Position numbers and translations under genes: made by a program. Below are positions 1-64,000 of a stretch of 64,000 bases of DNA, piece after piece. The notes under the pieces were generated by a model. That model was not told the DNA's origin. It searched no databases and worked only from the letters and a program-made list of their open reading frames with translations. Numbering within the stretch: the first letter of the stretch is position 1; every line of letters begins with the position of its first letter. The DNA comes from an uncultured virus (IMG/VR IMGVR_UViG_3300042308_001786) (Duplodnaviria; Heunggongvirae; Uroviricota; Caudoviricetes). The stretch is taken from the IMG/VR virus record IMGVR_UViG_3300042308_001786. One strand, given 5' to 3'.

Positions 1-4
1 ACCA

Positions 5-847
5 TTGTCAGACACCAAAGAAAAGCTTTCCATCATCGGCTATCAAGAAGCCAACATTCAGCCTGGCATGATTTCTTTCTGGGAAACCTGGCGCTTTGCT
101 CACATGCAACAACTAGAACGCTTCATCAAAAAGCATCGCCCAGTCTTTGTCGTGATTGATTCGCTCACCGCCTGTTTTGCTGGCATGAACGTTGATCTTA
201 TTAAGAGCAATGCTGGTGATTCTCTCTATGCATTACGCGACATGGCCAATGTCTATAAATGTTCCATCGTCATTCTCCACCACTTAAACCGTCAAGGGGG
301 CTTGCGTGATAGCTCTAGCTTTGTTGACAACGTAAGTGAAGTGGTGAAGCTCTATCGCCAAGAGGGCAACTTTGATCAAAACCAGTTTGTTCTGGAATGG
401 GTGAAGAGCCGCAGTGGCCTAGCTGGCAAGCACGTTCTAAAACGGAATGCCGTGAACTATGGATGGGACTATGCTGGTCCGCTTGGTAATTCCATTGCTG
501 AACTTGATCGCGTGGCAAACTATGTGAACATGCGTCCGCATGAGCGTTTCAGCAAGCAGCAGGTTTCGCTGGGAACTGGCATGAATGAGAATGTCACCAC
601 GGGCAAGCTTTTGGAGATGGCACGCCGTCAAGGGCTTATCACCAGCAGCTTCATCGTTGGCCCTCACGATGAACGCACACGTATGTACCACTCATGGGAC
701 TACCAAGGCCCCGATCTGAATTTTAGTTCTCCCAATGAAGAGCAGAATATTGTTCCCGAAAAGGAAGAGCTACCAATTATCCCGCCTGTTTCCATTGTTC
801 CCAATGAAAATCTTCCCGAAAAGGAAGACCAGGAGGATTGGTTCTAA
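5..847 (+). CDS. AAA_25/RecA-like helicase (primase-helicase), C-terminal part; 5' end lies outside the window
   Basis: Walker B-like FVVIDSL, IVILHH, GGLRDSS and KSR motifs of RepA/AAA_25 helicases, followed by a winged-helix-like tail. Confidence 0.7.
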   Translation: MSDTKEKLSIIGYQEANIQPGMISFWETWRFAHMQQLERFIKKHRPVFVVIDSLTACFAGMNVDLIKSNAGDSLYALRDMANVYKCSIVILHHLNRQGGLRDSSSFVDNVSEVVKLYRQEGNFDQNQFVLEWVKSRSGLAGKHVLKRNAVNYGWDYAGPLGNSIAELDRVANYVNMRPHERFSKQQVSLGTGMNENVTTGKLLEMARRQGLITSSFIVGPHDERTRMYHSWDYQGPDLNFSSPNEEQNIVPEKEELPIIPPVSIVPNENLPEKEDQEDWF

Positions 848-962
848 CTCTCTCGCAATAGGAGGGAGGCTCTATTGCACAGCCTCCCCGCCGCTTACCG
901 TAGCGAGCGGCTTTCAATAGTTTAGCTTTTTTAGTACGATGGAGGAAAGAATGGTTTGAACC

Positions 963-1100
963 ATGAAAATCATTTGGGACAATAGCGAGAGCGCGGCGCC
1001 TGTAGCGCCGCTTGTTCTTGAGACTGAAGCTGAAATTGAACGATTCTTTGCTGAGATGCACGCGGAGATTGCAGCAGAAGAAGACGACGACGAAGAATGA
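963..1100 (+). CDS. small acidic hypothetical protein (MKIIWDNSES...EDDDEE)
   Basis: Read manually; ATG to TGA, followed directly by a terminator hairpin. Confidence 0.55.
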   Translation: MKIIWDNSESAAPVAPLVLETEAEIERFFAEMHAEIAAEEDDDEE

Positions 1101-1103
1101 GCA

Positions 1104-1126
1104 GGCGGCCTGAGGGCCGCTTTTTT
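1104..1126 (+). terminator. intrinsic terminator
   Basis: GCGGCC-TGAG-GGCCGC followed by TTTTTT. Confidence 0.7.
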
Positions 1127-1466
1127 GTGCTGTGACGCTTTTACGACTGGCCCGCTTGTAAAAATTTGGCGGCTGTGCATAGACTGGTTACGGAAAGTCC
1201 CGAGCGCACCCAAAAATCCAGCGCTTGGCTCTCCAGCCTCCTCAGGCATGGCCACCAGCCAGAGCGGAGCCCCCAAAGGGCGGAGCGGTCAGTCCAGCAG
1301 GCCAAGATTCCCTAAAAAGAACAAAAGCCTGCACAAGACCAAGCATCTCCGCAATGCCGCTCAAGCCAGAGTGGAGCCCCCAAGGGCGAAACGTTCATTA
1401 CATAAGGCAAAGAAGCCTTCAATGAACAAAACTCTCCTTAGCATTGCCAAGGAATTTTCCTGAACA

Positions 1467-1706
1467 ATGCTTAACGCTCCACGAGCAGTAGATCACTTGC
1501 CCTTGCTTGAACATAACGGCACTGAAATTTTGCCTATTGTTCACTATGGCTTTTCTTCTCCTAGGAAAGGGCCGCAACCAGCGGCCCGTACGCTTTACGG
1601 AGCACGGGATAATAATGGAGAGCGCCATTGGCGCTCTAGCCTGCATGAAATTGAAAAGCTAATTGATAGTGGCTTTGCTGCTCAGGAGCAGAGCGATGCA
1701 GAATGA
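1467..1706 (+). CDS. hypothetical protein
   Basis: 79 aa ORF with ATG start, in a tightly packed gene run. Confidence 0.65.
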   Translation: MLNAPRAVDHLPLLEHNGTEILPIVHYGFSSPRKGPQPAARTLYGARDNNGERHWRSSLHEIEKLIDSGFAAQEQSDAE

Positions 1707-1932
1707 AGCCGTCATGAAAAACGAATACTGCGAGAGTCCTAAGTCCTGCATGGCAGTCGCCTATCGTCGCGAAACTGACGAAGAGCTAATTCCTGTTGGA
1801 CTTGACGCTGCCTATGCAGAAATAGTTAGTTCCTTCCATGGAGAAATGGAAGAGTTTGTAAGGAAATATTGCCCTAAGCGTTTGGTTGAGCTAGACGCCT
1901 TGATGGACCAAGCCTTTTGGCAGTATCATTGA
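1696..1932 (+). CDS. hypothetical protein
   Basis: ORF overlapping the previous stop, followed by hairpin GGGGCGC..GCGCCCC-TTTT. Confidence 0.55.
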   Translation: MQNEAVMKNEYCESPKSCMAVAYRRETDEELIPVGLDAAYAEIVSSFHGEMEEFVRKYCPKRLVELDALMDQAFWQYH

Positions 1933-1969
1933 TTTTCTAGAACGGGGCGCTTGGTGCGCCCCTTTTGCC

Positions 1970-2146
1970 ATGACCATTTTCCCTGCATCGTCAGAAGAAG
2001 AGCTTTCGCAAGAAGAATGGCAAGAGCTATGCAGCTTGAAAGAAGCTATTGATGGCTACCCAGCAAGCATTGCCACTGCAAAAATGGAGCGTTTCACTGA
2101 GCTTTTTGTCCGTTCTCTCCATGGAAAAGGAGATACAATTCGTTAG
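1970..2146 (+). CDS. small hypothetical protein (MTIFPASSEEELSQEEWQEL...KMERFTELFVRS)
   Basis: Read manually, 58 aa; resembles a small cyanophage protein family (from memory). Confidence 0.55.
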   Translation: MTIFPASSEEELSQEEWQELCSLKEAIDGYPASIATAKMERFTELFVRSLHGKGDTIR

Positions 2147-2162
2147 AGAATAGAGCTGCGTA

Positions 2163-2912
2163 ATGGCTAAGCCTGAGATTGAATTTACAACGCCACAAGA
2201 AGAGCTTGAATATGCTGCTAATGCATTGCAAAAAGCAGGCGTAAGTTTGACGCAGTTTGAAGCCGTAAGGGAAACAAAAGTGAATGGCGGCAATGGTGCT
2301 GCTGGTTATTCAAAGGAAATGCTTGGTCTTAGGCGATGGATGGTGCAAGAGCTTCTTGCTGCAAAGATGAGCAATCGTCAAATTGCAAATGTTCTAAAAC
2401 TAAGCAAGGAAACAGTTAATGGTGATCGCCATTTCAACAGGCAACTGTACACAGAAGAAATTCTCAAGAATCAAGACGTGCATCGAGCACGTCTTTTGAA
2501 AGAGCAAATGGACTTAAAAGATTTGGCTCTTGATAGCTTTGAGAAAAGCAAAAGGAAGCGTGTGATAACAATGATGGAAGGCGGTGACGATGGAGGTAAA
2601 GAGATGATCAAAATTGAAGAATGTGCTGGCGACGCATCGTTCCTTAACGTGGCAAAGAATTCTCTTGTTGAGCAGGCGAAGCTGCTGGGTCTCAATGAAA
2701 TCAAACAAGAGTCACAACAAGACAATTCCTACAGGAAATTCCTAAAAGATCTTTCCACCACCATTGCAAAAGAAAAAGAAGCCACTGCCACCGAAGAACG
2801 CAGGAAGAATTCCTTGCCTGCATCGGCGGAAGTTAGTTTTGATGCAGAGCCAGAGAAAGAGGAATGGCCTGAGACCATTCCTTTACAAACAATTAATAAA
2901 GACGACTATTGA
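2163..2912 (+). CDS. HTH protein, probable terminase small subunit
   Basis: HTH (MSNRQIANVLKLSKETVNGD) plus GDASFL...EQAKLLGL, a motif typical of HTH-type TerS. Confidence 0.5.
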   Translation: MAKPEIEFTTPQEELEYAANALQKAGVSLTQFEAVRETKVNGGNGAAGYSKEMLGLRRWMVQELLAAKMSNRQIANVLKLSKETVNGDRHFNRQLYTEEILKNQDVHRARLLKEQMDLKDLALDSFEKSKRKRVITMMEGGDDGGKEMIKIEECAGDASFLNVAKNSLVEQAKLLGLNEIKQESQQDNSYRKFLKDLSTTIAKEKEATATEERRKNSLPASAEVSFDAEPEKEEWPETIPLQTINKDDY

Positions 2913-2937
2913 CAAGCGCCGCTAGCGTGGGCACACT
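2909..2937 (+). promoter_or_regulatory. sigma70-type early promoter
   Basis: TTGACA-17 nt-CACACT upstream of the small-gene cluster. Confidence 0.5.
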
Positions 2938-2957
2938 GTCATTGTTGCCTTCCTCTC

Positions 2958-3392
2958 TTGTCTGATTTCACCTTCTCTACTGCCGAAGCTTTCCTGCGAG
3001 AGGCTGCTGCAGCCAAGCAAAACAAGCGTGATGCTATCTCCGCTTCCATTGCTCCCCACCTTGCTGACCATGGCACTGTAGGCATTCCGCCTCAGCTCCA
3101 CCAGAGCATCGAGAAGCTCCTAGAGAGCTACGGCGACGAGGTTTACAGGCAAGTGGCGCTGTTTGCTCTTGGTAAATGGTTTGAAGCCCATACGGAAGCA
3201 GCAGAAGACTTGTTTGCCACTGGTCAGATGCCAGAAGCAGTGGCTTGCATGATGGACGCCACTCGCATTTCAGACAGTCTTCATCTTGTTTGTGAAGTGG
3301 GAAGTCTCGGCGGTGATCAAGATTGGAAAATTATGCTGGAAGAGGAACTCTCTCAAGCCATTCTTGAACACATCGAGGAAGATTGCTTATGA
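2958..3392 (+). CDS. hypothetical protein
   Basis: 144 aa ORF after the promoter and a pyrimidine-rich leader. Confidence 0.65.
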   Translation: MSDFTFSTAEAFLREAAAAKQNKRDAISASIAPHLADHGTVGIPPQLHQSIEKLLESYGDEVYRQVALFALGKWFEAHTEAAEDLFATGQMPEAVACMMDATRISDSLHLVCEVGSLGGDQDWKIMLEEELSQAILEHIEEDCL

Positions 3393-3565
3393 CTCCATGT
3401 CGCACTTGGAAGATAACTACTTCCGAAGGTAAAACTATTGCTTTGGGCGCAATGTCTCCTAAACAAGCTGAACATTTTATGCTTGCAATGCGCCCCGATA
3501 TTAAAATTGCTTTGATTGAAGAAATCAAGCCTCTTCCTGAAGACCTTCCCGAGGAATTGCAATGA
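3389..3565 (+). CDS. hypothetical protein
   Basis: ATGA overlap with the previous gene. Confidence 0.55.
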   Translation: MTPCRTWKITTSEGKTIALGAMSPKQAEHFMLAMRPDIKIALIEEIKPLPEDLPEELQ

Positions 3566-3735
3566 ATGATTTCATTGGTCTAATTTGCACAAGTGACTGG
3601 GGAACAATGTGGTTCGGCCCGCTTTCTATTAGTTGGCAAAATAGCCTAGGTGCTCAAGCATTGCTCCCTCGTCGCATATGGGGCAATACATTGGTTATCT
3701 TCAAAAGCCGTGAATTCCTTTTCCATTGATTTTTC

Positions 3736-4176
3736 ATGGACACGCATCAGCCTTCCTTCATTGTTGAAGGCACACCACTGGCCCCCACAGTTCACATTGT
3801 GCTTCCTCCTGAGCTTCAGGAAGATGCCAAGGCTCTAGCAGCAGAAAACGTGCATCCTGCATGGTCTAAAGCACAGCATCGCGGTCGTCATTTCGTAATA
3901 ACGACCAACTTGCTGGACGATCTGTCTGAGCTGGCAGACTATGCAAGGGTGGGCATTGAAGAGCCTGAGCCTAATCTTTCCAAGCGGAAGCGCCAGGCCC
4001 TGCAAATTCTGCTTGACAGGACTAATAGGCATGTCGTGCTAGAGCCTATGGGCGCTTGCCACTGCATTGCCACCAAATGGCGGGACAGGCCATTGCCAAG
4101 CCATAAGGCTGCGTATCGCACCACGCTTGAACTGAGGGAGAAGGCAGGCTCTGTTAAGAATTGTTACAACGCTTGA
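3736..4176 (+). CDS. hypothetical protein
   Basis: 146 aa ORF with ATG start. Confidence 0.6.
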   Translation: MDTHQPSFIVEGTPLAPTVHIVLPPELQEDAKALAAENVHPAWSKAQHRGRHFVITTNLLDDLSELADYARVGIEEPEPNLSKRKRQALQILLDRTNRHVVLEPMGACHCIATKWRDRPLPSHKAAYRTTLELREKAGSVKNCYNA

Positions 4177-4201
4177 CCTGTCCTGCTGAAGGCGGCATAC
4201 T
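4153..4201 (+). promoter_or_regulatory. promoter with upstream HLR1-like direct repeat
   Basis: GTTAAGAATTGTTACA, then TTGACC-17 nt-CATACT. Confidence 0.55.
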
Positions 4202-4247
4202 ACTGGGCATGCGGGCGAGAGCTTGCATGCCCTTTCTCTTTAAAGCA

Positions 4248-4583
4248 ATGACTACAAGGTTCTATCATTGGTTAGGCGAAGAAGGCGGTATTAGCGCCTT
4301 TCATGGCAACAATCTTGTGATGAGCCTCGGCTCTCCCATGGTCAATGTCAATATCAGCCTTCAAGAACTACAAGAATTTATTTGCACATTAGAAAAGGCT
4401 TCTGATGAAGAACCTAATGCTGTGCAACAATTTGCTCTTGATGCCATTCGCCGCGTATTTGAAGCAGCCCTGCAGCACCACAAGAAAGACCATGAAGCCC
4501 TTGTCGAAGAAGCTCCTACTGGCGCAGATCTGGAAGAATATTTGCTTTCTTATGCACGTGCCATCAAAGAAGGAGCTTTGTGA
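4248..4583 (+). CDS. hypothetical protein
   Basis: ORF downstream of the promoter. Confidence 0.6.
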   Translation: MTTRFYHWLGEEGGISAFHGNNLVMSLGSPMVNVNISLQELQEFICTLEKASDEEPNAVQQFALDAIRRVFEAALQHHKKDHEALVEEAPTGADLEEYLLSYARAIKEGAL

Positions 4584-4585
4584 GC

Positions 4586-4759
4586 ATGGCCTTCTTTACT
4601 GATGGTGATTATGACAACGATCCCGATCTTGATTGGGAGCGCCCTCAACGCTTAAACAGACAGCTTTCTCTCCAGCAACTGGAGGGTCGTTTAGAGCTAT
4701 GGAAACAAAAGCATGAGGATATGTGCCTTAAGCTTTACCGTGCTGCCACTGGCATTTAA
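4586..4759 (+). CDS. hypothetical protein (MAFFTDGDYDNDPDL...)
   Basis: Read manually, 57 aa; AGGAG upstream; fills the gap between neighbours exactly. Confidence 0.55.
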   Translation: MAFFTDGDYDNDPDLDWERPQRLNRQLSLQQLEGRLELWKQKHEDMCLKLYRAATGI

Positions 4760-4761
4760 TC

Positions 4762-4983
4762 ATGAGCAAATTTACCAAGCTTCAGGAAATGCTGGGAGAG
4801 GCTCTTAACAAGAGGGCCGATGATCAGCAGGTGGTGGAAGTGATTGACACAATGGCAGAATGGTTTGAACTTCTGCTGGAAGACATGGGCGTTGAACCAG
4901 CTTCCATTCCATCGCTTCTTCGCTGGCAGTATTTGCACAGTGACTACGCCAACAAACAAGCTATCGGCATTGAAAATGACTGA
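4762..4983 (+). CDS. hypothetical protein
   Basis: 73 aa, tightly packed. Confidence 0.6.
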   Translation: MSKFTKLQEMLGEALNKRADDQQVVEVIDTMAEWFELLLEDMGVEPASIPSLLRWQYLHSDYANKQAIGIEND

Positions 4984-5308
4984 GAATCATTCCTTCCCCA
5001 TCACCCCACCGCCGGAGCTGGTGCAGCAGTGGCTGGAAGAGCTGTACGGCGCCCCAGTTTCTGTGATTAGCCCGTTTGATCAACGCGTTCTTATAGCTGT
5101 CGCCCAATGGGGCGCAGACCAAGAGCTGGAGGCGTGCTGTGAGTGGCTCAAAGCCGATCCAGAACTTGTTGATGAAATCCGCGCTGACCGCCGCCCCAAG
5201 CCGCCGAGCTTTAAGGAACAGGCCATCGCAGTTCTAGATGACGCTGAACTGGACGCAGCCCACTACAACATTCTTCTCCGCGCACTGGAGGCCCTGCCCG
5301 ATGACTGA
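4976..5308 (+). CDS. conserved cyanophage hypothetical protein
   Basis: PITPPPELVQQW...AQWGADQELEACCEWL...RRPKPPS motif, recalled from cyanophage small proteins. Confidence 0.7.
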   Translation: MTENHSFPITPPPELVQQWLEELYGAPVSVISPFDQRVLIAVAQWGADQELEACCEWLKADPELVDEIRADRRPKPPSFKEQAIAVLDDAELDAAHYNILLRALEALPDD

Positions 5309-5501
5309 CATGAACTGGGCGAACGCCAAGAGCGAACTGAACACACTCATCACTGAGTTACGTCTTGTCTACGAAAATCTGCCGTCTTTTTACTCTGACT
5401 CCGTGAAGGGATGGGATGTGGACAACGTGTACACAGCATCCAATCATCTCCGAGCCGCTATCGAGGCACTTAAGCCACTTACAAATAGGCGTCATGTTTA
5501 A
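5301..5501 (+). CDS. hypothetical protein
   Basis: ATG overlapping the previous stop. Confidence 0.55.
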   Translation: MTDMNWANAKSELNTLITELRLVYENLPSFYSDSVKGWDVDNVYTASNHLRAAIEALKPLTNRRHV

Positions 5502-5536
5502 CTCAATTTTCAGCTATTTCACTTTGAGGCAACTTG

Positions 5537-5743
5537 ATGACTGACGAACCGCATGTGGGTGAGCTCAAGTGGCAGGGCGAGCCTCAGAACTCTCCTGTTG
5601 AGCTGTGGGATGGGAAGCAGTGGGTACTCGTAGGCTGTTCCACACCGACGGATGAGGAGCTGAAGGCTCTTTACTGGGAACGGATGGCGGCCGTCACCCA
5701 AGGACTGGGACACCATCCGCCGCGCACTGGAACAACTCGATGA
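5537..5743 (+). CDS. hypothetical protein
   Basis: Short ORF in the operon. Confidence 0.5.
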   Translation: MTDEPHVGELKWQGEPQNSPVELWDGKQWVLVGCSTPTDEELKALYWERMAAVTQGLGHHPPRTGTTR

Positions 5744-6219
5744 CTGACTACAAAGCAACCCCCGCACAGTGGGCAAATGTGCAGAAATTCGCCACCGTTG
5801 CCGGTGAGTCCTGCATCCTCGAACTCCGCGCCAGGGTCGAAACACTGGAGGCTGCAGCTCACAAACACATCGTCGAAACCAGCGCCAGCATTTCGGCTTT
5901 GATAAGTCGGATCGAGTCGTTGGAAGCCGCTGAACGCCAAGCCTCAAAGGTCCATCAAATCAGCGAACCGCTGAAGTTGACACCTGATCAAGCGAAACAA
6001 GTCAAAGACCAGTTAGGACTCAATTTAAAGTCAACTCCTGATTCAAACCAAATTGTTAATTATCGATTGGTGGAGCGAGTTGAAGATGCTTTAATGGAGA
6101 GCATCAAGGATCAAGGCTCTATGGCCCGTGCCGCGATCCGTGAGGTGGCAATGTGGATGCGTGAGAACGAAGTCGGTTATACAGCCGCTCGCTGGCTGGA
6201 GCAGGAGGCAAATCTATGA
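5740..6219 (+). CDS. hypothetical coiled-coil cyanophage protein
   Basis: CILELRARVETLEA and ARAAIREVAMWMR motifs; ATGA overlap. Confidence 0.7.
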   Translation: MTDYKATPAQWANVQKFATVAGESCILELRARVETLEAAAHKHIVETSASISALISRIESLEAAERQASKVHQISEPLKLTPDQAKQVKDQLGLNLKSTPDSNQIVNYRLVERVEDALMESIKDQGSMARAAIREVAMWMRENEVGYTAARWLEQEANL

Positions 6220-6398
6220 CTGACTACAAGTTTGTGCCACTGGACACGCTGGAGAATCGCCTTGGCGATGCTTTGGGCTTGGCACTCAGCATGATCCGCA
6301 AGCCTGAAACTATCGACAACAAAGCCATGGCTCAGATTGAAGCACCATTCAAAGAATGGTGCGACGGTCTCGTTGATGGAGGACTGCTCAATGACTAA
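6216..6398 (+). CDS. hypothetical protein
   Basis: ATGA overlap; begins MTDYK like the previous gene. Confidence 0.6.
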   Translation: MTDYKFVPLDTLENRLGDALGLALSMIRKPETIDNKAMAQIEAPFKEWCDGLVDGGLLND

Positions 6399-6687
6399 AC
6401 TTTCACTCGCCGCAGAAGCAGTTTTGGATGCCTATATGAATAACTGTGGCTGGCTCGATGGTCCGTTTGAAAAAGATTATCGCTGTGCTGCTGCCGTTCT
6501 TCGTGCTGCTGCGGATCAAGTTGCTCCTGGGGTTTACTTTGTGTACACGGGCAATCGTGACTGGGATCACGGCATGGAAGCAAGAAACGATGCGATCCGT
6601 GAGGCAATTTTCGCAATTGCTACCGAGCTTGAAGCCATTGACGAGGAATATGATTTCGTCATCACTACTGAGCTTGAAGCCCAGTAG
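6391..6687 (+). CDS. hypothetical cyanophage protein
   Basis: LSLAAEAVLDAY...AAAVLRAAADQV motif; terminator follows at about 6703-6731. Confidence 0.65.
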   Translation: MTKLSLAAEAVLDAYMNNCGWLDGPFEKDYRCAAAVLRAAADQVAPGVYFVYTGNRDWDHGMEARNDAIREAIFAIATELEAIDEEYDFVITTELEAQ

Positions 6688-7224
6688 TCACTATCTCTAT
6701 CTAAAAGGTCCCTGATGGGGCCTTTTCTTTTGCCCAGCTATGGTCTCCGGGAATAGGCTCTGTTCCATATTCCCAATCATCATATTGCTCACCATTTCTC
6801 AACCATCGTGCAAGACGTTCACGCTCTTGCTCAACAGACAATTTCCTTTCCATAAAGAATCGGCTGGCCTTCTATAGCCTACTGTCGGCCAACTATGTAT
6901 AGGCACAAAGAAAGGGGGCCGAAGCCCCCTCTCTCTGCGCAGCCTCCGATACCCAACAACAACTAGGGGAAATCTCCTCGCCTAGAAGGGAAATGTGCCT
7001 CTCAGGAGAATGACTAGCTCCCTGGCAAAGCCATACAGCATTGCCCACACTTCCGTCAAGTGTCCACCCTCACGGCCCGCCTTGCGACAGGAGAAGCAAT
7101 TAAGCCTCTAGAACCGACTGCTCCATAAGCATAGCATCCAGCAAGCCCCTTGACAGACATGGCACAATGGTAAGACTGTCGCCAGCGATGGCGATGGGCC
7201 TCTCTAGTTCTTTTCACCAGCTTG

Positions 7225-7581
7225 ATGCTTTCACGATTTCTTCTTTCCCTCTTGCTCCTCGCTCCCCTTTTCCCAACGCCTGCTCATGCAAGGCAATGCG
7301 GCACCGCCTCGCACTATGGCATTGGAGATGGTTACGACGGACAACGCACTGCCAGTGGTGCTCGATTCAATGCCTACGGCTCCATTGCTGCCCACCCATC
7401 GCTTCCATTTGGCACACGCCTCCTTGTAACGAACCGTGACAATGGAAAGCAGACTGTGGTGACCATCCTTGATCGCGGCCCATACTACGGGGGACGCATG
7501 ATCGATTTGTCCTATGGCAGCTTCTCAAAGATTGCTTCACCCAGCCAAGGCACTGCCCGCGTCTGTATCGCTCGCCTCTGA
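7225..7581 (+). CDS. rlpA: RlpA-family septal ring lytic transglycosylase (double-psi beta barrel)
   Basis: Signal peptide; ASHYG, TASG, AAHPSLPFGT, DRGPY and RMIDLS motifs. Confidence 0.9.
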   Translation: MLSRFLLSLLLLAPLFPTPAHARQCGTASHYGIGDGYDGQRTASGARFNAYGSIAAHPSLPFGTRLLVTNRDNGKQTVVTILDRGPYYGGRMIDLSYGSFSKIASPSQGTARVCIARL

Positions 7582-7585
7582 AATC

Positions 7586-7777
7586 ATGGCTAAGAACCTT
7601 GCTTCTTTCATGCTTGTCACCTTCGCCTTTGGGCTTGGTGCCTTTGCTCTGGTAGCCGCCCCTCAGGCAATGCCAAATCAAGAGGGCTTGACAAAATGCC
7701 TCAAGCTCCACCCAGAACGCTATTGCCGCATTGCCAATGGCTTCCCGGTTGATCCCCTTGACAACGCCGTGCAGTAG
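7586..7777 (+). CDS. small membrane or secreted hypothetical protein
   Basis: Hydrophobic N-terminus; CLKLHPERYC motif. Confidence 0.6.
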   Translation: MAKNLASFMLVTFAFGLGAFALVAAPQAMPNQEGLTKCLKLHPERYCRIANGFPVDPLDNAVQ

Positions 7778-7786
7778 CTCTATTGT
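7758..7786 (+). promoter_or_regulatory. sigma70-type promoter
   Basis: TTGACA-17 nt-TATTGT. Confidence 0.7.
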
Positions 7787-7861
7787 TCCCTCGGGAACGC
7801 GGGAGAGCCCCTTCGGGGGCCTCTTTCCTTCTCTAGTCCTTTGCCAGCGATGGCTCCTCCA

Positions 7862-8140
7862 ATGACTAAAACTGACAAAATCAAAAGCTTCATCTTCAAT
7901 GCTGGTAGCAGCATTGTGAACGTGCGCTTTGTAAAAGCAGACGGCTCTGTTCGCAGCCTTTGCTTCAATCCTCGTGACACTAAGGAAATCAAAGGCACAG
8001 GCACTGCCGTAAAGAAGCCTTCAATCATTCGCTGCCGTGATTTCACCATTGCTCGCAATGTAGGCGAAGGTGCATGGCGCTCGTTTGATTGTGAGCGCGT
8101 GTTGAGCATCAAAGCTAACGGTCAAACCCTCACCTTCTGA
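7862..8140 (+). CDS. WYL_2/DUF2693-like SH3-fold protein
   Basis: VRFVKADGSVR...D...AWRSF pattern. Confidence 0.55.
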   Translation: MTKTDKIKSFIFNAGSSIVNVRFVKADGSVRSLCFNPRDTKEIKGTGTAVKKPSIIRCRDFTIARNVGEGAWRSFDCERVLSIKANGQTLTF

Positions 8141-8143
8141 ACA

Positions 8144-8383
8144 ATGACCTGCACTCCCTTCCTAACTCGCTCTCAGCGTGCCATCTCTCGCATGGTGAAA
8201 GATGCTGGCTATTCTTTATCAAGCTATTCTCGTGATGATCGTTCTGCTGCTCGCTCTAAGCTTCTGGCCCTTGTTCATAAAGCCCCTCAGCATGCCCCAG
8301 CAAGTCAACCAAATAAGCGCACAAAAGCTTTCTTCCTAACGCTTGCTGACAGTATGCAAGACGATATCTGGCGCTTCTTGTAA
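8144..8383 (+). CDS. hypothetical protein
   Basis: 79 aa, tightly packed. Confidence 0.6.
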   Translation: MTCTPFLTRSQRAISRMVKDAGYSLSSYSRDDRSAARSKLLALVHKAPQHAPASQPNKRTKAFFLTLADSMQDDIWRFL

Positions 8384-8574
8384 TGGCATTAAAGGACAAT
8401 AGACGCGCATTGTTTGAGCTTGTTAAACAACACGGCTTTGTTCTTCATAGAAAGAACAAGCACTACGTGTTTAAGCATTCTTCTGGCAAGACTCTCGTTT
8501 GCAGCACAAGCTGCACTGATTGGCGGGCATTGAAGAATGTAGAGCGTGACATTAAGCGCCTGTTGTCCTCATGA
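8383..8574 (+). CDS. HicA-like (dsRBD-fold) protein
   Basis: 63 aa basic; GFVLHRKNKHYVFKHSSGK...DWRALKNVERDIKR resembles phage HicA-like proteins. Confidence 0.55.
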   Translation: MALKDNRRALFELVKQHGFVLHRKNKHYVFKHSSGKTLVCSTSCTDWRALKNVERDIKRLLSS

Positions 8575-8780
8575 AATTCTCCGTTGGTACTATTGTTGAT
8601 TTGTATGACGTTGGCTTTAAACAATGGAGGGGGGAGTATATTATTGTCAAAGCTATTCCTGAAACTGGTTTATACAAAATCAAAAACACTAAAACTAACA
8701 GCCAGCAATTTGTTAAGGAAAAAGCATTAAGAATAGGCCGCCTCGGCCCCTTCCGCATTGAAAGCCTCCACGCTTCGTAA
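8571..8780 (+). CDS. small SH3/KOW-like hypothetical protein
   Basis: MKFSVGTIV... beta-rich pattern. Confidence 0.55.
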   Translation: MKFSVGTIVDLYDVGFKQWRGEYIIVKAIPETGLYKIKNTKTNSQQFVKEKALRIGRLGPFRIESLHAS

Positions 8781-8860
8781 AGTTTTGTGACAGGCCATGG
8801 AAACAGGGCCTTTCTGCTGTATTGTTCTCTCAGTTCAGGCAGCGATGCCCCTCCGAATCA

Positions 8861-9082
8861 ATGAAGCACTATCCTTCCTACGAGGCCCGTCTCGAAGCTG
8901 ACCGTCAGGCACAGCACAGCGGCTACGGCATTCGCCCTTTCCTCTGCGCAGATGGTTCCACGAAGTGGGAAGCTTATGGCTGGGAACGCATCACTGAATT
9001 CCAGCTTCACGACACCAGCTACGGCCTTTTTGATCAGAAATGGGAGGCCGAACAATATTTCAACAGCATCATCCACGGCTGA
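8861..9082 (+). CDS. hypothetical protein
   Basis: ORF following the promoter at 8777-8825. Confidence 0.6.
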   Translation: MKHYPSYEARLEADRQAQHSGYGIRPFLCADGSTKWEAYGWERITEFQLHDTSYGLFDQKWEAEQYFNSIIHG

Positions 9083-9119
9083 GCCCTCCTTATCCTCCTC
9101 ACCCTCCGCAACCTCCCTA

Positions 9120-9377
9120 ATGGCAACTGTTCCCACTCTCCATCTCAACGGCACTGGCAAGACCACGCTCCGTGATGAATACGCTGCTGCCTACGATGCC
9201 CTTACCAAAGCCCTAGAAGCTTTTGCTTCTACAACGTGTAACGGGCGAGATTTCTATCCGCAAGGTCCTGATGCTTACTATCAAGCTCGTGATGAACGCT
9301 CTGAAGCCTTTGGCCACATTGAAGCAGCAAGGAAATACGTTGGTGAAGTACTGATGGGCATCTGCGATCAAATGTGA
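9120..9377 (+). CDS. hypothetical protein (PTLHLNGT...NGRDFYPQG family)
   Basis: Recurrent small phage protein motif; C/T-rich leader. Confidence 0.7.
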   Translation: MATVPTLHLNGTGKTTLRDEYAAAYDALTKALEAFASTTCNGRDFYPQGPDAYYQARDERSEAFGHIEAARKYVGEVLMGICDQM

Positions 9378-9507
9378 TAGTATCGCTTCGCCCAATTTTT
9401 CTTCATTGGAGCGTTACCGGCAACTGAGTGTCGTTAAAGCCTCGCCTCGTGAAGCTTGGCCTAGCTCAGTCAAGGGCTGCCCCCGCAGCCCTCTCCCCTC
9501 TCTTTAA

Positions 9508-9741
9508 ATGACAATGCCTTATTCTCTCATTGTTGATGATGAATGGGGCGTGCCTTACGCCCTCAAGACTTTTGAAACTATTCAAGACGTGCATGATGAA
9601 ATTAGAACAATGGACGAAGCATTAGACAATGTGGGGCCTGGTGCAGCGTATGCCATTCGCTGTATTATTGACCAGCTCAAAGAAATTGTTCACGAGGCTG
9701 AAGAAGAGCCTGACTTCCTTCCTGACCGTCCTGCTTTCTGA
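9508..9741 (+). CDS. hypothetical protein; paralog of 13459-13680
   Basis: Aligns by eye with the island ORF at 13459. Confidence 0.7.
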   Translation: MTMPYSLIVDDEWGVPYALKTFETIQDVHDEIRTMDEALDNVGPGAAYAIRCIIDQLKEIVHEAEEEPDFLPDRPAF

Positions 9742-9744
9742 ACC

Positions 9745-10044
9745 ATGCTGACCATTTCCACTTATCAAGACAACGGCCCGTATTTCCCTCCCACTAGAGG
9801 CCGCTACCAAGCGGCCCGTTTGAGAGACCTTCTCTTCCACGTCAGGCAAGCGATGGAGGATCGGGAAGACATTATTGCCGTCTTTGACCAGCAAGGCTCT
9901 TGCAGGGGCATCTGGCGCAGGGACGTTGAAGGTTACATAGACAGCGCTGGTGATGCCATCATTGATCACGATGGCTACGAGCTGATGCGTCCCGATACCA
10001 AAGAGCAATGGCTGTGGAAGAGGCTTCAGCAGGTAATGAAATGA
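9745..10044 (+). CDS. hypothetical protein
   Basis: 99 aa, tightly packed. Confidence 0.6.
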   Translation: MLTISTYQDNGPYFPPTRGRYQAARLRDLLFHVRQAMEDREDIIAVFDQQGSCRGIWRRDVEGYIDSAGDAIIDHDGYELMRPDTKEQWLWKRLQQVMK

Positions 10045-10199
10045 TTCTCGTAGATTTCTTCTCTGAAGATTGCTGCAAAGGTACAGAACTTGTTGAAGGT
10101 TGGTATTTCTATGCTGATGATGATGAAAGCTTTGTAGGAGGACCGTTTGCCAGCGAAGAAGCCGCCCTAAAGGCGGCTTTTGATGGCCATGGCTGGTGA
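10041..10199 (+). CDS. hypothetical protein (EGWYF...GPFASEEAA)
   Basis: ATGA overlap; recurrent small phage protein motif. Confidence 0.6.
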   Translation: MILVDFFSEDCCKGTELVEGWYFYADDDESFVGGPFASEEAALKAAFDGHGW

Positions 10200-10214
10200 A
10201 AACAAACTGAAACG

Positions 10215-10275
10215 CGGTAAGGGGACTAAACGAAAGACGGTATGGGGACTAAGCAGAATGCGGTATATTAGGAGC
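10215..10275. repeat. 23-bp-period tandem repeat CGGTA.GGGGACTAA
   Basis: CGGTA at 10215, 10238 and 10261; GGGGACTAA in the first two copies. Confidence 0.6.
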
Positions 10276-10422
10276 CGCCCCAGCCCCCCATTTTCGGCCT
10301 CGCTCATGCTTCTATGCGCCTACACGCATATGCGCATACACGCATGTCAGGAGACGCTGACATAGGGCTGTGTGCTGATATCCTGACTGATACTGATACG
10401 TATCCGTAGCAGATACTGGCCA

Positions 10423-10570
10423 TGATCATGATCATTCACGCTACTGATCATGATCACACTCTCGGTTGATCACGATCATGATCACGATGGCGCTTTGATG
10501 GGGATCCTCATCATGATCGGCTCTCGCTCTCTCTCATGATCACGATCCCGCTCTGATCATGATCATGATC
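10423..10570. repeat. GATC/TGATCA array
   Basis: 14 GATC counted in about 150 bp, many in 6-bp phase (CATGATCATGATCA). Confidence 0.85.
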
Positions 10571-10575
10571 CTGAT

Positions 10576-10636
10576 GTTAAGAGATGTGACAATACGGCTC
10601 CGCGCCTCTGGCTCCTCCTCTCCTTCTTTCTATTGT
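10576..10636 (+). promoter_or_regulatory. island promoter 1
   Basis: GTTAAGAGATGTGACA-39 nt-TATTGTCTCTGGCA; same architecture as 11703-11763. Confidence 0.55.
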
Positions 10637-10679
10637 CTCTGGCAAGGCCGCGAGGCCTCCTCTCTGTTCTCTGGCTCTC

Positions 10680-11054
10680 ATGCTCTCCCCTTCTCTCAGA
10701 GGCTCTGCCTCTCCCTCCTTCCCTCCTCTCTCTGATTTGATCGAGGCGCTCTCCTCTCTCCCATGGGAGGCGATCGCCTCTCAGGCTCTCGAGGCGCTCC
10801 TGTTCTCTCTGGCTCTCTGCCATGCTCTCACCGCTCGTCTCTGGCAGGCTCGAGGCCGTCTCGCTCCTCTCCTTCGCTCTGTAGCCTCCTCGCTCGAGCG
10901 CCTCGCCTCCGCTCTGCCAGAGCCTCTCTCCTCCTCCTCTCCTCGCGCTCTGTTGATCGAGGCTCTGACAGAGGCAGGAGAGAAAGCTCCCGCTCTGGCG
11001 AAGGCCTCCCGCTCCGCTCTCCTTCGCCGCGCATCTCGTCTCGGCCTCCTCTGA
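10680..11054 (+). CDS. low-complexity island hypothetical protein 1
   Basis: ATG after hairpin and pyrimidine leader; helical L/A/S/R-rich sequence. Confidence 0.55.
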   Translation: MLSPSLRGSASPSFPPLSDLIEALSSLPWEAIASQALEALLFSLALCHALTARLWQARGRLAPLLRSVASSLERLASALPEPLSSSSPRALLIEALTEAGEKAPALAKASRSALLRRASRLGLL

Positions 11055-11129
11055 GGCTCTGCCTCTGGCCTCCCCTCAAGGGAGGCCTCCCTCCTCTCCT
11101 TCCTTCTCTGTTCTCTCGCTCTCGCTCCC

Positions 11130-11327
11130 ATGGCTCCCACTCACGAACTCCTCGCCTCTGATCTCTCCTGGCCTCGCTTCTCCTTCTCCTCTCGTCGTGA
11201 GGCCGCTCTGTTTGCTCGCGAGCTCGAGGAGGAGCTCTCCTCCCCCTCGCTCTCTCCTGAGGCTCGAGCTGACAGAGAGGAGGCGCTCGAGGAGCTCCTC
11301 TCCCTTCTGTTCTCTCCCGTCTCCTGA
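11130..11327 (+). CDS. island hypothetical protein 2
   Basis: ATG after hairpin leader; amphipathic acidic helices. Confidence 0.55.
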   Translation: MAPTHELLASDLSWPRFSFSSRREAALFARELEEELSSPSLSPEARADREEALEELLSLLFSPVS

Positions 11328-11336
11328 GGCTCTGCC

Positions 11337-11513
11337 ATGCTCTCCTTTCTCGAGAGGCGCCTCGCCACAATCGAGCGCCTCCTCCCTCGCCTCTCAGGAG
11401 AGGCAGAGGAGCGCCTCCTCCGTGAGAGGCGCTCCCTCCTTCGCCTTCGCCATGGCATCCCACTAGGTGCCGAGCTCCCTCTCTCTGTTCGCTCTGCTGA
11501 TCTCTCCTCCTAA
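11337..11513 (+). CDS. island hypothetical protein 3 (MLSFLERRLATIERLLPRL...)
   Basis: Read manually, 58 aa, tightly packed. Confidence 0.5.
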   Translation: MLSFLERRLATIERLLPRLSGEAEERLLRERRSLLRLRHGIPLGAELPLSVRSADLSS

Positions 11514-11522
11514 GGCTCTCTC

Positions 11523-11693
11523 ATGGCTCTCCCTTCCTACTTACGAGCTCGGCTCCTCGATCGCGCGGAGGAGCTCGGCCTCGCCTCCTCTGGCCTCCCC
11601 TTTCTCCTCGAGGAGCTCGCTAGGTGGCTGCCGTCTCCCACGATCGAGGCCTTTCTCTCTGATCTCGAGGAGCTCTCCTCCTCCGATCTCTGA
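11523..11693 (+). CDS. island hypothetical protein 4 (MALPSYLRARLLDRAEELG...LLEELARWLPSPTIEAFLSDLE)
   Basis: Read manually, 56 aa, tightly packed. Confidence 0.55.
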   Translation: MALPSYLRARLLDRAEELGLASSGLPFLLEELARWLPSPTIEAFLSDLEELSSSDL

Positions 11694-11702
11694 CGGTCGT
11701 TT

Positions 11703-11763
11703 GTTGCGAAATATTTCAAGAGGAGCGGGAGGCTCTGGCCTCCCCCTCTATATCGCCTATTGT
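11703..11763 (+). promoter_or_regulatory. island promoter 2
   Basis: GTTGCGAAATATTTCA-39 nt-TATTGTCTCTGGCA. Confidence 0.5.
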
Positions 11764-11994
11764 CTCTGGCATGAGGCGAGCGATCGCCTTGCTCTCTCGC
11801 TTCCCTCTCATGGCTCTTGATCTCATCTCCGCTCTGATCATCACAAACACTCAGAGCTCCGGCGGTCGTTACGATCACGCCGGCGTTGCCTGCCTCTGGC
11901 AGGCGCTCCGCTCCTCCCTTCTCTGATCTCTCAAGGGAGGCCGCGAGGCCTCCCGCTCTCCTTCCCGCTCTCCTTCCCTCTCGCTCTCTGTCTC

Positions 11995-12234
11995 ATGCTC
12001 CGCTCTGTTCGCGCTCTCGCTCCTACCCTCGCTCTGTTCGCGGGCTCTGTAGGGTTCGGCCTCTGCACCGCTACCTACGGCTCTCGCATTGCTCTGGCTC
12101 CCTCCGCTAGAGAAGCGGCTCCCTTCGCCGCTCCCTTCGCTCTGTTCGCCTCTGCTGCTGCTGCATCCTTCGCTCTGGCTGCTGCTGCATCCTGCGATGC
12201 TGCTGAGAAGCTCTCCCGCTCCCCTCGCTCCTGA
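11995..12234 (+). CDS. island hypothetical membrane protein
   Basis: Two hydrophobic segments; ATG after hairpin leader. Confidence 0.5.
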   Translation: MLRSVRALAPTLALFAGSVGFGLCTATYGSRIALAPSAREAAPFAAPFALFASAAAASFALAAAASCDAAEKLSRSPRS

Positions 12235-12295
12235 GCTCCTGGCCTCCCCATAGGGAGGCCTTCTCTCTGTTCGCTCTCCTCTCTCCTTCCTTCTC

Positions 12296-13402
12296 ATGGC
12301 TCCCGCTCTCCTGGCTCCTCTCGCTCCCGCTCGCCTCTCTCGCGCTCCTCGCGCTCCTGAGCGCGTTCGCTCCCTCCTTTCTAGATTCGGGCTCTCCGTA
12401 GACTCTGTTCTGACGTCAGGCTCCGCGAATGCAAAGCTCGCAAAAGGGAGCGGCCTCGCCTTCTCATCGATTCTCCATCTCCTCCCCTCTCGCGGCCTCG
12501 CTCGAGCCGTCTCTCCTGGCTCTCATGCCTCTCCCGTGAGAGGAGAGCTCCCTGGCATCCGCGCTCTGGCAGACAGAGAAGGCCTCACCGCTCGAGCTCT
12601 CCTCTTTAATGCTTGCCCCTTCGCCTCAGAGGCCTGTCAGGAGCTTTGCCTCGCCTTCTCTGGCCACGGGGGAATCAGTCAGAGCGTAGGAGCCTGCAGA
12701 GCTCGCCGCTCCCTTGCTCTCCTTGCTGATCGTGAGGCCTTCGCTCTCTCCCTCCTATGGGCGGCTGGCCTCTCCTATCGCAAGGCCCGCCGTCTCGGCC
12801 TCCCCTTCGCGCTCCGCCTTAATGGCACTCAAGAACTCCCATGGCAGGAGGCCTGGCTCTCTGTTCGCCTCTCTCGTGAGGAGGCAGAGGCTCTCTCCGC
12901 TCTGTTCGGCGCTCCTATCCCTCAGGGCATCCGCACCATCCCTGAGGCTCTCGCATCTGTCCCCTTCCTTTCTCTCTACGATTATGCCAAGGCTCCCGTG
13001 TACGGACGCTCTGGCCTCCTGGCCATGAGACAGGCAGGCATCCATACAACGGCCTCTCTCGCTGCTGATCGTGAGGGAGGAGCCTCTCGCGCTCTTGATG
13101 CCGTTGAGGCAGGCTTCTCTCTGGCGGTTCCAATCCTGGCCAGCAAAGGAGAGGAGCTCCCGAGCTCCCTCCTCCTCCGCAATGACAGAGGCAGAGAAGC
13201 TCTCCTCCAGTGCATTGATGGGGATGCAAATGATCTCAGGATGCTCGATCCCGCTCCCGCTCCTGGCTTCTCTGGCCTCGCCGTCTTGCTCCGCCTCAAG
13301 CGATCAAGAGGAGCCGATCCTTCTGCGGCCTCTCGCTTCGCTCTCGCTCCTGACTCTGGCCTCATGGCAGGAGGAGGCTCCTACAGGTTCTCTCGCATCT
13401 GA
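12296..13402 (+). CDS. GP88-like protein (Cys-motif, radical-SAM-like phage family)
   Basis: NAKLAK, ACPFASEACQELCLA, LRLNGT, YDYAK and IDGDANDLRMLDP match my recollection of GP88-family motifs (NxKLxK, CPxAxxxCxxxC, RLNGTSD, YDYTK, DGDxxDLRFLD). Confidence 0.65.
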   Translation: MAPALLAPLAPARLSRAPRAPERVRSLLSRFGLSVDSVLTSGSANAKLAKGSGLAFSSILHLLPSRGLARAVSPGSHASPVRGELPGIRALADREGLTARALLFNACPFASEACQELCLAFSGHGGISQSVGACRARRSLALLADREAFALSLLWAAGLSYRKARRLGLPFALRLNGTQELPWQEAWLSVRLSREEAEALSALFGAPIPQGIRTIPEALASVPFLSLYDYAKAPVYGRSGLLAMRQAGIHTTASLAADREGGASRALDAVEAGFSLAVPILASKGEELPSSLLLRNDRGREALLQCIDGDANDLRMLDPAPAPGFSGLAVLLRLKRSRGADPSAASRFALAPDSGLMAGGGSYRFSRI

Positions 13403-13458
13403 GAAGCTCCTCCCTAAGGAGGCCTCAAGGCCTCCCGCTCTCCTCCTCTCTCCTTCCC

Positions 13459-13680
13459 ATGGCTCTCCCCCTCTCTCTCTCCGCTCCTGACGAATACGGC
13501 GTGAACCATAGCCTCGCCTCCTTCGCTTCTCTCGAGGAGGCAGAGGAGGCGCTCTCCTCCCTACTCTCAGAGCTCGAGACAGCCTCCCCCTCTCGTGCCT
13601 TCTCTCTCTCCTGCCTCATCTCCCAACTAGAGGAGCTCCTCCTCGAGGCCTCAGAGACTGAGGAGGAGCCTCTCTCGTGA
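13459..13680 (+). CDS. island hypothetical protein; paralog of 9508-9741
   Basis: DEYGVNHSLASF...CLISQLEE versus DEWGVPYALKTF...CIIDQLKE. Confidence 0.65.
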   Translation: MALPLSLSAPDEYGVNHSLASFASLEEAEEALSSLLSELETASPSRAFSLSCLISQLEELLLEASETEEEPLS

Positions 13681-13907
13681 TCCGCTCCTACCGTCTCCCC
13701 TCCCTCTCCTCTCGCTCCCTCCTCATCGTCTCCCGCTCCGCTCCTCCCCCTGGCCTCCCCCTCCTCGCTCGCTTCGCCTCATGGCGCTCTCGAGAATCAG
13801 GATGGCTCTCTCTCCTCTCCCTTCGCCTCCCTGGCCTCTGGCTCCTCCTCCTCCGCTCTCTCCCCTCTCAATCCCGCCTACGTAGGATCGGCTACCCGCC
13901 CTGCTAG
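13677..13907 (+). CDS. island hypothetical protein
   Basis: GTGA overlap with the previous stop. Confidence 0.4.
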   Translation: MIRSYRLPSLSSRSLLIVSRSAPPPGLPLLARFASWRSRESGWLSLLSLRLPGLWLLLLRSLPSQSRLRRIGYPPC

Positions 13908-14051
13908 CCCTCTCTATCCCGCCTTCTAGCCCCGCCTGCTGCTCTCTAGGGTGACAGGCTTTCGCTGTGCCTGCCTATAGTTATGGCCTGGTCAGTGGCC
14001 GCTGTGAGGGAATATCTCCTATGCGCATAGCCGCATAATATAAAAAATAAA

Positions 14052-14077
14052 GAAGGCCCCTATTTTAGGGGCCTTTT
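14052..14077. terminator. bidirectional terminator ending the island transcripts
   Basis: AAGGCCCCTA-TTT-TAGGGGCCTTTT with an A-run upstream, between convergent genes. Confidence 0.75.
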
Positions 14078-14078
14078 G

Positions 14079-14225
14079 TTATACTTTTGAGTCTAGATCT
14101 ATCGCCTCTAGTTCTTCAATCAAACGGCGTGAACGTTCGATTAATTCTTGAGTGCGACGCTGTGACTCAATATCTCGCCGCTTCAGTTCTTCTAACTGAG
14201 CAGCGAACATGTCTGCAATTGACAT
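14079..14225 (-). CDS. small coiled-coil hypothetical protein
   Basis: MSIADMFAAQLEELKRR...; promoter with TATACT and an HLR1-like box upstream. Confidence 0.55.
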   Translation of the reverse strand: MSIADMFAAQLEELKRRDIESQRRTQELIERSRRLIEELEAIDLDSKV

Positions 14226-14474
14226 AGCCTTGAGTTTGCGAGGTTCGTTACAGCATCTCTGCTGCACCTAAAGTATATAGAATCATGCGCCAGTTTTCGA
14301 CACTTTGCAACAATTCTTTATACAGTTTTGCTTATGCTTGGCATAAGCATGGCTGATGGTACTGGCGTACTAGGGAGCAGTAGTACGGCAGTAGTACAGT
14401 GGTGGGCTGGGCATACCTCCTCAAAAAGTGGAATTAAAAATGATCTACTTTTTTCACCCTCTAAGTATTTATAC

Positions 14475-14960
14475 CTACCAGTCAAGCGAATCAACGATGG
14501 CGCGTCCAACGGCTTCTGTGACTAGTTTTAGCTCTTCATGAGAGGCATTGCTTTTGATTGTATTTGCTTTGTAACTAATAATCCATACATTATCTTTTGT
14601 GTATCCTTTAGTTGGATCAATGCGATCTAGGGAGGGGCTATTTGGAAGAGGGCGATTACCATTGCCTCGTTGAGCAGACCATTCGAGCTTGGTATTGAAA
14701 ATTGGACAATGCGAGGGAACTATTGAGCGAACAAAATCATGGTCGATATTGAACGCCAGGTTTTTAGTTTTTGCTCTTTGACGGGCATTTTTAACCATGT
14801 TGGCGGTTTGCACTACCACTGGATTGCCTCTTCGGTAGTCTGCAGAGCATTCTTTGCACTGGGAACGTCGTCCATCGCGGTTATCTTTTTGAAGACTAAA
14901 TTGTTCAATATTTTTGATGATGCCGCACGTAGAGCAGCGTTTTTCCAGCAAGACAGTCAT
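14475..14960 (-). CDS. HNH-family homing-type endonuclease
   Basis: CxxC zinc finger, CPIF, SPSLDRIDPTKGYTKDNV..IS..AN.IK. Confidence 0.8.
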   Translation of the reverse strand: MTVLLEKRCSTCGIIKNIEQFSLQKDNRDGRRSQCKECSADYRRGNPVVVQTANMVKNARQRAKTKNLAFNIDHDFVRSIVPSHCPIFNTKLEWSAQRGNGNRPLPNSPSLDRIDPTKGYTKDNVWIISYKANTIKSNASHEELKLVTEAVGRAIVDSLDW

Positions 14961-15620
14961 TGACAAGAAGCATTTGCAAAACTATAACCAGCAAAAACCT
15001 AGTCGCAGCATGCCGAAAGCAAGTCTGAAAGACGCCGCTTGAGGCATTTCAGACAATTAGCTTCTCCAATGGAGACGGCCTCAAGCCGTCGGAATGACGC
15101 ACAAAATCGCGCATTTCCTTTCCATTGCCATTAGCAAAAAGGCGGCCCAAAGCCGCCGTTCAAGCTTTTAAAGATAGAAATCGCCTGTTTTTTGGCCTTT
15201 CCCAGAAGCTACGCATAGCTTGGCCGTGTCATCACATAAGACTGACACAGCTTTTTTTTGAAATTCGCCCCTCAATGGAGAGGCTCCGTCCCTTTGGGGG
15301 ACTCCGCTACTAGGACATCGGGGCTGACCTAGCCTTTTTGCCCGTCACTTCGCGCTTTGGGCGCTCCGTTAGAGGGGAGATGTCCGGGAGGGGACTAAGC
15401 GGGAGGAGCCGGGCTTGGCGTGTGCTCCGCTTACGGTAATCGTATCTCAGCCTGTGAGTAAAATGTGGGTTTTTTCGTATCATGGCGATACAAAAGCCTA
15501 AAAATCTTCACAATTTCTTAAGGATTCAGACAGTAGATGGCGGTTTGCTGAAGAATGTATTAAATAATGCATGCGCAGTTTATGAGAAGAACTAGCGTGG
15601 TAAAACTACGGACTATTCCC

Positions 15621-15812
15621 ATGTTTGGTTTGCCAGAACGCCAGCCATTTAACTATGGTCCCTATAAGCTATGGCCATGTTTCAGCAAGCCTGAGTTTCA
15701 ATGGTTCGCTGCAGTAGACGGCGCTCCTCATTATTTCCGTACGCTTAATGAAGCAAAGCTTTTTATCAAGGACAGGCTCTCCGTCGAGGACGCTGAAAAT
15801 TTGTGCGACTGA
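15621..15812 (+). CDS. hypothetical protein
   Basis: 63 aa ORF. Confidence 0.55.
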   Translation: MFGLPERQPFNYGPYKLWPCFSKPEFQWFAAVDGAPHYFRTLNEAKLFIKDRLSVEDAENLCD

Positions 15813-15913
15813 GCCAGAGTTCGGCTCACACAAAGGAGCAATTTGCCATTAGAATAGTTGGAGCGACGACGTTGGCGCGTCTCGCTCCCGGCCACCTACT
15901 ATCTCTAGATGAC

Positions 15914-16465
15914 ATGGCAAAGCTAACACGCAGGCCACTGCCTCCGCTCGATTATTTGCACGAGCTTTTTGTTGTTGACGAAACGAGCCCTAGCGGTTTA
16001 CGGCGCAATAAGACCGTTTCCGTCAATGCGCAGCAAGGCGATGTTGCGGGCTCTTATATGCCCAAGACTCGCTATTGGACCGTCAATATTACTTATAACG
16101 GAGAAAAGCGTGCCTATTACGTCCATCGACTGATCTACGCGCTAGCCACGGGCAAAAACATTGACAACATTTTTATTGACCACATTGAAACACAAGAAAA
16201 GCACAACGTGATCGAAAATCTCCGCGAGGCATCGCATAGGGAAAACATGCGCAATCGCGGCAAGTCAAAATCAAAGTACACGAGTAATTACAAATGCGTG
16301 TATTGGAACGAGAGGCGCCAAAGGTGGATTGCCAAGATGCAAGCCGATGGTAAATACATTTGGATTGGGACTTTTCACTCCGAACTTGAAGCGGCGCGAG
16401 CTTACAACGAGGCAGCCTTAAAGCATCATGGAGAATTTGCAAGTTTGAACGACGTGCCCGATTGA
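15914..16465 (+). CDS. HNH-AP2 homing endonuclease
   Basis: VHRLIY, IDH, NVIENLR..N..N and an AP2 domain (W.AKMQ..GK..WIGTF.SELEAARAYN). Confidence 0.9.
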   Translation: MAKLTRRPLPPLDYLHELFVVDETSPSGLRRNKTVSVNAQQGDVAGSYMPKTRYWTVNITYNGEKRAYYVHRLIYALATGKNIDNIFIDHIETQEKHNVIENLREASHRENMRNRGKSKSKYTSNYKCVYWNERRQRWIAKMQADGKYIWIGTFHSELEAARAYNEAALKHHGEFASLNDVPD

Positions 16466-16524
16466 TCCATGCTAGTTTGTGCTTGTTGATTTCCAAGGGG
16501 GCGCTGACCCCCTTTTGTTGTCTT

Positions 16525-17970
16525 ATGGCGTTCAAGGAAAAAGCTAAAAGTGAGATGATCGCGCGGACGGGGCGAGTGCAAGATTGGATGGACAGCCCTG
16601 AAAGCAGGCTCCCGGTGAGCTGCACAACGTTCGTGGTTGAAGACTCAATGGAGGGACCGGATGGAATTGAGGCGTCGTGGCGTTTTGTTTCTCATGCTCT
16701 TCGCAATGCGGCAGGAGCGGCTGTAAACCTTTCCAAGCTTCGCCCAGAAGGTGAAGACAATGGAAAAGGACTTGTGGCTAGCGGTCCCGTAAGCTTTGCG
16801 ACTATTTACAGCAAGCTGAACGAGGTGTTACGTCGTGGCGGTCAATTTCGCAATGGCGCCGTTACTTTGCATCTTGATTACGACCATCCAGACGCAATTA
16901 AATTTATTCAAGCTTCCCGCAAAGATCTTCCCTGGGTGAAGCGCTCTATTACTGTTGATAATGATTTTCTAGATAAAGCATCGCCCGAGCTTATTGCCGC
17001 TCTTTTGAAGGCAATTGCCAATGGTGATATGTGGCTAACTAAGAAGCGTTTTGATGCGAAAGGGGAGCGTATCTGGCCCAATGTTTGTGAAGAGATTTGG
17101 CTAAAGCATCGTGGCACTTGCTTGTTACAGCACGTAAATCTTGGTGCTTGCACCATTGACAATATTGTAGGAGCGTTCGCGGAAGGAATGCAACAGCTAG
17201 TTGATCTCCATCCCAATACTGGCGTTGGCGACACTGGTGAATATCTTTCCCCTTCCATTGATAAACAAATTGGCCTGGGCGTGCTGGGTCTAGCCAATTT
17301 TCTTGCCATCCATGGCATCAGTTATAAAGACTTTGGCGATGCTCTTGAAGCCTATTTAATTGAAGATCCCCATCCTTGGTCTCACCATTGGACAGATACC
17401 GTGGCTGGAAAAGCCGTCTACGCTTTCGACAAAGGCATTCGCGCCGCTGCTGAGATCGCTCGCGAGCATGGCATGGAACGCGCCTTCTGCATCGCCCCCA
17501 CTGCATCATGCTCTTATCGCTACCTCGACTCCCGTGGTTTCACCACTGCCCCTGAAATTGCTCCTCCTATTGGGCGCATGGTTGATCGCGACAGTGGCAC
17601 GTTTGGCGTGGAAAGCTTTGACTATGGAGAAGTGGAAATTGCTGCTGAAGTGGGATGGGAAACTTTCTTCAAAGTGGCAAATGGCATTGTTTCTCTTTAT
17701 CAACGCACTGGTCTTTTCCATGGTTATTCCATGAATACTTGGGGAGATTTGGTCACTTACGATGAAACATTCCTGCGTGATTGGCTAGAATCTCCTCAGA
17801 CAAGCATCTATTACAGCCTGCAAGTTCTTCCAGACATGCAGCGTAAAGATGACGCATACGCCGCGCTCGATGAAGATTTCAAGAGCATGTTTGGCTTCGA
17901 CGATGATGCCAAAAATGCTTCTGAAAGTTGTTCATTAGACGGTGGTTTTTGTTCTAGCTGCGCTGAATGA
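16525..17970 (+). CDS. nrdA: ribonucleotide reductase class I alpha subunit (Cyano-SP clade)
   Basis: ARTGRVQ..RLPVSCT, NVCEEI, TCLL.HVNL, IAPTASCS, C-terminal CxxC; beta gene adjacent. Confidence 0.9.
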   Translation: MAFKEKAKSEMIARTGRVQDWMDSPESRLPVSCTTFVVEDSMEGPDGIEASWRFVSHALRNAAGAAVNLSKLRPEGEDNGKGLVASGPVSFATIYSKLNEVLRRGGQFRNGAVTLHLDYDHPDAIKFIQASRKDLPWVKRSITVDNDFLDKASPELIAALLKAIANGDMWLTKKRFDAKGERIWPNVCEEIWLKHRGTCLLQHVNLGACTIDNIVGAFAEGMQQLVDLHPNTGVGDTGEYLSPSIDKQIGLGVLGLANFLAIHGISYKDFGDALEAYLIEDPHPWSHHWTDTVAGKAVYAFDKGIRAAAEIAREHGMERAFCIAPTASCSYRYLDSRGFTTAPEIAPPIGRMVDRDSGTFGVESFDYGEVEIAAEVGWETFFKVANGIVSLYQRTGLFHGYSMNTWGDLVTYDETFLRDWLESPQTSIYYSLQVLPDMQRKDDAYAALDEDFKSMFGFDDDAKNASESCSLDGGFCSSCAE

Positions 17971-18026
17971 AACAAGGGCCTTGCGGCCCTTTTCTTGCCT
18001 AATTTTCCTTCGCATTGTTTATTAAA

Positions 18027-18755
18027 ATGACCGCTGCAAGCCCCTATCTCAATTTGCTTACCAAGAAGCGCTCTTGGCAGCCCGTTGCCGTGGCCAAGGG
18101 GAAAGTAACTGAAGGAGCTGAGGCGACGCTATTCAAGGCGCTTGCGCTGCGCCATCTGGAGATTCCCGTAAAGGATCTCTTGGAACAAGGCATGCAGCGT
18201 GAGCTTCCTTCGACGCCTGGCATCATTGAAACTCTTCGCTCCAATCAGGAGGATGAGGATCGCCACTTGGATGCATTGAACTATGTGGCTGATGCTCATG
18301 GCACAGATGAAAAGGCTGAAAAGGAAGTGATGAACATCTTGAAGGCATGGAATGAACATCCTGCCCACCCCATTTTGAAGGCGGGCATCATGGAGCGTTC
18401 TATTTTCTTTGTGGCACTTCCGTTCTTTCGCCAAACTGGTGACGTTGGCATGCGTACTGTTTCGCAAGACATCAGTAGGGACGAAAGGGTTCACACAGTG
18501 GCCAATGCCATGGTGAGCAAAGAGCTAGGCGAGAAAGAAAGCCAAAGCCTTGACAAGCTTCGTGCCGCCACTGCTGCTTGGCTCTTTGATGACCTCAGCG
18601 CATCGTCTAATCAGTGGCTGAACAAGGATTTTTGGCTGCGTCAGTCGAAGAGCTTGTTCTGGACGGGCAAGGCTCCTGATATGGCAGTGAGCAGGAACAG
18701 CAGGGCGATTAGTTTCTTTGAAAGTCCGAACACCTCGCTTCCTATGTATTCTTAG
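18027..18755 (+). CDS. nrdB: ribonucleotide reductase class I beta subunit (ferritin-like)
   Basis: DEDRH and DERVH ExxH motifs, ERSIFF; directly follows nrdA. Confidence 0.85.
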   Translation: MTAASPYLNLLTKKRSWQPVAVAKGKVTEGAEATLFKALALRHLEIPVKDLLEQGMQRELPSTPGIIETLRSNQEDEDRHLDALNYVADAHGTDEKAEKEVMNILKAWNEHPAHPILKAGIMERSIFFVALPFFRQTGDVGMRTVSQDISRDERVHTVANAMVSKELGEKESQSLDKLRAATAAWLFDDLSASSNQWLNKDFWLRQSKSLFWTGKAPDMAVSRNSRAISFFESPNTSLPMYS

Positions 18756-18855
18756 AGACCCCTCGCCTCTCTTCCCAAATAGCAGGGCGCCCATTTGGGC
18801 GCCTTTTGTTCTCCACGCTATTTACTTACTACAATTAGCAGGACGAGCAAATTAC

Positions 18856-19428
18856 ATGGGAAACACCCGCAGGCCCGATGGCCGCACACTGGGCAAAGCG
18901 ATCATTCAAGACGGCAGGCGCCCTTGCACTGTCTGTGGCGAAATTAAGCCCCTTGAGGAATTTGCAAAGCATCTCAAGGGAATGATGGGTAGGCAGGGAT
19001 GGTGCAAGGAATGCGGCAATGCCAAGGCGAGGGCTCGTTACAACGGCAACGCTGAGCATTATCGCAGCAGAAGGCGCGAATCAAAGCGCGAATATGATCA
19101 AAGGCGCTATGCGGAAATGATCGCAAGTGGAAACAAGCCCAAGAGGGATCCCATTAAAGCCAAGAGCTCCTATTTGTTGCGTAACTATGGGATCAGTTAC
19201 GAGGAATACCTTTGTCTTCTAGAGAGCCAAGATCACAAGTGTGCAATTTGTGGCGCGGAAGAGTCAGACAGGAAAACTAGGGAGCTAGTGGTTGATCACT
19301 GTCACGCTTCGGGGAAAGTCCGTGGCATGCTTTGCCAAAAATGCAACTTAATGCTTGGCAATGCAAATGATTTGATTAGTACACTAGAGCAAGCCGTTAT
19401 CTACCTAAGTGACAGGGGTGAAGGTTAA
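18856..19428 (+). CDS. endonuclease VII-domain homing-type endonuclease
   Basis: YGIS.EEY...Q..KCAIC, LVVDHCH..GKVRGMLC..CN..LG. Confidence 0.9.
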   Translation: MGNTRRPDGRTLGKAIIQDGRRPCTVCGEIKPLEEFAKHLKGMMGRQGWCKECGNAKARARYNGNAEHYRSRRRESKREYDQRRYAEMIASGNKPKRDPIKAKSSYLLRNYGISYEEYLCLLESQDHKCAICGAEESDRKTRELVVDHCHASGKVRGMLCQKCNLMLGNANDLISTLEQAVIYLSDRGEG

Positions 19429-19474
19429 TTTTGAAGCAAGGCGCCTTTCGGGGCGCCTTTTGCTATGCTTGTTG

Positions 19475-19712
19475 AGTTCCCGCTCTGCTTTGCATCGGGC
19501 CACCACCACTGCTGCTCTGTCGGCAGTGTGCAGCCAGTTCTAAGGTCCACCGTTGGTTGTGGAGTGTCTTTCCTGGCTTGCGTAAAATCCTGCGTTTGCA
19601 GGTCGGGAGGACGCTCCCGCCAGATTGATCCACTGGTGAGCCCTCAACCCATTTGGCAAGCTTGACGGATCCTCGCCCCTAAGCCTCTCAACGATGCTCA
19701 AACCAGGGGCTG
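19475..19712 (+). ncRNA. candidate structured ncRNA upstream of the tRNA-like gene
   Basis: TGCTATGCT extended -10, then six or more consecutive hairpins; no convincing ORF. Confidence 0.4.
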
Positions 19713-19714
19713 CT

Positions 19715-19784
19715 GACGGTTAAGTGTTGTGGTACACGTTGGGCAGATAGCCCAGAATGCCAGGTTCGATTCCTGGGGCTGTCC
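19715..19784 (+). tRNA. non-canonical tRNA-Ile(GAT)-like gene
   Basis: Full cloverleaf with perfect T-arm CCAGG-TTCGATT-CCTGG and loop CA-GAT-AG; A8/U14 and A33 deviate from consensus. Confidence 0.55.
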
Positions 19785-19812
19785 TATGATGAGCTTTCTT
19801 CTCCATTGAACC

Positions 19813-20061
19813 ATGTTCAAACCAGCGCCTCGCGCGGCCACGTATGACGTTGGTGAAGATCTGCAAACAGTTCTCAAATATTTGGCAAGAAGACTGAATG
19901 TAAGCACTGGCACCATCATTGGAATGGGAGTGGCAGTAGTAGAAGAAGCGGTGAAGGTGCAAGGAGAAGATTCCTACGTTATCAACATTGAAAAAGATGG
20001 ACAAGTGACAGGCTGTAAATTAAGCGCCTATCTTGAGCATACGCAAAGTAAAAAACAATGA
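19813..20061 (+). CDS. hypothetical protein
   Basis: 82 aa ORF. Confidence 0.55.
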   Translation: MFKPAPRAATYDVGEDLQTVLKYLARRLNVSTGTIIGMGVAVVEEAVKVQGEDSYVINIEKDGQVTGCKLSAYLEHTQSKKQ

Positions 20062-20630
20062 GCGCTTTCGTTACGTCAGATACTCACTTTGGCCATGCGA
20101 AGATGATTGATTTCTTGCGTCCTGATGGTGAACTATTACGCCCGTTCTCATCGTGCGAAGAAATGGACGAAACAATTATTGAGCGATGGAACGCGAAAGT
20201 AGGCAAACGCGACACTGTTTACCATCTTGGGGATGTAGTTATTCCTCGTGCATCGTTAAAGCTTCTTTCTCGTCTCAATGGAAGGAAGATTCTCATTCGT
20301 GGTAATCATGATCAAGGAGCATTAAAGGACTATTTGCCATATTTTGAAGACGTGCGGGGAGCATTCTTCCATCCTTGTGATAGCACGTTTCCTGGAGGCT
20401 TAATCTTCACACATGTTCCCGTGCATCCATCGTGCCTGTCTGGTCATTACACGGGCAATGTACATGGCCATTTGCATTGTCATCAAATTCTCACTAATGA
20501 CGGGCAAGTAGATAAACGCTATTTCAATGCATGCCTAGAAAGGAACAATTTTTCTCCAGTAGCATTTGAAGATATAAAAGACTTTTTCCGCCGTGAGCGA
20601 GCGTCGAACGTTCAACACGCCCCTGCGTGA
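20058..20630 (+). CDS. calcineurin-like metallophosphoesterase
   Basis: SDTHFGH, HLGD, GNHD, THVP and HGHLH motifs. Confidence 0.92.
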   Translation: MSAFVTSDTHFGHAKMIDFLRPDGELLRPFSSCEEMDETIIERWNAKVGKRDTVYHLGDVVIPRASLKLLSRLNGRKILIRGNHDQGALKDYLPYFEDVRGAFFHPCDSTFPGGLIFTHVPVHPSCLSGHYTGNVHGHLHCHQILTNDGQVDKRYFNACLERNNFSPVAFEDIKDFFRRERASNVQHAPA

Positions 20631-20829
20631 ACCGCTCAATCCAATCATTTATCAATCATTGAGAGCCATTGATTGGCACAATGCTCAATTTTTCTTAACC
20701 ATGGACCATTGGCATCTTGAAAAAGCTGTCATCATTAGAAAGTATGTAACAGAACTAAAGGCCTGGATTTATGCGCAGGAAGAAGCTATGGAGAGTGTGG
20801 GCAAAGGCTCTGGGGAGCAAGGAGAGTAA
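20593..20829 (+). CDS. hypothetical cyanophage protein
   Basis: RTFNTPLREP.NP.I...AIDWH motif. Confidence 0.65.
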   Translation: MSERRTFNTPLREPLNPIIYQSLRAIDWHNAQFFLTMDHWHLEKAVIIRKYVTELKAWIYAQEEAMESVGKGSGEQGE

Positions 20830-20992
20830 TTGCGACAAGGAAGCAGATACAGTGGCAATTGTTCGCACGTTTATTTTTGCTTCGTATTTGATTACCAATG
20901 TTGCAATATGCGCTAATGCCGTTCGTCATTGGAATAGGGGCTTGCCGAACGAGTCGGTGCGCGATACAGTGGAGTATCTTCAGCGATCCTGA
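20771..20992 (+). CDS. conserved cyanophage membrane hypothetical protein
   Basis: WRVWAKALGSK...EADTVAIVRT...ITN....NAVRHW. Confidence 0.7.
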   Translation: MRRKKLWRVWAKALGSKESNCDKEADTVAIVRTFIFASYLITNVAICANAVRHWNRGLPNESVRDTVEYLQRS

Positions 20993-20995
20993 GAC

Positions 20996-21919
20996 ATGCT
21001 TACGGTTCTAGATCTCTTCTCTGGCATAGGAGGCTTCAGCTATGCAGCCGAGCAACTTGTCGGTGGTTTCAAGACCATTGCCTTCTGTGATTCAGACGAG
21101 CCTTGTCGGAGAGTGCTTCGCAAGCACTGGCCCGATACGCCTATCTTCACGGACGTTCGTTCGCTCTCAGCGGAAGACATCGCCCCACTTTGTCCAAACG
21201 GACTTTCTCTCATTACTGCAGGCTTCCCCTGTCAAGACCTTAGCGTCGCAGGAAAACAGGCAGGATACGATGGAGAGCGAAGTGTGTTGTTTTATGAAAT
21301 CATCCGTTTGGCTAGGGAGCTTCGACCTGACTTCCTCTTGCTTGAAAACGTTAGGAATTTACTATCCCACAAAAACGGGGAAACTTTCCAAGAAACCCTC
21401 TTTCAAATTGCCAAAGCAGGGTACGATGCAGAGTGGGCAATTATTCCAGCAAGTGATTTGGGAGCCTGTCACAAGCGAGAACGCATCTGGATTATTGCCT
21501 ACTCCTCGGACTTGCTCGGCAATGGCGGCACGAATCAATACGGAAGGCAATTTGGGGAAATCTCGCTTTCCCAATTTGGAAACAGTGATAGGCAGAATGC
21601 TTCCCACTCCAACGGCATCGGACCATTTGGACAGAACCTATCACTATCCAGCTTGCGTGGGGGTGACGAGGGGGGAGAAGCTGAGTTGGACAGTTGGAGC
21701 AGAATTGGGCCACAATTACGGGAACAGTGGCAAGCCAGGGGAGAATCGCTCAATCCTAACTGGCGATCCTATGTATCTCAACCCGCACTTCGTCGAGGAG
21801 ATGATGGGCTATCCAATAGGGTGGACCGACTTAAGCAATTAGGAAATAGTATTGTTCCGCAAGTGGCCGATGTTCCATTGAGAAGGATCAAGGAACTGGC
21901 AAAACAAATGAGTCAATAA
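20996..21919 (+). CDS. dcm: DNA (cytosine-5)-methyltransferase, alpha polypeptide
   Basis: DLFSGIGG, GFPCQ, ENV, HKRERIW and motif X LGNSIVPQ; motif IX missing in this frame. Confidence 0.9.
   Translation: MLTVLDLFSGIGGFSYAAEQLVGGFKTIAFCDSDEPCRRVLRKHWPDTPIFTDVRSLSAEDIAPLCPNGLSLITAGFPCQDLSVAGKQAGYDGERSVLFYEIIRLARELRPDFLLLENVRNLLSHKNGETFQETLFQIAKAGYDAEWAIIPASDLGACHKRERIWIIAYSSDLLGNGGTNQYGRQFGEISLSQFGNSDRQNASHSNGIGPFGQNLSLSSLRGGDEGGEAELDSWSRIGPQLREQWQARGESLNPNWRSYVSQPALRRGDDGLSNRVDRLKQLGNSIVPQVADVPLRRIKELAKQMSQ
21270..21842 (+). CDS. overlapping-frame beta polypeptide of the C5-MTase (TRD plus motif IX); start uncertain
   Basis: Frame open from 21042; LLPTP and MLPTPTASD repeats, LNPHFVEEMMGYPIGWTD. 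Confidence 0.7.
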   Translation: MESEVCCFMKSSVWLGSFDLTSSCLKTLGIYYPTKTGKLSKKPSFKLPKQGTMQSGQLFQQVIWEPVTSENASGLLPTPRTCSAMAARINTEGNLGKSRFPNLETVIGRMLPTPTASDHLDRTYHYPACVGVTRGEKLSWTVGAELGHNYGNSGKPGENRSILTGDPMYLNPHFVEEMMGYPIGWTDLSN

Positions 21920-21942
21920 AAAAGGAGCCTTAGGGCTCCTTT
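21918..21942. terminator. bidirectional terminator
   Basis: AAAAAAGGAGCC-TTAG-GGCTCCTTT between convergent genes. Confidence 0.7.
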
Positions 21943-21969
21943 GCTTAATGCTTAAAACCAAGGCACTGC

Positions 21970-22089
21970 TCAAAACCAATGAGGCTTGGGCACGTAGGCA
22001 ACGCCGCGATAAACGAGAGAAGCATGTTGAGCTTCACGCAGGCGAGCAGCTTTCTCAAGCTGCTGCTTGATGAGAGCGAGTGGGTTCAT
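21970..22089 (-). CDS. DUF4278-like riboswitch-controlled peptide (MNPLALIKQQLEKAARLREAQHASLVYRGVAYVPKPHWF)
   Basis: Read manually; the YRGVxY motif is typical of downstream-peptide ORFs. Confidence 0.8.
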   Translation of the reverse strand: MNPLALIKQQLEKAARLREAQHASLVYRGVAYVPKPHWF

Positions 22090-22097
22090 GATGGTTC

Positions 22098-22160
22098 CCG
22101 ATGATGCGCGGTCCCGTTCCGTACCGTGCGAGTCATGCGCCCCATTGCTGGGGTGAACGT
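22098..22160 (-). ncRNA. glutamine-II (Downstream-peptide) riboswitch
   Basis: CGTTCA-CCCCAGCAATGGGG-CGCA..GCACGGTAC-GGAACG-GGACCGCGC upstream of the YRGV peptide. Confidence 0.85.
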
Positions 22161-22164
22161 CCTT

Positions 22165-22983
22165 TCAGCTTAACATGATGCCCCTGGGGTCAATACCGGC
22201 CATGCGGAGCCATTTGCGAATTGCATTGTCGGAAACTCCATATTTCTTGCCAACACTCAAAAAAGAGCTATTTTGTATTTCTTTGATAAGTATGTCAATT
22301 GCTGGCCTTTCGGCTTTGCGAGTTGACTTGTGATAGCAATCAGCACACATTTGGGTCTTTGTGTTACTGCCAATTTGGACGTTGCATTTCATGCATGATG
22401 CAATTTTTGCGAGGCGCTTCTTCTTTTCTTGTCCCTGCCTGCTATCTTGTTTTTTCTTGTTTGACTCGACTTGCTCTTTGTATGCGTATTGGCCACTAGC
22501 AAGCTTTAATTCACGATGCCTTTGATGGCACGCAGCCCGATGGTTCTTTGCATTCTCTCCTATATTCTTGCCCCTGTAAGTCGGAGTTAACGCATGGCAA
22601 TTGGGACAAAGTAGCTGAAGATTTTCTCGGCTATTGTTATCCCTGTCTCCATTTATATGATCTAGCTCCAAAATAATTTTACCTCCTAGCCACATTTCTT
22701 TTCGGCAGCACTCACACCTGTGTCCGCGCTCGTTAATCAAACGCTTTTTAATTGCTTGCGCTGTAGTCAAATCATCAAATTTTTTCACCTCGGCGCCTTT
22801 GGGAATCCATGCTTTCCCCGTGAAATGAGATGTATCAAGATTTAATTCCTTAATCCTTTTCTTAATCGTTCTGTAATTTCCTCCTACGGGCAAAAGACCA
22901 AGTGCTCGCAATACACCAGCAAGACTTTTGCTAGTTTTTACTGCCTCTTCAATTTGCGTGGTCGAATAATTCAAGCCGGCCAT
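22165..22983 (-). CDS. tRNA-associated HNH endonuclease
   Basis: EEAVK.S.S...VLR.LG...GGNY..IK.RI...DTSHF; LELDHINGD..NN..ENLQLLCPNCH; C-terminal HTH. Confidence 0.88.
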   Translation of the reverse strand: MAGLNYSTTQIEEAVKTSKSLAGVLRALGLLPVGGNYRTIKKRIKELNLDTSHFTGKAWIPKGAEVKKFDDLTTAQAIKKRLINERGHRCECCRKEMWLGGKIILELDHINGDRDNNSRENLQLLCPNCHALTPTYRGKNIGENAKNHRAACHQRHRELKLASGQYAYKEQVESNKKKQDSRQGQEKKKRLAKIASCMKCNVQIGSNTKTQMCADCYHKSTRKAERPAIDILIKEIQNSSFLSVGKKYGVSDNAIRKWLRMAGIDPRGIMLS

Positions 22984-23022
22984 GTCGAACTGGTAAACGC
23001 ATATTTGCTCTATCTTAACGTA

Positions 23023-23099
23023 TACCTTCGACAGGGTTCGAACCTGCAAGCCTTTCGGCAGCGGGGTTTAGACGTGTTTACCTGTTTCACCACGAAGGC
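23023..23099 (-). pseudogene. tRNA-Leu-like pseudogene lacking the 5' strand of the anticodon stem
   Basis: GCCTTCG..CGAAGGT-A acceptor, GGTAAACAC D-arm, long variable arm GCC-GAAA-GGC, GCAGG-TTCGAAC-CCTGT T-arm. Confidence 0.7.
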
Positions 23100-23275
23100 G
23101 ATTGAAACCAAGGCGCTGAGGACGGGGCTTCAATCCGTCTTTGTACAGCATTTAACTATGGGTTGGCCCATAGCCTTGGCTCATCTTGGTCTGCAGAACA
23201 GTTCCCCCGAACTGTTCGTTGTTAACGCTGGCCAGCGTGCTTCGCGAAAGCCTTGAAATCATAACATGACGATGA

Positions 23276-23539
23276 TCAGGCGTCATATTCTCTTAAGCTT
23301 TCGTCGCCTTGATGGTCTGGCATGTAGTCATCATCAGTGGCATCGGCTTCCCATGAACGTTCAAGACTTTCTTCTGTCTTTAGCCGCTTGGCATGAGCCT
23401 TGAGCTTGGGTAGCAAGGTGGGAATATATAGATGTTCAGCGGCAAGAAGCTGCAAGGAAGTTTGCCTACTAATGGGGGCGTTTTCCAATAATGCGACGAG
23501 GAATTTTGTTTCCTCCATAGTTAATTTGCAATAAGTCAC
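23276..23539 (-). CDS. hypothetical protein
   Basis: 87 aa ORF downstream of terL. Confidence 0.6.
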   Translation of the reverse strand: MTYCKLTMEETKFLVALLENAPISRQTSLQLLAAEHLYIPTLLPKLKAHAKRLKTEESLERSWEADATDDDYMPDHQGDESLREYDA

Positions 23540-23570
23540 TTCATGACAGAACTATTGTTTGAAAATCATA

Positions 23571-24938
23571 CTAGGAGATTAAGCTTTCGATCCAACCAAT
23601 GTCATCATCTTTGCTTGCAGCAAGAATGGCACCAGCCATGGCAAATGCTAAGTCGTCAATGCCAGTGGCTTTACCACCAGTTACACTCCATTGCCCACTG
23701 GGTTTATAGATGACAGTGAGATTTTTAAGCTGCATAAGGGCTTTCTCATGGCGGTAGATATTAATTTGCCCTGCATTGAACAGCTCCCTCATTTTGCTAA
23801 AAGCTTTCATTTTGGAACTGACGGTCCACGTTAGTTCTGTGATCGGCAAATCACTCGCAAGACTTTGAATTGTGCCTGCGCTATTAAATTGGTCCATCAC
23901 GATAGTGTCGAAGACGTATAGACGATGCTGTTCCTTAATCCAATCTTCTACTGCATTGATATTGACTTCCATCCGTCCATTAATTTCAAAATCAGCAACG
24001 AAAGAATGGAACTTGTCAACAACCAAAGTGCCGTTCTCATAGTGAACAATGCAAGCAGTGTAGTCGTCACGGCCAACGCCACCACGGGCGGGGTCAAGGG
24101 CAAGGACGTAAGCTCCCTGGAATTCAGGGCGTGGTGGTAATGCTGCGCGGCGATCATCAATACAGGCATCAATCACATCGCTATTGACTAGCGCCGAAAG
24201 GTTGGAGGCAAATTGAGCGCCGTATTCAACGGCGAATTTGTCGGGATCACGCTGCCTTTCGGCATCAAGGAAGTCTCTTGAGATGGTTGGATTCATCTCC
24301 CAAGTGGGATAATTCGCCGCAATCATGAACGGAAATCTTCCCGATGCGGCCTCTTTGTAATGATCGTGGAAAATACCTGTTGTCAACCATGGAGAAGAAA
24401 GTTCAAGGATTCGTCCCTTGCCTGAGAATTGGGCAATTGAAGGAGAAATGGCATCATAAATTCCCCGTCCCCCGCTATTTGCATCGCCTTCTGTCGCGAA
24501 GGCCAACTCGTCAAATACCGCGCCCGCACAAGCGAGACCACGAGCGGCTCGACCAGACGTGGGAATTGCCTTGAATACACATCCATTGCTGATTTCAATA
24601 ATGTCGGCAGTTTCGCGAACGATTTCTTGGGCGAATGGACTCTCAAGGATTAATTGCCGAATATTGTTTAAGGCGATACGTGCCTGGTCTTGTGAGTTGG
24701 CCACCGCAACAATGTACCACTTTTCGCCTTTTCTCACTCGGCTTCTGTAGTCTTGTTCCAATACAAAGCACATGTAGATGCACGCAATCGCGGCAAGAAA
24801 GCTTTTGCCGCTGCGCCTACCAAGCGCCCAGATAGCAGTTGAAATGCCAGGACGAAAGAAGTCGTCAAGTAATTCGGCCTGTTTGGGATAGAGAGTTAAG
24901 CCAAGGGCATGCTTGGCAAAATCGCTACACTTCAGCAT
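23571..24938 (-). CDS. terL: terminase large subunit
   Basis: GRRSGKS Walker A, ARG, AVFDE Walker B, SSP, ALDPA and DD nuclease motifs. Confidence 0.92.
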   Translation of the reverse strand: MLKCSDFAKHALGLTLYPKQAELLDDFFRPGISTAIWALGRRSGKSFLAAIACIYMCFVLEQDYRSRVRKGEKWYIVAVANSQDQARIALNNIRQLILESPFAQEIVRETADIIEISNGCVFKAIPTSGRAARGLACAGAVFDELAFATEGDANSGGRGIYDAISPSIAQFSGKGRILELSSPWLTTGIFHDHYKEAASGRFPFMIAANYPTWEMNPTISRDFLDAERQRDPDKFAVEYGAQFASNLSALVNSDVIDACIDDRRAALPPRPEFQGAYVLALDPARGGVGRDDYTACIVHYENGTLVVDKFHSFVADFEINGRMEVNINAVEDWIKEQHRLYVFDTIVMDQFNSAGTIQSLASDLPITELTWTVSSKMKAFSKMRELFNAGQINIYRHEKALMQLKNLTVIYKPSGQWSVTGGKATGIDDLAFAMAGAILAASKDDDIGWIESLIS

Positions 24939-25662
24939 TTTCTTGCCTCAAGTTTTTCAAGATTTTAATTTTCCACCCTTTGTGCTGTTTAATCCTGCCC
25001 CTAGCAACCGACGCAAGATTGTGCTGCTTCATTCCATGTTCTCGCGCAAAAGCGGCCAAGTTATACACGATAAAAACTTGACCAGAAGGCGAGATTGCTT
25101 CATATTCATACCTTGGCGGAGCGCATTCTGATCTCATGCGACGCTCCTCTGGTGATTGCTTGCGCCCTTTCTTTGCTTCGGAAATTTTACGTTTCGACTC
25201 TTCGGTGTGATTGCGACCTTTAAAGCTGCTAGGCATCCCCTTTTTTCCATAGTTTGGGTTACCTGGTCCGGATCTTGATTTTGACATCTTGCGCCTAGTT
25301 TTTTCAGAATGTCGACGGCCCTTGCTCGCTTCCGATAATTTGCGCCTGATTTCAGGAGAAAGCATTACAGTGCCCTCTCCGCCATCGGTGAGATTATGAA
25401 GAGTTCCAGTGCCAAGATCTAGTCGTCCATAAAGCGCAATGCAATATCGCTCAAGAGATAGTGCTTCTTCTTCAGTCAGCCCCTCTTGGATAAAGATAAT
25501 CAGAGACTTGTCTTTTGGTGGGCGAGTTCCGCGATAACGTTTACGAAATGCCCGATTATCCTTGCCTTTGCCAATGTAATAGGGGCTCACGCGCTTGCCA
25601 TTCGCCGAGTCTTTTTCTCTTAAGAATGCGTAAACGTAAAAGCGCCGAGGATCTTTCGTCAT
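24925..25662 (-). CDS. GIY-YIG-like homing endonuclease with NUMOD3 repeats
   Basis: FYVYAF..PYYIGKG, NLTDGGEG, HSEKTRRKMS and HTEESKRKIS repeats. Confidence 0.85.
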   Translation of the reverse strand: MTKDPRRFYVYAFLREKDSANGKRVSPYYIGKGKDNRAFRKRYRGTRPPKDKSLIIFIQEGLTEEEALSLERYCIALYGRLDLGTGTLHNLTDGGEGTVMLSPEIRRKLSEASKGRRHSEKTRRKMSKSRSGPGNPNYGKKGMPSSFKGRNHTEESKRKISEAKKGRKQSPEERRMRSECAPPRYEYEAISPSGQVFIVYNLAAFAREHGMKQHNLASVARGRIKQHKGWKIKILKNLRQENAEV

Positions 25663-26147
25663 AACGCCTTTAGGGTGCTTAAAGATAATAGCTCAGTCTT
25701 CGGAACGAAATATGCAGGGCGCCCTCCCGCTGGATCTTTTTTCCATTGATCTTTCATCGCATCAGCGGCTTTTATCCAACCATGGATAAGCGTAATGCGG
25801 TTTTCAATTGTGACGAGCACCAATATCTTATCTGGACTTTCGTCTAGTTGCACTATTAAATCGTAATAATGTTTAGAGCGAGTTTTAACATCAATATTTG
25901 GAGGAAGATCCGCAGAGCCACGTTTTGCCTCTGTTTCTTGGTAGAGCTTATCTTCCATGTCAAGCATCACTGCGACCGCCATTTCTCCTGCAGCACCGAG
26001 TAAATGATGGCGTAGTGCTAAATCTCCTTTCTCCGCTCCATTGTTCCTGCCTTTTTTGCCTTGCTTTTCGTTGAGAGACTGCCTGCGAAAAGCTTCATCA
26101 CGAGCCCGTTGGCGCTGATCAGGAGTGAAGGCAAAGGTGAGTGGCAT
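25659..26147 (-). CDS. hypothetical protein, possible PD-(D/E)XK nuclease fold
   Basis: GAAGEMAVA...D...IDVKT pattern. Confidence 0.55.
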   Translation of the reverse strand: MPLTFAFTPDQRQRARDEAFRRQSLNEKQGKKGRNNGAEKGDLALRHHLLGAAGEMAVAVMLDMEDKLYQETEAKRGSADLPPNIDVKTRSKHYYDLIVQLDESPDKILVLVTIENRITLIHGWIKAADAMKDQWKKDPAGGRPAYFVPKTELLSLSTLKAL

Positions 26148-26233
26148 CAACCAGTCCATAATGGCCAGCTTCTACGGACAATGTATCCAGGAATTAGACT
26201 GAAAGCAATACAACATAGCCATCAGCGTTCGTT

Positions 26234-28339
26234 ATGGAAGGCGAAGCAATTGATTTAGGGCATGCCACGGCAGGTGGCATTCGCGCGGACGGCCTTCAAA
26301 ACGTGCTGATCGGCATGGGCACTGGTCGTGACAAGGCGCAATACACCAAAACCACTGCTACTGTCTTTCTTGCTCAAGAGGAGCTTGAAAATCTGTATGG
26401 CGAATGGCTGCCTCGTCGCATTGTTGACATTTATGCGGATCAAGCCACTAGGAAAGGCTTTAAAGTGTTGTTTGGCGGTGATGGCGTAAGAGCCGAGGAA
26501 GTACAAGGCATTGAGCAAACGATTGAAGATCTCTACATCCTCGAGCACCTTAACCTTGCAGCCAAAAACTCCCGCCTTTATGGGGGTGCTTGTCTACTTC
26601 TCTTTATTGACGATGGGCGTCCCGCTTACATGCCTGTCGATAAACGCAACATCCGTCGCATTGAAGAAATTGAATGTCTTGATAGATGGCAAATTGCCCC
26701 AGTTATCAACGAAGAAAACTTATACGACTATTCAAAAGCCACTTATTATCAGATCATCTCTGGAGATTTAATTAACGAGCCCACGCTTACTTATATTCAT
26801 AAAGACAGGATTTTGCGTTTTGATGGGGACTGGCTCCCTTATCGCGTGAGGCAACGCAATTATGGCTGGGGCATGAGCAGCTTGCAAACTGTTTATGACA
26901 GCTTCCGTCATTATTGGACTGGTTTAAATTCAGCAGCAACGCTCCTCACTGAATTTGATATTTTTGTTCATAAAGTGAGGGGCTTAGCTGCGATGCTTGC
27001 GGCTGGAAAGGAAAGCTCTATTCGTGATCGTTTGCAGGTGAATGATATGAGCAAGAGCATTTATCGCGGCTACGCGATTGATGCTGAAAAAGAAGAGCTT
27101 GAATTTATTAGTCGGAACTTTGGCGGCATCGGGGAAATTTTAGAAAAGCTTCGCGTGGATATTATTGGCGCCAGCAAAATTCCTCACACTGTTTTATTTG
27201 GCGAAAGCCCTGGCGGTTTGGGCTCCACTGGTCGCAGTGAAGAGCGTGATTTCGCGAAAACCTTGGCGGATTACCAAGGCACGCATTTTAAGCGTCCTGT
27301 CAAGAAGCTAATGGAATACATCATGCTTAGTAAAGAAGGCCCAACGAAGGGAGAGCTTCCTGAATCATGGCGCATCTCCTTCAATCCATTGTTCGAGCTT
27401 AATGAACGCGAAATGGCTGACGTAAGGGCTCGCGTGGCGGCTGTAGATGGCCGTTATATTCAGCTTGGCGTGCTGAGTCCGAAAGAGGTGGCGGACGCTC
27501 GTTATGGTGGCTCTGAGTGGAGCATGGAGCTTACTCTGGATCCATCTGTCATTCGCGAGCTTCCCACTCAAGGCGGGGGTGGCTCCACTCAAAATGGGGG
27601 TGAAAATGGAGGCAAGCTTGCTGTTCCTCCTGGTGGGCGTGATCCAATGAATGAAGAAAATGGCACGCTTCCCATGGATGGAAGCAGGGAAGTGGAAGAC
27701 AGCCGGGAAGATAGTGCTGCTGGCCTTTTCTTGCCTCGTGATCTAGAAGAAATTCGTGGTGACGTAAAATTCACCGATGCCGAGCTTCATTCTCGTGCGG
27801 TGAGTGCTGCCAAGGCGAAATTTAAAGTGTGGCCTTCTGCCTATGCAAGTGGCTACGTAGTGCAGCAATACAAGCAAATGTACAAGAAGAAGCACGGATC
27901 CCTAGCTGGCGCCTTCAAGAGCGACGAAGGTGATTTGCACGCAGATGATCTTGACAAGTGGTTCAAAGAAAAGTGGGTGAGGATTGGAGCCAATGGTGAA
28001 ATCCTTGGCCCTTGCGGCGCTCGCGAAGAAAAGGAAGGCAAGCCGAAGTGTCTTCCCCAGGCAAAAGCTCAAGCCATGAGCAAAGAAGAGCGCCAAACAA
28101 TCGTGCGCCGCAAACGTGCAGCCGATCCCGATCCTGAGCGTAAGGGGCCTGCGAAAATGGTCAGCAGTAAAACGGACGCCATTGAGCCATTAAAAACAAG
28201 CGGGCTCATTCTTGCTGACATTGATGAAGCTTCTCTTATTGATGAAGAGGACATTTCCGCTGCATTGAATCAATGGAAGAAGGAAGCGCCTGAGCGCTTC
28301 AAGGATATTCTGGAGGCAGAGGATGTCCAGCCTCAATGA
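26234..28339 (+). CDS. portal protein (DUF1073 family) with C-terminal extension
   Basis: RIVD..A..ATRKG, SRLYGG, IP.TVLFGESPGGL..TG motifs; position at the start of the head module. Confidence 0.88.
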   Translation: MEGEAIDLGHATAGGIRADGLQNVLIGMGTGRDKAQYTKTTATVFLAQEELENLYGEWLPRRIVDIYADQATRKGFKVLFGGDGVRAEEVQGIEQTIEDLYILEHLNLAAKNSRLYGGACLLLFIDDGRPAYMPVDKRNIRRIEEIECLDRWQIAPVINEENLYDYSKATYYQIISGDLINEPTLTYIHKDRILRFDGDWLPYRVRQRNYGWGMSSLQTVYDSFRHYWTGLNSAATLLTEFDIFVHKVRGLAAMLAAGKESSIRDRLQVNDMSKSIYRGYAIDAEKEELEFISRNFGGIGEILEKLRVDIIGASKIPHTVLFGESPGGLGSTGRSEERDFAKTLADYQGTHFKRPVKKLMEYIMLSKEGPTKGELPESWRISFNPLFELNEREMADVRARVAAVDGRYIQLGVLSPKEVADARYGGSEWSMELTLDPSVIRELPTQGGGGSTQNGGENGGKLAVPPGGRDPMNEENGTLPMDGSREVEDSREDSAAGLFLPRDLEEIRGDVKFTDAELHSRAVSAAKAKFKVWPSAYASGYVVQQYKQMYKKKHGSLAGAFKSDEGDLHADDLDKWFKEKWVRIGANGEILGPCGAREEKEGKPKCLPQAKAQAMSKEERQTIVRRKRAADPDPERKGPAKMVSSKTDAIEPLKTSGLILADIDEASLIDEEDISAALNQWKKEAPERFKDILEAEDVQPQ

Positions 28340-29003
28340 TCTTTCTCAATTTTCCGAAGCCATTGCTCGTTTTGATCAATCATCCTGGCGCTATGACCCT
28401 ATCAGTGGTAGGTATCGCGGCGCCAATGGACGTTTTCTCAGCGCTCGCGCAGTGGAAGCATTGGTGGATGGTCGAATTAACAGGCTTGGTATTGAGTTAC
28501 GGCGTCTTACACGTATGCTTGGCTCTGGCGATATTACGCTGGACCAATGGCAAGGAAGCGTAAGGGAAGCGCTTAAGCTTGTCCATGTACAGGCGGCAAT
28601 TATCGGCAATGGCGGACGTGAAGCAATGGTGGCTACCGACTGGGGGCGCATCGGGCAGCGTCTCCGTGTGGAATATGCTTACTTACAGAATTTTGCTAAT
28701 GACCTTCTGGGCGGTCGCGTTTCTGTTGCCCAGTCTCTTGCTCGCATCGGCCTATATGCTCAAAGTGTACGCGGCAGTTTTTGGGAAGGAGCTAGTATTC
28801 GGCAAGAAAAACAAGGATACACTTTGATGCGGCGTATTCTTGATTCTCAGGCAAAGCATTGTCAGGATTGCCTAAATTATGCAGCTCGCGGCATGGTTCC
28901 CATTGGCAGCGTGCCGCTTCCTGGGCAGCGCTGCGCATGCCGCGCGAACTGTCGATGCAGCGTAAAATACTTCCGACAGCAGGCGCCAGCAGTGGCAGTT
29001 TGA
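28323..29003 (+). CDS. head morphogenesis/minor capsid protein (gp7/MuF-like)
   Basis: Follows the portal; HCQDC...PG..C.CRANCRC motif. Confidence 0.7.
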   Translation: MSSLNDLSQFSEAIARFDQSSWRYDPISGRYRGANGRFLSARAVEALVDGRINRLGIELRRLTRMLGSGDITLDQWQGSVREALKLVHVQAAIIGNGGREAMVATDWGRIGQRLRVEYAYLQNFANDLLGGRVSVAQSLARIGLYAQSVRGSFWEGASIRQEKQGYTLMRRILDSQAKHCQDCLNYAARGMVPIGSVPLPGQRCACRANCRCSVKYFRQQAPAVAV

Positions 29004-29004
29004 G

Positions 29005-29730
29005 ATGGACGTTTTGGTTGGCAGCACTGGATTGATTGGCAGCGTGCTTCGCGAGCACCATGACTTTGACTGTCGTTTTAATTCCGAGAATATTCACCTT
29101 GCTCCATTGTTGAAGGAAGATATTGACACGCTTTACTTGGCATGCTTGCCAGCAGAGAAATGGAAAGCAAACCAGGCGCCAATCGCTGATTTTGACAATA
29201 TGTATCACGTATTGACAAAGATAAGGTTATGGAAACCGAGGGAGGTGATTCTTTATTCAACGATTGATGTTTATAGTCAAACCTATAAATACGTGCAAGA
29301 TTTCCCTGAGATGCACGCCATCGATTATGGCTCTGTGCGCTATATCTTTGAGCTGCTAGTTAAGCAAACATTCCCCAATAGCATTGTTACAATTATTCGC
29401 CTTCCAGCATTATTTCATAAGCGCATCAAAAAGAACATCTTGTTTGACCTGCTGAATCGGCACAACATAGAAAAGATCAATGCCAATTCTTGTTATCAAT
29501 GGTATGATCTAAGCGATTTGTGGACAGACACTAAAGTATGCGAAAAAGGAAAAAGCCATCAATGGTTTTCCGCTCCCATTGAAACACTAGAAATTATTGA
29601 TAAATGGTTCCCATGGGCTAGGACAGAAGTTGACTGCAGCCTTCGCGTTGAATACAATTATGGGCCTTATTTTGCTAGCAAGGAAGCAACCATGAAAAAG
29701 ATGGAGGCTTTTATCAATGCTTGGAATTAG
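29005..29730 (+). CDS. NAD-dependent sugar epimerase/dehydratase-like protein
   Basis: LVGSTGLIG Rossmann motif, STIDVY, IIRLPALF. Confidence 0.8.
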   Translation: MDVLVGSTGLIGSVLREHHDFDCRFNSENIHLAPLLKEDIDTLYLACLPAEKWKANQAPIADFDNMYHVLTKIRLWKPREVILYSTIDVYSQTYKYVQDFPEMHAIDYGSVRYIFELLVKQTFPNSIVTIIRLPALFHKRIKKNILFDLLNRHNIEKINANSCYQWYDLSDLWTDTKVCEKGKSHQWFSAPIETLEIIDKWFPWARTEVDCSLRVEYNYGPYFASKEATMKKMEAFINAWN

Positions 29731-30457
29731 CGCTATCGGCTGGACCGATGAAGAGGAGGAGCAAATCTTAAGTGCAAACGCTGGGGCGTTTAACGTATTA
29801 GAGATTGTACCTGCACGTATTTTTGCTCAAAACAAAGACTATGCCGACATTGCAAAAGAATATCGCGAAAGCTACGGCTTGTGGGTGTATTCAGCTCAAG
29901 CATTATTCTTCCAAAGCAATGTGCAAAGCTTTGAAGATGCAACAGCGGTGTCAGAGCACTTGCTGAAGGTGATTAGCCTTGGTTCTCTCATGGGAATCAA
30001 GCGTTTTGTCCTAGGAAGTCCGAGTCTGCGAAAGGGAAGTCCATCGTTCCTGATGAATGTACTGAAGCGCATGGACGCAGTGCTGGAAGCAAATGGTGCC
30101 ATCCTTTGCATTGAGCCTGTAGCAAAATGCTATGGGGGGTCTTATTTCTTCACAGTGAATGAAATTGTCAATCACATTGATTTTTGTAATCTTAAAAATG
30201 TGAAGACAATGCTTGACACCAATAATGCATGGCTGCAAGGTGATAGCCCTAAAAAGCTGTTGAACCATTACTGGCCCTACATTGCCCACGTGCATATTAG
30301 TGACACTGACAACGGTCCACTGCTCAATAAATACGAGCACAAGCAAATCAAGAGAATGCTTGATGGTATCAACTACGAGGGTGCCATCGTAAGAGAATTA
30401 TTCCAGGCCAAAAAGAATATGCGCGATTATCCGCTATTTCGCAGTATTTACGCTTGA
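29717..30457 (+). CDS. sugar-phosphate isomerase/epimerase (AP-endonuclease-2 TIM barrel)
   Basis: GISAIGW, VLGSP..R, CIEP, LDT, HVHIS. Confidence 0.8.
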   Translation: MLGISAIGWTDEEEEQILSANAGAFNVLEIVPARIFAQNKDYADIAKEYRESYGLWVYSAQALFFQSNVQSFEDATAVSEHLLKVISLGSLMGIKRFVLGSPSLRKGSPSFLMNVLKRMDAVLEANGAILCIEPVAKCYGGSYFFTVNEIVNHIDFCNLKNVKTMLDTNNAWLQGDSPKKLLNHYWPYIAHVHISDTDNGPLLNKYEHKQIKRMLDGINYEGAIVRELFQAKKNMRDYPLFRSIYA

Positions 30458-31425
30458 GACATGGCTTCTTTTGCCATCTCTTCGATGGCATAAATACCTT
30501 GAATTTTTCCCGTGTAAAAAGATAGTAAATTGTCGTGTTGCCTGGAAATGGGAGTGCGTTGAGCACTGGCATTTTTGCTTTTTGCTTTAATTGATACCAC
30601 GGGAAATACGTATTGGAAGTAATCGTTAAATTCGGGCCAGTAGCTCATCGCGTGCTCTTCCATTAAACATCGACGGTCATACATAGACCCATAATTATTG
30701 CCAAAACAATTAATCTGCTTTTGCTCAATAATGCCAAATTTCACATGACTTAGCGAAAACATTGAAGAGCCGTATGGATAGATGGAAAACAAATCTCCGT
30801 CGATAAAAGTGAGGGCGCCAAACGGTGGCGTTTTAAGTGGACGATAAACAAACATTACCACAGCCTCAAAGTAATCTCCATTGACAGCAGGCAAAAGAGA
30901 ATTATTAGTGCAATCAAGAACAAAATCATAGTCTTGCTTTAACAGCGCAATAGAGCTTTCGTTAATCTCTTCTCTTCTGACAATGGGGAGCAATAGCTCT
31001 TCAAAATACTTACCAGTGGCCGTTGGCGATATATATTTTTCAATGGTGTGCAAAATCAGTGAAGAGTGATTTAGCAGGCCCGCATCTGCTTCCGTGTGCG
31101 GCCAATCCTTGAAGATTAATCGAATCGTGTCTGCATCTAGCAGGCTCTCGTCTTCTGACACGGCATAGAAATTATTCTGAATATTCTCTGTTAGGTGACC
31201 ATAGTCAAGCATGAATCGCTCAAACGTATTTCGGCACAACATGCGCGTCGCATGATTTCTGGCGTAGTGATAGCCATAGTGCAGTCGGTTTTGATTGATC
31301 AACGATGTTTCAGAGATGAGCATTTCATTGCGCTCAAACAACGTTACATCAGCTTCGTCTATCAAGCGCGATGCCAAATGACATCCCGTCCAGCCACCAC
31401 CAACGATTGCAATCTTGAGCGCCAT
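30448..31425 (-). CDS. FAD-dependent oxidoreductase
   Basis: IVGGGWTG, NQNRLHYGYHY, DG.LFSIYPY, TGKI. Confidence 0.85.
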   Translation of the reverse strand: MALKIAIVGGGWTGCHLASRLIDEADVTLFERNEMLISETSLINQNRLHYGYHYARNHATRMLCRNTFERFMLDYGHLTENIQNNFYAVSEDESLLDADTIRLIFKDWPHTEADAGLLNHSSLILHTIEKYISPTATGKYFEELLLPIVRREEINESSIALLKQDYDFVLDCTNNSLLPAVNGDYFEAVVMFVYRPLKTPPFGALTFIDGDLFSIYPYGSSMFSLSHVKFGIIEQKQINCFGNNYGSMYDRRCLMEEHAMSYWPEFNDYFQYVFPVVSIKAKSKNASAQRTPISRQHDNLLSFYTGKIQGIYAIEEMAKEAMSQA

Positions 31426-32114
31426 CAAATGTCAATACAAAGCGTTGGCTGCACTCCTTGCCAATTTGACTTGGCCTTGAATAGGTCCAACTGTGGAAAG
31501 TATTCTATGCGGCGAGGCATACCGGTTCCATATACATCAGCATGCCCTTGATAGTTCCATTCATCTGGGCCATGCTTATCTGGGTGGTAAAGGCCAGTAG
31601 GCGAGTCCTGCAGCTTCCAGAGCATGTAGTCCTCGTTAGGCACTCCCCATTGCTTCCATGCTTGCAACGCCTGTGGTGAGCTGTCCATGTTCTTAATTGC
31701 CGTGAGACGATCCTTATGGTGCATGAGGTAGTCCATGCTGTAAAGGCCAATGCTCATTGATGGTGTATGTTTCATCGCCACCTTCTCAAAACCCTCTGGA
31801 GGGTCGTAGACAAGGCTTTTGAAGGCAGGCCCGGCAATGCAAGTGTCGTGAAGGAGAAACCAGAAGGGGCTTATCAGATGGTGCTCAACAATCTCGATGA
31901 GAGGCGTGTATTCAAAAGAGTTTTGCGGAGTGCAAATCATCGGCACGTCGCCGTAATGGTCAATTTGCCAATTCTCTTGCCCCCCATTGACGATCAAAAT
32001 CTCGTTGGCACTGACGCCTGCACGAGTGAGAGAAGGGATAATTACAGGCAGCGTATGAACAGCAAATTTATTACAGGTGCTAATGCAGAAGCGCACAGAA
32101 GACGGTGGCAACAT
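31425..32114 (-). CDS. putative glycosyltransferase (GT-A-like)
   Basis: ILIVNGG, NSFEYT, FLLHDT; context. Confidence 0.55.
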   Translation of the reverse strand: MLPPSSVRFCISTCNKFAVHTLPVIIPSLTRAGVSANEILIVNGGQENWQIDHYGDVPMICTPQNSFEYTPLIEIVEHHLISPFWFLLHDTCIAGPAFKSLVYDPPEGFEKVAMKHTPSMSIGLYSMDYLMHHKDRLTAIKNMDSSPQALQAWKQWGVPNEDYMLWKLQDSPTGLYHPDKHGPDEWNYQGHADVYGTGMPRRIEYFPQLDLFKAKSNWQGVQPTLCIDI

Positions 32115-32176
32115 GACTTTCTCCTTGTGCCGTCAGTATAGAAGCTGCTTATGATGACGAAGATTCCAAGAGAAAC

Positions 32177-33400
32177 ATGGCAAAAATTCTCTACGCTGGC
32201 GACGCATTTGTAGAAACGGGATTTGGGCGAGTGGCCCAATACCTGTTACCTGCTCTGGCTGAGAAGCATGAAGTGGTGGTGATGAGCACGAACTACCACG
32301 GTGACCCTCATCCCGAGGCGAAGAAATATAAGGTGTATCCAGCCATGCTGCATGGATCCGATCCGTTTGGGTCGCATCGCATTTCTGAAATCATTCAGAA
32401 GGAAAAACCTGATCTGGTATGGGTGACAAATGATATCTGGGTGGCGCTTACTTTATGGGACAGGGCGAAGCCATTCAAGGAGCAAATTGGGTTTAAATGG
32501 TTTGTTTACACTCCCATTGATTCCTATGGTTTATTTCCTGAGTTAAACGCGAAGATGCAAGAATGGGATGGTCTCGCCACCTATACGCTATTCGCAAATA
32601 ACGAATTAGTTCGCATGGGCTATGACAAGACAGTTGACATCATCGGCCACGGCACTGATTTTGAAAAATTCTTTCCACTTGACAAGCAGCAATGTCGTCA
32701 AGAACTTGGCGTGCCGCAAGACGCATTTATCGTCTTCAACGGCAACAGGAATCAACCGAGAAAGCGCATTGACCTTACGCTGAAAGCTTTTGTTAAGTTC
32801 GCCAAAGATAAAGACGACGCTCGCCTGTGGTTAAACATGGGCAGCAAAGACTTGGGATGGGACATTATTCCTTTGTTCAAGCGAATTGCTCGCGACGAGG
32901 AGCTTGATCCTACTGGCAAGCTTATTCTTACTAGTCCTCATTTTTCCACTGATAATTGTTTGCCAGTGGAGCAACTGAACAAAGTATACAATGCGGTTGA
33001 TGTGGGCATCAATACTTGCATTGGTGAGGGTTGGGGCTTGGTCAATACTGAACATGGCTCCGTTGGCGTGGCGCAAGTTGTTCCCGACCATACAAGCTTG
33101 GCTGAAATTTTTGACGAACTGCCACGCATTACTTGTAACGCTTCTGAAACCGACAGGAATTATGGCCTTGAGCGCCTACTTCCTGATCCTGATAGTGCCG
33201 CAGAAATCTTGTCGTATTACTACGAAAATCGCGATGCACTGAAGAAAGACGGGCAATGGTGCTACAAGCGTTTGCATGAAGAGCCATTTACTTGGCCGTA
33301 TATTCAGCGGCAATTGCTTGGCGTGGTAGAACGCACTCTCAATGCAAAGGCCGCCGAGCCCGAATTCAAAGGCTTTGGTACTCCCGCAAAAATTGTTTGA
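32177..33400 (+). CDS. glycosyltransferase family 4
   Basis: TGFGRV, NRNQPRK, YNAVD, GEGWGL..E. Confidence 0.9.
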   Translation: MAKILYAGDAFVETGFGRVAQYLLPALAEKHEVVVMSTNYHGDPHPEAKKYKVYPAMLHGSDPFGSHRISEIIQKEKPDLVWVTNDIWVALTLWDRAKPFKEQIGFKWFVYTPIDSYGLFPELNAKMQEWDGLATYTLFANNELVRMGYDKTVDIIGHGTDFEKFFPLDKQQCRQELGVPQDAFIVFNGNRNQPRKRIDLTLKAFVKFAKDKDDARLWLNMGSKDLGWDIIPLFKRIARDEELDPTGKLILTSPHFSTDNCLPVEQLNKVYNAVDVGINTCIGEGWGLVNTEHGSVGVAQVVPDHTSLAEIFDELPRITCNASETDRNYGLERLLPDPDSAAEILSYYYENRDALKKDGQWCYKRLHEEPFTWPYIQRQLLGVVERTLNAKAAEPEFKGFGTPAKIV

Positions 33401-33402
33401 TC

Positions 33403-34119
33403 ATGCAAATTTCACAAATCTTCCTTTCAACTGATCCGTCAGAAGCGCTTAGCCCTTTCCTGAAACACGCTACGGGAACTATTGACGCATGCTTTCCCGA
33501 GGCGAAGCATGTTATTTACAACAGCGACTCACTTCGCGCCTTCATTGCTAATAACTATGAAGAAGAAGTGTTGTGGGCTTACGACACGCTCAAGCCGTTT
33601 TCTTACAAAGCAGATCTTGGTCGTTTCTGCTTGCTAAACAAGCTTGGTGGCTGGTATTTTGATATTGGCGTGAGGGCTTTTAATGCAGTGGAGCTTGGTG
33701 ATCGCATCAAGTTTCTTGCCTTCCGCGACATTCAGCGTTTTAGCTACACAAGCTGGGCGTGCGCCACAACAGTGCTTTATTCTCAGCCCGATAATCCTGC
33801 GTTGCAAACTGCCATTGAAATGATTGTGGCAAATTGCGTGCAACAATACTATGGCATCACTCCATTGTGTCCTACTGGCCCTGCGCTGCTTGGTAAAGCT
33901 TTGGCAGCGAATGGAAGCCAAGCTGATTTTGTTTATGGAGACTATCTTGAGCTGACGCCCACTCACGGCCAAAAGAATAGGGCTTTCGTTCTGCCTGATG
34001 GCACGATCATGGCATGGAGTAAGCCTGCTGGCGGTGGCGATTTGACGGGACTTGGCGCTAAAGGCGTCAACAATTACAATGAGCTGTGGCAAGCTCGCAA
34101 GGTGTATGGCGATGATTGA
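33403..34119 (+). CDS. GT32-like (DXD) glycosyltransferase
   Basis: YKADLGRFCLL...GGWYFD, PTGP. Confidence 0.8.
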   Translation: MQISQIFLSTDPSEALSPFLKHATGTIDACFPEAKHVIYNSDSLRAFIANNYEEEVLWAYDTLKPFSYKADLGRFCLLNKLGGWYFDIGVRAFNAVELGDRIKFLAFRDIQRFSYTSWACATTVLYSQPDNPALQTAIEMIVANCVQQYYGITPLCPTGPALLGKALAANGSQADFVYGDYLELTPTHGQKNRAFVLPDGTIMAWSKPAGGGDLTGLGAKGVNNYNELWQARKVYGDD

Positions 34120-34822
34120 TAGCACGATCTATGCAGTTTGCATTGCTGGCGAGAAAGTGCGTTACACGGCCAAGTCTCGCATTGTGCCAATCATGGGGGG
34201 AAGTTATGCGTTAACTGACGACGAGCGCGAAAAATTGCGCTTAGAAGGCTATGTTTTTGACGACGAAAATGCTTTTCTTTCTGGGCTAAATAGTCGCTGT
34301 GGCGAACTGTCTTGCGTGCATTGGATGATCCGCAACGCCAATGAAGAAAATATTGGCAATGCCCAGTATCGGCGCAATTGGATAGAGCCACAAGGTGAAT
34401 GGTATTGCCCAGAAACGCTTTACTTGCCTGAGCCTGCTCAATTTTCTTGCACTCTTGAGCAACAATTTTATGGAGGACATTCTGCTTTTAATGCACCAGC
34501 GATCACGCGAGAATTGGCCGACACAAAAGAATGGTTGTTTTCTCGGGAAGAAATAGATCAGATTTGGGCGCAGTCTTTATTTATTGGCTGCAACATGGCG
34601 CGTGGCCCACGGCAAAGTTATAAGCAATTTATGGGAATTCTGCTTTCAGCATTGGGGCCAATTTGGCTTAAGCATAAGGAGCATTTTCGTTCCATTGATG
34701 GTTATGACAAGCGTGCAATTGCTTTTATTGCAGAACGCTTGATTACTGGCATGGTTTTATGCAGAGATAGGATTTTGCCAGGCGTTAAGATAGCTACGGC
34801 TCCGATAGGATTTATTAATTGA
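34112..34822 (+). CDS. DUF4422-like glycosyltransferase-associated protein
   Basis: LNSRCGELS..HW, QYRR, CNM, RAIAFIAERL. Confidence 0.7.
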   Translation: MIDSTIYAVCIAGEKVRYTAKSRIVPIMGGSYALTDDEREKLRLEGYVFDDENAFLSGLNSRCGELSCVHWMIRNANEENIGNAQYRRNWIEPQGEWYCPETLYLPEPAQFSCTLEQQFYGGHSAFNAPAITRELADTKEWLFSREEIDQIWAQSLFIGCNMARGPRQSYKQFMGILLSALGPIWLKHKEHFRSIDGYDKRAIAFIAERLITGMVLCRDRILPGVKIATAPIGFIN

Positions 34823-34840
34823 TTGCGCTCAAAATTGATC

Positions 34841-35107
34841 ATGACTACCAAAGAAAAGCAAGCCAAAGTTGCAAAAGTAATGCGTGAATTTAAGGCTGGC
34901 ACCTTGAAAGGAAGCGACAAGAAGCCCGTGAAGAATCGCAAGCAAGCGATTGCTATTGCTCTCTCGGAAGCTGGCATGAGCCGTCAAGGTAAAAGTGATG
35001 CTTATTGGGACAATTATTTCATGACTCTCATTGGAGAGGAGGAAGAAGAGGAGGAAGAGGAAGAGAACGAAGAGATGGAGGACGGTTCCTGCGGAAAAAA
35101 GCGCTGA
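34841..35107 (+). CDS. DUF6496-like small basic protein with acidic tail; ends in a slippery site
   Basis: KVAKVMREFKAGTL...KNRKQAIAIALSEA. Confidence 0.8.
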   Translation: MTTKEKQAKVAKVMREFKAGTLKGSDKKPVKNRKQAIAIALSEAGMSRQGKSDAYWDNYFMTLIGEEEEEEEEEENEEMEDGSCGKKR

Positions 35108-35454
35108 GGGGTGACGCTGAAAGCTTTGCCCCTCCTGCTGCTGTAAGAGCCGCTGCTCGCCGTGGCTTAGAACTACGAAAGAAACATGGCAAGGGAGGTT
35201 TAACGACGCAGGAAGCGGGCAGGCAGGGCATTGGAAGCGGCGTTGCTCGCGCGACAAGCTTGGCCAATGGCGAGAAGGTGAGCTATGAGACCATTAAACG
35301 CATGGCCGCATTTTTCTCAAGGCATGCCAAGAACAAAAGTGGCGGAGAGGATGATGCTGGTTATATCAGCCATAATTTATGGGGCGGCGATGCTGGTAGG
35401 GCGTGGGCAAATCGCATCATTAAGATGGTAGAGAATCGCAAAAAAGACCAATGA
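35095..35454 (+). CDS. -1 frameshift extension of the DUF6496-like protein (head-associated domain)
   Basis: PPAAVRAAARRGL...GVARA..LA.G...TIKRM..FFSRH...LWGGDAG.AWA domain with no convincing start of its own; in the -1 frame. Confidence 0.7.
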   Translation, partial: KKALRGDAESFAPPAAVRAAARRGLELRKKHGKGGLTTQEAGRQGIGSGVARATSLANGEKVSYETIKRMAAFFSRHAKNKSGGEDDAGYISHNLWGGDAGRAWANRIIKMVENRKKDQ

Positions 35455-35762
35455 GCGAATACGTGCGTGTTATCGAAGAAGAAGACGAAGGCATTGGTCT
35501 TTTAAAGGCTCTCTCTATTCTTTCCGCTAACGAGCATCGCAACACTTCACGATGGGAACTAGTGGAGAAGCAGTGCTTTAAAAATGGACGACTAGATGAA
35601 ACGCACATCTATGTAATGAGCGTTTACGAAAAGCCCGACCCTCATTTTGAACCGACAAAGTTTTTGACGTTTGAAATTGAGGCAATGGCGAAGTCCTACA
35701 TTATGGAAGACATTGAAAATCAACTTGCCAGCATTCGCGGCGAAGACGACGACGAGGATTGA
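35451..35762 (+). CDS. hypothetical protein
   Basis: ATGA overlap, 103 aa. Confidence 0.65.
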   Translation: MSEYVRVIEEEDEGIGLLKALSILSANEHRNTSRWELVEKQCFKNGRLDETHIYVMSVYEKPDPHFEPTKFLTFEIEAMAKSYIMEDIENQLASIRGEDDDED

Positions 35763-35799
35763 TTATTGAAGCTGTTGATAAACGGCATTTATTAAGAAA

Positions 35800-36075
35800 T
35801 CAATTAATTTTTGCAATGAAAGATGGGTAGCCCATCAGCCATAGCACGCTGACGTCGTAGAGACCGCTGAGTGTGACAATTTGCACGACAGACGGCTCTG
35901 TTTGCCCTTTTTCTATTCGGCAATAGGTGGATTGCCCTATGTGAAGCGCTTCTGCTGCATCCCGCTGAGATAGACCATTGTTTAGCCTGGCATCTTTAAT
36001 GCGCGATGCAATAAGCATGCGCCTTTGGTGGTGAGGCAGCTTCATGCCATTGACAGTGCTTGCTAAAAATCTCAT
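35800..36075 (-). CDS. XRE-family HTH regulator
   Basis: RIKDAR...LSQRDAAEALHIGQSTYCRIEKGQTEPS. Confidence 0.88.
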   Translation of the reverse strand: MRFLASTVNGMKLPHHQRRMLIASRIKDARLNNGLSQRDAAEALHIGQSTYCRIEKGQTEPSVVQIVTLSGLYDVSVLWLMGYPSFIAKIN

Positions 36076-36605
36076 GGCATCGCGTGCTTGCTAACTTTCC
36101 ATCCCTTGATCTGCTTAAGCCTGCCGTTAATCACATCGTAAACATGTGCTCTGTTTATGTCGTGCTCCCTGCAGAATTCCCGCAGGTTCAAGGTGACATG
36201 TATAGACCCGTTGGGTGAAATGAAGTGGTAAAAGTAACCCCGAGATCCAGTGCACAAAGATTTGATCCACTTTTGCTTTCTGTTTGCTTTTTGTTTAACA
36301 GTTAACCTTTCTGTCGTATTTCCTCTCCAAGCAAATTTGGACGTGGTTTGCTTGGCTTTATTTGCAAAATGTGGATTTATGTCCACTTCATAGTATTGAT
36401 GCAATTTCACTTCCGCCTCAAGGGCCTCTTGTTCTGTATTAAATACTTCAAGAATTATTTTGCACGTGGGCTTGAATGTTTTATCAGTGTAACTTCCGAA
36501 GTAGGAGATATCATTCTCTGGAAGTACGTTCGACGAGCGCTTGCCAATATAGCCCCGCCCCCATTGCTCATAGGAATAATAAACGTAGTGCCACCGTGCG
36601 CCCAT
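36072..36605 (-). CDS. GIY-YIG (Seg-like) homing endonuclease
   Basis: HYVYY..GRGYIGKR..YFGS, EALEAE..LH, NPHFAN. Confidence 0.85.
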   Translation of the reverse strand: MGARWHYVYYSYEQWGRGYIGKRSSNVLPENDISYFGSYTDKTFKPTCKIILEVFNTEQEALEAEVKLHQYYEVDINPHFANKAKQTTSKFAWRGNTTERLTVKQKANRKQKWIKSLCTGSRGYFYHFISPNGSIHVTLNLREFCREHDINRAHVYDVINGRLKQIKGWKVSKHAMP

Positions 36606-36664
36606 TGATCTACGTTTGAATCATCGCCCAAATGCTAACACATTCTTTGGCTTATTATGTAAAC

Positions 36665-37861
36665 ATGGACCTCCAAAACGGCTTCCGTTACGATGTTTCC
36701 ACCATCCAGAACTACGAGTTCACGGATGAGGGCTATTTGCGCGTAAAGGCGCGAATAGCTCGTACTGGCATTCAGTCGTATACAGATGCAAGTGGCGGTG
36801 TCCGCTTGGAGTATAGGCCCGAGGATGAAGTGGCTTCACAAGAAGCGCTTGATAGTTTTCGGGAAAAATGCGTCACAAGAGAACACCCTCCAGTGCTACT
36901 TGATGCCGCCAATACAAAAGACTATGCGGTTGGTTTTACCAGCGCAGATGTCTCTTACTCCGATGGCTTTGTTGAAAGCACTCTGACTGTGACCGATAAG
37001 GAAACCATTGATTCAATCATGCGCGGAGACGTGCGCGAGGTTTCATGTGGCTACAAGGTTGATTACAGTCCGGAGCCTGGCGTTACACCTGACGGCCAGC
37101 ATTATGATGGTGTTCAGCGTAACATTCGTGGCAACCACGTTGCTATTGTCAACAGGGCTAGAGGTGGGGCGCAAGTGCGTCTCATGCTTGATTCGGCGGA
37201 TGCCGCTGTCAACGATTTAATTACTTCCAAAAAGGAAAAAACTATGTCAGCAAACATCGTGTTTGATGGCGTTTCCTTCGAGGCGGACGCAGCCCTTGCG
37301 GCTGCTATTGCTGCTGAGCGTGAAGACGCAAAAGGCAGCTACGCCGAAATGAAGCGTCGCTACGAAGACGCCATGGCCGAAGCTTCCAAAATGAAGGAAG
37401 AAATGGACGCCATGGAAAAGGAAATGCAAGGCAAGTGCGATTCCGCCGAGGGTCGCGCCGATGCCCTGGCTGAGCAGGTGGAAGAGCTGAAAGGCGAACT
37501 TGCTGCTGCTCAAGAAATCAACCTTGATTCCATGGTTGAAGAGCGCGTGGCTCTCATTGAGAAAGCCAAGCCTGTCCTGGATTCTGCTTATGAATTTGCT
37601 GGCAAAACTGCCCGCGAAGTGATGGTTGATTCCATCAAAGCAGTACGTGGTGACGAGCTTGATCTTTCTGAGAAGAGCGATGACTACGTGCAGGCAATGT
37701 TCGACACTCTTTCTGAGGGTCGTTCTGACTCTGCCACCACCGATGAGCTGCGTAAAGCCGTAGCTTCCATTGCTTCTCCTGTTTCTGCACCCTCTGCCTA
37801 TATGGATATGCTGCAGAATGCATGGAAGAAGCCCCTTTCCATCTCCAAGGAGGCTAAGTAA
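36665..37861 (+). CDS. DUF2213 capsid maturation protease/scaffold
   Basis: IARTG.Q.Y, EVSCGY, QRNIRGNHVAIV..ARGG; coiled-coil C-terminus. Confidence 0.88.
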   Translation: MDLQNGFRYDVSTIQNYEFTDEGYLRVKARIARTGIQSYTDASGGVRLEYRPEDEVASQEALDSFREKCVTREHPPVLLDAANTKDYAVGFTSADVSYSDGFVESTLTVTDKETIDSIMRGDVREVSCGYKVDYSPEPGVTPDGQHYDGVQRNIRGNHVAIVNRARGGAQVRLMLDSADAAVNDLITSKKEKTMSANIVFDGVSFEADAALAAAIAAEREDAKGSYAEMKRRYEDAMAEASKMKEEMDAMEKEMQGKCDSAEGRADALAEQVEELKGELAAAQEINLDSMVEERVALIEKAKPVLDSAYEFAGKTAREVMVDSIKAVRGDELDLSEKSDDYVQAMFDTLSEGRSDSATTDELRKAVASIASPVSAPSAYMDMLQNAWKKPLSISKEAK

Positions 37862-37863
37862 TC

Positions 37864-38424
37864 ATGGCCGTAACTTTCTCTGCTTCGGGCACTGCCTCCG
37901 CTGGTGGCGTGCAACAGAGCTATGCTCTGGAGCACACTGCACTGCTGGAAGGTCAACTGTCTGACATTCGCGACAACACCATCGGCACCTACATCAACGA
38001 AACTGGCGCTGTGCTGCCTTTCGGTAATGTGGTTGTCTACAACACCGCTGGCACTGCTGCAAACTCTGCTGCTACCATCTCTGGCGCTTCTGACACCGTT
38101 CAGGGTATCAACGTTCTCACTTACGTTGATGAAACCGCTCTTGATTCCAACAACCGTCCTGGTGTGAAGAATCAGCAAGTGCTGAACGTGGCCAACGAAG
38201 GTGCAGTGGCTGTCTATGTGACTGGCGCCGTTTCGCCCACTTCGCCTGTGCGCGTGCTGTATTCCGCTAGCGGCACTGGCAAGGCTGGTCAATTCTCGCA
38301 TGCTTTTGCTTCTGGTAAAACCGTTCGCCTCGCTGGCGCACGTTTCCTGAGCACCACCACTTCCAGCGGCATTGCAATTCTGGAGCTGAATGGCCCCAGC
38401 TTTACTCTTTCCGCTGATTCTTGA
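37864..38424 (+). CDS. head decoration/cement protein
   Basis: Lies between protease and MCP; small, beta-rich. Confidence 0.7.
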   Translation: MAVTFSASGTASAGGVQQSYALEHTALLEGQLSDIRDNTIGTYINETGAVLPFGNVVVYNTAGTAANSAATISGASDTVQGINVLTYVDETALDSNNRPGVKNQQVLNVANEGAVAVYVTGAVSPTSPVRVLYSASGTGKAGQFSHAFASGKTVRLAGARFLSTTTSSGIAILELNGPSFTLSADS

Positions 38425-38439
38425 TAGGAGGCCCTAACA

Positions 38440-39348
38440 ATGTCTGAATTCCGTATGGATGACGCGGGTCTGTTCCTTGAGCGTCAGCTTGAGTACATCC
38501 GCCCCCAAGTGTTTGAAGTGCAGTATGCGGATATTAAGTATCCGACCATTCTGCCTGTCACTAGTGAAGCTGGCCCTGGCGCTCAGACCTTCACCTATCG
38601 CATCATGGACTCCACTGGCGAGTTCAAGCTGATTGCTGATGCTGCTGACGATCTGCCCCGCGCTGACATCAGCCAAGTTGAGAAGAGCATCAACATCCGC
38701 TCCTTCGGTGGTTCCTTCGGTTACACCGTGCAGGAACTGCGTGCCGCTCAGATGGCCAACATCGCTCTGGAGCAGCGTCGTGCTGCTGCCGTGCGTCGTG
38801 CCTATGAGGAGAAGGTGGAAGAAGTGGCTCTGTTCGGTGAAAGCACCGTTGGCCTGTCTGGTTTCTTCAACAACTCCACTGTGGACGTTGTTGCTGCTGA
38901 TAAGTGGTTCACCGATAGTGGTACCACTGCTCAGGAAATGCTTGAACTGTTGAACTATGGCGTGAGCGCCATTATCAACGCCTCCAAGATGAAGGAGCAG
39001 CCCGACACTATCCTCATGGCTTATGAGGACTACAACAAGGTGAGCACCACCCGCAACTCCGACAGCTCGGACGTGACTGTGCTGGAATACTTCCTGCGCA
39101 CCAATCCCTACATCCGTAACGTTGAGCCCATCAACCAACTGGATGCTGGTAATAGCGTGCTGAATACCAACCGCATGGTTGTGTACAAGCGTGATCCTGA
39201 GAAGGTGCAACTGCACATTCCTCAGCCCCTGGAACTCTTCCCGCCCCAACAGCGTGGTCTTGAGTTCATTGTTCCCGCTCATGCTCGCGTGGGTGGTGTG
39301 GCTCTGTACTATCCCAAGAGCGTTATCTACGTTCAAGCTTCGGCCTGA
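38440..39348 (+). CDS. major capsid protein (DUF2184 family)
   Basis: FLERQLEYI, DLPRAD, YTVQEL, R.GGV..YYP; strongly biased codon use. Confidence 0.9.
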   Translation: MSEFRMDDAGLFLERQLEYIRPQVFEVQYADIKYPTILPVTSEAGPGAQTFTYRIMDSTGEFKLIADAADDLPRADISQVEKSINIRSFGGSFGYTVQELRAAQMANIALEQRRAAAVRRAYEEKVEEVALFGESTVGLSGFFNNSTVDVVAADKWFTDSGTTAQEMLELLNYGVSAIINASKMKEQPDTILMAYEDYNKVSTTRNSDSSDVTVLEYFLRTNPYIRNVEPINQLDAGNSVLNTNRMVVYKRDPEKVQLHIPQPLELFPPQQRGLEFIVPAHARVGGVALYYPKSVIYVQASA

Positions 39349-39403
39349 GGATAGTTAGTCAAGCGAGGGACGTTAAGCTATGGACAATTGTTTCTTTTGA
39401 ACA

Positions 39404-39790
39404 ATGCTCATTGCTTATCGTCCCGAACTTGAAAACCCGCCCCGTGAAGGCGGGTTTGGCATTATTACGCAAACTGGCATGATTCAACTCACGCCTGGTC
39501 TTAATCAAGATATTCCAGAGCATCAATGGAAGGTGGCTCGTGAGAATAGGGCGGTTAAACGCCTTATGAACATTGGAGCCATCGAGGAAGTGCGTGAGCA
39601 AATCATGGTGGAAGATATTCCACAAGATGTGCAAACGCTTTCTCAAATGCCAATGGTGGAAGCCATCCGCATGATCGAACTCATTCATGATCCCGATCAG
39701 TTGAATGGATGGAAGAAGATTGAAGGCCGTGTAAGGGTGCGTAATGCCATTAATAAGCGCATTGAAAACATTCGCATTGGGAAAGCCTGA
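39404..39790 (+). CDS. hypothetical virion-associated protein
   Basis: Immediately after the MCP. Confidence 0.65.
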   Translation: MLIAYRPELENPPREGGFGIITQTGMIQLTPGLNQDIPEHQWKVARENRAVKRLMNIGAIEEVREQIMVEDIPQDVQTLSQMPMVEAIRMIELIHDPDQLNGWKKIEGRVRVRNAINKRIENIRIGKA

Positions 39791-39792
39791 TC

Positions 39793-40104
39793 ATGGCCGT
39801 CACTTATGCGAGTTTTCTTGAGCGGTTTCCTGAATTTACTCCCCATCCATCGGGGATTGTAAATGGTGCCATCTCTGAAGCCACTTACGATGCATCGCAA
39901 GATGTATTTGGGGAACAAACTGATAGGGCCGTGAAATTCCTCGCTGCTCATATTATTGCCATTCAGCTTGCGCAGATGGGCATTCAAATTGGTGCTACTG
40001 ACGGCAAGGTGTATGGCGAGGGGCTAGATGCCACTCAATACGGTCAAGAGTTCAAGCGCATGCTGAATCTTCTTCCTTCTTCTTCTGTTGGTTTCGTTGT
40101 ATGA
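39793..40104 (+). CDS. head-tail adaptor (DUF4054-like)
   Basis: FLERFPEF, LAAH, TQYGQEF. Confidence 0.85.
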   Translation: MAVTYASFLERFPEFTPHPSGIVNGAISEATYDASQDVFGEQTDRAVKFLAAHIIAIQLAQMGIQIGATDGKVYGEGLDATQYGQEFKRMLNLLPSSSVGFVV

Positions 40105-40490
40105 GCAATTTCCTGGAGCCACTTGCCAATTCCACGCTGGTATGGTCAGTGGCTTCGGGCTATGCGCTTGATAGCGAAACTGGAAATTATGTGGCTGTTG
40201 CAACGGGCATTACTTACTATGCATCGTTAAGACAAAAACGCAATCCTCAGTACGATTATTTGCTTGGTGCAGACCAGACTGCCGTCTATATGGAAGGTCG
40301 TCTTACTTCTCCGCTTACGCTATCTGGCGTGACACCTGGAGATTCTGCTCAAGCAATTATCAATGGGAGAGAAGGGCGCTTTGAGCTGTTGCCAAACGAG
40401 GAGATTGCTATTCATTATTGGCAGTTCCTCGGCACACCAATTAGGGGAATTTTTAGACTAATTGGCAAAGGAAGCGTTGATAATGCTTGA
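40101..40490 (+). CDS. putative head-closure protein
   Basis: Position after the adaptor; beta-rich. Confidence 0.55.
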   Translation: MSNFLEPLANSTLVWSVASGYALDSETGNYVAVATGITYYASLRQKRNPQYDYLLGADQTAVYMEGRLTSPLTLSGVTPGDSAQAIINGREGRFELLPNEEIAIHYWQFLGTPIRGIFRLIGKGSVDNA

Positions 40491-40544
40491 TTCGATCAGG
40501 CTTTCCTCCGCTTAATCATTCTTTCCATTGCTGAGGATCTTCTC

Positions 40545-41123
40545 ATGCTTTACCATCCTACGGAGCTGGTGAAGAGTCAAGACGTGATTGTGCGTGTTGG
40601 CTCGATCAACGGAACTTCACGTCCTGTGATCACCCAGAGCGGCGCTACCTTCACCGTGAGCGGCGCTCCCACCCTTTATACCCTGCAAGCCGCTACTACG
40701 GCTTCTGTTGCCTTTAACGATGGCAACCAAGAATTCTATCTGCTGGGCGGCGGCGGTTTCGCTGATAGCGTGATCGTTACCAGCCAAGCCACTGCTTCTG
40801 TCACTTCCTACTTCCAAAAGGACGTTGATGGCACTGTGTTCCTGCCCAATAGTTTTGATGAAGCGTTCCAGGTGATTACCGCCTCGCGCTATGACAAAAA
40901 CCACGAAGTGTACGTGGAAATTAACAAGCAGCTTGGCGCTTCTGGCACGACTTATTATTATGATCGCGTGGCCTTTACTGCTTGCGTGATGAACTACAAC
41001 GAGAGCTATCCTGCTGATAACCTCGTGGAATGCACCTTCGATTTGATTAGCCGTGGCCGCATTGGCATCCACCAGAATGCCTCTGAAACTGGTTCGATCA
41101 TTCCTTCTGCTCCTAATAGCTGA
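40545..41123 (+). CDS. major tail tube protein
   Basis: Size, position and PADNLVECTFDL..RG end; followed by a terminator at about 41147-41176. Confidence 0.7.
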   Translation: MLYHPTELVKSQDVIVRVGSINGTSRPVITQSGATFTVSGAPTLYTLQAATTASVAFNDGNQEFYLLGGGGFADSVIVTSQATASVTSYFQKDVDGTVFLPNSFDEAFQVITASRYDKNHEVYVEINKQLGASGTTYYYDRVAFTACVMNYNESYPADNLVECTFDLISRGRIGIHQNASETGSIIPSAPNS

Positions 41124-41177
41124 TTCATCTTTCCATAGATCTTTGCTAGCCTTCCCTTATGGGGAGGCTATTTTATT

Positions 41178-41588
41178 GTGAACATTGCGCAACTTCGGGA
41201 AACGGTCACTGAACTACTTTCTGCATCGCCTAATTTAATTGGCACTTATACGCTGCCTAATAATGCCACGCTTCCCGCCGTGTACGTTGTAGGGAGGCAG
41301 GGCGTTCCGAATGAGTGGAAAGTAAAAGGACTGGAAGTGACAATTGAAGAATTTGCCTCCATTTCTCCTAGGGCAATGGTTGGGAAAGTGCAAAACAATA
41401 AGCAATGGACTGTCGTACTAGTTGATTACACAACCAGTTCCAATGCCTTGCAAGCTGCGGCAACACGAATGGCAAGACGGTTCCCCGATGCCCAATTCTC
41501 ATTTCGCCCTGAATCAGACGTGATTTATGGACAATATCGCATTAGAATTCCAGACACGGAATTACTAAACATTTATCCTGCATCGTGA
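41178..41588 (+). CDS. putative tail terminator/completion protein
   Basis: Position and size. Confidence 0.5.
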   Translation: MNIAQLRETVTELLSASPNLIGTYTLPNNATLPAVYVVGRQGVPNEWKVKGLEVTIEEFASISPRAMVGKVQNNKQWTVVLVDYTTSSNALQAAATRMARRFPDAQFSFRPESDVIYGQYRIRIPDTELLNIYPAS

Positions 41589-41803
41589 AAGTTTTAAAAA
41601 GCAGTTGCGAGAAAATCTGGCTGTTTGATGCAGAAGTGGATGATATATCAATCAAGGCTGGCCTAGCCTGCTTTCTTTCTCAATGCCCAGCCTTTGCAGT
41701 TTTTATTTACAAGGATAAAAAAATTGAGGCTTGCTTGCCTTTAAAGGCAATTAATAGTGGAGTGCCGTTGCGAATTGCCAATGCTAGACTCTTTCTGCAA
41801 TAG
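41585..41803 (+). CDS. hypothetical protein
   Basis: GTGA overlap. Confidence 0.45.
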   Translation: MKVLKSSCEKIWLFDAEVDDISIKAGLACFLSQCPAFAVFIYKDKKIEACLPLKAINSGVPLRIANARLFLQ

Positions 41804-41811
41804 AGAAGATC

Positions 41812-42333
41812 ATGAGCAAGTATTCGAGCATTTTTCTGCTTAGCGACGCAGAGTACGAGAATATTGGCGATTGCCTAAGGCTCCGCAAGTTTGGCAGTTG
41901 GCTTGCGGAAGAAGCGTGGAAACGCGAAGAGCAGGGACAGAAACGAGCGCAGTTCACTTTGCGAGCCATTGCATTGGCAAAGAAAATTGCCATTGAAAAA
42001 GAAGTAGATCAAGACGAAGCGTTTGCAATGCTTCAAGGAAACAATGAGGGGGAAAGTATTTTGTCGGAGTATTCAGAAGAGGCTATGGCATTAATGAGTA
42101 GTATGCCCTCTGCACGGGAGCAATTTGGTGAGTTAATTACTATCTTTTTCCGCAATCGTGGTGAAATTCTTAGCGGCAAGAAATGGACGGCCACTGATGA
42201 TTGGACCATTGAAGACACGCAGAAACTTCCACAAGCATGGCTAGAGCAAGTGGAAGCTTTTATGGCTATTGAAGATGGGGGGCAAGAAAGTGATAAAGAA
42301 CAAGAGTCAGAGGAGGAAGGAAGAAAAAACTAA
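41812..42333 (+). CDS. tail assembly chaperone (G-like)
   Basis: Upstream of the tape measure gene; ends in slippery A AAA AAC. Confidence 0.75.
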   Translation: MSKYSSIFLLSDAEYENIGDCLRLRKFGSWLAEEAWKREEQGQKRAQFTLRAIALAKKIAIEKEVDQDEAFAMLQGNNEGESILSEYSEEAMALMSSMPSAREQFGELITIFFRNRGEILSGKKWTATDDWTIEDTQKLPQAWLEQVEAFMAIEDGGQESDKEQESEEEGRKN

Positions 42334-42740
42334 TAGAGCGGCTTGCAAAGCAAGCCGACGAAGCTATTGATAATGCCACTGATTGGACGGAAATATATTG
42401 CCAAATAGCTTCATTGCAACTAGCCGATCCATTATTTCAAGCAGGTAATTTCGCCCGTCTTCCCGTCAAGTTGATTGCGGATGTTCTTGAAAAAAGCTAT
42501 AAAACTTTGCAAGCAAGAACAAATGCGGCAAGTGTTAGCACTGCGAAGTTAGCAATGGTTGTGATGGGAGCACTAGGGGCAAAGGGCAGCAAGGTAAAGT
42601 TGGACCAATTTTTGCCTTACGAGCTTGATGATGGCATGTCTTCATTGAAGCCATCAACAAAAGAAGCGCTTGAGTGGGCCTTAAAAAATGAGAAGCTGCC
42701 AGCCGCAATTGTAGGCATGATTGGCGCTGAACTTAGTTGA
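42324..42740 (+). CDS. tail assembly chaperone frameshift extension (GT-like)
   Basis: -1 frame open from the slippery site (KLIERLAKQADE...) to 42740. Confidence 0.7.
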   Translation, partial: KKLIERLAKQADEAIDNATDWTEIYCQIASLQLADPLFQAGNFARLPVKLIADVLEKSYKTLQARTNAASVSTAKLAMVVMGALGAKGSKVKLDQFLPYELDDGMSSLKPSTKEALEWALKNEKLPAAIVGMIGAELS

Positions 42741-42776
42741 AAATGTTAGATTGGAGCTATTATGGCTTAATTAATA

Positions 42777-43289
42777 ATGGCCTATCAGCTTCGCTTTGAG
42801 AGTAATGCATTTCGAGCTGATAGCGCAATTGGCAGACTTCTTGATGGATTATCTGCATTGTCAAGAAACGCAAGGCGGTTCGCTGGTGCGCAAATAACTG
42901 AATATGAAGGAAACGAGCTTCGTCAACTAAGGGGCATTAACGGTCGCACTTTTGAAAGAGCAATGGATTGGGCTGATGCCGATTTTGACCAGCAAATGAC
43001 AAGCGAAAAATGGGACTGGCCAAATGAAACGCGAAGAAAGAATGGACAAGTAGTTAATAGCCCTAGGGACATTATTGATACTGGCGCATTGCTGCAAAGT
43101 AAACGAAGGGAGCAGATTGGTAATTCAGTTGTTGAATTTATTTGGGATGATGAAGTGGCAGAAGGCGTACATGACGGCATGGTTAGCAAATCCAATAAGC
43201 GGCTGCCAGCTCGCCCTTGGACCGAGCCCACTTTAGACGAAATTGAAGGGATTATTGAAAGTATGCTTCGTCAAGGAGGGCGCCGCTGA
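42777..43289 (+). CDS. neck/tail completion protein (HK97 gp10-like)
   Basis: PRDIIDTGALLQS, VHDG, PARPW. Confidence 0.7.
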   Translation: MAYQLRFESNAFRADSAIGRLLDGLSALSRNARRFAGAQITEYEGNELRQLRGINGRTFERAMDWADADFDQQMTSEKWDWPNETRRKNGQVVNSPRDIIDTGALLQSKRREQIGNSVVEFIWDDEVAEGVHDGMVSKSNKRLPARPWTEPTLDEIEGIIESMLRQGGRR

Positions 43290-46200
43290 TGGCACGTTAT
43301 ACGATTGATTTTACGACTAATGCCAGCAGAATTATTCGTGAAATTGAAGAGGTCAATAGAAAAGTAGCTCAAGTAGCTCGCACTGGCAAAAGCGTAAAAA
43401 TCACGCTTGATGCTGCTCCTTTACAGGCGGATTTGAATGCAACATTTAGGCAGTTAGATAAGCAGATAGAAAACATGCAACGCAAGCTTTCTCGCTTGCA
43501 AATTGGATCAGGGGCTTTTCGTTCTACTGCTGCTAGTTTGGGTTTTAGAGAAGGCCAAAGAGAGCGCGGTCAGCTTGCTGCTGAGCCATTGCGCCTTCGC
43601 GGGCAAGCGCAATCTTTTGACGAAGCAAGCCTTGTCCGTCTAAACAAAGAGTTGCAAGCAGCTCGAATTGAAGCTTCGCAATTGGCGCCGAATACGGCGC
43701 CTTGGATTGATTTGCAAAGGCAAATTGGACAAATCAATTCCCAGCTCAAAGCGACAGATCGCCTCGCTGAAAGCATTCAAATGCAAGAAAGCCTAGGCGC
43801 ATTTGCGCCTGGCAGTTTAAATGCTCTTGAAGCAAAACTTATTGTATTGCGTAATAGAGCTAGAGAAATTGCTCCTGATACTACAGAGTGGAAGCAGCTT
43901 AATAAGGAGATTGTCAGTGTAGAAGGAGGCATTGAAAAACAAACTCGTCGCCCTCTTACTGGTGGACAACGCCTAGGAGCCGCTGGTGGTGCTTTCTTAT
44001 ATGGCGGAGGTTTAGGAGGCGGCGTTGGCAGTGCCGTTGGCGGCATTGCTGGCGGTTTAATGGGAGGCGTTCCTGGAGCATTTGCAGGCGCTGCTTTTGG
44101 TCAGCTAGCAGATAATCTTGGCACAATGGCTGCAGGCGTAACAAACACCGCTGCGACCATTCAACAATTGCAACGTGGACTCGCTCTCGCTTCCATTGAC
44201 GCTGCCGATTTTGCTGAGGCGCAAAAAGCAATCGCAGAAAGTAGTAATACCCTCGTGGTCCCCATTGAACGGGTGTATCGTCAATTCACTCAATTGAGGG
44301 TTAATACCAAACAGTACGGACTAAGTGTTCAAGAAACTCAGCAAATTTTAGAAGGTGTTGTATTGGCCGTATCTTCCGTTGGTGGCTCCATGGAAGATGT
44401 TGATGGTGCCATGCGAGCAGTGGTGCAAATCTTCAGCAAGGGCAGCGTACAAGCAGAAGAGCTTCGCGGTCAATTAGGAGAAAGATTCCCTGGGGCCGTG
44501 GTTAAGTTTGCGCAAGCAAACAAAATGAGCTTTGATGAGCTGCAAGGCGCACTTGAGCAAGGCAAGGTAACAGTTGGCGATTTTGTTGATTTCGCTAAAA
44601 AGAATTACGAAGACTATGCAAAGTTTTCAGAGAGATTAGCGACTGGTCCTGAATTTGCTGGGCGTCGCCTTGAGAAGGCGATGAATGACATGCAGATTGC
44701 TATTGGATCTGCGTTAGGGCCAGCGGGCGCAGTATTTCAAGATTTCTTTGCTGAAACGATTTCTGGTTTTAGCAACTGGGCGAATCAAAACAAAGAATTT
44801 ATTGCGCAGTATCTTAGAGACTGGGCCGTTCTGGCAACGGATTTTGCCAGAATTGTTGGAAGTATTTTGAAAGTTGCTGTGCAAGTTAGCACAGCAATTA
44901 CAAGGGCATTCAGTGGCGCTATTAGGGAGATAAGGCGTTTGCTTGGCATGGTTGGAGTGGCTGAGATAAAGGCTGAGCTTGACAAAGTAAATGCTCAAAT
45001 TGCTGCTGGTCAAACTGGAGGAAGAAGGAGAGGTGCCGCGCAGAGCCCACTAGAGACGAGGCGTCAGCAGCTTCAGGCTCAATTTGCTGCTGCTGGTGGC
45101 CAAGCTGCTCTTGACGCCGCTTCCGCTCCTGGCGGAAAGGATTTTACTTTTGGCGGGCCAGGGGCAGGCATGAGCTTAGATGCCGCTGGAGGCAAAGGAA
45201 AAAAAGCGAAGAAGGCAAAAGAGCTTAAGGATTTCGCGGAAGACGAAACAAAAGTGCTTAGGGAGCGCCTTGCTCTCCAGAAAACACTTGTAGACGCACA
45301 GTCAGATCTTACTTCCTCTCAGAAAGAACTAGCAAAAGCAGAGTTAGACTATGAATATGGCCTCGACATTGTTGAGGCTCAGTATCAAGCCGCAATTAAA
45401 ACACTAGGGGAGTACAAGGAGGCTCAGCGTGGCACTGCTCAAGCCTCAATGCAAAATGCTGCTGTATTGGCGAGAGAAAATGTCACAGCAGAATACCGAA
45501 AAGCCCTACTAGGAGATCTTATCGGACGATCTGATACCTTTGAAAACAAAACCAATGAATTAAAAGATAGCATCGCCGCTTTAACGGTGGGGCAAGAAAA
45601 TCTTTCCGAGTCAGAAAAAATTGAGGCGCAAATTAAACGCGAAACGACAGGACTCACAGAAAAACAGTTAAAAATTGTTGGTCCCTACATTGAAAAACTT
45701 AGGCAACAGGCACAAGCTGTTCAGGTTTTATCAGAGGAAGAAGCGCGACTAAAAGAAAACCTAGAGAAAACGAAAAATCTTAGAGAAGCGCAAACTGGAC
45801 TTGGTTTAATTGGAGGGGGCTTGCAAGCTGGCTTCACAGGAGAAGCTTCCAGCGTGTTTGAACAAGCAATGGCACGATATGGAGACAGAGACTATGCCAC
45901 TCAGCTTGCTAACGTTGAAACGACAGCAATGCAGCTTCGTAGTGTTTTTGAAGGGCTACAAGGTGCCATTCAAGGAGTTAGTTCTGCTTTTGCTAATGTT
46001 TTGACTGAAGGCATAGTAAATATGATTAGCGGCACTGCCACCGCAAAAGAAGTGTTTGCCAATTTCTTACAAAGTGTTGGTCAATCATTGTCTCAAGCTG
46101 CTTCACAAATGATCTCCACTTATATCGCCATTGGCATTGCAAAAATGTTTGCGGGACTCGGAGGAGGCGGTGGAGCAGACATGTCAAAATTTGGCATTAC

Positions 46201-46669
46201 AGAAGGCACTCTTGCTCCTATGCGGCAATATACAGATGCGGCTGGGAATATGGCCCCGAATTTTGCAGGTTTTGCAAATGGTGGCATTGCTTCTGGCGGT
46301 TTCCGTGCCTTCGCTAATGGTGGCGTTGTCTCTGGTCCCACTCTCGGTCTTGTAGGCGAAGGCAAGTACAACGAAGCCATTGTTCCTCTTCCCGATGGCA
46401 AGAGCATTCCCGTGCAAATGCGTGGTCAGTCTTCTCGTGACTTGCTCTCAGACAACGCCCGTCAACAATCTTCTTCTCCTGTGCTCTCCATGAGCTTCCA
46501 AACCACTAAATTTGGCGACAGGGAATACGTGGATGTGGCACAGCTACAAGCGGCAATGGCTGAAACCCGTAAAATGGCTGCTCGTGACGGTGCCAATCGT
46601 GGGGCTTCGCTAGCCTTAGACAAGCTTCAGAATTCTCCTTCTGCTCGTCGTAAAGTGGGCATGCGTTAA
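43289..46669 (+). CDS. tape measure protein
   Basis: 1126 aa helical; QIFSKGSVQAEELRGQLGER tape-measure domain; FANGG C-terminal repeats. Confidence 0.92.
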   Translation: MARYTIDFTTNASRIIREIEEVNRKVAQVARTGKSVKITLDAAPLQADLNATFRQLDKQIENMQRKLSRLQIGSGAFRSTAASLGFREGQRERGQLAAEPLRLRGQAQSFDEASLVRLNKELQAARIEASQLAPNTAPWIDLQRQIGQINSQLKATDRLAESIQMQESLGAFAPGSLNALEAKLIVLRNRAREIAPDTTEWKQLNKEIVSVEGGIEKQTRRPLTGGQRLGAAGGAFLYGGGLGGGVGSAVGGIAGGLMGGVPGAFAGAAFGQLADNLGTMAAGVTNTAATIQQLQRGLALASIDAADFAEAQKAIAESSNTLVVPIERVYRQFTQLRVNTKQYGLSVQETQQILEGVVLAVSSVGGSMEDVDGAMRAVVQIFSKGSVQAEELRGQLGERFPGAVVKFAQANKMSFDELQGALEQGKVTVGDFVDFAKKNYEDYAKFSERLATGPEFAGRRLEKAMNDMQIAIGSALGPAGAVFQDFFAETISGFSNWANQNKEFIAQYLRDWAVLATDFARIVGSILKVAVQVSTAITRAFSGAIREIRRLLGMVGVAEIKAELDKVNAQIAAGQTGGRRRGAAQSPLETRRQQLQAQFAAAGGQAALDAASAPGGKDFTFGGPGAGMSLDAAGGKGKKAKKAKELKDFAEDETKVLRERLALQKTLVDAQSDLTSSQKELAKAELDYEYGLDIVEAQYQAAIKTLGEYKEAQRGTAQASMQNAAVLARENVTAEYRKALLGDLIGRSDTFENKTNELKDSIAALTVGQENLSESEKIEAQIKRETTGLTEKQLKIVGPYIEKLRQQAQAVQVLSEEEARLKENLEKTKNLREAQTGLGLIGGGLQAGFTGEASSVFEQAMARYGDRDYATQLANVETTAMQLRSVFEGLQGAIQGVSSAFANVLTEGIVNMISGTATAKEVFANFLQSVGQSLSQAASQMISTYIAIGIAKMFAGLGGGGGADMSKFGITEGTLAPMRQYTDAAGNMAPNFAGFANGGIASGGFRAFANGGVVSGPTLGLVGEGKYNEAIVPLPDGKSIPVQMRGQSSRDLLSDNARQQSSSPVLSMSFQTTKFGDREYVDVAQLQAAMAETRKMAARDGANRGASLALDKLQNSPSARRKVGMR

Positions 46670-46671
46670 TC

Positions 46672-47106
46672 ATGGCAGACTTTCCTTCTAACGTTTCTCC
46701 CGCCCGCAAAGTGGATGACATCAAGGCGAATGATGCCATTCGCCCCACGTCTCGTCGTTTTACGATGGGCGTCTATCCAGTGAAAGCTTATACAAGCTTG
46801 TCTGGTAAAACTGTTCGCAGAAGTTTTGGCAATAAAGCATCGGGCTATACGCTTGAACTAACGTTCGAAAACGTAGATGAAGGAGTGCTTAATACTATTT
46901 TTGATCACTACCATGGTCAATATGGCTCCACCGAAGGATTTCGCATACCAAGGGAATTGTTTTCTGGCTACAAAAAAGATGCAACGTTCGATAACTTTCG
47001 CACTATTCCCAATGTGCAATGGTTTTATGCTGATTCCCCACAAGTAGAAAGCACAGTGTTAGCACTAAGCACTATTTCCATTACTTTCATTGGAGACTTG
47101 GTATGA
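46672..47106 (+). CDS. distal tail protein
   Basis: Follows the TMP; LELTFEN..DHY..Q.G. Confidence 0.65.
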   Translation: MADFPSNVSPARKVDDIKANDAIRPTSRRFTMGVYPVKAYTSLSGKTVRRSFGNKASGYTLELTFENVDEGVLNTIFDHYHGQYGSTEGFRIPRELFSGYKKDATFDNFRTIPNVQWFYADSPQVESTVLALSTISITFIGDLV

Positions 47107-47591
47107 CGACCATTCGCGCGGCTCAATTTTTTGAGCTAATCATGTACGACAGTAATGGAAACAAGACTAGTACAAATTACTATCAAAACTATTTTATTGG
47201 TGAAACAAAGCAGGTTCCAGGAAGTAATGTAAGGTATACTTTTGCTCCATTTCGCATTGAAGGAACTGTAGCCAATATTGGCGGAGACAATGCAATGATG
47301 CAGCTTTTGCTGCCAAATGATGCATTTGCTATGCGTATTGTGGAACAAGGTAATGGAAACAGGCTCAGTCGTCTCACCTTGACCACTTACTGGCTCAATG
47401 CCATTAATGCATTCACAGGCGCATCATATAGAGAGCAGTATATTGGCATTGGCTCTGCCTTTTCGGACACTACCATTGAACTGCGATTTAGAAGCTCAAT
47501 GGATAGCGTGGGAGGACAGTTTCCTCGTGCTACATTCTCCCGCAGCTTGGTTGGACCATTGCCGACAAGTGCAGAAATTTCACTGCGATGA
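47103..47591 (+). CDS. minor tail protein (lambda L-like)
   Basis: Position; Y.FAPF, S.MDSVGGQFP. Confidence 0.6.
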   Translation: MTTIRAAQFFELIMYDSNGNKTSTNYYQNYFIGETKQVPGSNVRYTFAPFRIEGTVANIGGDNAMMQLLLPNDAFAMRIVEQGNGNRLSRLTLTTYWLNAINAFTGASYREQYIGIGSAFSDTTIELRFRSSMDSVGGQFPRATFSRSLVGPLPTSAEISLR

Positions 47592-47992
47592 GCTTTGTTT
47601 GTTTCAATGATTTAATTGGTCTTCCGTATCAATGGGGGAAGAAGCCCAATGAAGGGGCCACTGATTGTTTACAGCTAATGAGCGAAGCAAGAAGAAGGCT
47701 TGGTCTTTATGACTATTCGCAAGATTTCGAATGGATATATGAGAAATGGGAGGAAGAGAAATTTCCTGGTGCAATGATTGCAAGATGGATGAAAGAAAAT
47801 GCAGATCAGTGCGATGCTCGCATTGGGGCAATGGGCTATTTATGTGGCAACACTGGAGGACTGGCCTTGGGCACAGTTGTTGATGATGATGGTTTTCTTT
47901 TCATCTCAGCAGGGGAGAAAGTTGTAAGGGCGAAGTTGTATAATTTGCCTAGAATACGTCTTTATTGGGGCAAGAAGGATGGCGGGGAATAG
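47588..47992 (+). CDS. NlpC/P60-like tail assembly protein
   Basis: DLIGLPYQWG...TDCLQL. Confidence 0.75.
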   Translation: MSFVCFNDLIGLPYQWGKKPNEGATDCLQLMSEARRRLGLYDYSQDFEWIYEKWEEEKFPGAMIARWMKENADQCDARIGAMGYLCGNTGGLALGTVVDDDGFLFISAGEKVVRAKLYNLPRIRLYWGKKDGGE

Positions 47993-50900
47993 TTCTAATG
48001 ATCGCCCGCTGCTTCCTTATGAACATGGTTTAATTGAAGCTCTTGGCGTAACGAAGCAAGAATATCTGGATTTTGTTTGTGCGAAGCAAGAATATATTGA
48101 TGCGAAACAAGGCACTGTTTTTGACATTAGGAATGAGCCTGCTGGCACCATTGCTTTAGTCCTTACAATTATCGGCACTATCTTGCAAGTGGCAGCAGCA
48201 TTGCTTGCTCCACAGCCAGAACAGCCGAGAGGACAGGGACGTAACACTAGAGAGCAGCGTGCAGTGCCGCGTTTTGGCTTCAATGGTGTTCAAGAAGTGT
48301 CTCGCTATGGAGAACCAGTGGGACTTGTCTACACCAACACGGATCAAAATCGTAATGGTGGCGTCAGGCTTTCCACTTTGCTTTTGTGGAGCGCCGTATT
48401 GAGCTATGGCGGCTCACAATTCATGCAGCTCATGCTTTCCATTGGGGCGTCCACTGTTGAAGAGATCAAGCCTGAGCGCACTGCAGTGGGTCAGCTTCCT
48501 TTTGATCAAGTGGTAAGGAGCAAGGCATGGCTGTACTTTAGTGATAATGGCCCCACTACTTACCAGGATTTCACTCCCATTGGAGACATTTCTGTCAATG
48601 CCTTCAAAGAAGATCCTACGTGGTATGGCAACTCTGCAAATGTTACAACTGCTGCATTGTCCCATGCTAAGGCTAACAAGAAAGGCTTTAGCCAATCTTA
48701 TGCTCCAACCACTAGCAACACTTGCAGCATCACTGGCATTGTTCCCATTCGCCCAAAAGCAATTGAACTAAAAGGCAATGGAGGACGAGATCCCAGTGAT
48801 TTTGTTCCCATTTCAATTAGTGGCACTCAAGGATATTGGGAGGGCACAAATAATCGACCAAATTTTCCAAAGGATGGAGAAATTGTTGTCACCATTGCTA
48901 GTACTACTAGCAACAGCTTAAAAGGGGCAGACGGTCGCGAAGCCATTGAAAGCATTTTGAGGAACGCAGCGGCAGTATTTGATGATGGGTCTTTGTATAA
49001 ACTTGGCGGGGCTATTTTTAGGGCAAAGAAAGTAGCTTACACAGACGATGGGCGCGGAGAAATTGAATTTAGTTCTCTTAAGGCCACGTTAGTTTGTGAA
49101 ACGTCAGGGCCGATGCCAAGCATTGGTTACAACGAAGCGTGGAATGGCGAGGACGAAGGGCAAGACAGGGTGAAGTATCAGGAGCAGATTTCAGAGAAAG
49201 AGCAGACTATTGTCCTTCTAAATCAGCAAATAGCAGATATTGAGGAAGATCTAGAAGTAAGCTTTTTTTATGATCAGAAGCAAAAGAAGCAATTAAGAGA
49301 AAAGCGTAATTCGCTGCGTAAGAAGACAGTGACTCTCCAGAAGGAGATAGACGCATTGGAGCAATTAATAGAGAATAGTCCCATCTTGTACAGCAGTGTC
49401 CTAGAACGCAATGGCACAAAATGTTTGGCCCGAATTGATCAGGCCGCTTATTCTTCAGTGACAAAATGCGAAGCAATTGAGCTTTCGCTAAAGCTTCAGC
49501 TCTTCAGGCAGGTCAATGGTCGCCAAAGGAAATATGGCACTGACGAAGACGACTATGGTTACAAGAATGGAGAGAATGGTCAACAACCTCGCACTGCAAT
49601 GTTCACTTGTGAATATGCATTAGACAACGATCAATACAAGACCATTCCTTATGTGTTTTGCATTAGAGGATCTGTTCAGCAAGATATTTTCACTTATTTC
49701 CGCTTTATTAAGCAAGGGGGTGGTACGGCTGAGTGGAAGATTCGCTTAACTCCCGTGACGGATCCAGAGGCGGAAGCTGGTTGTAGAGGAATTAACTTCG
49801 TTGGCTACGCTTACGTTAACGCCAACAGCAGAAAGCGTCAACTAAACAGCAGCAATGCTCCTGGTGTAAATGATATTGTCGTTGAATTTAATGGCTTTAT
49901 CACCACTCCATTTAGTGCATGGCCTCCATTGAATAAAGGGCCTAAGGAGTCGATGGAATGGGAGCTGTTTAATTACGACGTGCGCACGCAAACAAGGTAT
50001 TCCTATGAGCAAGCGCCAGAACTTACAATTGCTGCAGTTAATGAGCAATTGAAAGACAATTGGAGCGATTACAACGCATCACTGTATCGAGGCTTGTCTA
50101 CGCTGGCAGTGCATGCTTTTGCAGGACGTGGATTTCAAGATTTGCGGGACGTAACAGTATGGGTGGAAAAGGGCAAGAAGGTAAGAGCGCTTTCTGGCAA
50201 TGCTAATAGTTATGCTTCTGCTGCTCAAGTGGATGCTTTTGTTGCATCGCCCAAGGCTAGATCGTCTAGCTATGCACCAGAAATCTTCATTGATACTGTT
50301 TTAGACAAAGACAATGGCATTGGTCAATATGCTCGCATTGAATCCATCAACATGCCACGTCTTGCAGAAGCCCAAGCTTTTTGTCAGCGCAATAAGCTCT
50401 TCATGGACGGAGCAATTATTGACCCTCAATCATGGCGTGAATTCTGGGCGCAAGCTTCTGCATTTAGCTTGTTAGAGCTTGCCACGATTGGAGGGCAAAC
50501 CACTCTTGTGCCTTCTGTACCAGCCGATGGAAATGGAAGAATTTTATCAGACAGACCACTCCCTATTTCTACATTGTTCAACCAGGGCAATATTCTTGAA
50601 GGATCTTATAAGGAAGAATTCGTGGATTACGGAGCATCCACGCAAGATGTGATTGTCACGGCTATTTACAGGGATTCAGAAAGCGATGAATATTTTCCTC
50701 GCAATGAAAGCGTGACATTGAGACTCAAGAGCGCGAACGAAGCATTGTGTATTCGTGAAACTCTCGACTTGTCTCAATTTGTTACCACGCGAAATCAGGC
50801 CGTGTATGTGGCAAGGCTTATGTGTCTCATGCGTAATTTATCGAGAAAAGCGTATGAGCTACAAACACTGCCTTCCGAAGCTTCCATTGCTCCTGGCTCT

Positions 50901-51305
50901 TATGTGTATATTGACATTGGGCAGGAAACGTGGGACGATTTGCATACTGGCAGCATTTTAGCTGGAGGAGAACTTAATCTTCCCATTGGTGGAGAGCTTC
51001 CAGAGAAAGCTGGTGGTAGTCTTTATGACTTCTTTCTTTATAACGGCAAGCAGAATACATTCAATAAGCAGAATGTGCTTGTTCGCAATGGCATTGCTGA
51101 TTCATTGGCTAAGTATGAAGGCTATTTGTTTGCAGTGGGAAGAAAGTCTTCTAAGCTTTCAAAGCGTTCAGCAAGAGTGATTGATGTGGAAATGAACGAA
51201 GAGGGAATTGTCACTGTAAAAGCAGTAGAGCATCCTACTGACAACAATGGCATTTCTCTCATTGCAAAACGCATTGGAGACGCAAGTCAATTCGTTGAAG
51301 AGTGA
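47979..51305 (+). CDS. tail tip/central tail protein (J-like)
   Basis: 1108 aa; LLPYE..LIEALG and PRFGF..QE...YG motifs of cyanosiphovirus tail tip proteins. Confidence 0.75.
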   Translation: MAGNSSNDRPLLPYEHGLIEALGVTKQEYLDFVCAKQEYIDAKQGTVFDIRNEPAGTIALVLTIIGTILQVAAALLAPQPEQPRGQGRNTREQRAVPRFGFNGVQEVSRYGEPVGLVYTNTDQNRNGGVRLSTLLLWSAVLSYGGSQFMQLMLSIGASTVEEIKPERTAVGQLPFDQVVRSKAWLYFSDNGPTTYQDFTPIGDISVNAFKEDPTWYGNSANVTTAALSHAKANKKGFSQSYAPTTSNTCSITGIVPIRPKAIELKGNGGRDPSDFVPISISGTQGYWEGTNNRPNFPKDGEIVVTIASTTSNSLKGADGREAIESILRNAAAVFDDGSLYKLGGAIFRAKKVAYTDDGRGEIEFSSLKATLVCETSGPMPSIGYNEAWNGEDEGQDRVKYQEQISEKEQTIVLLNQQIADIEEDLEVSFFYDQKQKKQLREKRNSLRKKTVTLQKEIDALEQLIENSPILYSSVLERNGTKCLARIDQAAYSSVTKCEAIELSLKLQLFRQVNGRQRKYGTDEDDYGYKNGENGQQPRTAMFTCEYALDNDQYKTIPYVFCIRGSVQQDIFTYFRFIKQGGGTAEWKIRLTPVTDPEAEAGCRGINFVGYAYVNANSRKRQLNSSNAPGVNDIVVEFNGFITTPFSAWPPLNKGPKESMEWELFNYDVRTQTRYSYEQAPELTIAAVNEQLKDNWSDYNASLYRGLSTLAVHAFAGRGFQDLRDVTVWVEKGKKVRALSGNANSYASAAQVDAFVASPKARSSSYAPEIFIDTVLDKDNGIGQYARIESINMPRLAEAQAFCQRNKLFMDGAIIDPQSWREFWAQASAFSLLELATIGGQTTLVPSVPADGNGRILSDRPLPISTLFNQGNILEGSYKEEFVDYGASTQDVIVTAIYRDSESDEYFPRNESVTLRLKSANEALCIRETLDLSQFVTTRNQAVYVARLMCLMRNLSRKAYELQTLPSEASIAPGSYVYIDIGQETWDDLHTGSILAGGELNLPIGGELPEKAGGSLYDFFLYNGKQNTFNKQNVLVRNGIADSLAKYEGYLFAVGRKSSKLSKRSARVIDVEMNEEGIVTVKAVEHPTDNNGISLIAKRIGDASQFVEE

Positions 51306-51346
51306 TTGTTATGATTAGAATGAGCGTATAAGCTTCTATCTTCGCC

Positions 51347-52162
51347 ATGATTTACACGGGCAATAATGGGCGTATTTATATTGCCCGCAGTCAATCGTCA
51401 GGACTGACTGGTACTTTTACGACTACCATTCCTGCAAATGTTGCAGTGGATCTCAATGGAACATATGGAGTCAGGACTGTTGTTGGCAGCGGAAAAGATG
51501 CAGTAGTTCGTGCTGATCGCACAGTAAACACTACTCAGGGAAGTAGAGGGTGTGTGTTTACAGTTATTAGCGCTGGCAAGAATTATGCCCCTGGCGATGT
51601 TATAAGATTTTATACTATCAATAGCAAAAATGTAATGGTAGACGTTAGTCCGTCTATTACAGTTGACACCACTCAAAATCTTGGCCTCAATAGCGAACGA
51701 GAAGTTCTTAGTGATCAGTATCGCATTGCAAAAATTCGCTCGTGGTCTCTAACTAGCAATAGTGAAGTCATTGAAACGACTGCGCTTGGTGACGTTGTTC
51801 GCACAGTTTCGCCAGGTATGACTTCTGGAGAGGGTAGTGCAACTTTGCTTTTTTACGAAGATGACACGACTCTGGCTGGCTCATCAGCTCAATCAGATAT
51901 CTTTGAGCTTGTAGATCTTTTATTCCCTCGCGGCACTGCACCTCGCGTAGTTTTAAATCTTGCGGTGGATGGAAGTACTAGCGGATCAGCAGGACAAGTT
52001 GGCGGTAATGCGCTATGGAAAACCAATTTCCTTTTCAATGCCTATATTACTAGCGCAAGCGTGGGAGTAAGCTATGGAGAAGTGGTCGCTGTTGACACGA
52101 GCTTTACCATTGACGGAGCGTTCCTTGATACGCCCTGGAAGCCTGACATCACTAAGCTTTGA
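51347..52162 (+). CDS. tail tube-fold structural protein
   Basis: YTGNNG...IRSWSL.....IETTALGD...G.G.ATL. Confidence 0.65.
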   Translation: MIYTGNNGRIYIARSQSSGLTGTFTTTIPANVAVDLNGTYGVRTVVGSGKDAVVRADRTVNTTQGSRGCVFTVISAGKNYAPGDVIRFYTINSKNVMVDVSPSITVDTTQNLGLNSEREVLSDQYRIAKIRSWSLTSNSEVIETTALGDVVRTVSPGMTSGEGSATLLFYEDDTTLAGSSAQSDIFELVDLLFPRGTAPRVVLNLAVDGSTSGSAGQVGGNALWKTNFLFNAYITSASVGVSYGEVVAVDTSFTIDGAFLDTPWKPDITKL

Positions 52163-52177
52163 TTTTGAGGCGATGCA

Positions 52178-53110
52178 ATGACAGTTTTTGCTGGTCATTA
52201 TGGCAGTATTGAATTTAAGCGTGTCGGTGGCGCTCATCAATTTAATCTGCAAATTAACCCAGCAGATATTGTTTACACGCGAAAAAGATTTACTCTTAGC
52301 ACACCACAAGGGCTTGATCTTGATTTTGGCACAATAACCACTGGTGATCGCATTAGGATTAATGGCACCAGCTCAAGAGGGCTTCCTTTCAGGTTTTATA
52401 CAAACGCCGCCAATACCACTTACATTGATGATCCTGGTGCAAGCGTTGGTCCGCTAGAGTTTTTTGCCAATGTGGATGCAATGGGCGCCATCCGCATGTA
52501 CAGGAATTTTGGCGATGCTATTGCCAATCCTGATGCAAGATATTTGGCAGTGCCATTAAACAAGACCGAAGGCGAAGCTCCTTGGCCTGTCACCATTGAT
52601 CTTCTTCCTGGCGCTTATAACACTCTTGGTGAAGTGCAAGGATTTACGATCTCCACTGATCGTGAATCAATTGATACCACTGCACTGGGAGAAAAGTTTA
52701 GAGGATTTTCTGCTAGTGCTATTACAGGCAATGGCAGCGTTGATTGTTTGTTCAGTTTTAAAAATATGGACAACGAGGAAATTCCTCTTGCCCTTGCTGA
52801 ACTCATTCAAAAAGTAGAAGTGGGAAGTCGATTTGAGGGGAAATTTTACATCCTAGAACCAGGCCCTCCTCAACCACCTGGCTATTCTACTTTTGAAGGC
52901 GTATATTATGAGCTGCAAGGCATTTTGTCTAGATCGGCGTTCACAATGAGAGCTGATCAAATTGCAGAATGTAGCTTTGATTTTATTACTGCTGGAGAAT
53001 TTAAATTGCGGTCTGGTGATAGTCCTATCGACTTAACCACTGAAGGTGATGTTAGCATTGGCAATGAATCTACGCTTGAAGAACTAGGCGTACTGCAAGA
53101 GGACGATTAA
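52178..53110 (+). CDS. tail tube-fold structural protein (paralog)
   Basis: FAGHYG...VQGFTI.TDRESIDTTALGE...G.GSVDC. Confidence 0.65.
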   Translation: MTVFAGHYGSIEFKRVGGAHQFNLQINPADIVYTRKRFTLSTPQGLDLDFGTITTGDRIRINGTSSRGLPFRFYTNAANTTYIDDPGASVGPLEFFANVDAMGAIRMYRNFGDAIANPDARYLAVPLNKTEGEAPWPVTIDLLPGAYNTLGEVQGFTISTDRESIDTTALGEKFRGFSASAITGNGSVDCLFSFKNMDNEEIPLALAELIQKVEVGSRFEGKFYILEPGPPQPPGYSTFEGVYYELQGILSRSAFTMRADQIAECSFDFITAGEFKLRSGDSPIDLTTEGDVSIGNESTLEELGVLQEDD

Positions 53111-53112
53111 CA

Positions 53113-55623
53113 ATGGCTGTTCGCATTTCTGAACTCAATGCTCTGTCTGTTGATCTTTCTCAGGCAGATGAACTGCCCATTGTTGATATTAGCGCTGCTG
53201 AAACTAAAAAGATTACAGTAGCCAACATCTTTAATTATGGAATTAGTGGATCTCCATCAAGCTTCATTGATTTAAGCAAGCTTGATCAAGCTTCCACTAC
53301 AAAACTCTCTAATAATGTACTGAGTGACACTGGTGTAGCATCTGGCACTTATGGCGATGCGGCTACTGTTGCTCAATTTGTAGTTAATAGCAAGGGCGTC
53401 ATCACAGCCGCCACTGGCATCACCATTGCCATTACAGCAAGCAGCATTACTGGGCTTGCTCCAGTGGCGACTAGCGGCACCTATGCAAGCCTGACTGGAC
53501 TTCCCACACTTGGGACACTCAGCAGTCAAGACGCGGGAAGCATCGTAGTTTCTGGGGGCACCATCAGCGGCGTCACCTTCATCTCTGGTGATGTAACAAT
53601 TAGTGGAGGAACAATCAGCGGCATCACGGATCTTGCCGTAGATGATGGAGGCACTGGCGCGTCTACGGCTTTAGGGGCGCGAGCGAATCTTGGGCTTGCC
53701 ATTGGCACTGACGTGCAGGCATATAGCTCTGTTCTTTTTGGAGTGGCAGAGCGTTATACAGCAGCCGATGAAATCATTTATTCTTCTGCATCGGGAGTAT
53801 TAGCCTCTACAACACTTTCATCATTTGGACGCACCATTGCTTCTGGAGCTGATGCAGCAGCAGTGCGCTCTTCTTTAGGGCTTGGTGATATCGCCGTTCA
53901 AAACGCAGGAAGCGTTGCAATTAGTGGCGGCACCATTTCTGGTATCACTGATCTTGCTATTGCCGATGGGGGCACTGGTGCTTCTACTGCTTCTGATGCC
54001 CGTACAAATCTTGGTCTTGCCATTGGCACGGACGTGCAAGCGTATGATGCTGGACTTGCTTCCATTGCTGGGCTCTCTACTAGTGCAGATGAGCTTATTT
54101 ATTTAACGGGAGCTGACACTTATGCAGTGTCGTCATTCCCTGCTTATTCGCGTGGTCTTATTGCAAGTGGTAATAGCGCAGCAGATACTCGCACTAATCT
54201 TGGGCTTGGTTCACTTGCCGTTTTAAACCTTGTTGGCTCGGGATATATTGATAATGGTGTTATTACTAGCGTTAATATTGCCGCTGGTTCTCTCACTTTT
54301 GATAGCTATGGAAGCGAAAGTGTTGTTACGGCAGCTATTTCTGGAAGCGCTGTTACTACGGCAAAGATAGCCGATAATGCCATCACCGCAGCAAAAATAG
54401 GAGATAATTCATCCACTATTGTTGCGAATGGCTCCCCAACCGCTTCTGGTGATTTCATTGGCCAGCAATACATTGATACTGCCACGTATTTTGAATATAC
54501 GTGGGACGGAGATTCTTGGGAGCGGCAAGCTGCAATTAGTGAAATTAGCTTTGTTGATTCTTCTCCCATTGCCTTCACTGTTAGCTATCCAGATAATTTC
54601 TCCGCCACAATTACCAGCTCTCTTGATGACCAAGTTGTTAATAGTGTTTTTGCTGGTCCTTCCAGTGGAACTACTGGCACCCCATCGTTTAGGGCGCTTG
54701 CCTCTTCAGACCTGCCTGTTGCTACCAGTGTAGACAAAGGCGCTGTTTATCCAGGCGCTGGTTTATCAGTTGATGGCACTGGCGAAATTGGCCATACCAA
54801 TGCAGCCGTTGCAGGAACGTATACGGGCTCAATTACTATTGATGCTCAAGGGCACATTGTTTCTGCTAATGCCGCATTAGCGGCTTCGGACATTCCAAAT
54901 CTTGATGCAAGCAAAATTACCACTGGCACATTTGGAAGCACGTTTTTAGCTGAGAATAGCGTCACGGCTTCTCAACTTGCTGATTATGGCATTGCGCAAG
55001 TTAGTGAAAGTGCTCCCACTCCTGAATTTGCTGGTCAATGGTGGATTAATCCTAATGACCGTTCTGCTTATATCTGGGTGGGTGAAGTGGCGCCTGTTCC
55101 CAACGGTTATTGGCTGAACCTTGGTTATGGCAGTCCCACTCAAATTAACCTTCGTTTTGGTGGCACTTATAACGCTTCTGGCAATATAGTTGAAAGCATC
55201 AATAGCTACGGCATTGAAGCTGGGCTTACTGTTGGGCAATCGCTTTCCGCCCCAAACACTAGCAATAATGGCGTCTATTTAATTGTCACTGCTTCTGGTG
55301 TGGGCACTGCTCCTGCGCCCACTGAAAGCCTTTCCATTGGTAACTGGGTGCTGTCGCAGGGCGTGGGTGCATCTTGGACTAAGGTCAATTTGAGCAGCGC
55401 AGTGGCTGGTGTTGGCGACCAAGACGTACTAGTTGATGGCAACGCATTATCGCCAGTGGCATCTGGCGTGGCCAGTCAGGAAGATCTTAATGAGCTTGTA
55501 TGGGCAAGAGTGCAACTTGCCACAGCTAGCACCACTGGCATTGTGAGGGGATCTTCAGAAGTGGTCGTTGCAGCTAGCACTGGCATCATGAGCATTGGCA
55601 CTGTCGATGATGGTTCGTACTGA
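53113..55623 (+). CDS. tail fibre protein
   Basis: RISEL, G/T/S-rich; repeated ISGGTISGITDLA..DGGTGAS..AR.NLGLAIGTDVQAY. Confidence 0.8.
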   Translation: MAVRISELNALSVDLSQADELPIVDISAAETKKITVANIFNYGISGSPSSFIDLSKLDQASTTKLSNNVLSDTGVASGTYGDAATVAQFVVNSKGVITAATGITIAITASSITGLAPVATSGTYASLTGLPTLGTLSSQDAGSIVVSGGTISGVTFISGDVTISGGTISGITDLAVDDGGTGASTALGARANLGLAIGTDVQAYSSVLFGVAERYTAADEIIYSSASGVLASTTLSSFGRTIASGADAAAVRSSLGLGDIAVQNAGSVAISGGTISGITDLAIADGGTGASTASDARTNLGLAIGTDVQAYDAGLASIAGLSTSADELIYLTGADTYAVSSFPAYSRGLIASGNSAADTRTNLGLGSLAVLNLVGSGYIDNGVITSVNIAAGSLTFDSYGSESVVTAAISGSAVTTAKIADNAITAAKIGDNSSTIVANGSPTASGDFIGQQYIDTATYFEYTWDGDSWERQAAISEISFVDSSPIAFTVSYPDNFSATITSSLDDQVVNSVFAGPSSGTTGTPSFRALASSDLPVATSVDKGAVYPGAGLSVDGTGEIGHTNAAVAGTYTGSITIDAQGHIVSANAALAASDIPNLDASKITTGTFGSTFLAENSVTASQLADYGIAQVSESAPTPEFAGQWWINPNDRSAYIWVGEVAPVPNGYWLNLGYGSPTQINLRFGGTYNASGNIVESINSYGIEAGLTVGQSLSAPNTSNNGVYLIVTASGVGTAPAPTESLSIGNWVLSQGVGASWTKVNLSSAVAGVGDQDVLVDGNALSPVASGVASQEDLNELVWARVQLATASTTGIVRGSSEVVVAASTGIMSIGTVDDGSY

Positions 55624-55645
55624 TCATCATGCAAGGAGAAAGTAA

Positions 55646-55810
55646 ATGCACGACAAATTTGTCTATGCAGGAAAAGAAATTCCTCCTTATGGTGACTACG
55701 GTCAAGTGTTGGTAAAAACAAGCAAAGCTTTTTATTACACTGCATGGTCCGACATAGATCATATTATCAACGACACAAATGCTGAAATAGACGAAGGCGA
55801 ATATACTTAG
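55646..55810 (+). CDS. small tail-associated hypothetical protein
   Basis: Read manually (MHDKFVYAGKEIPPYGDYGQVLVK...IDEGEYT); AGGAG upstream. Confidence 0.55.
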   Translation: MHDKFVYAGKEIPPYGDYGQVLVKTSKAFYYTAWSDIDHIINDTNAEIDEGEYT

Positions 55811-55862
55811 CTTTAGAATGAGGCAATGTTAATGCCGCCATTTTGGCTCGGCTTCCATTGCT

Positions 55863-58800
55863 ATGGCTTCCATTCTTAAGCATCTTCGTTCGTCCACTGC
55901 TAATAAGCGCCCTACTGCTTCGGGGCTTGCAGACGGACAAATTGCCATCAATACTGCTTCTGGCACTCCTGCAATGTTCTTTAAGGACAGTGCAGGAAAT
56001 GTAGTGAAAGTTGGCCCTGCCCATGTGGGAACTAGCGCTCCCAATGCAAGTCCCGCTGGCAGCGCTGGCAATTCAACGGGCGAACTGTGGGTGGATAATA
56101 GCCTGACAACGCCTGGTCTTAATTATTACACTGGCAGCGCTTTTGTTAATCTTACGCCTTCTGGCACAACTAGCACTGTTGGTTTAGTTGAACTTGCTAC
56201 TAATGCTGAAACGCAAGCTGGCAGTGACGCAGTGAGGGCCGTCACTTCTGCTGGTTTACAGAGCAAGCTTAGTGATTCAACTAGCACTACAAGCTCTACC
56301 ACCATCGCTTCTTCTACTGCAGTGAAGAGCGCTTATGATCTTGCTAATGCTGCACTGCCCAAGTCTGGCGGCACTCTCACTGGAGAGCTTTTAATTAGCC
56401 CTAGTGGCAGCCTTGTTTTTGAAGGAAGTTCGGACGATAGCTTTGAAACAACAATAGCAGTGACTAATCCCACTGCTGATCGCACCATTACTTTCCCCAA
56501 TGTCACTGGCACTGTAATTACCACTGGCGATACTGGTAGTGTTACCAGCACGATGATTGCTAATGATACTATTGTCGATGCGGATATCAATGCAAGTGCT
56601 GCGATTGCTCCGAGCAAGCTTGGTTCTGGAGCATTGCCTAGTGGGGTGACAGTAGCCAGTGCCAACATTGTTGATGGCACCATTGTTAATGCGGATGTAA
56701 ATGCTAGTGCCGCGATTGCTGGTACAAAAATTAGCCCTGATTTTGGCGGGCAGAATGTCGTTACTACGGGTAATGTCACTGGAGCAGCGCTGATTCCTTC
56801 TAGTAGCACTGTTCCGACAAATGGCGTTTATTTGCCATCAGCAAATAACGTAGCCATCTCGACTAATGGCACTGGGCGGTTGTTTGTTGATGCGAGCGGA
56901 AGTGTTGGGGTTGGTGTTGGAAATCCAAATGATAAACTCCACGTTTTAGAATCGAGTGCATCAGCGGCAGCAGCTACTAGTGCTTCAGTTGCACAATTTG
57001 AGAGGGCGGGCAATGCCGCGATCACTGTTTCTACGGCGGATAGCGGAGCAGCGTCTATTTACTTTGGAGATACAGCTTCATCAACAGTAGGTACTATTCA
57101 ATACAACCACTCAGATAACTCACTGTTATTTGGCACAAATAACGCTGAACGCCTCCGCATCACATCGGACGGGAAGCTAGGTCTGGGGACTAGTGCGCCT
57201 GGCTCTTTGCTACATACCACTGGATCCAGAGACTACACAGGCTCAACCCCTAATTACAGTTCGTACGACGTTAATTTTCAATCAGGAACTGCATCTTTAG
57301 CTATTGGTCAGTCCAATGGAATACCAACAATTCAAGGACATGGCACAGGTACTTCTTACAACCTAGCTTTATGCCCTAACGCTGGCCGCGTAGGGATTGG
57401 CACTACGAGCCCTAGCGAAGCCCTTGAAGTGGCGGGCAATGCGATTCTGGACGCTACCGATGCAACACTAAAAATTAAAGCAGGTACCACTGGAACCACT
57501 GGCGCTCTTAACTTTACCTTTAACACAGACTCAACTGTTTATGGTGGCGTAGATCTTGCCTACGACACAAGGGCTACCGTTGGCACGCGCTTCTTCTCTG
57601 GCTATCCAATAACTATTCAGTCTGGCGCGTCAACAAACGCAATTATTTTTAAGCAAGGCAGCACTGACGAACGCGCCCGCGTCGACAGCTCCGGCAGGCT
57701 GTTAGTTGGCACGTCTACTAGCCGTACAGCAGATGGTTATGCAAGTGGACTTCAGCTTGAGGGGACTACAAATTATCAATCTGCATCAATAAGCCTTACT
57801 CATAACAGGGCCGATACTGGCGCCCCGGAGTTTAGGTTTTGCAAGTCAAGGGGGACTAGCGCCGGAGCGGTAACACTTGTCAACTCGGGAGATATTTTAG
57901 GCAGGCTTTATTTTTATGGTACTGATGGCTCAGCAGCAATTCAAGCCGCACGTATTTCCGCCGAAGTAGACGGCACCCCTGGCACTAACGACATGCCGGG
58001 CAGGCTTGTCTTTTCGACCACCGCCGACGGAGCGAGCAGCCCGACGGAGAGGATGAGGATTACATCAGGAGGAAACGTAGGGATTGGCACTACGAGTCCT
58101 GGCTACATCCTTGAAACCGCAGGAGACATTCGGATCAATCCCCCATCCGGAAACGCTGTATTTCGGTTTGGACGCGCTGGTTCTAACGACTGGGCAATAT
58201 ACAACGATACTTCAGATAATCTTGTTTTCTACAGTGATGCTGGTGGTGCAGAACGCGCCCGCATCGACAGCTCAGGCCGCGTAGGAATCGGCACCACGAG
58301 TCCTGGAGCAAATTTAGATATTGCAGGCGCAACTTTTGCAAACCTTTTTCTTACTGATATTGCCGCGGGTGCTAGTGCGGCTATTTATGGAGATGGAGGA
58401 TCTATTGATTTAAGGGCTAACAACAGCAGTGACAACTCTTTTCTTATTACGTCTGATTCGCACAGATTTCGGGTTTCAGGCAGTGAACGCGCACGCATCG
58501 ACAGCTCCGGCAGGTTGTTAATTGGCACGTCTAGTGCAATCAGCACCAATGGCGTAACTGCAGGCGTTGAACTACACAGCACCGCCACCAACAATGGCGC
58601 GTCACTGTCTATAGCAAGATTTAATACCGATGCAACCGCAGGTCAGTTAATACTGGCCAAGAGCAGAAACGCGACAGTCGCCGCTGGAACGATTGTTCAA
58701 AATGGTGATGAGTTGGGGCAATTGGTTTTCAATGGTGATGATGGCACGGATCTTGCTACTCCGGCAGCTCGTATTCAGTGTTTTGTAGACGGCACCCCCG

Positions 58801-59225
58801 GCCTCAACGACATGCCGGGCAGGCTTGTGCTGTCGGTCACCTTGGACGGTGCCTCCTCGCCCACCGAAGCTCTCCGCATCACCAACGACCGGGTGATTGC
58901 CTACAACCAGCCCGATGTCACCAGTAAGAGCGCCGCCGCAACCCTGACGGTGGCTGAGCTGAAAACTGGCATCATTCAGTACACCGGTGCTGCTGCCACA
59001 CTCACCCTCCCCACCGGAACCCTTACCGAGGGTGGCTTCAACGGCATCTACACCAACATGACCTTTGAATGGTCTGTGATCAATACGGGCTCCGGCACCT
59101 GCACCATCGGTGCGGGCACTGGTCACACCATTGTTGGCAGCACCACTGTTGCGGCTGGCGCATCTGGTCGCTTTGCCTCACGGCGTACAGCAGCGAATAC
59201 GTTCGTGACCTATCGCTTGAGTTAG
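55863..59225 (+). CDS. long tail fibre/receptor-binding protein
   Basis: HLRSSTANKRP N-terminus; repeated ERARIDSSGRVGIGT and DMPGRLVF modules. Confidence 0.85.
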   Translation: MASILKHLRSSTANKRPTASGLADGQIAINTASGTPAMFFKDSAGNVVKVGPAHVGTSAPNASPAGSAGNSTGELWVDNSLTTPGLNYYTGSAFVNLTPSGTTSTVGLVELATNAETQAGSDAVRAVTSAGLQSKLSDSTSTTSSTTIASSTAVKSAYDLANAALPKSGGTLTGELLISPSGSLVFEGSSDDSFETTIAVTNPTADRTITFPNVTGTVITTGDTGSVTSTMIANDTIVDADINASAAIAPSKLGSGALPSGVTVASANIVDGTIVNADVNASAAIAGTKISPDFGGQNVVTTGNVTGAALIPSSSTVPTNGVYLPSANNVAISTNGTGRLFVDASGSVGVGVGNPNDKLHVLESSASAAAATSASVAQFERAGNAAITVSTADSGAASIYFGDTASSTVGTIQYNHSDNSLLFGTNNAERLRITSDGKLGLGTSAPGSLLHTTGSRDYTGSTPNYSSYDVNFQSGTASLAIGQSNGIPTIQGHGTGTSYNLALCPNAGRVGIGTTSPSEALEVAGNAILDATDATLKIKAGTTGTTGALNFTFNTDSTVYGGVDLAYDTRATVGTRFFSGYPITIQSGASTNAIIFKQGSTDERARVDSSGRLLVGTSTSRTADGYASGLQLEGTTNYQSASISLTHNRADTGAPEFRFCKSRGTSAGAVTLVNSGDILGRLYFYGTDGSAAIQAARISAEVDGTPGTNDMPGRLVFSTTADGASSPTERMRITSGGNVGIGTTSPGYILETAGDIRINPPSGNAVFRFGRAGSNDWAIYNDTSDNLVFYSDAGGAERARIDSSGRVGIGTTSPGANLDIAGATFANLFLTDIAAGASAAIYGDGGSIDLRANNSSDNSFLITSDSHRFRVSGSERARIDSSGRLLIGTSSAISTNGVTAGVELHSTATNNGASLSIARFNTDATAGQLILAKSRNATVAAGTIVQNGDELGQLVFNGDDGTDLATPAARIQCFVDGTPGLNDMPGRLVLSVTLDGASSPTEALRITNDRVIAYNQPDVTSKSAAATLTVAELKTGIIQYTGAAATLTLPTGTLTEGGFNGIYTNMTFEWSVINTGSGTCTIGAGTGHTIVGSTTVAAGASGRFASRRTAANTFVTYRLS

Positions 59226-59316
59226 TAGTTTTACTCACTAAAAAAAACAAGGGGCGGCATTCCACCGTCCCTTTTCTTTTTCATCGCTTAAACTAACTAA
59301 GACTAATTGATTGATC

Positions 59317-59631
59317 ATGGCCACTGAATTCACTTGGAACATCGCTCAGATGGAGCGAGCCCTTTCTGACGGAATCGTCATGACTGTTCACTACACCATT
59401 GAAGCTTTTGATGGCGCTTATCGTTCGTCTGCATATGGCAGTCTCGGGCTTGAAGCTCCCGATGAAGATGAAATGATTCCCTACGCGGATCTTACGCCTG
59501 AAATTGTCATTGATTGGCTGAAGGAAAAATTTGGCGAGGAGAAGGTGCAAGAAATTTGCGACGCTCTCCAGGCTCAAATTGATCAGCAGAAAACTCCCAC
59601 CACTGGCACTGGTCTGCCTTGGGCTAGCTAA
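59317..59631 (+). CDS. tail fibre-associated small protein
   Basis: TWNIAQMER...IPYADLT.E.V..W...G.GLPW family found after cyanophage fibres. Confidence 0.75.
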   Translation: MATEFTWNIAQMERALSDGIVMTVHYTIEAFDGAYRSSAYGSLGLEAPDEDEMIPYADLTPEIVIDWLKEKFGEEKVQEICDALQAQIDQQKTPTTGTGLPWAS

Positions 59632-59654
59632 GCTTTTATTTTCATCGTCCTTCC

Positions 59655-59792
59655 ATGGCGGCAAAATCAAAGATTGGCATCAGTGGACAAAAGCTGTTTA
59701 CGCCTGGCAAACCTAAAAAATCTGCCCAGGGACAAGGTAAAAACAGCAAACCGAGTCATGGACGCAAGAAAATGCGCGGACAAGGTAAATAA
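59655..59792 (+). CDS. small basic protein (MAAKSK...PKKSAQGQGKNSK...KKMRGQGK)
   Basis: Read manually; motif recalled from cyanophages; terminator follows at about 59796-59821. Confidence 0.7.
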   Translation: MAAKSKIGISGQKLFTPGKPKKSAQGQGKNSKPSHGRKKMRGQGK

Positions 59793-59852
59793 GCGAAGGG
59801 GCCGAAAGGCCCTTTCTTTTTGCTCCTACAATAAAAGAAAGGCAGAATTGTC

Positions 59853-61076
59853 ATGGGACAAATTATTGCAGGTGGCGAACAGTTTGAAACTCATATTGAA
59901 GCCGACTATCGTGGAAAGATTTTACAAAAAGGACCAGATAGTGGGGCTGTAGATGCTTTTGGAAGACAGCGTACCAGTGCTCCTTATACGCTTTTTGATA
60001 GCACAATGCGCTATGACAAGCGTCCTGATCAATGGTTTGACAGTATTGTTGGTAGCGGCACTTCTACATTTTTGACGCATCAAAGCAGTGTTGCGATGAG
60101 TGCCACCACTGCATCGGGAGATACTGTTCTTCGTCGCACTAAGCAGAACTTTCCTTACCAAGCAGGCAAAAGCATGATGCTTTTGCAAAGCTTTGTAGGA
60201 GCTCCGCTTGCTTCTGGCCTCATTCAGGAAGTGGGAATTTTCAACGACCAGAATGGCGTGATGCTACGCGCCAGTGGTACCACGGTGCAGTTTGTCATTA
60301 GAAGCTACGCTTCTGGCACTATCAATGAAAATGCAGTAAATCAAAGCGATTGGAATATTAATACGCTCTCTTCTCTTGATTTTTCAAAAGCACAAATCTT
60401 TACTGCTGATCTGGAATGGCTTGGCGTGGGGCGTGTTCGGTGTGGTTTTGTTATTGATGGAGAAATAGTGTATTGCCATGAGTTTGAACATTTCAATGCA
60501 TTGGACAGCGTTTATATGACAACAGCTATTTTGCCATTGTCATATCGCATTCATAATGCAACGGCTCAAGCTTCTTCTGCAACGATGAAGCACGTGTGTT
60601 GCAGCCTTTTAAGCGAAGGCGGCTACGAGCCAGATGGCGCCATTTATTCAGTTGGGCACGATCTTTCAACTGTATCTAATGCTTCTGGAGAGCGCATTAC
60701 TGCTGGTATTCGCATGGCTAGTGGTCGCACTGGCAATGTCATCCTTCCCGTGAGAATTTCTACTACTACTGCGTCTAGCGATGTGGTGTTATGGAGATTA
60801 CGGCTGAATCCTACGCTTTCTGGCGTAACTTGGAGCGCTGCCAACAATGGCAGGGGAAATGTGGAAGTGACGACCAGTGGCACTGCTTCTGGAGGCACCG
60901 TGATTGACTCAGGCTTTGTCAGCCAAGGCAGTGCTAATAACTATGCAGTGGCAGAAGCTATTCGCTTAGCGCTAGGGCAAAACGCCTCTGGCGTTAGCGA
61001 CACTTTGATTCTTACTGTGGACAGCAGCTTAAGCGCCAAGGCTTTAGGCATGATTGGCTGGGTGGAAGTAGTTTGA
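59853..61076 (+). CDS. putative virion structural protein
   Basis: DAFGRQRTS.PYTLFD, YQAGKS, DLEWLGVGRVR family. Confidence 0.7.
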   Translation: MGQIIAGGEQFETHIEADYRGKILQKGPDSGAVDAFGRQRTSAPYTLFDSTMRYDKRPDQWFDSIVGSGTSTFLTHQSSVAMSATTASGDTVLRRTKQNFPYQAGKSMMLLQSFVGAPLASGLIQEVGIFNDQNGVMLRASGTTVQFVIRSYASGTINENAVNQSDWNINTLSSLDFSKAQIFTADLEWLGVGRVRCGFVIDGEIVYCHEFEHFNALDSVYMTTAILPLSYRIHNATAQASSATMKHVCCSLLSEGGYEPDGAIYSVGHDLSTVSNASGERITAGIRMASGRTGNVILPVRISTTTASSDVVLWRLRLNPTLSGVTWSAANNGRGNVEVTTSGTASGGTVIDSGFVSQGSANNYAVAEAIRLALGQNASGVSDTLILTVDSSLSAKALGMIGWVEVV

Positions 61077-61109
61077 CCAGTTAAACTAAGGAGTCTTGCC
61101 TTTCCTTCA

Positions 61110-61319
61110 ATGGATGCTTTTAAGGACCAGTGGTATAAACAGCAAGTAGATCACATCTCTGACGCTCTTCAAGAGCTTCTCACTGATGATGATCCTTCTA
61201 TTGCCGCCAAGGGGCTAAGCGATGCCATTGCTAGCTGGGAAGATTATCACGAGAAGGAGCTAGCTAAATGGAAGCGCCTTAGGGCGCTTCTAAACTGGAA
61301 AGAGAGCGGTTTTCTTTAA
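61110..61319 (+). CDS. hypothetical protein
   Basis: 69 aa ORF. Confidence 0.6.
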   Translation: MDAFKDQWYKQQVDHISDALQELLTDDDPSIAAKGLSDAIASWEDYHEKELAKWKRLRALLNWKESGFL

Positions 61320-61411
61320 AGGTCTTCATTTTCTCTTTGAGCATCGTCTAAGATAAAAGGGCAGCGGAACTGCAATTCCCTGCCCACGGATACCTAAAGG
61401 AGGTAGGCATC

Positions 61412-61975
61412 ATGTCCATGATAGAAGAATGGCGCCCCATCGTTGGTTACGAGGGGCTTTACGAGGTGAGCAGCTTCGGTCGGGTCAGGAGCCTTGACCG
61501 AGCTTCGCGAGACAAGAATGGTCTACTCAAAAGGTTTAAAGGCAAAATCCTGTCTATTTGTATCAGAAAGAACAAGTATGGACAATACGCGATGGTTGGA
61601 TTACCATTAAAGGATGGTAGTAAAAATAATACGCGATATGTAGCGCATTTAGTGCTCGAAGCTTTTGGCTGTCTCCGCCCCAGCGGAATGGAGTGTTGTC
61701 ATTGTGACGGTAATTCGCTCAATAATCGAATTGATAATTTGCGCTGGGATACGCCCAAGGAAAATACAAAAGACAAATATAGGCACGGCACCGTTTTGTG
61801 GGGCTCAAAGAACCACCAAGCTCGGCTCACGGAGAAGCAAGTACTAGAAATACGAGCTAAATATATTCGCTACTCAAAAACTAAATCAAATAGCAGGCAG
61901 TTGGCAGATGAATACGGGGTTGACATACAGACTATAGGGAAAATTATTAGGCGAGAACGTTGGAAGCATATTTAA
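61412..61975 (+). CDS. NUMOD4-HNH homing endonuclease
   Basis: EEWRPIVGYEGLYEVSSFGRVRS; VAHLV; CH.DGN..NNRIDNLRW. Confidence 0.92.
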   Translation: MSMIEEWRPIVGYEGLYEVSSFGRVRSLDRASRDKNGLLKRFKGKILSICIRKNKYGQYAMVGLPLKDGSKNNTRYVAHLVLEAFGCLRPSGMECCHCDGNSLNNRIDNLRWDTPKENTKDKYRHGTVLWGSKNHQARLTEKQVLEIRAKYIRYSKTKSNSRQLADEYGVDIQTIGKIIRRERWKHI

Positions 61976-62910
61976 CCTTCTTGGAAAACGCTAATAAAGA
62001 CAGCTCCCTTGTCTGTTAGTGGCAAAATTTTATCGCGCAAATCAATATTACGAGCACGACAACAACCCATTGTTGGCATTAGTTTTTGATTTGGAGCCCA
62101 CGCGCCTGGCCACCCAAGTGCACTAGATCCGCCATGAAGCATGATCCCTGCACGCCCATTATCCCTTTCTTGCCCCTCTAGATCAATCATGTCAAAACTG
62201 TACCAGCCATAAGCCATAAGCGTACGATCATAGGCAGGTTTGTCGCCTACTCTGTCATAATCTCGATAAATCGTGCCTAGCTTGTACAGACCTGGAGGAC
62301 AATCACTGTTTTGGATGCGCCATTCAAAGTCACTATATTGCCCACGAGCAAGGCAAGGGATTTCCCACAATAGTTTTCCTTCATAGGAAAAAGCTTTCAT
62401 GGTTTCCACTGCATCGTTCACAACCAAATGCGAATCGCCAGGTTTAAAGCCAAAGTCTTGAGGACGCTTCTTGGGGCCAATCATAGTAAATTGCGTGGTT
62501 TCTGGGGCATATTCTTTCATGAGTTTAGAAAGCTTTGCAGGATAATCGGGATCCGTTGCATAGCTTTGTTCCTTGAGCATGCGTGCTGCCGCATAGCGAT
62601 TAGGCGCATTGTTCACGCCCTTAAATTGACGATAATCTTTGTACCAGCGGGTTACAAGATATTCAATGCAAGCAGCAAGGCTAGGGAAATCAATAAACCC
62701 TGCCTTAATTGTCACCCATTGACCGTCGTACCATTCTTGCGTGGTAGTAGTGGTGCCACTCCCCTTTAGGCCGAACGCATTCCATTGCCCAGAAAAATGC
62801 TTGCCAAAGCCACTCTCAAGCGCCCATTGGGCTGCCACTAGTTCAGGGAATCTGGCTCCGACTCTCTTGGCATGATCTTGAACTCCTTTCCATGTGTTGG
62901 GGATTTCCAT
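61972..62910 (-). CDS. endolysin: GH73 glucosaminidase plus L,D-transpeptidase-like domain
   Basis: AQWALESG, NAFGLKG, YATDPDY; C-terminal GIMLHGG...PTMGCCR. Confidence 0.85.
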   Translation of the reverse strand: MEIPNTWKGVQDHAKRVGARFPELVAAQWALESGFGKHFSGQWNAFGLKGSGTTTTTQEWYDGQWVTIKAGFIDFPSLAACIEYLVTRWYKDYRQFKGVNNAPNRYAAARMLKEQSYATDPDYPAKLSKLMKEYAPETTQFTMIGPKKRPQDFGFKPGDSHLVVNDAVETMKAFSYEGKLLWEIPCLARGQYSDFEWRIQNSDCPPGLYKLGTIYRDYDRVGDKPAYDRTLMAYGWYSFDMIDLEGQERDNGRAGIMLHGGSSALGWPGAWAPNQKLMPTMGCCRARNIDLRDKILPLTDKGAVFISVFQEG

Positions 62911-63010
62911 GGCTAGATCCTCTATTCATAAAGTCTAGCTGTTATGATTTTTGTGGGTCCGCGTGATTGCAGTCACCGAACCCGTGGATCACTCGCCTAA
63001 TCGAGCAACC

Positions 63011-63568
63011 ATGGACATTATCGCAGAAGAATGGCGCCCAGTGCCAGGCGCTGAAGGTCGTTACGAAGTTAGCAATCTTGGGCGTGTCAAAAGCCTAAGA
63101 CGAGTCGTCTCTTGTGGCATCCGACAAGGGAAACGGGCCTATCGGACTGTGCCAGAGAAAATATTAAAACCTGGACTTGACAAAGACGGCTATGCGCAAG
63201 TCTTAATAGCACAAACTGAGGGTGATAAATTTAAAAACACTAGAATTCATCAACTAGTAGCATTGGTGTTTCTTGGGCCTAAGCCAAAGGACAAATGGGT
63301 TCTGCATGGTCCCAATGGAAAAGAAGACAATAGCGTTGGAAATTTATACTATGGAACTCCCGCTCAAAATATTAAAGACAAGTGGAGGGACGGCACTATC
63401 ATTATTGGCGAAAAGCATCACAAAGCCAAACTAAAAGAGGCTGATGTTATTGAAGTTCGCGAGCTGTACGAGCAAGGCTTAACGTGCAAAGAAATCGCGG
63501 CTCGCTATAGCGTAGGCGATACCGCGATTGCAAAAATCATCAACAGAGAAAACTGGAAATGGCTCTAG
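63011..63568 (+). CDS. NUMOD4-HNH homing endonuclease
   Basis: EEWRPVPG.EGRYEVSNLGRVKS; IHQLVA; LH.....DNSVGNL. Confidence 0.92.
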   Translation: MDIIAEEWRPVPGAEGRYEVSNLGRVKSLRRVVSCGIRQGKRAYRTVPEKILKPGLDKDGYAQVLIAQTEGDKFKNTRIHQLVALVFLGPKPKDKWVLHGPNGKEDNSVGNLYYGTPAQNIKDKWRDGTIIIGEKHHKAKLKEADVIEVRELYEQGLTCKEIAARYSVGDTAIAKIINRENWKWL

Positions 63569-63572
63569 TCTT

Positions 63573-63716
63573 TCAGCCCTTCACACGGAAGACTGCCTTA
63601 AGGCCAGTCATGATCAATTGCAGGATGTTGTTTTCTTTATAAGGAGTGCGTTCGATAATTTGATCGGCAGCAGCAACAAGAATGCCACCAACCACAAACC
63701 ATTCAATGCCGCCCAT
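63573..63716 (-). CDS. holin-like small membrane protein
   Basis: Read manually (MGGIEWFVVGGILVAAADQII..PYKENNILQL); upstream of the endolysin on the same strand. Confidence 0.55.
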   Translation of the reverse strand: MGGIEWFVVGGILVAAADQIIERTPYKENNILQLIMTGLKAVFRVKG

Positions 63717-63745
63717 GATTTCCTCCCAGGAGGGTTTCTTAAAGC

Positions 63746-63955
63746 CTAGCGCTTAATTTCTAAACTACGCACTCTTGTTTCAATGTCACTCATCTTATCC
63801 GTTAAAGCACTAAGCTTTTCCGTAATGCTTTCAATTTGCACTGCCACTTTGGCTTGTTGATTGCCAACAGTGATAAGCATGGCCCCAGTGGAAAGAAGCA
63901 TGCCAGCCGTGATAGTGGCCACAAAATTGGCCATGCCTTCTTTAAAGGAGTCCAT
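63746..63955 (-). CDS. membrane plus coiled-coil lysis-module protein
   Basis: Transmembrane segment followed by a coiled coil (ETRVRSLE). Confidence 0.55.
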   Translation of the reverse strand: MDSFKEGMANFVATITAGMLLSTGAMLITVGNQQAKVAVQIESITEKLSALTDKMSDIETRVRSLEIKR

Positions 63956-64000
63956 GGAGATTTCCTGCAATTTTTATATTAGCGAACGCGCACTACTCTC

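Follow-up and report, generated by a model that had tools for sequence, protein, structure and literature searches.

An adenine-poor, strand-asymmetric gene cassette in an S-CBS4-like cyanosiphovirus, with a messenger RNA possibly hardened against ribonucleases

The window (the whole 64,000-nt stretch of viral DNA analysed) contains a discrete cassette of co-oriented genes in an S-CBS4-like cyanosiphovirus, with eight or nine real ORFs. It coincides with a compositional island (10594..13955, + strand), the coding strand of which is poor in A, rich in C and made from a small repertoire of words. The bias reflects a strand-specific force acting on the nucleic acid itself and not on codons, since non-coding DNA is hit as hard as each of the three codon positions and CTC is frequent irrespective of frame. 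Purines of the coding strand, above all A, are replaced by C, T is nearly always flanked by C's, and the amino-acid composition is dragged along. The most likely object of this force would be the messenger RNA. The reading favoured here, tentatively and with a probability of about 0.4, is that the cassette mRNA is hardened against A/U-directed ribonucleases, a view that an earlier sequence-only reading had listed as an alternative.

The abrupt switch in composition described earlier at 10590..13960 is confirmed by base and dinucleotide counts. On the + strand of this segment the shares of A, C, G and T are 0.111, 0.403, 0.227 and 0.259, against 0.261, 0.228, 0.248 and 0.262 in the window outside it; the net swap is thus A to C, with T constant. 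Pyrimidines make up 66% of the island coding strand, and GC content is 63% versus ~48% in the remainder of the window. The skews over 11-14 kb (GC -0.26 to -0.28, AT -0.30 to -0.43) are unique within the window. Observed/expected ratios reveal depleted (AC 0.33, GT 0.32, TT 0.45, TA 0.46) and enriched dinucleotides (CT 1.75, TC 1.60, AG 2.15, GA 1.99). Earlier counts for 10681-11280 are reproduced exactly (GT 10, AC 6, AA 5, TA 1), as are the HIP1 sites (GCGATCGC) at 10770 and 11780, the only two copies in the window. No 3-mer is wholly missing from the island. Distinct 6-mers number 1067, versus a minimum of 1863 in equal-length windows elsewhere and expectations of 1737 +/- 34 (mononucleotide), 1335 +/- 45 (first-order Markov) and 1237 +/- 37 (second-order Markov), so that the claimed low diversity does extend beyond mononucleotide skew. 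The final ~95 nt ahead of the terminator are unbiased.

The genes of the cassette are arranged as follows.
10680..11054, + strand: o1, 124 aa, no family match; kept in relatives, with differences mostly at codon position 3
11130..11327, + strand: o2, 65 aa, acidic, conserved
11337..11513, + strand: o3, 58 aa, conserved, with an N terminus extended in several relatives
11523..11693, + strand: o4, 56 aa, acidic, conserved
11810..11926, + strand: o5, 38 aa when counted from the ATG at 11810; 11771..11926 (51 aa) lies in the same frame
11995..12234, + strand: o6, 79 aa, hydrophobic, Ala-rich, conserved
12296..13402, + strand: GP88-family protein, 368 aa
13459..13680, + strand: o8, 73 aa, very acidic
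13677..13907, + strand: o9, 76 aa, GTG start after GAGGAGGAG, core conserved

Besides the GP88-family protein, the predicted products are seven or eight small proteins, of which several are acidic and one is membrane-like (o6, probably a membrane protein). The GP88 protein matches Pfam PF17338 (39.4 bits, cut-off 24.4) and phrog_1617 (E 2e-23), has 61 homologues and yields a confident AlphaFold2 model (pLDDT 87.5). Its differences at codon positions 1/2/3 amount to 23/15/101 and 76/47/160 in comparison with two related loci (L005 and L015), and the order position 3 > 1 > 2 holds for o1, o2, o3, o4 and o6 in most comparisons with relatives. Identity of o8 is 63-84% in eight related loci, with weak matches (28-38%) elsewhere in five more; the coding signal of o9 is weaker than that of the other cassette ORFs, and o5, present besides the window copy in only two relatives, is doubtful as a gene. 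Position-3-biased differences and homologues in relatives bear out the earlier description of packed, co-oriented real genes, which are under purifying selection at the protein level. The amino-acid skew is equally real, with L (19.4%), A (15.6%), S (14.2%), R (9.6%) and P (6.8%) enriched and K (1.0%), N (0.7%), T (1.9%) and V (2.2%) scarce; I, Y and Q are also depleted. By analogy, the genes of the cassette may be early or host-takeover genes.

The same island with the same composition occurs in 30 of 34 related IMG/VR loci, where every A-poor segment of at least 600 nt has A 0.09-0.15 and C 0.32-0.44, and the orientation of the bias tracks gene direction in every locus. Across related loci GP88 identity is as low as 60%, and the fourfold sites of the gene consist of roughly 55% C, 28% T, 8% A and 10% G. 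The composition is kept despite turnover at silent sites, which indicates that a lasting force maintains the bias. Distant GP88 cassettes (L038, 46% identity; L039, 42%) are likewise A-poor (0.12-0.15) with ordinary flanks. The island or parts of it are contained in 24 public runs from 18 studies (in 11 of them, half or more of the sampled words are present), and contigs cover it piecewise in all four runs examined. With the related loci, this shows that the island is not an assembly artefact. In four runs that bear the label subsurface metagenome, 28-32% of these words are present.

Codon choice in the island is extreme (CTC for 137 of 182 Leu, GAG for 60 of 67 Glu and CGC for 51 of 90 Arg), and silent G is shunned (CTG 21 versus CTC 137). 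Together with the loss of K, N, T, I, Y and Q and with a GC-richness shared by the A-poor distant cassettes, this could reflect a constraint at translation, whereby few G34 tRNAs suffice, tRNAs cut by anticodon nucleases (Lys, Asn, Thr, Tyr, Gln) are avoided or first translation is adapted to a GC-rich host. Such a constraint is improbable, because non-coding DNA is at least as biased: the A share is 0.10, 0.15 and 0.09 at codon positions 1, 2 and 3 and 0.084 in 537 non-coding nt, and CTC is spread equally over the three reading frames (137/108/110). Codons shuffled inside ORFs would give 1437 +/- 20 distinct 6-mers, above the number observed, and Glu (GAG) is not depleted. The T-ending codons of the island (GCT 77, TCT 53, CCT 29) would be atypical of GC-rich picocyanobacteria, which may also count against translation. 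What had been proposed as a constraint at the nucleic-acid level, paid for in amino-acid changes, is thereby sustained.

Equal effects on all codon positions and non-coding DNA would also be left by a local mutation bias, transcription-coupled or otherwise strand-specific (A to C, or purine to pyrimidine), with drifting proteins and no selection on RNA. The amino-acid shifts fit A>C changes (I>L, T>P, K>R, Y>S, D>A), and the boundaries are near operon edges. This explanation is nonetheless unlikely. Transcription-associated asymmetry comes from deamination of C in the non-template strand and lowers coding-strand C, yet C reaches 40% in the island. The bias is limited to one operon, other long + strand operons of the phage (e.g. 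the structural genes) being ordinary in composition, and it depends on context (CTC 137 versus CTT 15, CGC 51 versus CGT 14, GGC 35 versus GGT 2). In addition, it gives way precisely at a place where the DNA must carry a signal, and k-mer diversity is below the second-order Markov expectation. Changes on recent branches number 128 Y>R versus 87 R>Y, counted in overlapping triplets in which selection, mutation bias and parsimony error are inseparable.

Coding-strand A>C is template T>G, and the template strand might thus be hardened against UV, fewer T's and pyrimidines making the operon transcribable from sunlight-damaged incoming DNA. Relative yields of pyrimidine dimers are 0.68 for TT, 0.16 for CT, 0.13 for TC and 0.03 for CC. 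With these yields, assumed and not computed from data, which weakens the argument, the predicted dimer load is 26.7/kb on the template strand of the island, 74.8/kb on its coding strand and ~76/kb on both strands elsewhere. The T's left in the template are nevertheless placed where the context is worst (79% of the A's on the coding strand are beside a purine versus 56% at random), AG and GA are over-represented twofold, and depletion of AC/GT and of TT on the non-template strand is unexplained; UV hardening has accordingly a small probability. The unique skews could instead serve to avoid R-loops, weak RNA-DNA hybrids ensuring that heavy early transcription leaves none. The weakest type of RNA-DNA hybrid is that between a C-rich, G-poor transcript and a purine-rich template. 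Cyanobacteria are not known to have Rho; hybrid avoidance would matter in such a host. R-loop avoidance explains neither the depletion of TT, TA and AC/GT nor the hairpins, and the distant cassettes keep their A-poverty without an excess of C over G (C 0.34 and G 0.32 in L038), which makes it quite improbable.

In the sequence-only reading, the island was first-entering or terminal DNA with a minimal set of k-mers, in which sequence-specific DNA defences miss their targets before phage countermeasures act. The genes and the nucleic-acid constraint of that interpretation stand, whereas evasion of restriction in first-entering DNA is not supported and is highly improbable. Distinct k-mers do fall below every null model, and distinct palindromic hexamers number 18, whereas other windows average 23.8 (range 16-33). 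CAGCTG is absent from 111 kb of flanks and from 42.5 kb of islands (7.5 expected), GGGCCC occurs 3 times in islands versus 15.5 expected, and cluster A mycobacteriophages have their GP88 genes close to a genome end. As a class, however, palindromes show no depletion in islands: their mean log2 observed/expected is +0.115 (16 tetramers) and +0.087 (31 hexamers), versus -0.065 and -0.20 for non-palindromic tetramers and hexamers. Palindromic hexamer sites even peak in the island (69, the window maximum, versus 25-50 in other equal-length windows). CTCGAG, GAGCTC, AGGCCT and CGATCG, avoided elsewhere, have 15, 17, 13 and 4 copies in the island and 1, 3, 1 and 0 in the other 60.3 kb, i.e. 49 of their 54 window copies. 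Outside the island the window avoids many GC-rich palindromes; GCGCGC (44 versus 48 expected) and GCCGGC (13 versus 13) are avoided in flanks but not in islands. Since readers of duplex DNA see either orientation, avoidance of sites would not be expected to leave one strand with 11% A and 26% T. No result places a terminus at the island, and that the ends of the S-CBS4 record happen to coincide is no guide, as this record has no terminal repeat and ends in sequence matching window positions 9742-9930 (translated comparison).

The following signals, predicted from sequence, surround and punctuate the cassette.
10313..10338, unstranded: two copies (one mismatched) of the perfect 10-bp palindrome TATGCGCATA, upstream, operator-like
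10420..10575, unstranded: array of TGATCA/GATC palindromes upstream of o1
10572..10593, + strand: conserved motif ATGTT-N5-ATGTG-ACAAT (TGTNNCAAT), extended -10-like
10631..10658, + strand: P1 unit, -10-like TATTGT (10631-10636), then hairpin AGGCC-GCGA-GGCCT (10645-10658) with a GNRA loop
11067..11087, + strand: intercistronic hairpin GGCCTCCC-N5-GGGAGGCC
11694..11726, + strand: short spacer following the o4 stop, ordinary in composition, with a terminator-like hairpin and a degenerate ATTGT...CAA copy of the motif
11727..11790, + strand: P2 unit, hairpin GGGAGGC-TCTG-GCCTCCC (11727-11744), then TATTGT (11758-11763)
11773-11790, + strand: second P2 hairpin GAGGCGA-GCGA-TCGCCTT, containing HIP1
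11935..11954, + strand: hairpin GGGAGGCC-GCGA-GGCCTCCC
12241..12260, + strand: hairpin GGCCTCCC-CATA-GGGAGGCC
13418..13435, + strand: hairpin GGAGGCC-TCAA-GGCCTCC
14020..14029, unstranded: exact TATGCGCATA palindrome, downstream
14051..14077, unstranded: terminator-like hairpin of 12 pairs with a T run on both strands, closing the cassette

The cassette is probably one or two transcription units between the promoter-like motif and the terminator. Of the signals proposed earlier, the terminator is upheld by its 12-pair hairpin and T run (14051-14077), while the promoters are sequence predictions; the terminator hairpin would shield the cassette from the downstream minus-strand gene. The conserved motif is present in 18 of 23 loci searched. 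The 5' boundary is sharp: A drops from 0.21-0.31 to 0.06 within 25 nt past the motif in all of the 12 non-redundant loci compared. The bias lapses in the spacer at 11694..11726, which carries the second copy of the motif. The 430 nt ahead of o1 hold 9 TGATCA and 14 GATC, and relatives have different palindrome arrays at the same place; of 40 loci, 16 have the exact TATGCGCATA adjoining the cassette, 6 of them on both sides. TATTGT followed by a hairpin was found in 25 distinct cases, with at least three unrelated stem sequences, a mean folding energy of -12.5 kcal/mol (-6.2 for 32-mers of the island background), 18 of 25 hairpins at or below the 10th percentile of the background and 22 of 25 loops of the GNRA type. 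Hairpin-led cistrons have pyrimidine-rich leaders devoid of a Shine-Dalgarno sequence.

If the mRNA is hardened, host RNase E or other A/U-directed ribonucleases would find very few A/U-rich sites single-stranded in the transcript, the scarce purines of which, grouped in runs, would pair with its abundant CUC/CCU words. Stable hairpins would cap its ends (i.e. the GNRA-loop hairpin straight after the -10-like hexamer and the terminator hairpin), with further hairpins between cistrons. Here we infer the transcription starts, the early timing, the stability of the RNA and the identity of the nuclease. As described in PMC8682795, the signature of cyanobacterial RNase E comprises A at -4/-3 and U at +2 in single-stranded RNA. 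RNase E-type motifs are 3- to 14-fold fewer in the island than in the rest of the window: A(-3)..U(+2) 22.5 versus 69.0 per kb, A..WU 5.3 versus 39.8 and RNWUU 1.8 versus 24.5. Predicted pairing involves 74% of purines and 39% of pyrimidines in the island, versus 51% and 62% in a control gene.

Several observations count against hardening of the mRNA. Compared with dinucleotide shuffles, the island RNA has no excess of structure (z -0.74; control gene -0.80) and its A's are no more paired (0.54 versus 0.55), so that selection for structure in addition to composition is not indicated. U is not depleted overall (26%), avoidance of G at silent sites is not predicted by avoidance of RNase E alone, and the last ~95 nt and the remaining genes are ordinary. 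If TATTGT is a true -10, ~45 nt of biased DNA would lie upstream of the start. Finally, the window homologue (2163-2912) of an S-CBS4 gene annotated 'Rnase E' proved in a domain check to lack an RNase E domain, and thus provides no candidate phage nuclease.

The cassette can be compared with several known systems. In the pre-early (first-step-transfer) region of T5 and the class I early region of T7, particular restriction sites are lost on duplex DNA. As in the cassette, promoter-proximal small genes, mostly without a known role and presumed to act earliest, deviate in sequence statistics; unlike the cassette, which is rich in palindromic sites, these regions have neither strand asymmetry nor rewritten proteins, and first entry of the cassette would be conjectural. 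Messages without ACA resist MazF, a sequence-specific endoribonuclease, and immunity would similarly arise in the cassette from synonymous or near-synonymous sequence choice, but one short motif is avoided in the MazF case and the base A and the U-U, U-A and AC/GU steps are depleted in the cassette. Szybalski's rule refers to purine loading of mRNAs, and pyrimidine-loaded viral genomes exist. Both share with the cassette a purine/pyrimidine asymmetry along the direction of transcription that affects amino-acid content; in the cassette the sign is reversed, the asymmetry extreme (66% pyrimidine) and its extent confined to one 3.4-kb phage operon. In cyanophage infection, long antisense RNAs protect mRNAs from RNase E, as outlined in PMC3113571. 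The host group is the same and transcripts must likewise survive RNase E during infection, either by hiding the single-stranded sites it recognises or by having none. Protection in that account relies on a duplex with antisense RNA, whereas in the cassette, if the favoured reading is right, it would reside in the base composition of the sense RNA, the predicted two-way terminator blocking entry of antisense transcription. GP88 homologues of cluster A mycobacteriophages share only 27-29% identity with the cassette protein, and in Turbido a single gene lies between the homologue and the right genome end. In the description of PMC5712189, this end carries the early lytic promoter Pleft in L5 and D29 and is under a repressor with many operator-like sites, so that the GP88 namesake (L5 genes 89-88) is placed near an early lytic promoter.

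The gene group on the + strand at 10594-13955 of the window, here called the island or cassette, has a composition of its own. Over 10590-13960 the + strand holds A 0.111, C 0.403, G 0.227 and T 0.259, against A 0.261, C 0.228, G 0.248 and T 0.262 in the remainder of the window; in effect, C stands in place of A and T is untouched. The dinucleotides AC (0.33), GT (0.32), TT (0.45) and TA (0.46) fall below the base-composition expectation, and CT, TC, AG and GA exceed it 1.6- to 2.2-fold. The dinucleotide counts made by hand in the sequence-only reading were reproduced exactly, and its claim of a low k-mer diversity stands: the island contains 1067 distinct hexamers, below every null (mononucleotide 1737, first-order 1335, second-order 1237 +/- 37; 1437 +/- 20 when codons are shuffled inside the island ORFs), and base skew is insufficient to explain this. 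Across 12 islands (38.7 kb), the trinucleotides CTC and GAG are raised 2.8- and 5.2-fold and ACC, AGT, GGT, GTC and ACT are lowered to 0.18-0.27; no single 3-mer is forbidden in this set, where all 64 occur. No special reverse-complement symmetry of the vocabulary was found (r 0.6-0.8 in islands versus 0.85-0.91 in ordinary sequence). Twelve of the 63 island GT dinucleotides (10662-12900) fall in CTCTGTT, a word that is often part of the longer CTCTGTTCGC, is read in different frames and is present in three 5' leaders.

Nine ORFs lie on the + strand of the island at distances of -4 to 76 nt, except for a spacer of ~115 nt between the small ORFs o4 and o5, which holds a second promoter-like unit. 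That these are real genes, as had been supposed, is borne out by a family match and homologues of GP88 (the 368-aa ORF at 12296-13402), by an excess of differences at codon position 3 and by the synteny of small ORFs in relatives. GP88 matches Pfam PF17338 with 39.4 bits (cut-off 24.4; residues 103-320 aligned to profile positions 34-210 of 230) and phrog_1617 with E 2.1e-23; its nearest ESM Atlas clusters are also GP88, and a large protein collection yields 61 homologues. Differences at codon positions 1/2/3 number 23/15/101 against relative L005 and 76/47/160 against L015. The small ORFs o1, o2, o3, o4 and o6 keep their synteny in most of the 30 loci, with differences ordered position 3 > 1 > 2 in most comparisons; o9 is conserved with a weaker coding signal than the other ORFs, and o5 occurs outside the window in two relatives only. 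Searches of the small ORFs against Pfam and PHROGs assigned no family. The predicted structure of GP88 is confident (pLDDT 87.5). Three of its cysteines are invariant (C107-x6-C114-x3-C118), and the motifs Cx6Cx3C, DGDxxDxR and YxYxK are invariant across 34 homologues. The cluster motif CX3CX2C of radical SAM enzymes was considered and set aside, the spacing in GP88 being Cx6Cx3C. In VIA-align, radical SAM enzymes or close 4Fe-4S/AdoMet likenesses of them fill 20 of the top 21 rows for the GP88 model, at Z 5.0-6.6, where 7-8 is usual by chance; Foldseek with the model gave nothing at E <= 0.001, and the GP88 profile gave 0 hits at E <= 1 among PDB sequences, hence no solved relative by sequence. 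The model bears at most a weak likeness to the partial (beta/alpha) barrel of radical SAM enzymes.

The sequence-only reading had pointed to syntenic islands in related phage contigs as a check, and these exist. Thirty of the 34 IMG/VR loci with a GP88 relative (L003-L032) carry an island at the same position, flanked by a conserved 63-aa ORF and the reductase gene, and every one of their A-poor segments has A 0.09-0.15 and C 0.32-0.44; such an island is missing from the four remaining loci, whose identity is 24-29%. The island is therefore a lineage feature and not an accident. In two distant cassettes, L038 (46% identity) and L039 (42%), A is 0.12-0.15 and the DNA is GC-rich between ordinary flanks; the CT/AG vocabulary is absent there (AG observed/expected 0.4), so that A-poverty is older than the extreme pyrimidine vocabulary, which is peculiar to the S-CBS4-like group. 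Twenty-four runs from 18 studies, mostly lake or freshwater metagenomes and none of them recorded as RNA, contain all or part of the stretch, and contigs from four runs cover it piecewise. A DNA search of a phage collection with the island gave no match. Bacterial genomes gave three matches only (L037-L039). The contigs concerned are short and had been assigned to Aquiluna, Victivallales and gammaproteobacterial MAGs; they probably come from phages and were either mis-binned or captured with infected cells, which makes the bin names unreliable for the host. No description of such a cassette was found in full-text searches on S-CBS4 and cyanophages, pyrimidine-rich sequence or adenine-poor phage early genes.

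The rest of the window has a siphovirus gene set (PHROG scans, 62 ORFs): a primase/helicase fragment, ribonucleotide reductase, large terminase, portal, protease, major head protein, tape measure, tail fibres, endolysin and many HNH or homing endonucleases. Its gene order is that of Synechococcus phage S-CBS4, whose major head protein is 86.8% identical; the cassette is absent from S-CBS4 itself. The other features of the window that matter here are as follows.

2163-2912, +: homologue of S-CBS4 gp086 ('Rnase E'), phrog_645
14475-14966, -: HNH, endonuclease VII or homing endonuclease gene
15803-16465: gene of the same group
18718-19428: gene of the same group
19715-19784, +: single tRNA-Ile gene, anticodon GAT
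20996-21919, +: C-5 cytosine DNA methyltransferase (PF00145, E 1e-48)
22165-23049, -: HNH, endonuclease VII or homing endonuclease gene
24925-25662, -: gene of the same group
36072-36605, -: gene of the same group
61412-61975: gene of the same group
62951-63568: gene of the same group

Genes for HNH, endonuclease VII or homing endonucleases thus number at least eight over the window, and several sit beside or among core genes (reductase, terminase) at places where S-CBS4 lacks them.

The interpretation first placed on the island was that of first-entering DNA, which minimizes its k-mers to evade sequence-specific DNA defences. It failed its most direct test, as palindromes are not depleted in the island. 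Against Markov expectation in 12 islands, palindromic tetramers and hexamers have mean log2 values of +0.115 and +0.087, versus -0.065 and -0.20 for non-palindromes. Palindromic hexamer sites number 69 in the island and 25-50 in other windows of the same length; a T5/T7-type first-entering early region, which would be depleted of restriction sites, is not supported on this count. Classic palindrome avoidance is instead a property of the rest of the window (1-10400 and 14100-64000; expectations from two models), where CAGCTG (13-26 expected), GCGCGC (11-22), GGGCCC (10-11) and CGATCG (7-13) have 0 copies, AGGCCT has 1 (13-17 expected), CTCGAG 1 (8-13) and GAGCTC 3 (13-17), and ACGCGT, GCCGGC and GACGTC have 1 copy each outside the island, with about 7-26 expected. 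The island holds CGATCG 4, AGGCCT 13, CTCGAG 15 and GAGCTC 17 times, 49 of the 54 copies in the window. A similar hexamer set is avoided in the flanks of 13 relatives (111 kb); within the relatives' islands (42.5 kb), CAGCTG (0 vs 7.5 expected) and GGGCCC (3 vs 15.5) are avoided, and GCGCGC (44 vs 48) and GCCGGC (13 vs 13) are not. For palindromic sites of this type, the counts make the island the least restriction-proof part of the genome. Furthermore, a defence that reads duplex DNA would not be expected to make T 2.3 times as frequent as A on a single strand. The C-5 cytosine methyltransferase of the window may bear on the tolerance of particular GC-rich palindromes. HIP1, with 2 copies in 64 kb and 1.1 expected, was dropped as a host marker.

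Nothing points to a genome end at the cassette. The last 200 nt of the S-CBS4 record match window 9742-9930 and its first 220 nt match 15690-15821, but this junction is uninformative, since the record has arbitrary-looking ends and no terminal repeat, and stops inside the sequence matching 9742-9930 (translated comparison). Contig breaks at 10383-10448 in three of four runs fall within a TGATCA array and were not taken as physical ends.

The borders of the cassette are marked by the following elements.

10313-10338 and 14020-14029: perfect palindrome TATGCGCATA, found also in L009, L010, L012, L014, L023 and L038
10420-10575: palindrome/repeat array (TGATCA in the window), at the same position in L008, L009, L015, L018, L023 and L025
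10631 and 11758, +: TATTGT-hairpin units
14051-14077: two-way terminator-like hairpin closing the cassette

The upstream short-palindrome arrays differ in sequence among close relatives (TGATCA, the GTAC-type AGTAC..GTACT, GAGAATCATTCTC, TTAACC and TGATACGTATCA) and look like diverging operator or iteron sets. On their 3' side stands a conserved motif, ATTGT-N5-ATTGT-NN-CAAT, in 18 of 23 loci searched, and within 25 nt past it A drops from 0.21-0.31 to 0.06 in all 12 non-redundant loci. A TATTGT, resembling a -10 element, lies ~40 nt further on, and a hairpin begins 7-10 nt after it. In 25 distinct cases of this unit, which include both types seen in the window, the hairpins have a mean folding energy of -12.5 kcal/mol versus -6.2 for the island background, 18 are at or below the background 10th percentile, and 22 have GNRA loops (GCGA 19, GCAA 2, GAGA 1) on unrelated stems (AGGCC, GAGGCGA, GAGACGG). 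Nothing in an Rfam search reached its gathering score, the best being whalefall-1 (24.6 bits vs 37). Candidate transcript starts lie at TATTGT+7 or just past TGTNNCAAT. Cistrons are separated by hairpins of the GGCCTCCC...GGGAGGCC type, and a terminator-like site with the second promoter-like unit (11684-11790) may split the cassette in two; the spacer before this unit, which bears the motif, is of ordinary composition. The palindrome TATGCGCATA lies on both cassette sides in six loci, the window's own and five others, and adjoins the cassette in 16 of 40 loci, the distant L038 included. It may be an operator pair or the mark of a mobile cassette.

The level at which the force acts can be read from its distribution. 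A is scarce at all three codon positions (0.10, 0.15 and 0.09) and in non-coding DNA (0.084); CTC, the main leucine codon (137 of 182), occurs 137, 108 and 110 times in the three frames; and the amino acids gained (L, P, R, S, A) and lost (I, T, K, N, Y, D) follow the pattern of A>C changes. This indicates a strand-specific demand at the nucleotide level, with the proteins dragged along; the invariant functional residues of GP88 are retained despite the bias. A constraint by codon usage or tRNAs would have to act through translation and is improbable, because non-coding DNA is biased too and CTC is frame-independent. Nitrogen saving was rejected from the amino-acid table (judged by hand), in which arginine is enriched, so that the proteins save no nitrogen. 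Silent-site choice is tied to the neighbouring base: purines are avoided throughout the island, and a T seldom follows another T or a G (CTT 15 vs CTC 137; CGT 14 vs CGC 51; GGT 2 vs GGC 35). This context dependence weighs against a local mutation bias as the maker of the composition, as do the sparing of the phage's other operons and a sign opposite to the known transcription-linked asymmetry; an equal effect at every position would follow from such a bias, which is, all told, unlikely. Polarized changes on recent branches (Y>R 128, R>Y 87, in overlapping triplets) do not separate selection from mutation. Hardening of the template strand against UV would fit a predicted dimer load 2.9-fold lower (26.7 vs about 76 per kb); however, the template T's left over lie beside other pyrimidines in 79% of cases versus 56% at random, and this explanation is about as improbable as that by tRNAs. 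Slightly less probable still is the avoidance of R-loops, which fits the skews but nothing else; the distant cassettes have no C>G skew.

Collectively, the strand-specificity, a bias that sets in at a promoter-like element, hairpins placed as putative caps and the choice of words removed speak for the transcript as target. With a probability of about 0.4, the bias would protect this transcript against ribonucleases, an alternative already named in the sequence-only reading as avoidance of mRNA nucleases. Cyanobacterial RNase E is described in one study (PMC8682795) as cleaving single-stranded RNA that carries A at -4/-3 and U at +2. The density of RNase E-type patterns in the island is 3- to 14-fold below that of the + strand elsewhere, and lower than composition by itself would predict. 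Purines in the island RNA are predicted to be 74% paired, being few and clustered, and pyrimidines 39%, which leaves single-stranded stretches of nearly pure C with isolated U. Bacterial messages are stabilized by 5' stem-loops. The cassette message would then consist of C, isolated U and paired purines, with the GNRA hairpins as caps. During cyanophage infection, RNase E is involved and certain messages are protected from it, according to another report (PMC3113571). The CU-rich leaders would also fit the few Shine-Dalgarno sites of cyanobacteria and the C just upstream of their start codons, as stated in a third (PMC5397173). Against protection of the message stand the facts that U as such is not depleted and that silent sites disfavour G; part of the biased DNA may also lie upstream of the transcript start. 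No selection for RNA structure beyond dinucleotide content was found (z -0.74; control -0.80). The 'Rnase E' homologue at 2163-2912 was not retained as a phage-encoded RNase E, since Pfam finds no RNase E/G domain in it and weak helix-turn-helix matches instead (GerE, E 0.0014); the label is probably wrong.

The cassette offers a rare, clean case of a whole operon whose proteins were remodelled by a demand at the nucleic-acid level, an effect retained across phages with saturated silent sites. The contrast between the island and the rest, which avoids a dozen GC-rich palindromes tolerated in the island, makes competing pressures measurable. If mRNA is the target, this would be a route to first-gene expression in a hostile, RNA-degrading cell, and an A-poor, pyrimidine-rich operon behind a GNRA hairpin could serve as a signature for immediate-early or counter-defence genes in uncultured phages. 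It is tempting, if speculative, to go further and propose that widespread freshwater cyanophages keep a nuclease-proof first operon, in which RNA selection against host RNase E or abortive-infection ribonucleases overrides both protein sequence and the genome-wide avoidance of restriction sites, the bracketing palindromes marking a module that moves between lineages. Counter-defence would then lie in base composition and not be executed by a protein. Early expression of the cassette is suggested by its small acidic proteins and by analogy with the right genome end of cluster A mycobacteriophages, where GP88 genes adjoin the early promoter.

What the first reader, a model, noticed from the sequence alone, without database searches (positions are those of the whole stretch)
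13459..13680. Internal control: the island gene is a compositionally recoded paralog of the normal gene at 9508-9741
Seen: PYSLIVDDEWGVPYALKTFETIQDVHDEIRTMDEALDNVGPGAAYAIRCIIDQLKE (9508) aligns without gaps to PLSLSAPDEYGVNHSLASFASLEEAEEALSSLLSELETASPSRAFSLSCLISQLEE (13459). Substitutions are directional: I/V to L/A/S, T to S, D to E/S, K to A/E. They remove residues whose codons contain AC, GT, AA or AT. Inference: the island bias is a position-dependent selective or mutational force acting on genes placed there, not junk sequence.
Basis: seen in the sequence. Interest (0 to 1): 0.8.

Follow-up and report, generated by a model that had tools for sequence, protein, structure and literature searches.

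The report
Recoded small phage protein in A-poor cassette
Two small acidic proteins of a freshwater cyanophage-like virus are true relatives, one written in normal DNA and one in a 3.4 kb adenine-starved gene cassette that has pushed it into an alphabet of mostly seven amino acids while fold pattern and charge stayed the same.

Summary
Observation confirmed. ORFs 9508-9741 and 13459-13680 are homologous. Smith-Waterman score is 127 against about 23 +/- 4 for shuffles (0 of 5000). An HMM built only from normal-composition relatives scores the island protein 72.8 bits; the best of 2000 composition-matched shuffles scores 12.7. The substitutions run in the stated direction.

Interpretation partly supported. 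The island (about 10580-13935; A 0.11, C 0.40 on the coding strand) is real coding DNA under purifying selection. The bias affects all codon positions and the spacers.

Two points need correcting:
- The island gene does not derive from the 9508 gene. Its nearest normal-composition relatives lie directly downstream of GP88 in a syntenic, unbiased phage.
- The bias follows the GP88 cassette, not the chromosomal position. The same locus is empty in S-CBS4 and unbiased in L089. It carries a different, CTC-avoiding flavour in phages with 85-92% identical flanks. GP88 regions in unrelated backbones are also A-poor and C-rich.

The agent behind the bias is unknown. Generic restriction-site avoidance and excess RNA structure were tested and not supported. 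The scan has seen this kind of cassette before, on another genome (e1-5872909).

The parts
13459..13680 (+). Island copy: 73-aa acidic protein (net charge -14), predicted strand-strand-helix-helix; 82% of residues are S, L, A, E, P, R or G
   Evidence: ORF. 35 homologues at E<=0.01 among 45 candidates. dN/dS 0.43-0.48 against L004, L006 and L007. HMM and shuffle tests. AF2 pLDDT 83.1. Composition.
9508..9741 (+). Normal-composition family member (77 aa from 9508; the likely start is 9514, giving 75 aa); net charge -13, same predicted secondary-structure order
   Evidence: ORF. 15 homologues; 7 of the 9 close ones whose sequences I read are 75 aa starting MPY. AF2 pLDDT 82.5. dN/dS 0.36 against L014.
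10580..13935 (+). Compositional island, the GP88 cassette: A 0.11, C 0.40, G 0.23, T 0.26 on the coding strand; CTC at 3x and GAG at 5.6x expectation; AC and GT at 0.33
   Evidence: Contigs from other lake runs are identical over it.
12296..13402 (+). GP88-family protein (PF17338), 368 aa; the core gene of the cassette
   Evidence: Pfam 39.4 bits against a cut-off of 24.4, E 7.9e-10. phrog_1617, E 2.1e-23. 61 homologues. Differences by codon position 23/15/101 against L014, dN/dS 0.12.
10680..11054 (+). Island ORF, 124 aa, no known family
   Evidence: dN/dS 0.11-0.52. No Pfam or PHROG hit. Homologues in CT-flavour loci.
11130..11327 (+). Island ORF, 65 aa
   Evidence: dN/dS 0.12-0.25 against L014, L004, L007 and L006.
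11337..11513 (+). Island ORF, 58 aa
   Evidence: dN/dS 0.16-0.36.
11523..11693 (+). Island ORF, 56 aa
   Evidence: dN/dS 0.08-0.27. The most widely kept small island ORF.
11995..12234 (+). Island ORF, 79 aa
   Evidence: dN/dS 0.13-0.27 against close relatives.
13677..13907 (+). Last island ORF, 76 aa, GTG start overlapping the stop of 13459-13680
   Evidence: dN/dS 0.14-0.53 against L014, L007, L004 and L006, rising to 0.83 against L023.
13410..13458 (+). Leader unit of the island copy: GGAGGCC-loop-GGCCTCC hairpin, a C/T-rich spacer, then CATGG. The same kind of unit precedes 10680, 11130, 11995 and GP88.
   Evidence: Repeat family D1. Alignment of five leaders. Terminator-like scan hits at 10645, 11080 and 12241.
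13409..13667 (+). Presence/absence segment: leader plus nearly the whole island copy. It is missing from L014, whose island is otherwise 87-90% identical.
   Evidence: blastn breakpoints. Three-way alignment.
14051..14077 (.). Two-way intrinsic-terminator-like hairpin closing the cassette and the converging minus-strand gene
   Evidence: 12-pair stem on the + strand, 10 pairs on the - strand. Sequence.
10420..10575 (.). GATC-rich imperfect repeats and palindromes (ATGATCATGATCA) directly upstream of the island
   Evidence: Sequence. Inverted repeats I1, I5, I10, I22 and direct repeats D19, D20.

Best explanation
Shown here:
- 13459-13680 and 9514-9741 encode two members of a widespread, uncatalogued family of acidic phage proteins 60-80 aa long. 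The pattern is strand-strand-helix-helix, with a (D/T)EYG turn, an F, an (E/D)(E/D)A helix start, an LE(D/E)A motif and a Q-L motif.
- The island member belongs to a roughly 3.4 kb co-directional cassette built round a GP88-family gene.
- The whole cassette, genes and spacers alike, is under a strand-specific nucleotide-level pressure. On the coding strand it replaces A by C: 0.26 to 0.11 for A and 0.23 to 0.40 for C.
- In this clade the pressure favours a vocabulary of CTC, TCT, GCT, CCT, TCC and GAG.

Inferred from the substitution pattern:
- Purifying selection on the proteins holds the fold pattern, the net charge (-14 against -13) and the motif residues.
- Change therefore flows to the chemically nearest residues whose codons fit that vocabulary: I/M/V to L/A, T to S, D to E, K to A/E.

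Shown by comparison with other phages:
- The pressure travels with the cassette lineage, not with the site.
- The island copy descends from a normal-composition gene that sits next to GP88. It does not descend from the 9508 gene.
- It is itself a dispensable leader-plus-ORF module.

Inferred, about even odds:
- The pressure is selection on the cassette's transcript or DNA (avoidance of adenine and of clade-specific short words), not a simple local mutational process.
- The selecting agent is not identified.
For: Homology.

Family breadth: 15 and 35 close homologues. The profile search found 49 cluster representatives at E<=1e-3, nearly all of normal composition.

Same secondary-structure order in both models: E5-10, E16-22, H25-41, H44-69 against E3-8, E14-20, H23-37, H42-64.

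The bias is at nucleotide level. A is 0.098, 0.157 and 0.097 at codon positions 1, 2 and 3, and 0.093 in spacers; C3 is 0.45.

Purifying selection: GP88 differs from L014 at 23, 15 and 101 sites by codon position. Island ORFs (the poorly conserved 11771 frame aside) have dN/dS of 0.08-0.53 against the four closest relatives, L014, L004, L007 and L006.

The bias is linked to the cassette, not the site:
- L089/L090 have the same flanking genes at 49%, 69% and 61% aa identity.
- They carry GP88 (26%) plus a family member in normal composition.
- S-CBS4 (portal 63.5% identical) has no skewed window, and tblastn with the window's GP88 against the phage collection returned no S-CBS4 record.
- L053 and L051 flanks are 85-92% identical, but the island interior shows no DNA match and a different vocabulary.
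- 18 of 78 GP88 loci have none of nine flank markers. The five of them that I profiled are A 0.13-0.15 and C 0.35-0.40.

Gradient of composition along the tree (S+L+A+E+P+R+G): other family members 0.49, sister normal clade 0.55, basal island type 0.76, window type 0.81.

No sign of ongoing hypermutation. Island identity to L014 is 87-90%, like the flanks at 87-92%. Synonymous divergence in the island (0.17-0.42) is lower than in the flanks (0.57-0.88) against L004 and L006.

The island is not an assembly artefact: contigs of runs X6 and X7 match with 0 differences.
Against: - The tree rests on 74 columns. The node joining the island clade to its normal sisters has support of only 92/83, and the root is a midpoint. 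Compositional attraction could distort placement, although it would be expected to pull the island clade away from normal sequences, not towards a particular normal clade.
- The two AF2 models used the same 57-row alignment, so their agreement is not independent evidence of a shared fold.
- Selection against mutation is not resolved. Both predict the strongest bias at the least constrained sites. The lower synonymous divergence in the island could equally mean recent horizontal spread of the cassette.
- Every S-CBS4-like backbone that carries GP88 at 39% identity or more has some A-poor island at this site. A site-linked factor acting together with cassette history is therefore not excluded.
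- Neither the small protein nor GP88 has an assigned function.
- 24 of 38 loci assessable on both sides carry no family member near GP88. The gene is accessory.
Confidence: 0.7

Rival explanations
1. One reading: a force tied to the chromosomal position (local mutational field or local selection) recodes whatever gene lies there. The 13459 gene is a copy of the 9508 gene that landed in the field.
For: - The boundaries are sharp, within about 100 nt.
- Genes of unrelated families and the spacers all share the bias.
- Nearly all S-CBS4-like loci with GP88 show some A-poor island between the same flanking genes.
Against: - The same site is unbiased in L089/L090 and empty in S-CBS4.
- Phages with 85-92% identical flanks carry opposite vocabularies: CTC at 3.0x against 0.35x expectation.
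- GP88 regions in backbones sharing none of nine flank markers are still A-poor and C-rich.
- The tree and the HMM scores put the island copy nearer to other normal members than to the 9508 clade.
Confidence: 0.12
2. The island is a recent horizontal acquisition from a high-GC donor (host or another phage) and simply keeps the donor's composition. The amino-acid shift is the ordinary GC effect.
For: - The GCC/CTG/GGC/CCC flavour of L053-type islands looks like high-GC codon usage.
- The nearest cultured relative infects Synechococcus sp. CB0101.
- Cassette alleles are clearly exchanged between backbones.
Against: - In phages whose own backbone is 62-66% GC the GP88 region is still more extreme, and the C/G skew flips from G>C in the flanks to C>G.
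- The window flavour is not merely GC-rich: T stays at 0.26, G is 0.23, and the net change is A to C.
- The bias persists over GP88 divergence from 100% down to about 40% identity, so it is maintained, not decaying.
- Only 3 GP88 hits turned up in 185,579 species genomes, all in MAG contigs. No host source is visible.
Confidence: 0.1
3. A local hypermutation process, for example a diversity-generating retroelement with adenine-specific mutagenesis or a strand-specific deaminase, is eroding adenines in the cassette.
For: - Adenine is the depleted base and the effect is strand-specific.
- GP88 is far more diverged than the flanks between L053 and the window.
Against: - None of the 90 window ORFs scanned hit a reverse transcriptase or deaminase family in Pfam at E<=0.01.
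- The island does not diverge faster than the flanks between close relatives, and its synonymous divergence is lower.
- The net A-to-C change matches no single deamination or oxidation pathway (established chemistry, recalled).
- Different clades favour or avoid the same trinucleotide, which a base-specific mutator does not explain.
Confidence: 0.07
4. The similarity is a by-product of low-complexity, E/L/S/A-rich sequence, and the island ORF is not a real gene.
For: - BLASTP reports nothing.
- All six frames of the island are open because stop codons are rare.
Against: - 0 of 5000 and 0 of 2000 composition-matched shuffles come near the observed scores.
- The two proteins are collinear from Met1.
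- The island protein has 35 conserved homologues of the same length.
- Substitutions show third-position excess.
- An orthologue of normal composition sits at the same place in L089.
Confidence: 0.01

Closest known systems
Directional nucleotide pressure shaping protein composition (genome-wide GC effect on amino-acid usage; Sueoka; Singer and Hickey). Recalled from memory, not read here.
   Same: A nucleotide-level bias is visible at silent sites and spacers and drags amino-acid usage. Conservative replacements are chosen by codon make-up.
   Different: Here the effect is confined to about 3.4 kb inside a phage genome of about 48% GC. It is strand-specific, amounts to a net A-to-C change and not AT-to-GC, and has extreme word preferences (CTC/GAG cover 45% of the island against 8% elsewhere). 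It is inherited with one gene cassette and comes in clade-specific flavours.
   Same: It shares 5 of 180 short words with the window's GP88. It is described as a 3 kb, six-gene cassette with adenine at 10% on the coding strand, kept in related phages.
   Different: That note concerns the cassette as a whole on other DNA. The present work adds the inside/outside family pair, the unbiased syntenic orthologue pair, the empty site, the opposite-flavour alleles and the presence/absence of the focal gene.
Pfam PF17338 (GP88) / phrog_1617, phage proteins of unknown function
   Same: The core gene of the cassette matches above Pfam's cut-off.
   Different: This concerns the neighbouring gene, not the focal protein. 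The focal family matches no Pfam or PHROG model at a meaningful level.
Pre-early (first-step-transfer) region of phage T5 and the early region of T7, where leading DNA is poor in restriction sites and encodes small anti-defence proteins such as the acidic DNA mimic Ocr. Recalled from memory, not read here.
   Same: A short co-directional block of small ORFs of unknown function, including a very acidic 73-aa protein, closed by a terminator.
   Different: Six-base palindromes are not depleted: 69 in the island against 24-48 in equal-sized chunks elsewhere, and 18 distinct kinds against 16-28. The position relative to the genome ends is unknown. No fold match to known mimics.
ACA-less messages that escape the MazF endoribonuclease. 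Recalled from memory, not read here.
   Same: A message can be written without the word that a sequence-specific RNase cuts and still encode a working protein. This is the nearest known working principle for the boldest reading.
   Different: No RNase, no expression data and no host are known here. The avoided words differ between cassette clades.

Membership tests
Small acidic DEYG family (uncatalogued; defined here by alignment A5 and its HMM) | Significant match to a profile built from normal-composition members only | tested here: met
   72.8 bits against a maximum of 12.7 in 2000 shuffles. The profile search recovers both window proteins' clusters at E 8.5e-32 and 1.3e-27.
Small acidic DEYG family (uncatalogued; defined here by alignment A5 and its HMM) | Length of 60-80 aa, collinear from the start, strand-strand-helix-helix order, strongly acidic | tested here: met
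   73 and 75 aa. Secondary-structure elements come in the same order (the two models share one alignment, so they are not independent). Net charge is -14 and -13.
Pfam PF17338 GP88 (the neighbouring gene 12296-13402) | Score above Pfam's gathering cut-off | tested here: met
   39.4 bits against 24.4. Precomputed PF17338 on most homologues. ESM Atlas neighbours of homologue P0111 are GP88 clusters at 0.96-0.98.
First-entering, restriction-evading early region (T5 FST / T7 early type) | Depletion of palindromic restriction-type sites relative to the rest of the genome | tested here: not met
   Four-base palindromes are 56.7 per kb against 53.2 per kb. Six-base palindromes are 20.6 per kb against 11.9 per kb, with 18 distinct kinds against 16-28 in equal-sized chunks.
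First-entering, restriction-evading early region (T5 FST / T7 early type) | Location at the leading physical end of the packaged genome | not testable with these tools
   Only contigs were available. The S-CBS4 record breaks within or at the end of a gene, so its coordinates look arbitrary.
Diversity-generating retroelement | A reverse transcriptase plus a template/variable repeat pair differing at adenines | tested here: not met
   No RT family among the 90 ORFs of the window. The repeats in the island are short leader units, not a TR/VR pair. The part of the genome outside the window was not examined.
DNA-mimic anti-restriction proteins (Ocr/ArdA type) | Acidic surface that mimics DNA, shown by fold or by binding | tested here: inconclusive
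   The charge criterion is met. Foldseek found nothing at E<=0.001 in PDB or BFVD. No binding test was run.

The most novel reading that the evidence does not exclude
The GP88 cassette is an immediate-early, defence-proof operon. Its message (or its DNA) is written without the words that host sequence-specific nucleases cut: adenine-dependent RNases such as HEPN or toxin-type enzymes, or RNase E. The opposite vocabularies of cassette alleles in near-identical phages record an arms race with different host nucleases. The small acidic proteins, including the focal one, are anti-defence factors that can be made even while such nucleases are active. As a by-product, the family pair would be a natural experiment showing that a folded protein survives compression to an alphabet of about seven amino acids.
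Probability: 0.15. Interest if true: 0.85.

Novelty: new variant of a known kind. Interest (0 to 1): 0.6.

Why it matters
It gives a clean natural control for an odd phenomenon. The same protein family is written in ordinary DNA and in an adenine-starved dialect, with an unbiased orthologue at the same site in a relative. This shows three things:
- The strange 3.4 kb tract is working coding sequence.
- A nucleotide-level constraint can push 82% of a protein's residues into seven amino acids without loss of length, predicted secondary structure or charge.
- The constraint belongs to a mobile gene cassette that exists in several mutually exclusive dialects among near-identical phages.

That last point turns 'why is this DNA so odd' into a testable question about what reads the cassette's DNA or RNA. 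It also offers material for work on reduced amino-acid alphabets.

Tried and rejected
- BLASTP of the two proteins found no alignment under four filter settings. I replaced it with Smith-Waterman and HMM tests against shuffles.
- Segmental duplication of neighbours: no other island ORF has a partner outside the island. Best scores are 40-54, which is background.
- Island small ORFs as pieces of the long N-terminal extension of L053-type GP88: all z scores are 2.0 or less.
- Generic restriction-site avoidance: not supported.
- Excess RNA structure: z is -2.6 against mononucleotide shuffles, but -0.96 against dinucleotide shuffles, with flanks at -0.5 to -0.7 and other flavours at -0.07 to -0.40. 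Dinucleotide content explains it.
- Flanking repeats marking a mobile element: only short low-complexity families were found.
- Function by fold or family: Foldseek PDB and BFVD gave nothing at E<=0.001, best 0.59 and 0.097. Pfam and PHROGs on all 57 family members gave only scattered weak coiled-coil-type hits. The GP88 profile against PDB sequences gave 0 hits at E<=1.
- Host or donor search in species genomes: 3 MAG contigs only.
- Nucleotide search of phage GenBank records with 8 kb of the window: no match.
- RNA evidence: no RNA holder listed among 24 runs.
- Literature: three full-text searches gave nothing on GP88/PF17338 function or on such islands; I saw listings and abstract starts only. 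A fourth search was rejected for a too-short term and was not repeated.
It never ran, and I dropped it because 24 of 38 assessable GP88 loci lack the small protein.
- An alignment of nine distant family members was too variable for a locus scan. A four-member alignment worked.

Full report
**What the window is.** Pfam hits on 90 ORFs show a tailed phage: portal PF06381, capsid PF09950, prohead protease DUF2213, tape measure, terminase, RNR, several HNH endonucleases and a C5 methyltransferase. The closest cultured relative by portal protein is Synechococcus siphovirus S-CBS4, at 63.5% identity over 97% of the protein, and gene order matches its record. Runs that hold the DNA are lake and freshwater metagenomes. 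A 27 kb viral record (G001, loci L001, L002, L010) is 100% identical over 4.7 kb. It is the same phage and is not independent.

**The island.** Between about 10580 and 13935 the + strand is A 0.11, C 0.40, G 0.23, T 0.26. The rest of the window is 0.26, 0.23, 0.25, 0.26.
- The edges are sharp at 100-nt resolution.
- AC and GT are at 0.33 and 0.32 of expectation, TA and TT at about 0.45, and CT, TC, AG and GA at 1.6-2.1.
- CTC occurs 429 times (3.06x) and GAG 109 times (5.6x). Together they cover 45% of the island against 8% elsewhere.
- The bias holds at codon positions 1, 2 and 3 (A 0.098, 0.157, 0.097; C3 0.45). It is at least as strong in the 858 nt between ORFs (A 0.093, C 0.435).
- Contigs of two other lake runs cover the island with 0 differences, so it is not an assembly artefact.

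**Checking the observation.**
- The Smith-Waterman score is 127. Three shuffling schemes give 22.5-22.9 +/- 3.8-4.2, maxima of 47-52, and 0 of 5000 reach it.
- From 788 stop-to-stop frames built across the window, among those outside the island the 9508 frame is the best partner of the island ORF (127, next 45). No other island ORF has a partner above background.
- BLASTP reports nothing under any filter setting. I take this as a seeding failure.
- The decisive control is an HMM built only from 39 normal-composition relatives. It scores the island protein 72.8 bits against a maximum of 12.7 for 2000 shuffles of the same residues.
- The stated direction of change is correct: I>L 5, V>A 3, T>S 3, D>E 3, M>L 2, K>A and K>E once each. 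A falls from 54 to 27 and C rises from 38 to 81. Codons with AC, GT, AA, AT, TA or TT fall from 44 to 15 of 64.
- Among the 20 identical residues, 10 codons are identical and 10 differ. Eight of those ten move to C or G at the third base (TTA>CTC also changes its first base; the others are TTT>TTC, TGT>TGC, ATT>ATC, GAA>GAG, GCG>GCC and so on). Two go the other way (CAG>CAA, CTC>CTA).
- Net charge is kept (-13 and -14).

**The family.**
- The normal gene has 15 close homologues. Seven of the 9 whose sequences I read are 75 aa and start MPY, which points to 9514 as the start.
- The island gene has 35 homologues, all with the S/L/A/E bias.
- A profile of both finds 49 cluster representatives at E<=1e-3 in 1.84 billion proteins. 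Of the 31 I read, all but one (P0116) have ordinary composition.
- No Pfam or PHROG family matches.
- AF2 gives the same element order for both proteins at pLDDT 83.1 and 82.5. Both runs used the same 57-row alignment.
- Foldseek finds nothing at E<=0.001 in PDB or BFVD. Function is unknown.

**Where the island copy comes from.**
- In a maximum-likelihood tree of 57 members (74 columns, so weakly resolved), the island clade (17 rows, support 100/99) joins normal-composition P0115, P0123, P0126, P0129 and P0133 (92/83). It is separated from the clade of the 9508 gene (10 rows, 98/93).
- In agreement, the HMM of 'other' normal members scores the island protein 71.2 bits, while the HMM of the 9508 clade scores it 41.6.
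- A scan with the P0115-type proteins found L089/L090. There a P0126-like gene of normal composition lies directly downstream of a GP88 homologue (26% identity), between the same flanking genes as in the window (49%, 69% and 61% aa identity).
- That region is not skewed (A 0.24-0.31). GP88 there has A 0.32, 0.30, 0.19 by codon position, and S+L+A+E+P+R+G is 0.42 against 0.75 in the window's GP88.
- So the island gene is the positional orthologue of an ordinary gene next to GP88, and only a distant paralogue of 9508.
- S+L+A+E+P+R+G rises along the tree: 0.49 (other family), 0.55 (sister clade), 0.76 (basal island type), 0.81 (window type).

**The genes are alive.** Against L014, L004, L007 and L006, the island ORFs show third-position excess and dN/dS of 0.08-0.53. 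GP88 has 23, 15 and 101 differences by codon position. The focal gene has 0.43-0.48. Against the more distant L023 and L018 some values rise to 0.6-0.83. The frame at 11771 is poorly conserved.

**Site or cassette?** A scan with a GP88 alignment kept the best 80 of 95 relatives.
- Loci with GP88 at 60% identity or more have the C+T-rich type, with pyrimidines at 0.55-0.67 within GP88 itself.
- The 39-50% group is A-poor and C-rich, but with G at 0.29-0.36 and T at 0.14-0.21.
- The word usage differs sharply. CTC is at 2.6-3.0x and GAG at 3.2-6.2x in the window's clade. CTC is at 0.35-0.73 and TC at 0.40-0.67 in L051, L053, L043, L038 and L083, with GCC at 1.6-1.9x. CGC is at 1.5-2.2x and AG at 0.2-0.6 in L063, L069, L080, L086 and L068 (L053's sequence was read).
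- L053 and L051 have flanks 85-92% identical to the window at DNA level, yet there is no DNA match inside the island and GP88 is only 48-50% identical. L051 shares only the last CT-rich stretch.
- 18 of 78 loci share none of nine flank markers with the window. The five of them that I profiled still have A 0.13-0.15 and C 0.35-0.40 round GP88. In the two of those whose flanks I also profiled (L063, L069), the flanks have G>C.
- S-CBS4 has no skewed 400-nt window and only one weak, probably spurious, family hit. tblastn with the window's GP88 matched only four jumbo-phage records and no S-CBS4 record. In the S-CBS4 record the homologue of window gene 9745-10044 runs to the record's last bases and rnr begins at base 352, with a terminator-like hairpin between.
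- Together these results tie the bias to the cassette lineage and show cassette alleles being exchanged between conserved flanks.

**Is it ongoing hypermutation?** Island identity to L014 (87-90%) equals that of the flanks (87-92%). Synonymous divergence is lower inside than outside against L004 and L006 (0.17-0.42 against 0.57-0.88; L007 overlaps more). No RT or deaminase family was seen among the 90 ORFs. The net A-to-C change fits no single base-damage route (general chemistry, recalled). I therefore lean towards selection on the DNA or RNA, at roughly even odds. Recent spread of the cassette would also lower synonymous divergence.

**Candidate agents tested.** Palindromic sites are not depleted. 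There are 69 six-base palindromes against 24-48 in equal-sized chunks, dominated by GAGCTC (17), CTCGAG (15) and AGGCCT (13). This agrees with the earlier scan note e1-5872909, which rejected the restriction-dodging idea on a related cassette. RNA structure exceeds mononucleotide shuffles but not dinucleotide shuffles. No RNA run is listed, so I have no expression data.

**The focal gene is an accessory module.** L014's island is 87-90% identical to the window's but lacks about 13409-13667. That segment is the hairpin leader plus nearly the whole ORF, lying between the GP88 stop and the next ORF's start. Five island genes share this leader design: a GGAGGCC-loop-GGCCTCC hairpin, a C/T-rich spacer, then CATGG. 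Of 38 GP88 loci assessable on both sides, 1 has both copies (the window's own record), 9 have only the upstream normal copy, 4 have only the downstream island copy and 24 have neither. Near-identical contigs were not collapsed.

**Verdict.** The reading needs two corrections: it is a distant paralogue and not a recoded copy, and the pressure is cassette-linked and not site-linked. The phenomenon itself, a gene cassette kept in adenine-poor dialects that differ between near-identical phages, is unexplained. I found nothing on it in three literature searches.

Noticed in passing
window 10420-10575: A dense run of GATC-containing imperfect repeats and palindromes (ATGATCATGATCA and variants) lies immediately upstream of the island. 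It could be a regulatory or origin-like element. GATC is also twice as frequent inside the island (6.6 per kb against 3.4 per kb).
   Followed up: partly
window 10200-10400: Upstream of the GATC block there are paired short repeats (CGGTA..GGGGACTAA twice) and an ATGCGCAT-type palindrome cluster. A similar TATGCGCATAGC lies just after the island at about 14020.
   Followed up: no
L053 2898-3490 and L089 3948-4631, against window 10199-10580: Relatives carry an HNH/NUMOD-type endonuclease gene between the FFSEDCC gene and the cassette. The window has none there, so a homing-endonuclease presence/absence sits next to the variable locus.
   Followed up: no
whole window: CCGG is rare everywhere (0.5-0.6 per kb, against an expectation of about 8 per kb in the island). 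The phage encodes a C5 cytosine methyltransferase at 20996-21919.
   Followed up: no
proteins P0020, P0112, P0114: P0020 is a 120-aa tandem fusion of two island-type family units. P0112 and P0114 are proteins of about 1100 aa with 6-10 stretches matching the family profile.
   Followed up: no
L004 8054-8311 (also L003, L005, L011, L012): A second, weak island-type match to the family (47% to P0047) lies upstream of GP88 inside the island of that phage. The HMM search at E<=1e-3 did not confirm it.
   Followed up: partly
window island against flanks, pairs with L004, L006, L007: Synonymous divergence is clearly lower inside the island than in flanking genes. The cause is either constraint on silent sites or more recent spread of the cassette.
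   Followed up: partly
L051 / L054 islands: Mosaic islands: GP88 in the GCC/CTG dialect is combined with C+T-rich patches that encode homologues of window ORFs 10680 (55%), 11523 (70%) and 13677 (64%).
   Followed up: partly
window 2163-2912: Homologue of the S-CBS4 gene annotated 'Rnase E' (phrog_645, E 1.5e-14), with weak LuxR-type HTH hits. The annotation looks doubtful, but it may bear on any RNA-decay reading.
   Followed up: no
note e1-2656657 (another genome): The scan earlier described a marine Synechococcus operon on a roughly 70% pyrimidine strand with Ser/Leu-rich, Lys-poor proteins. This is a possibly related compositional phenomenon on the host side.
   Followed up: no
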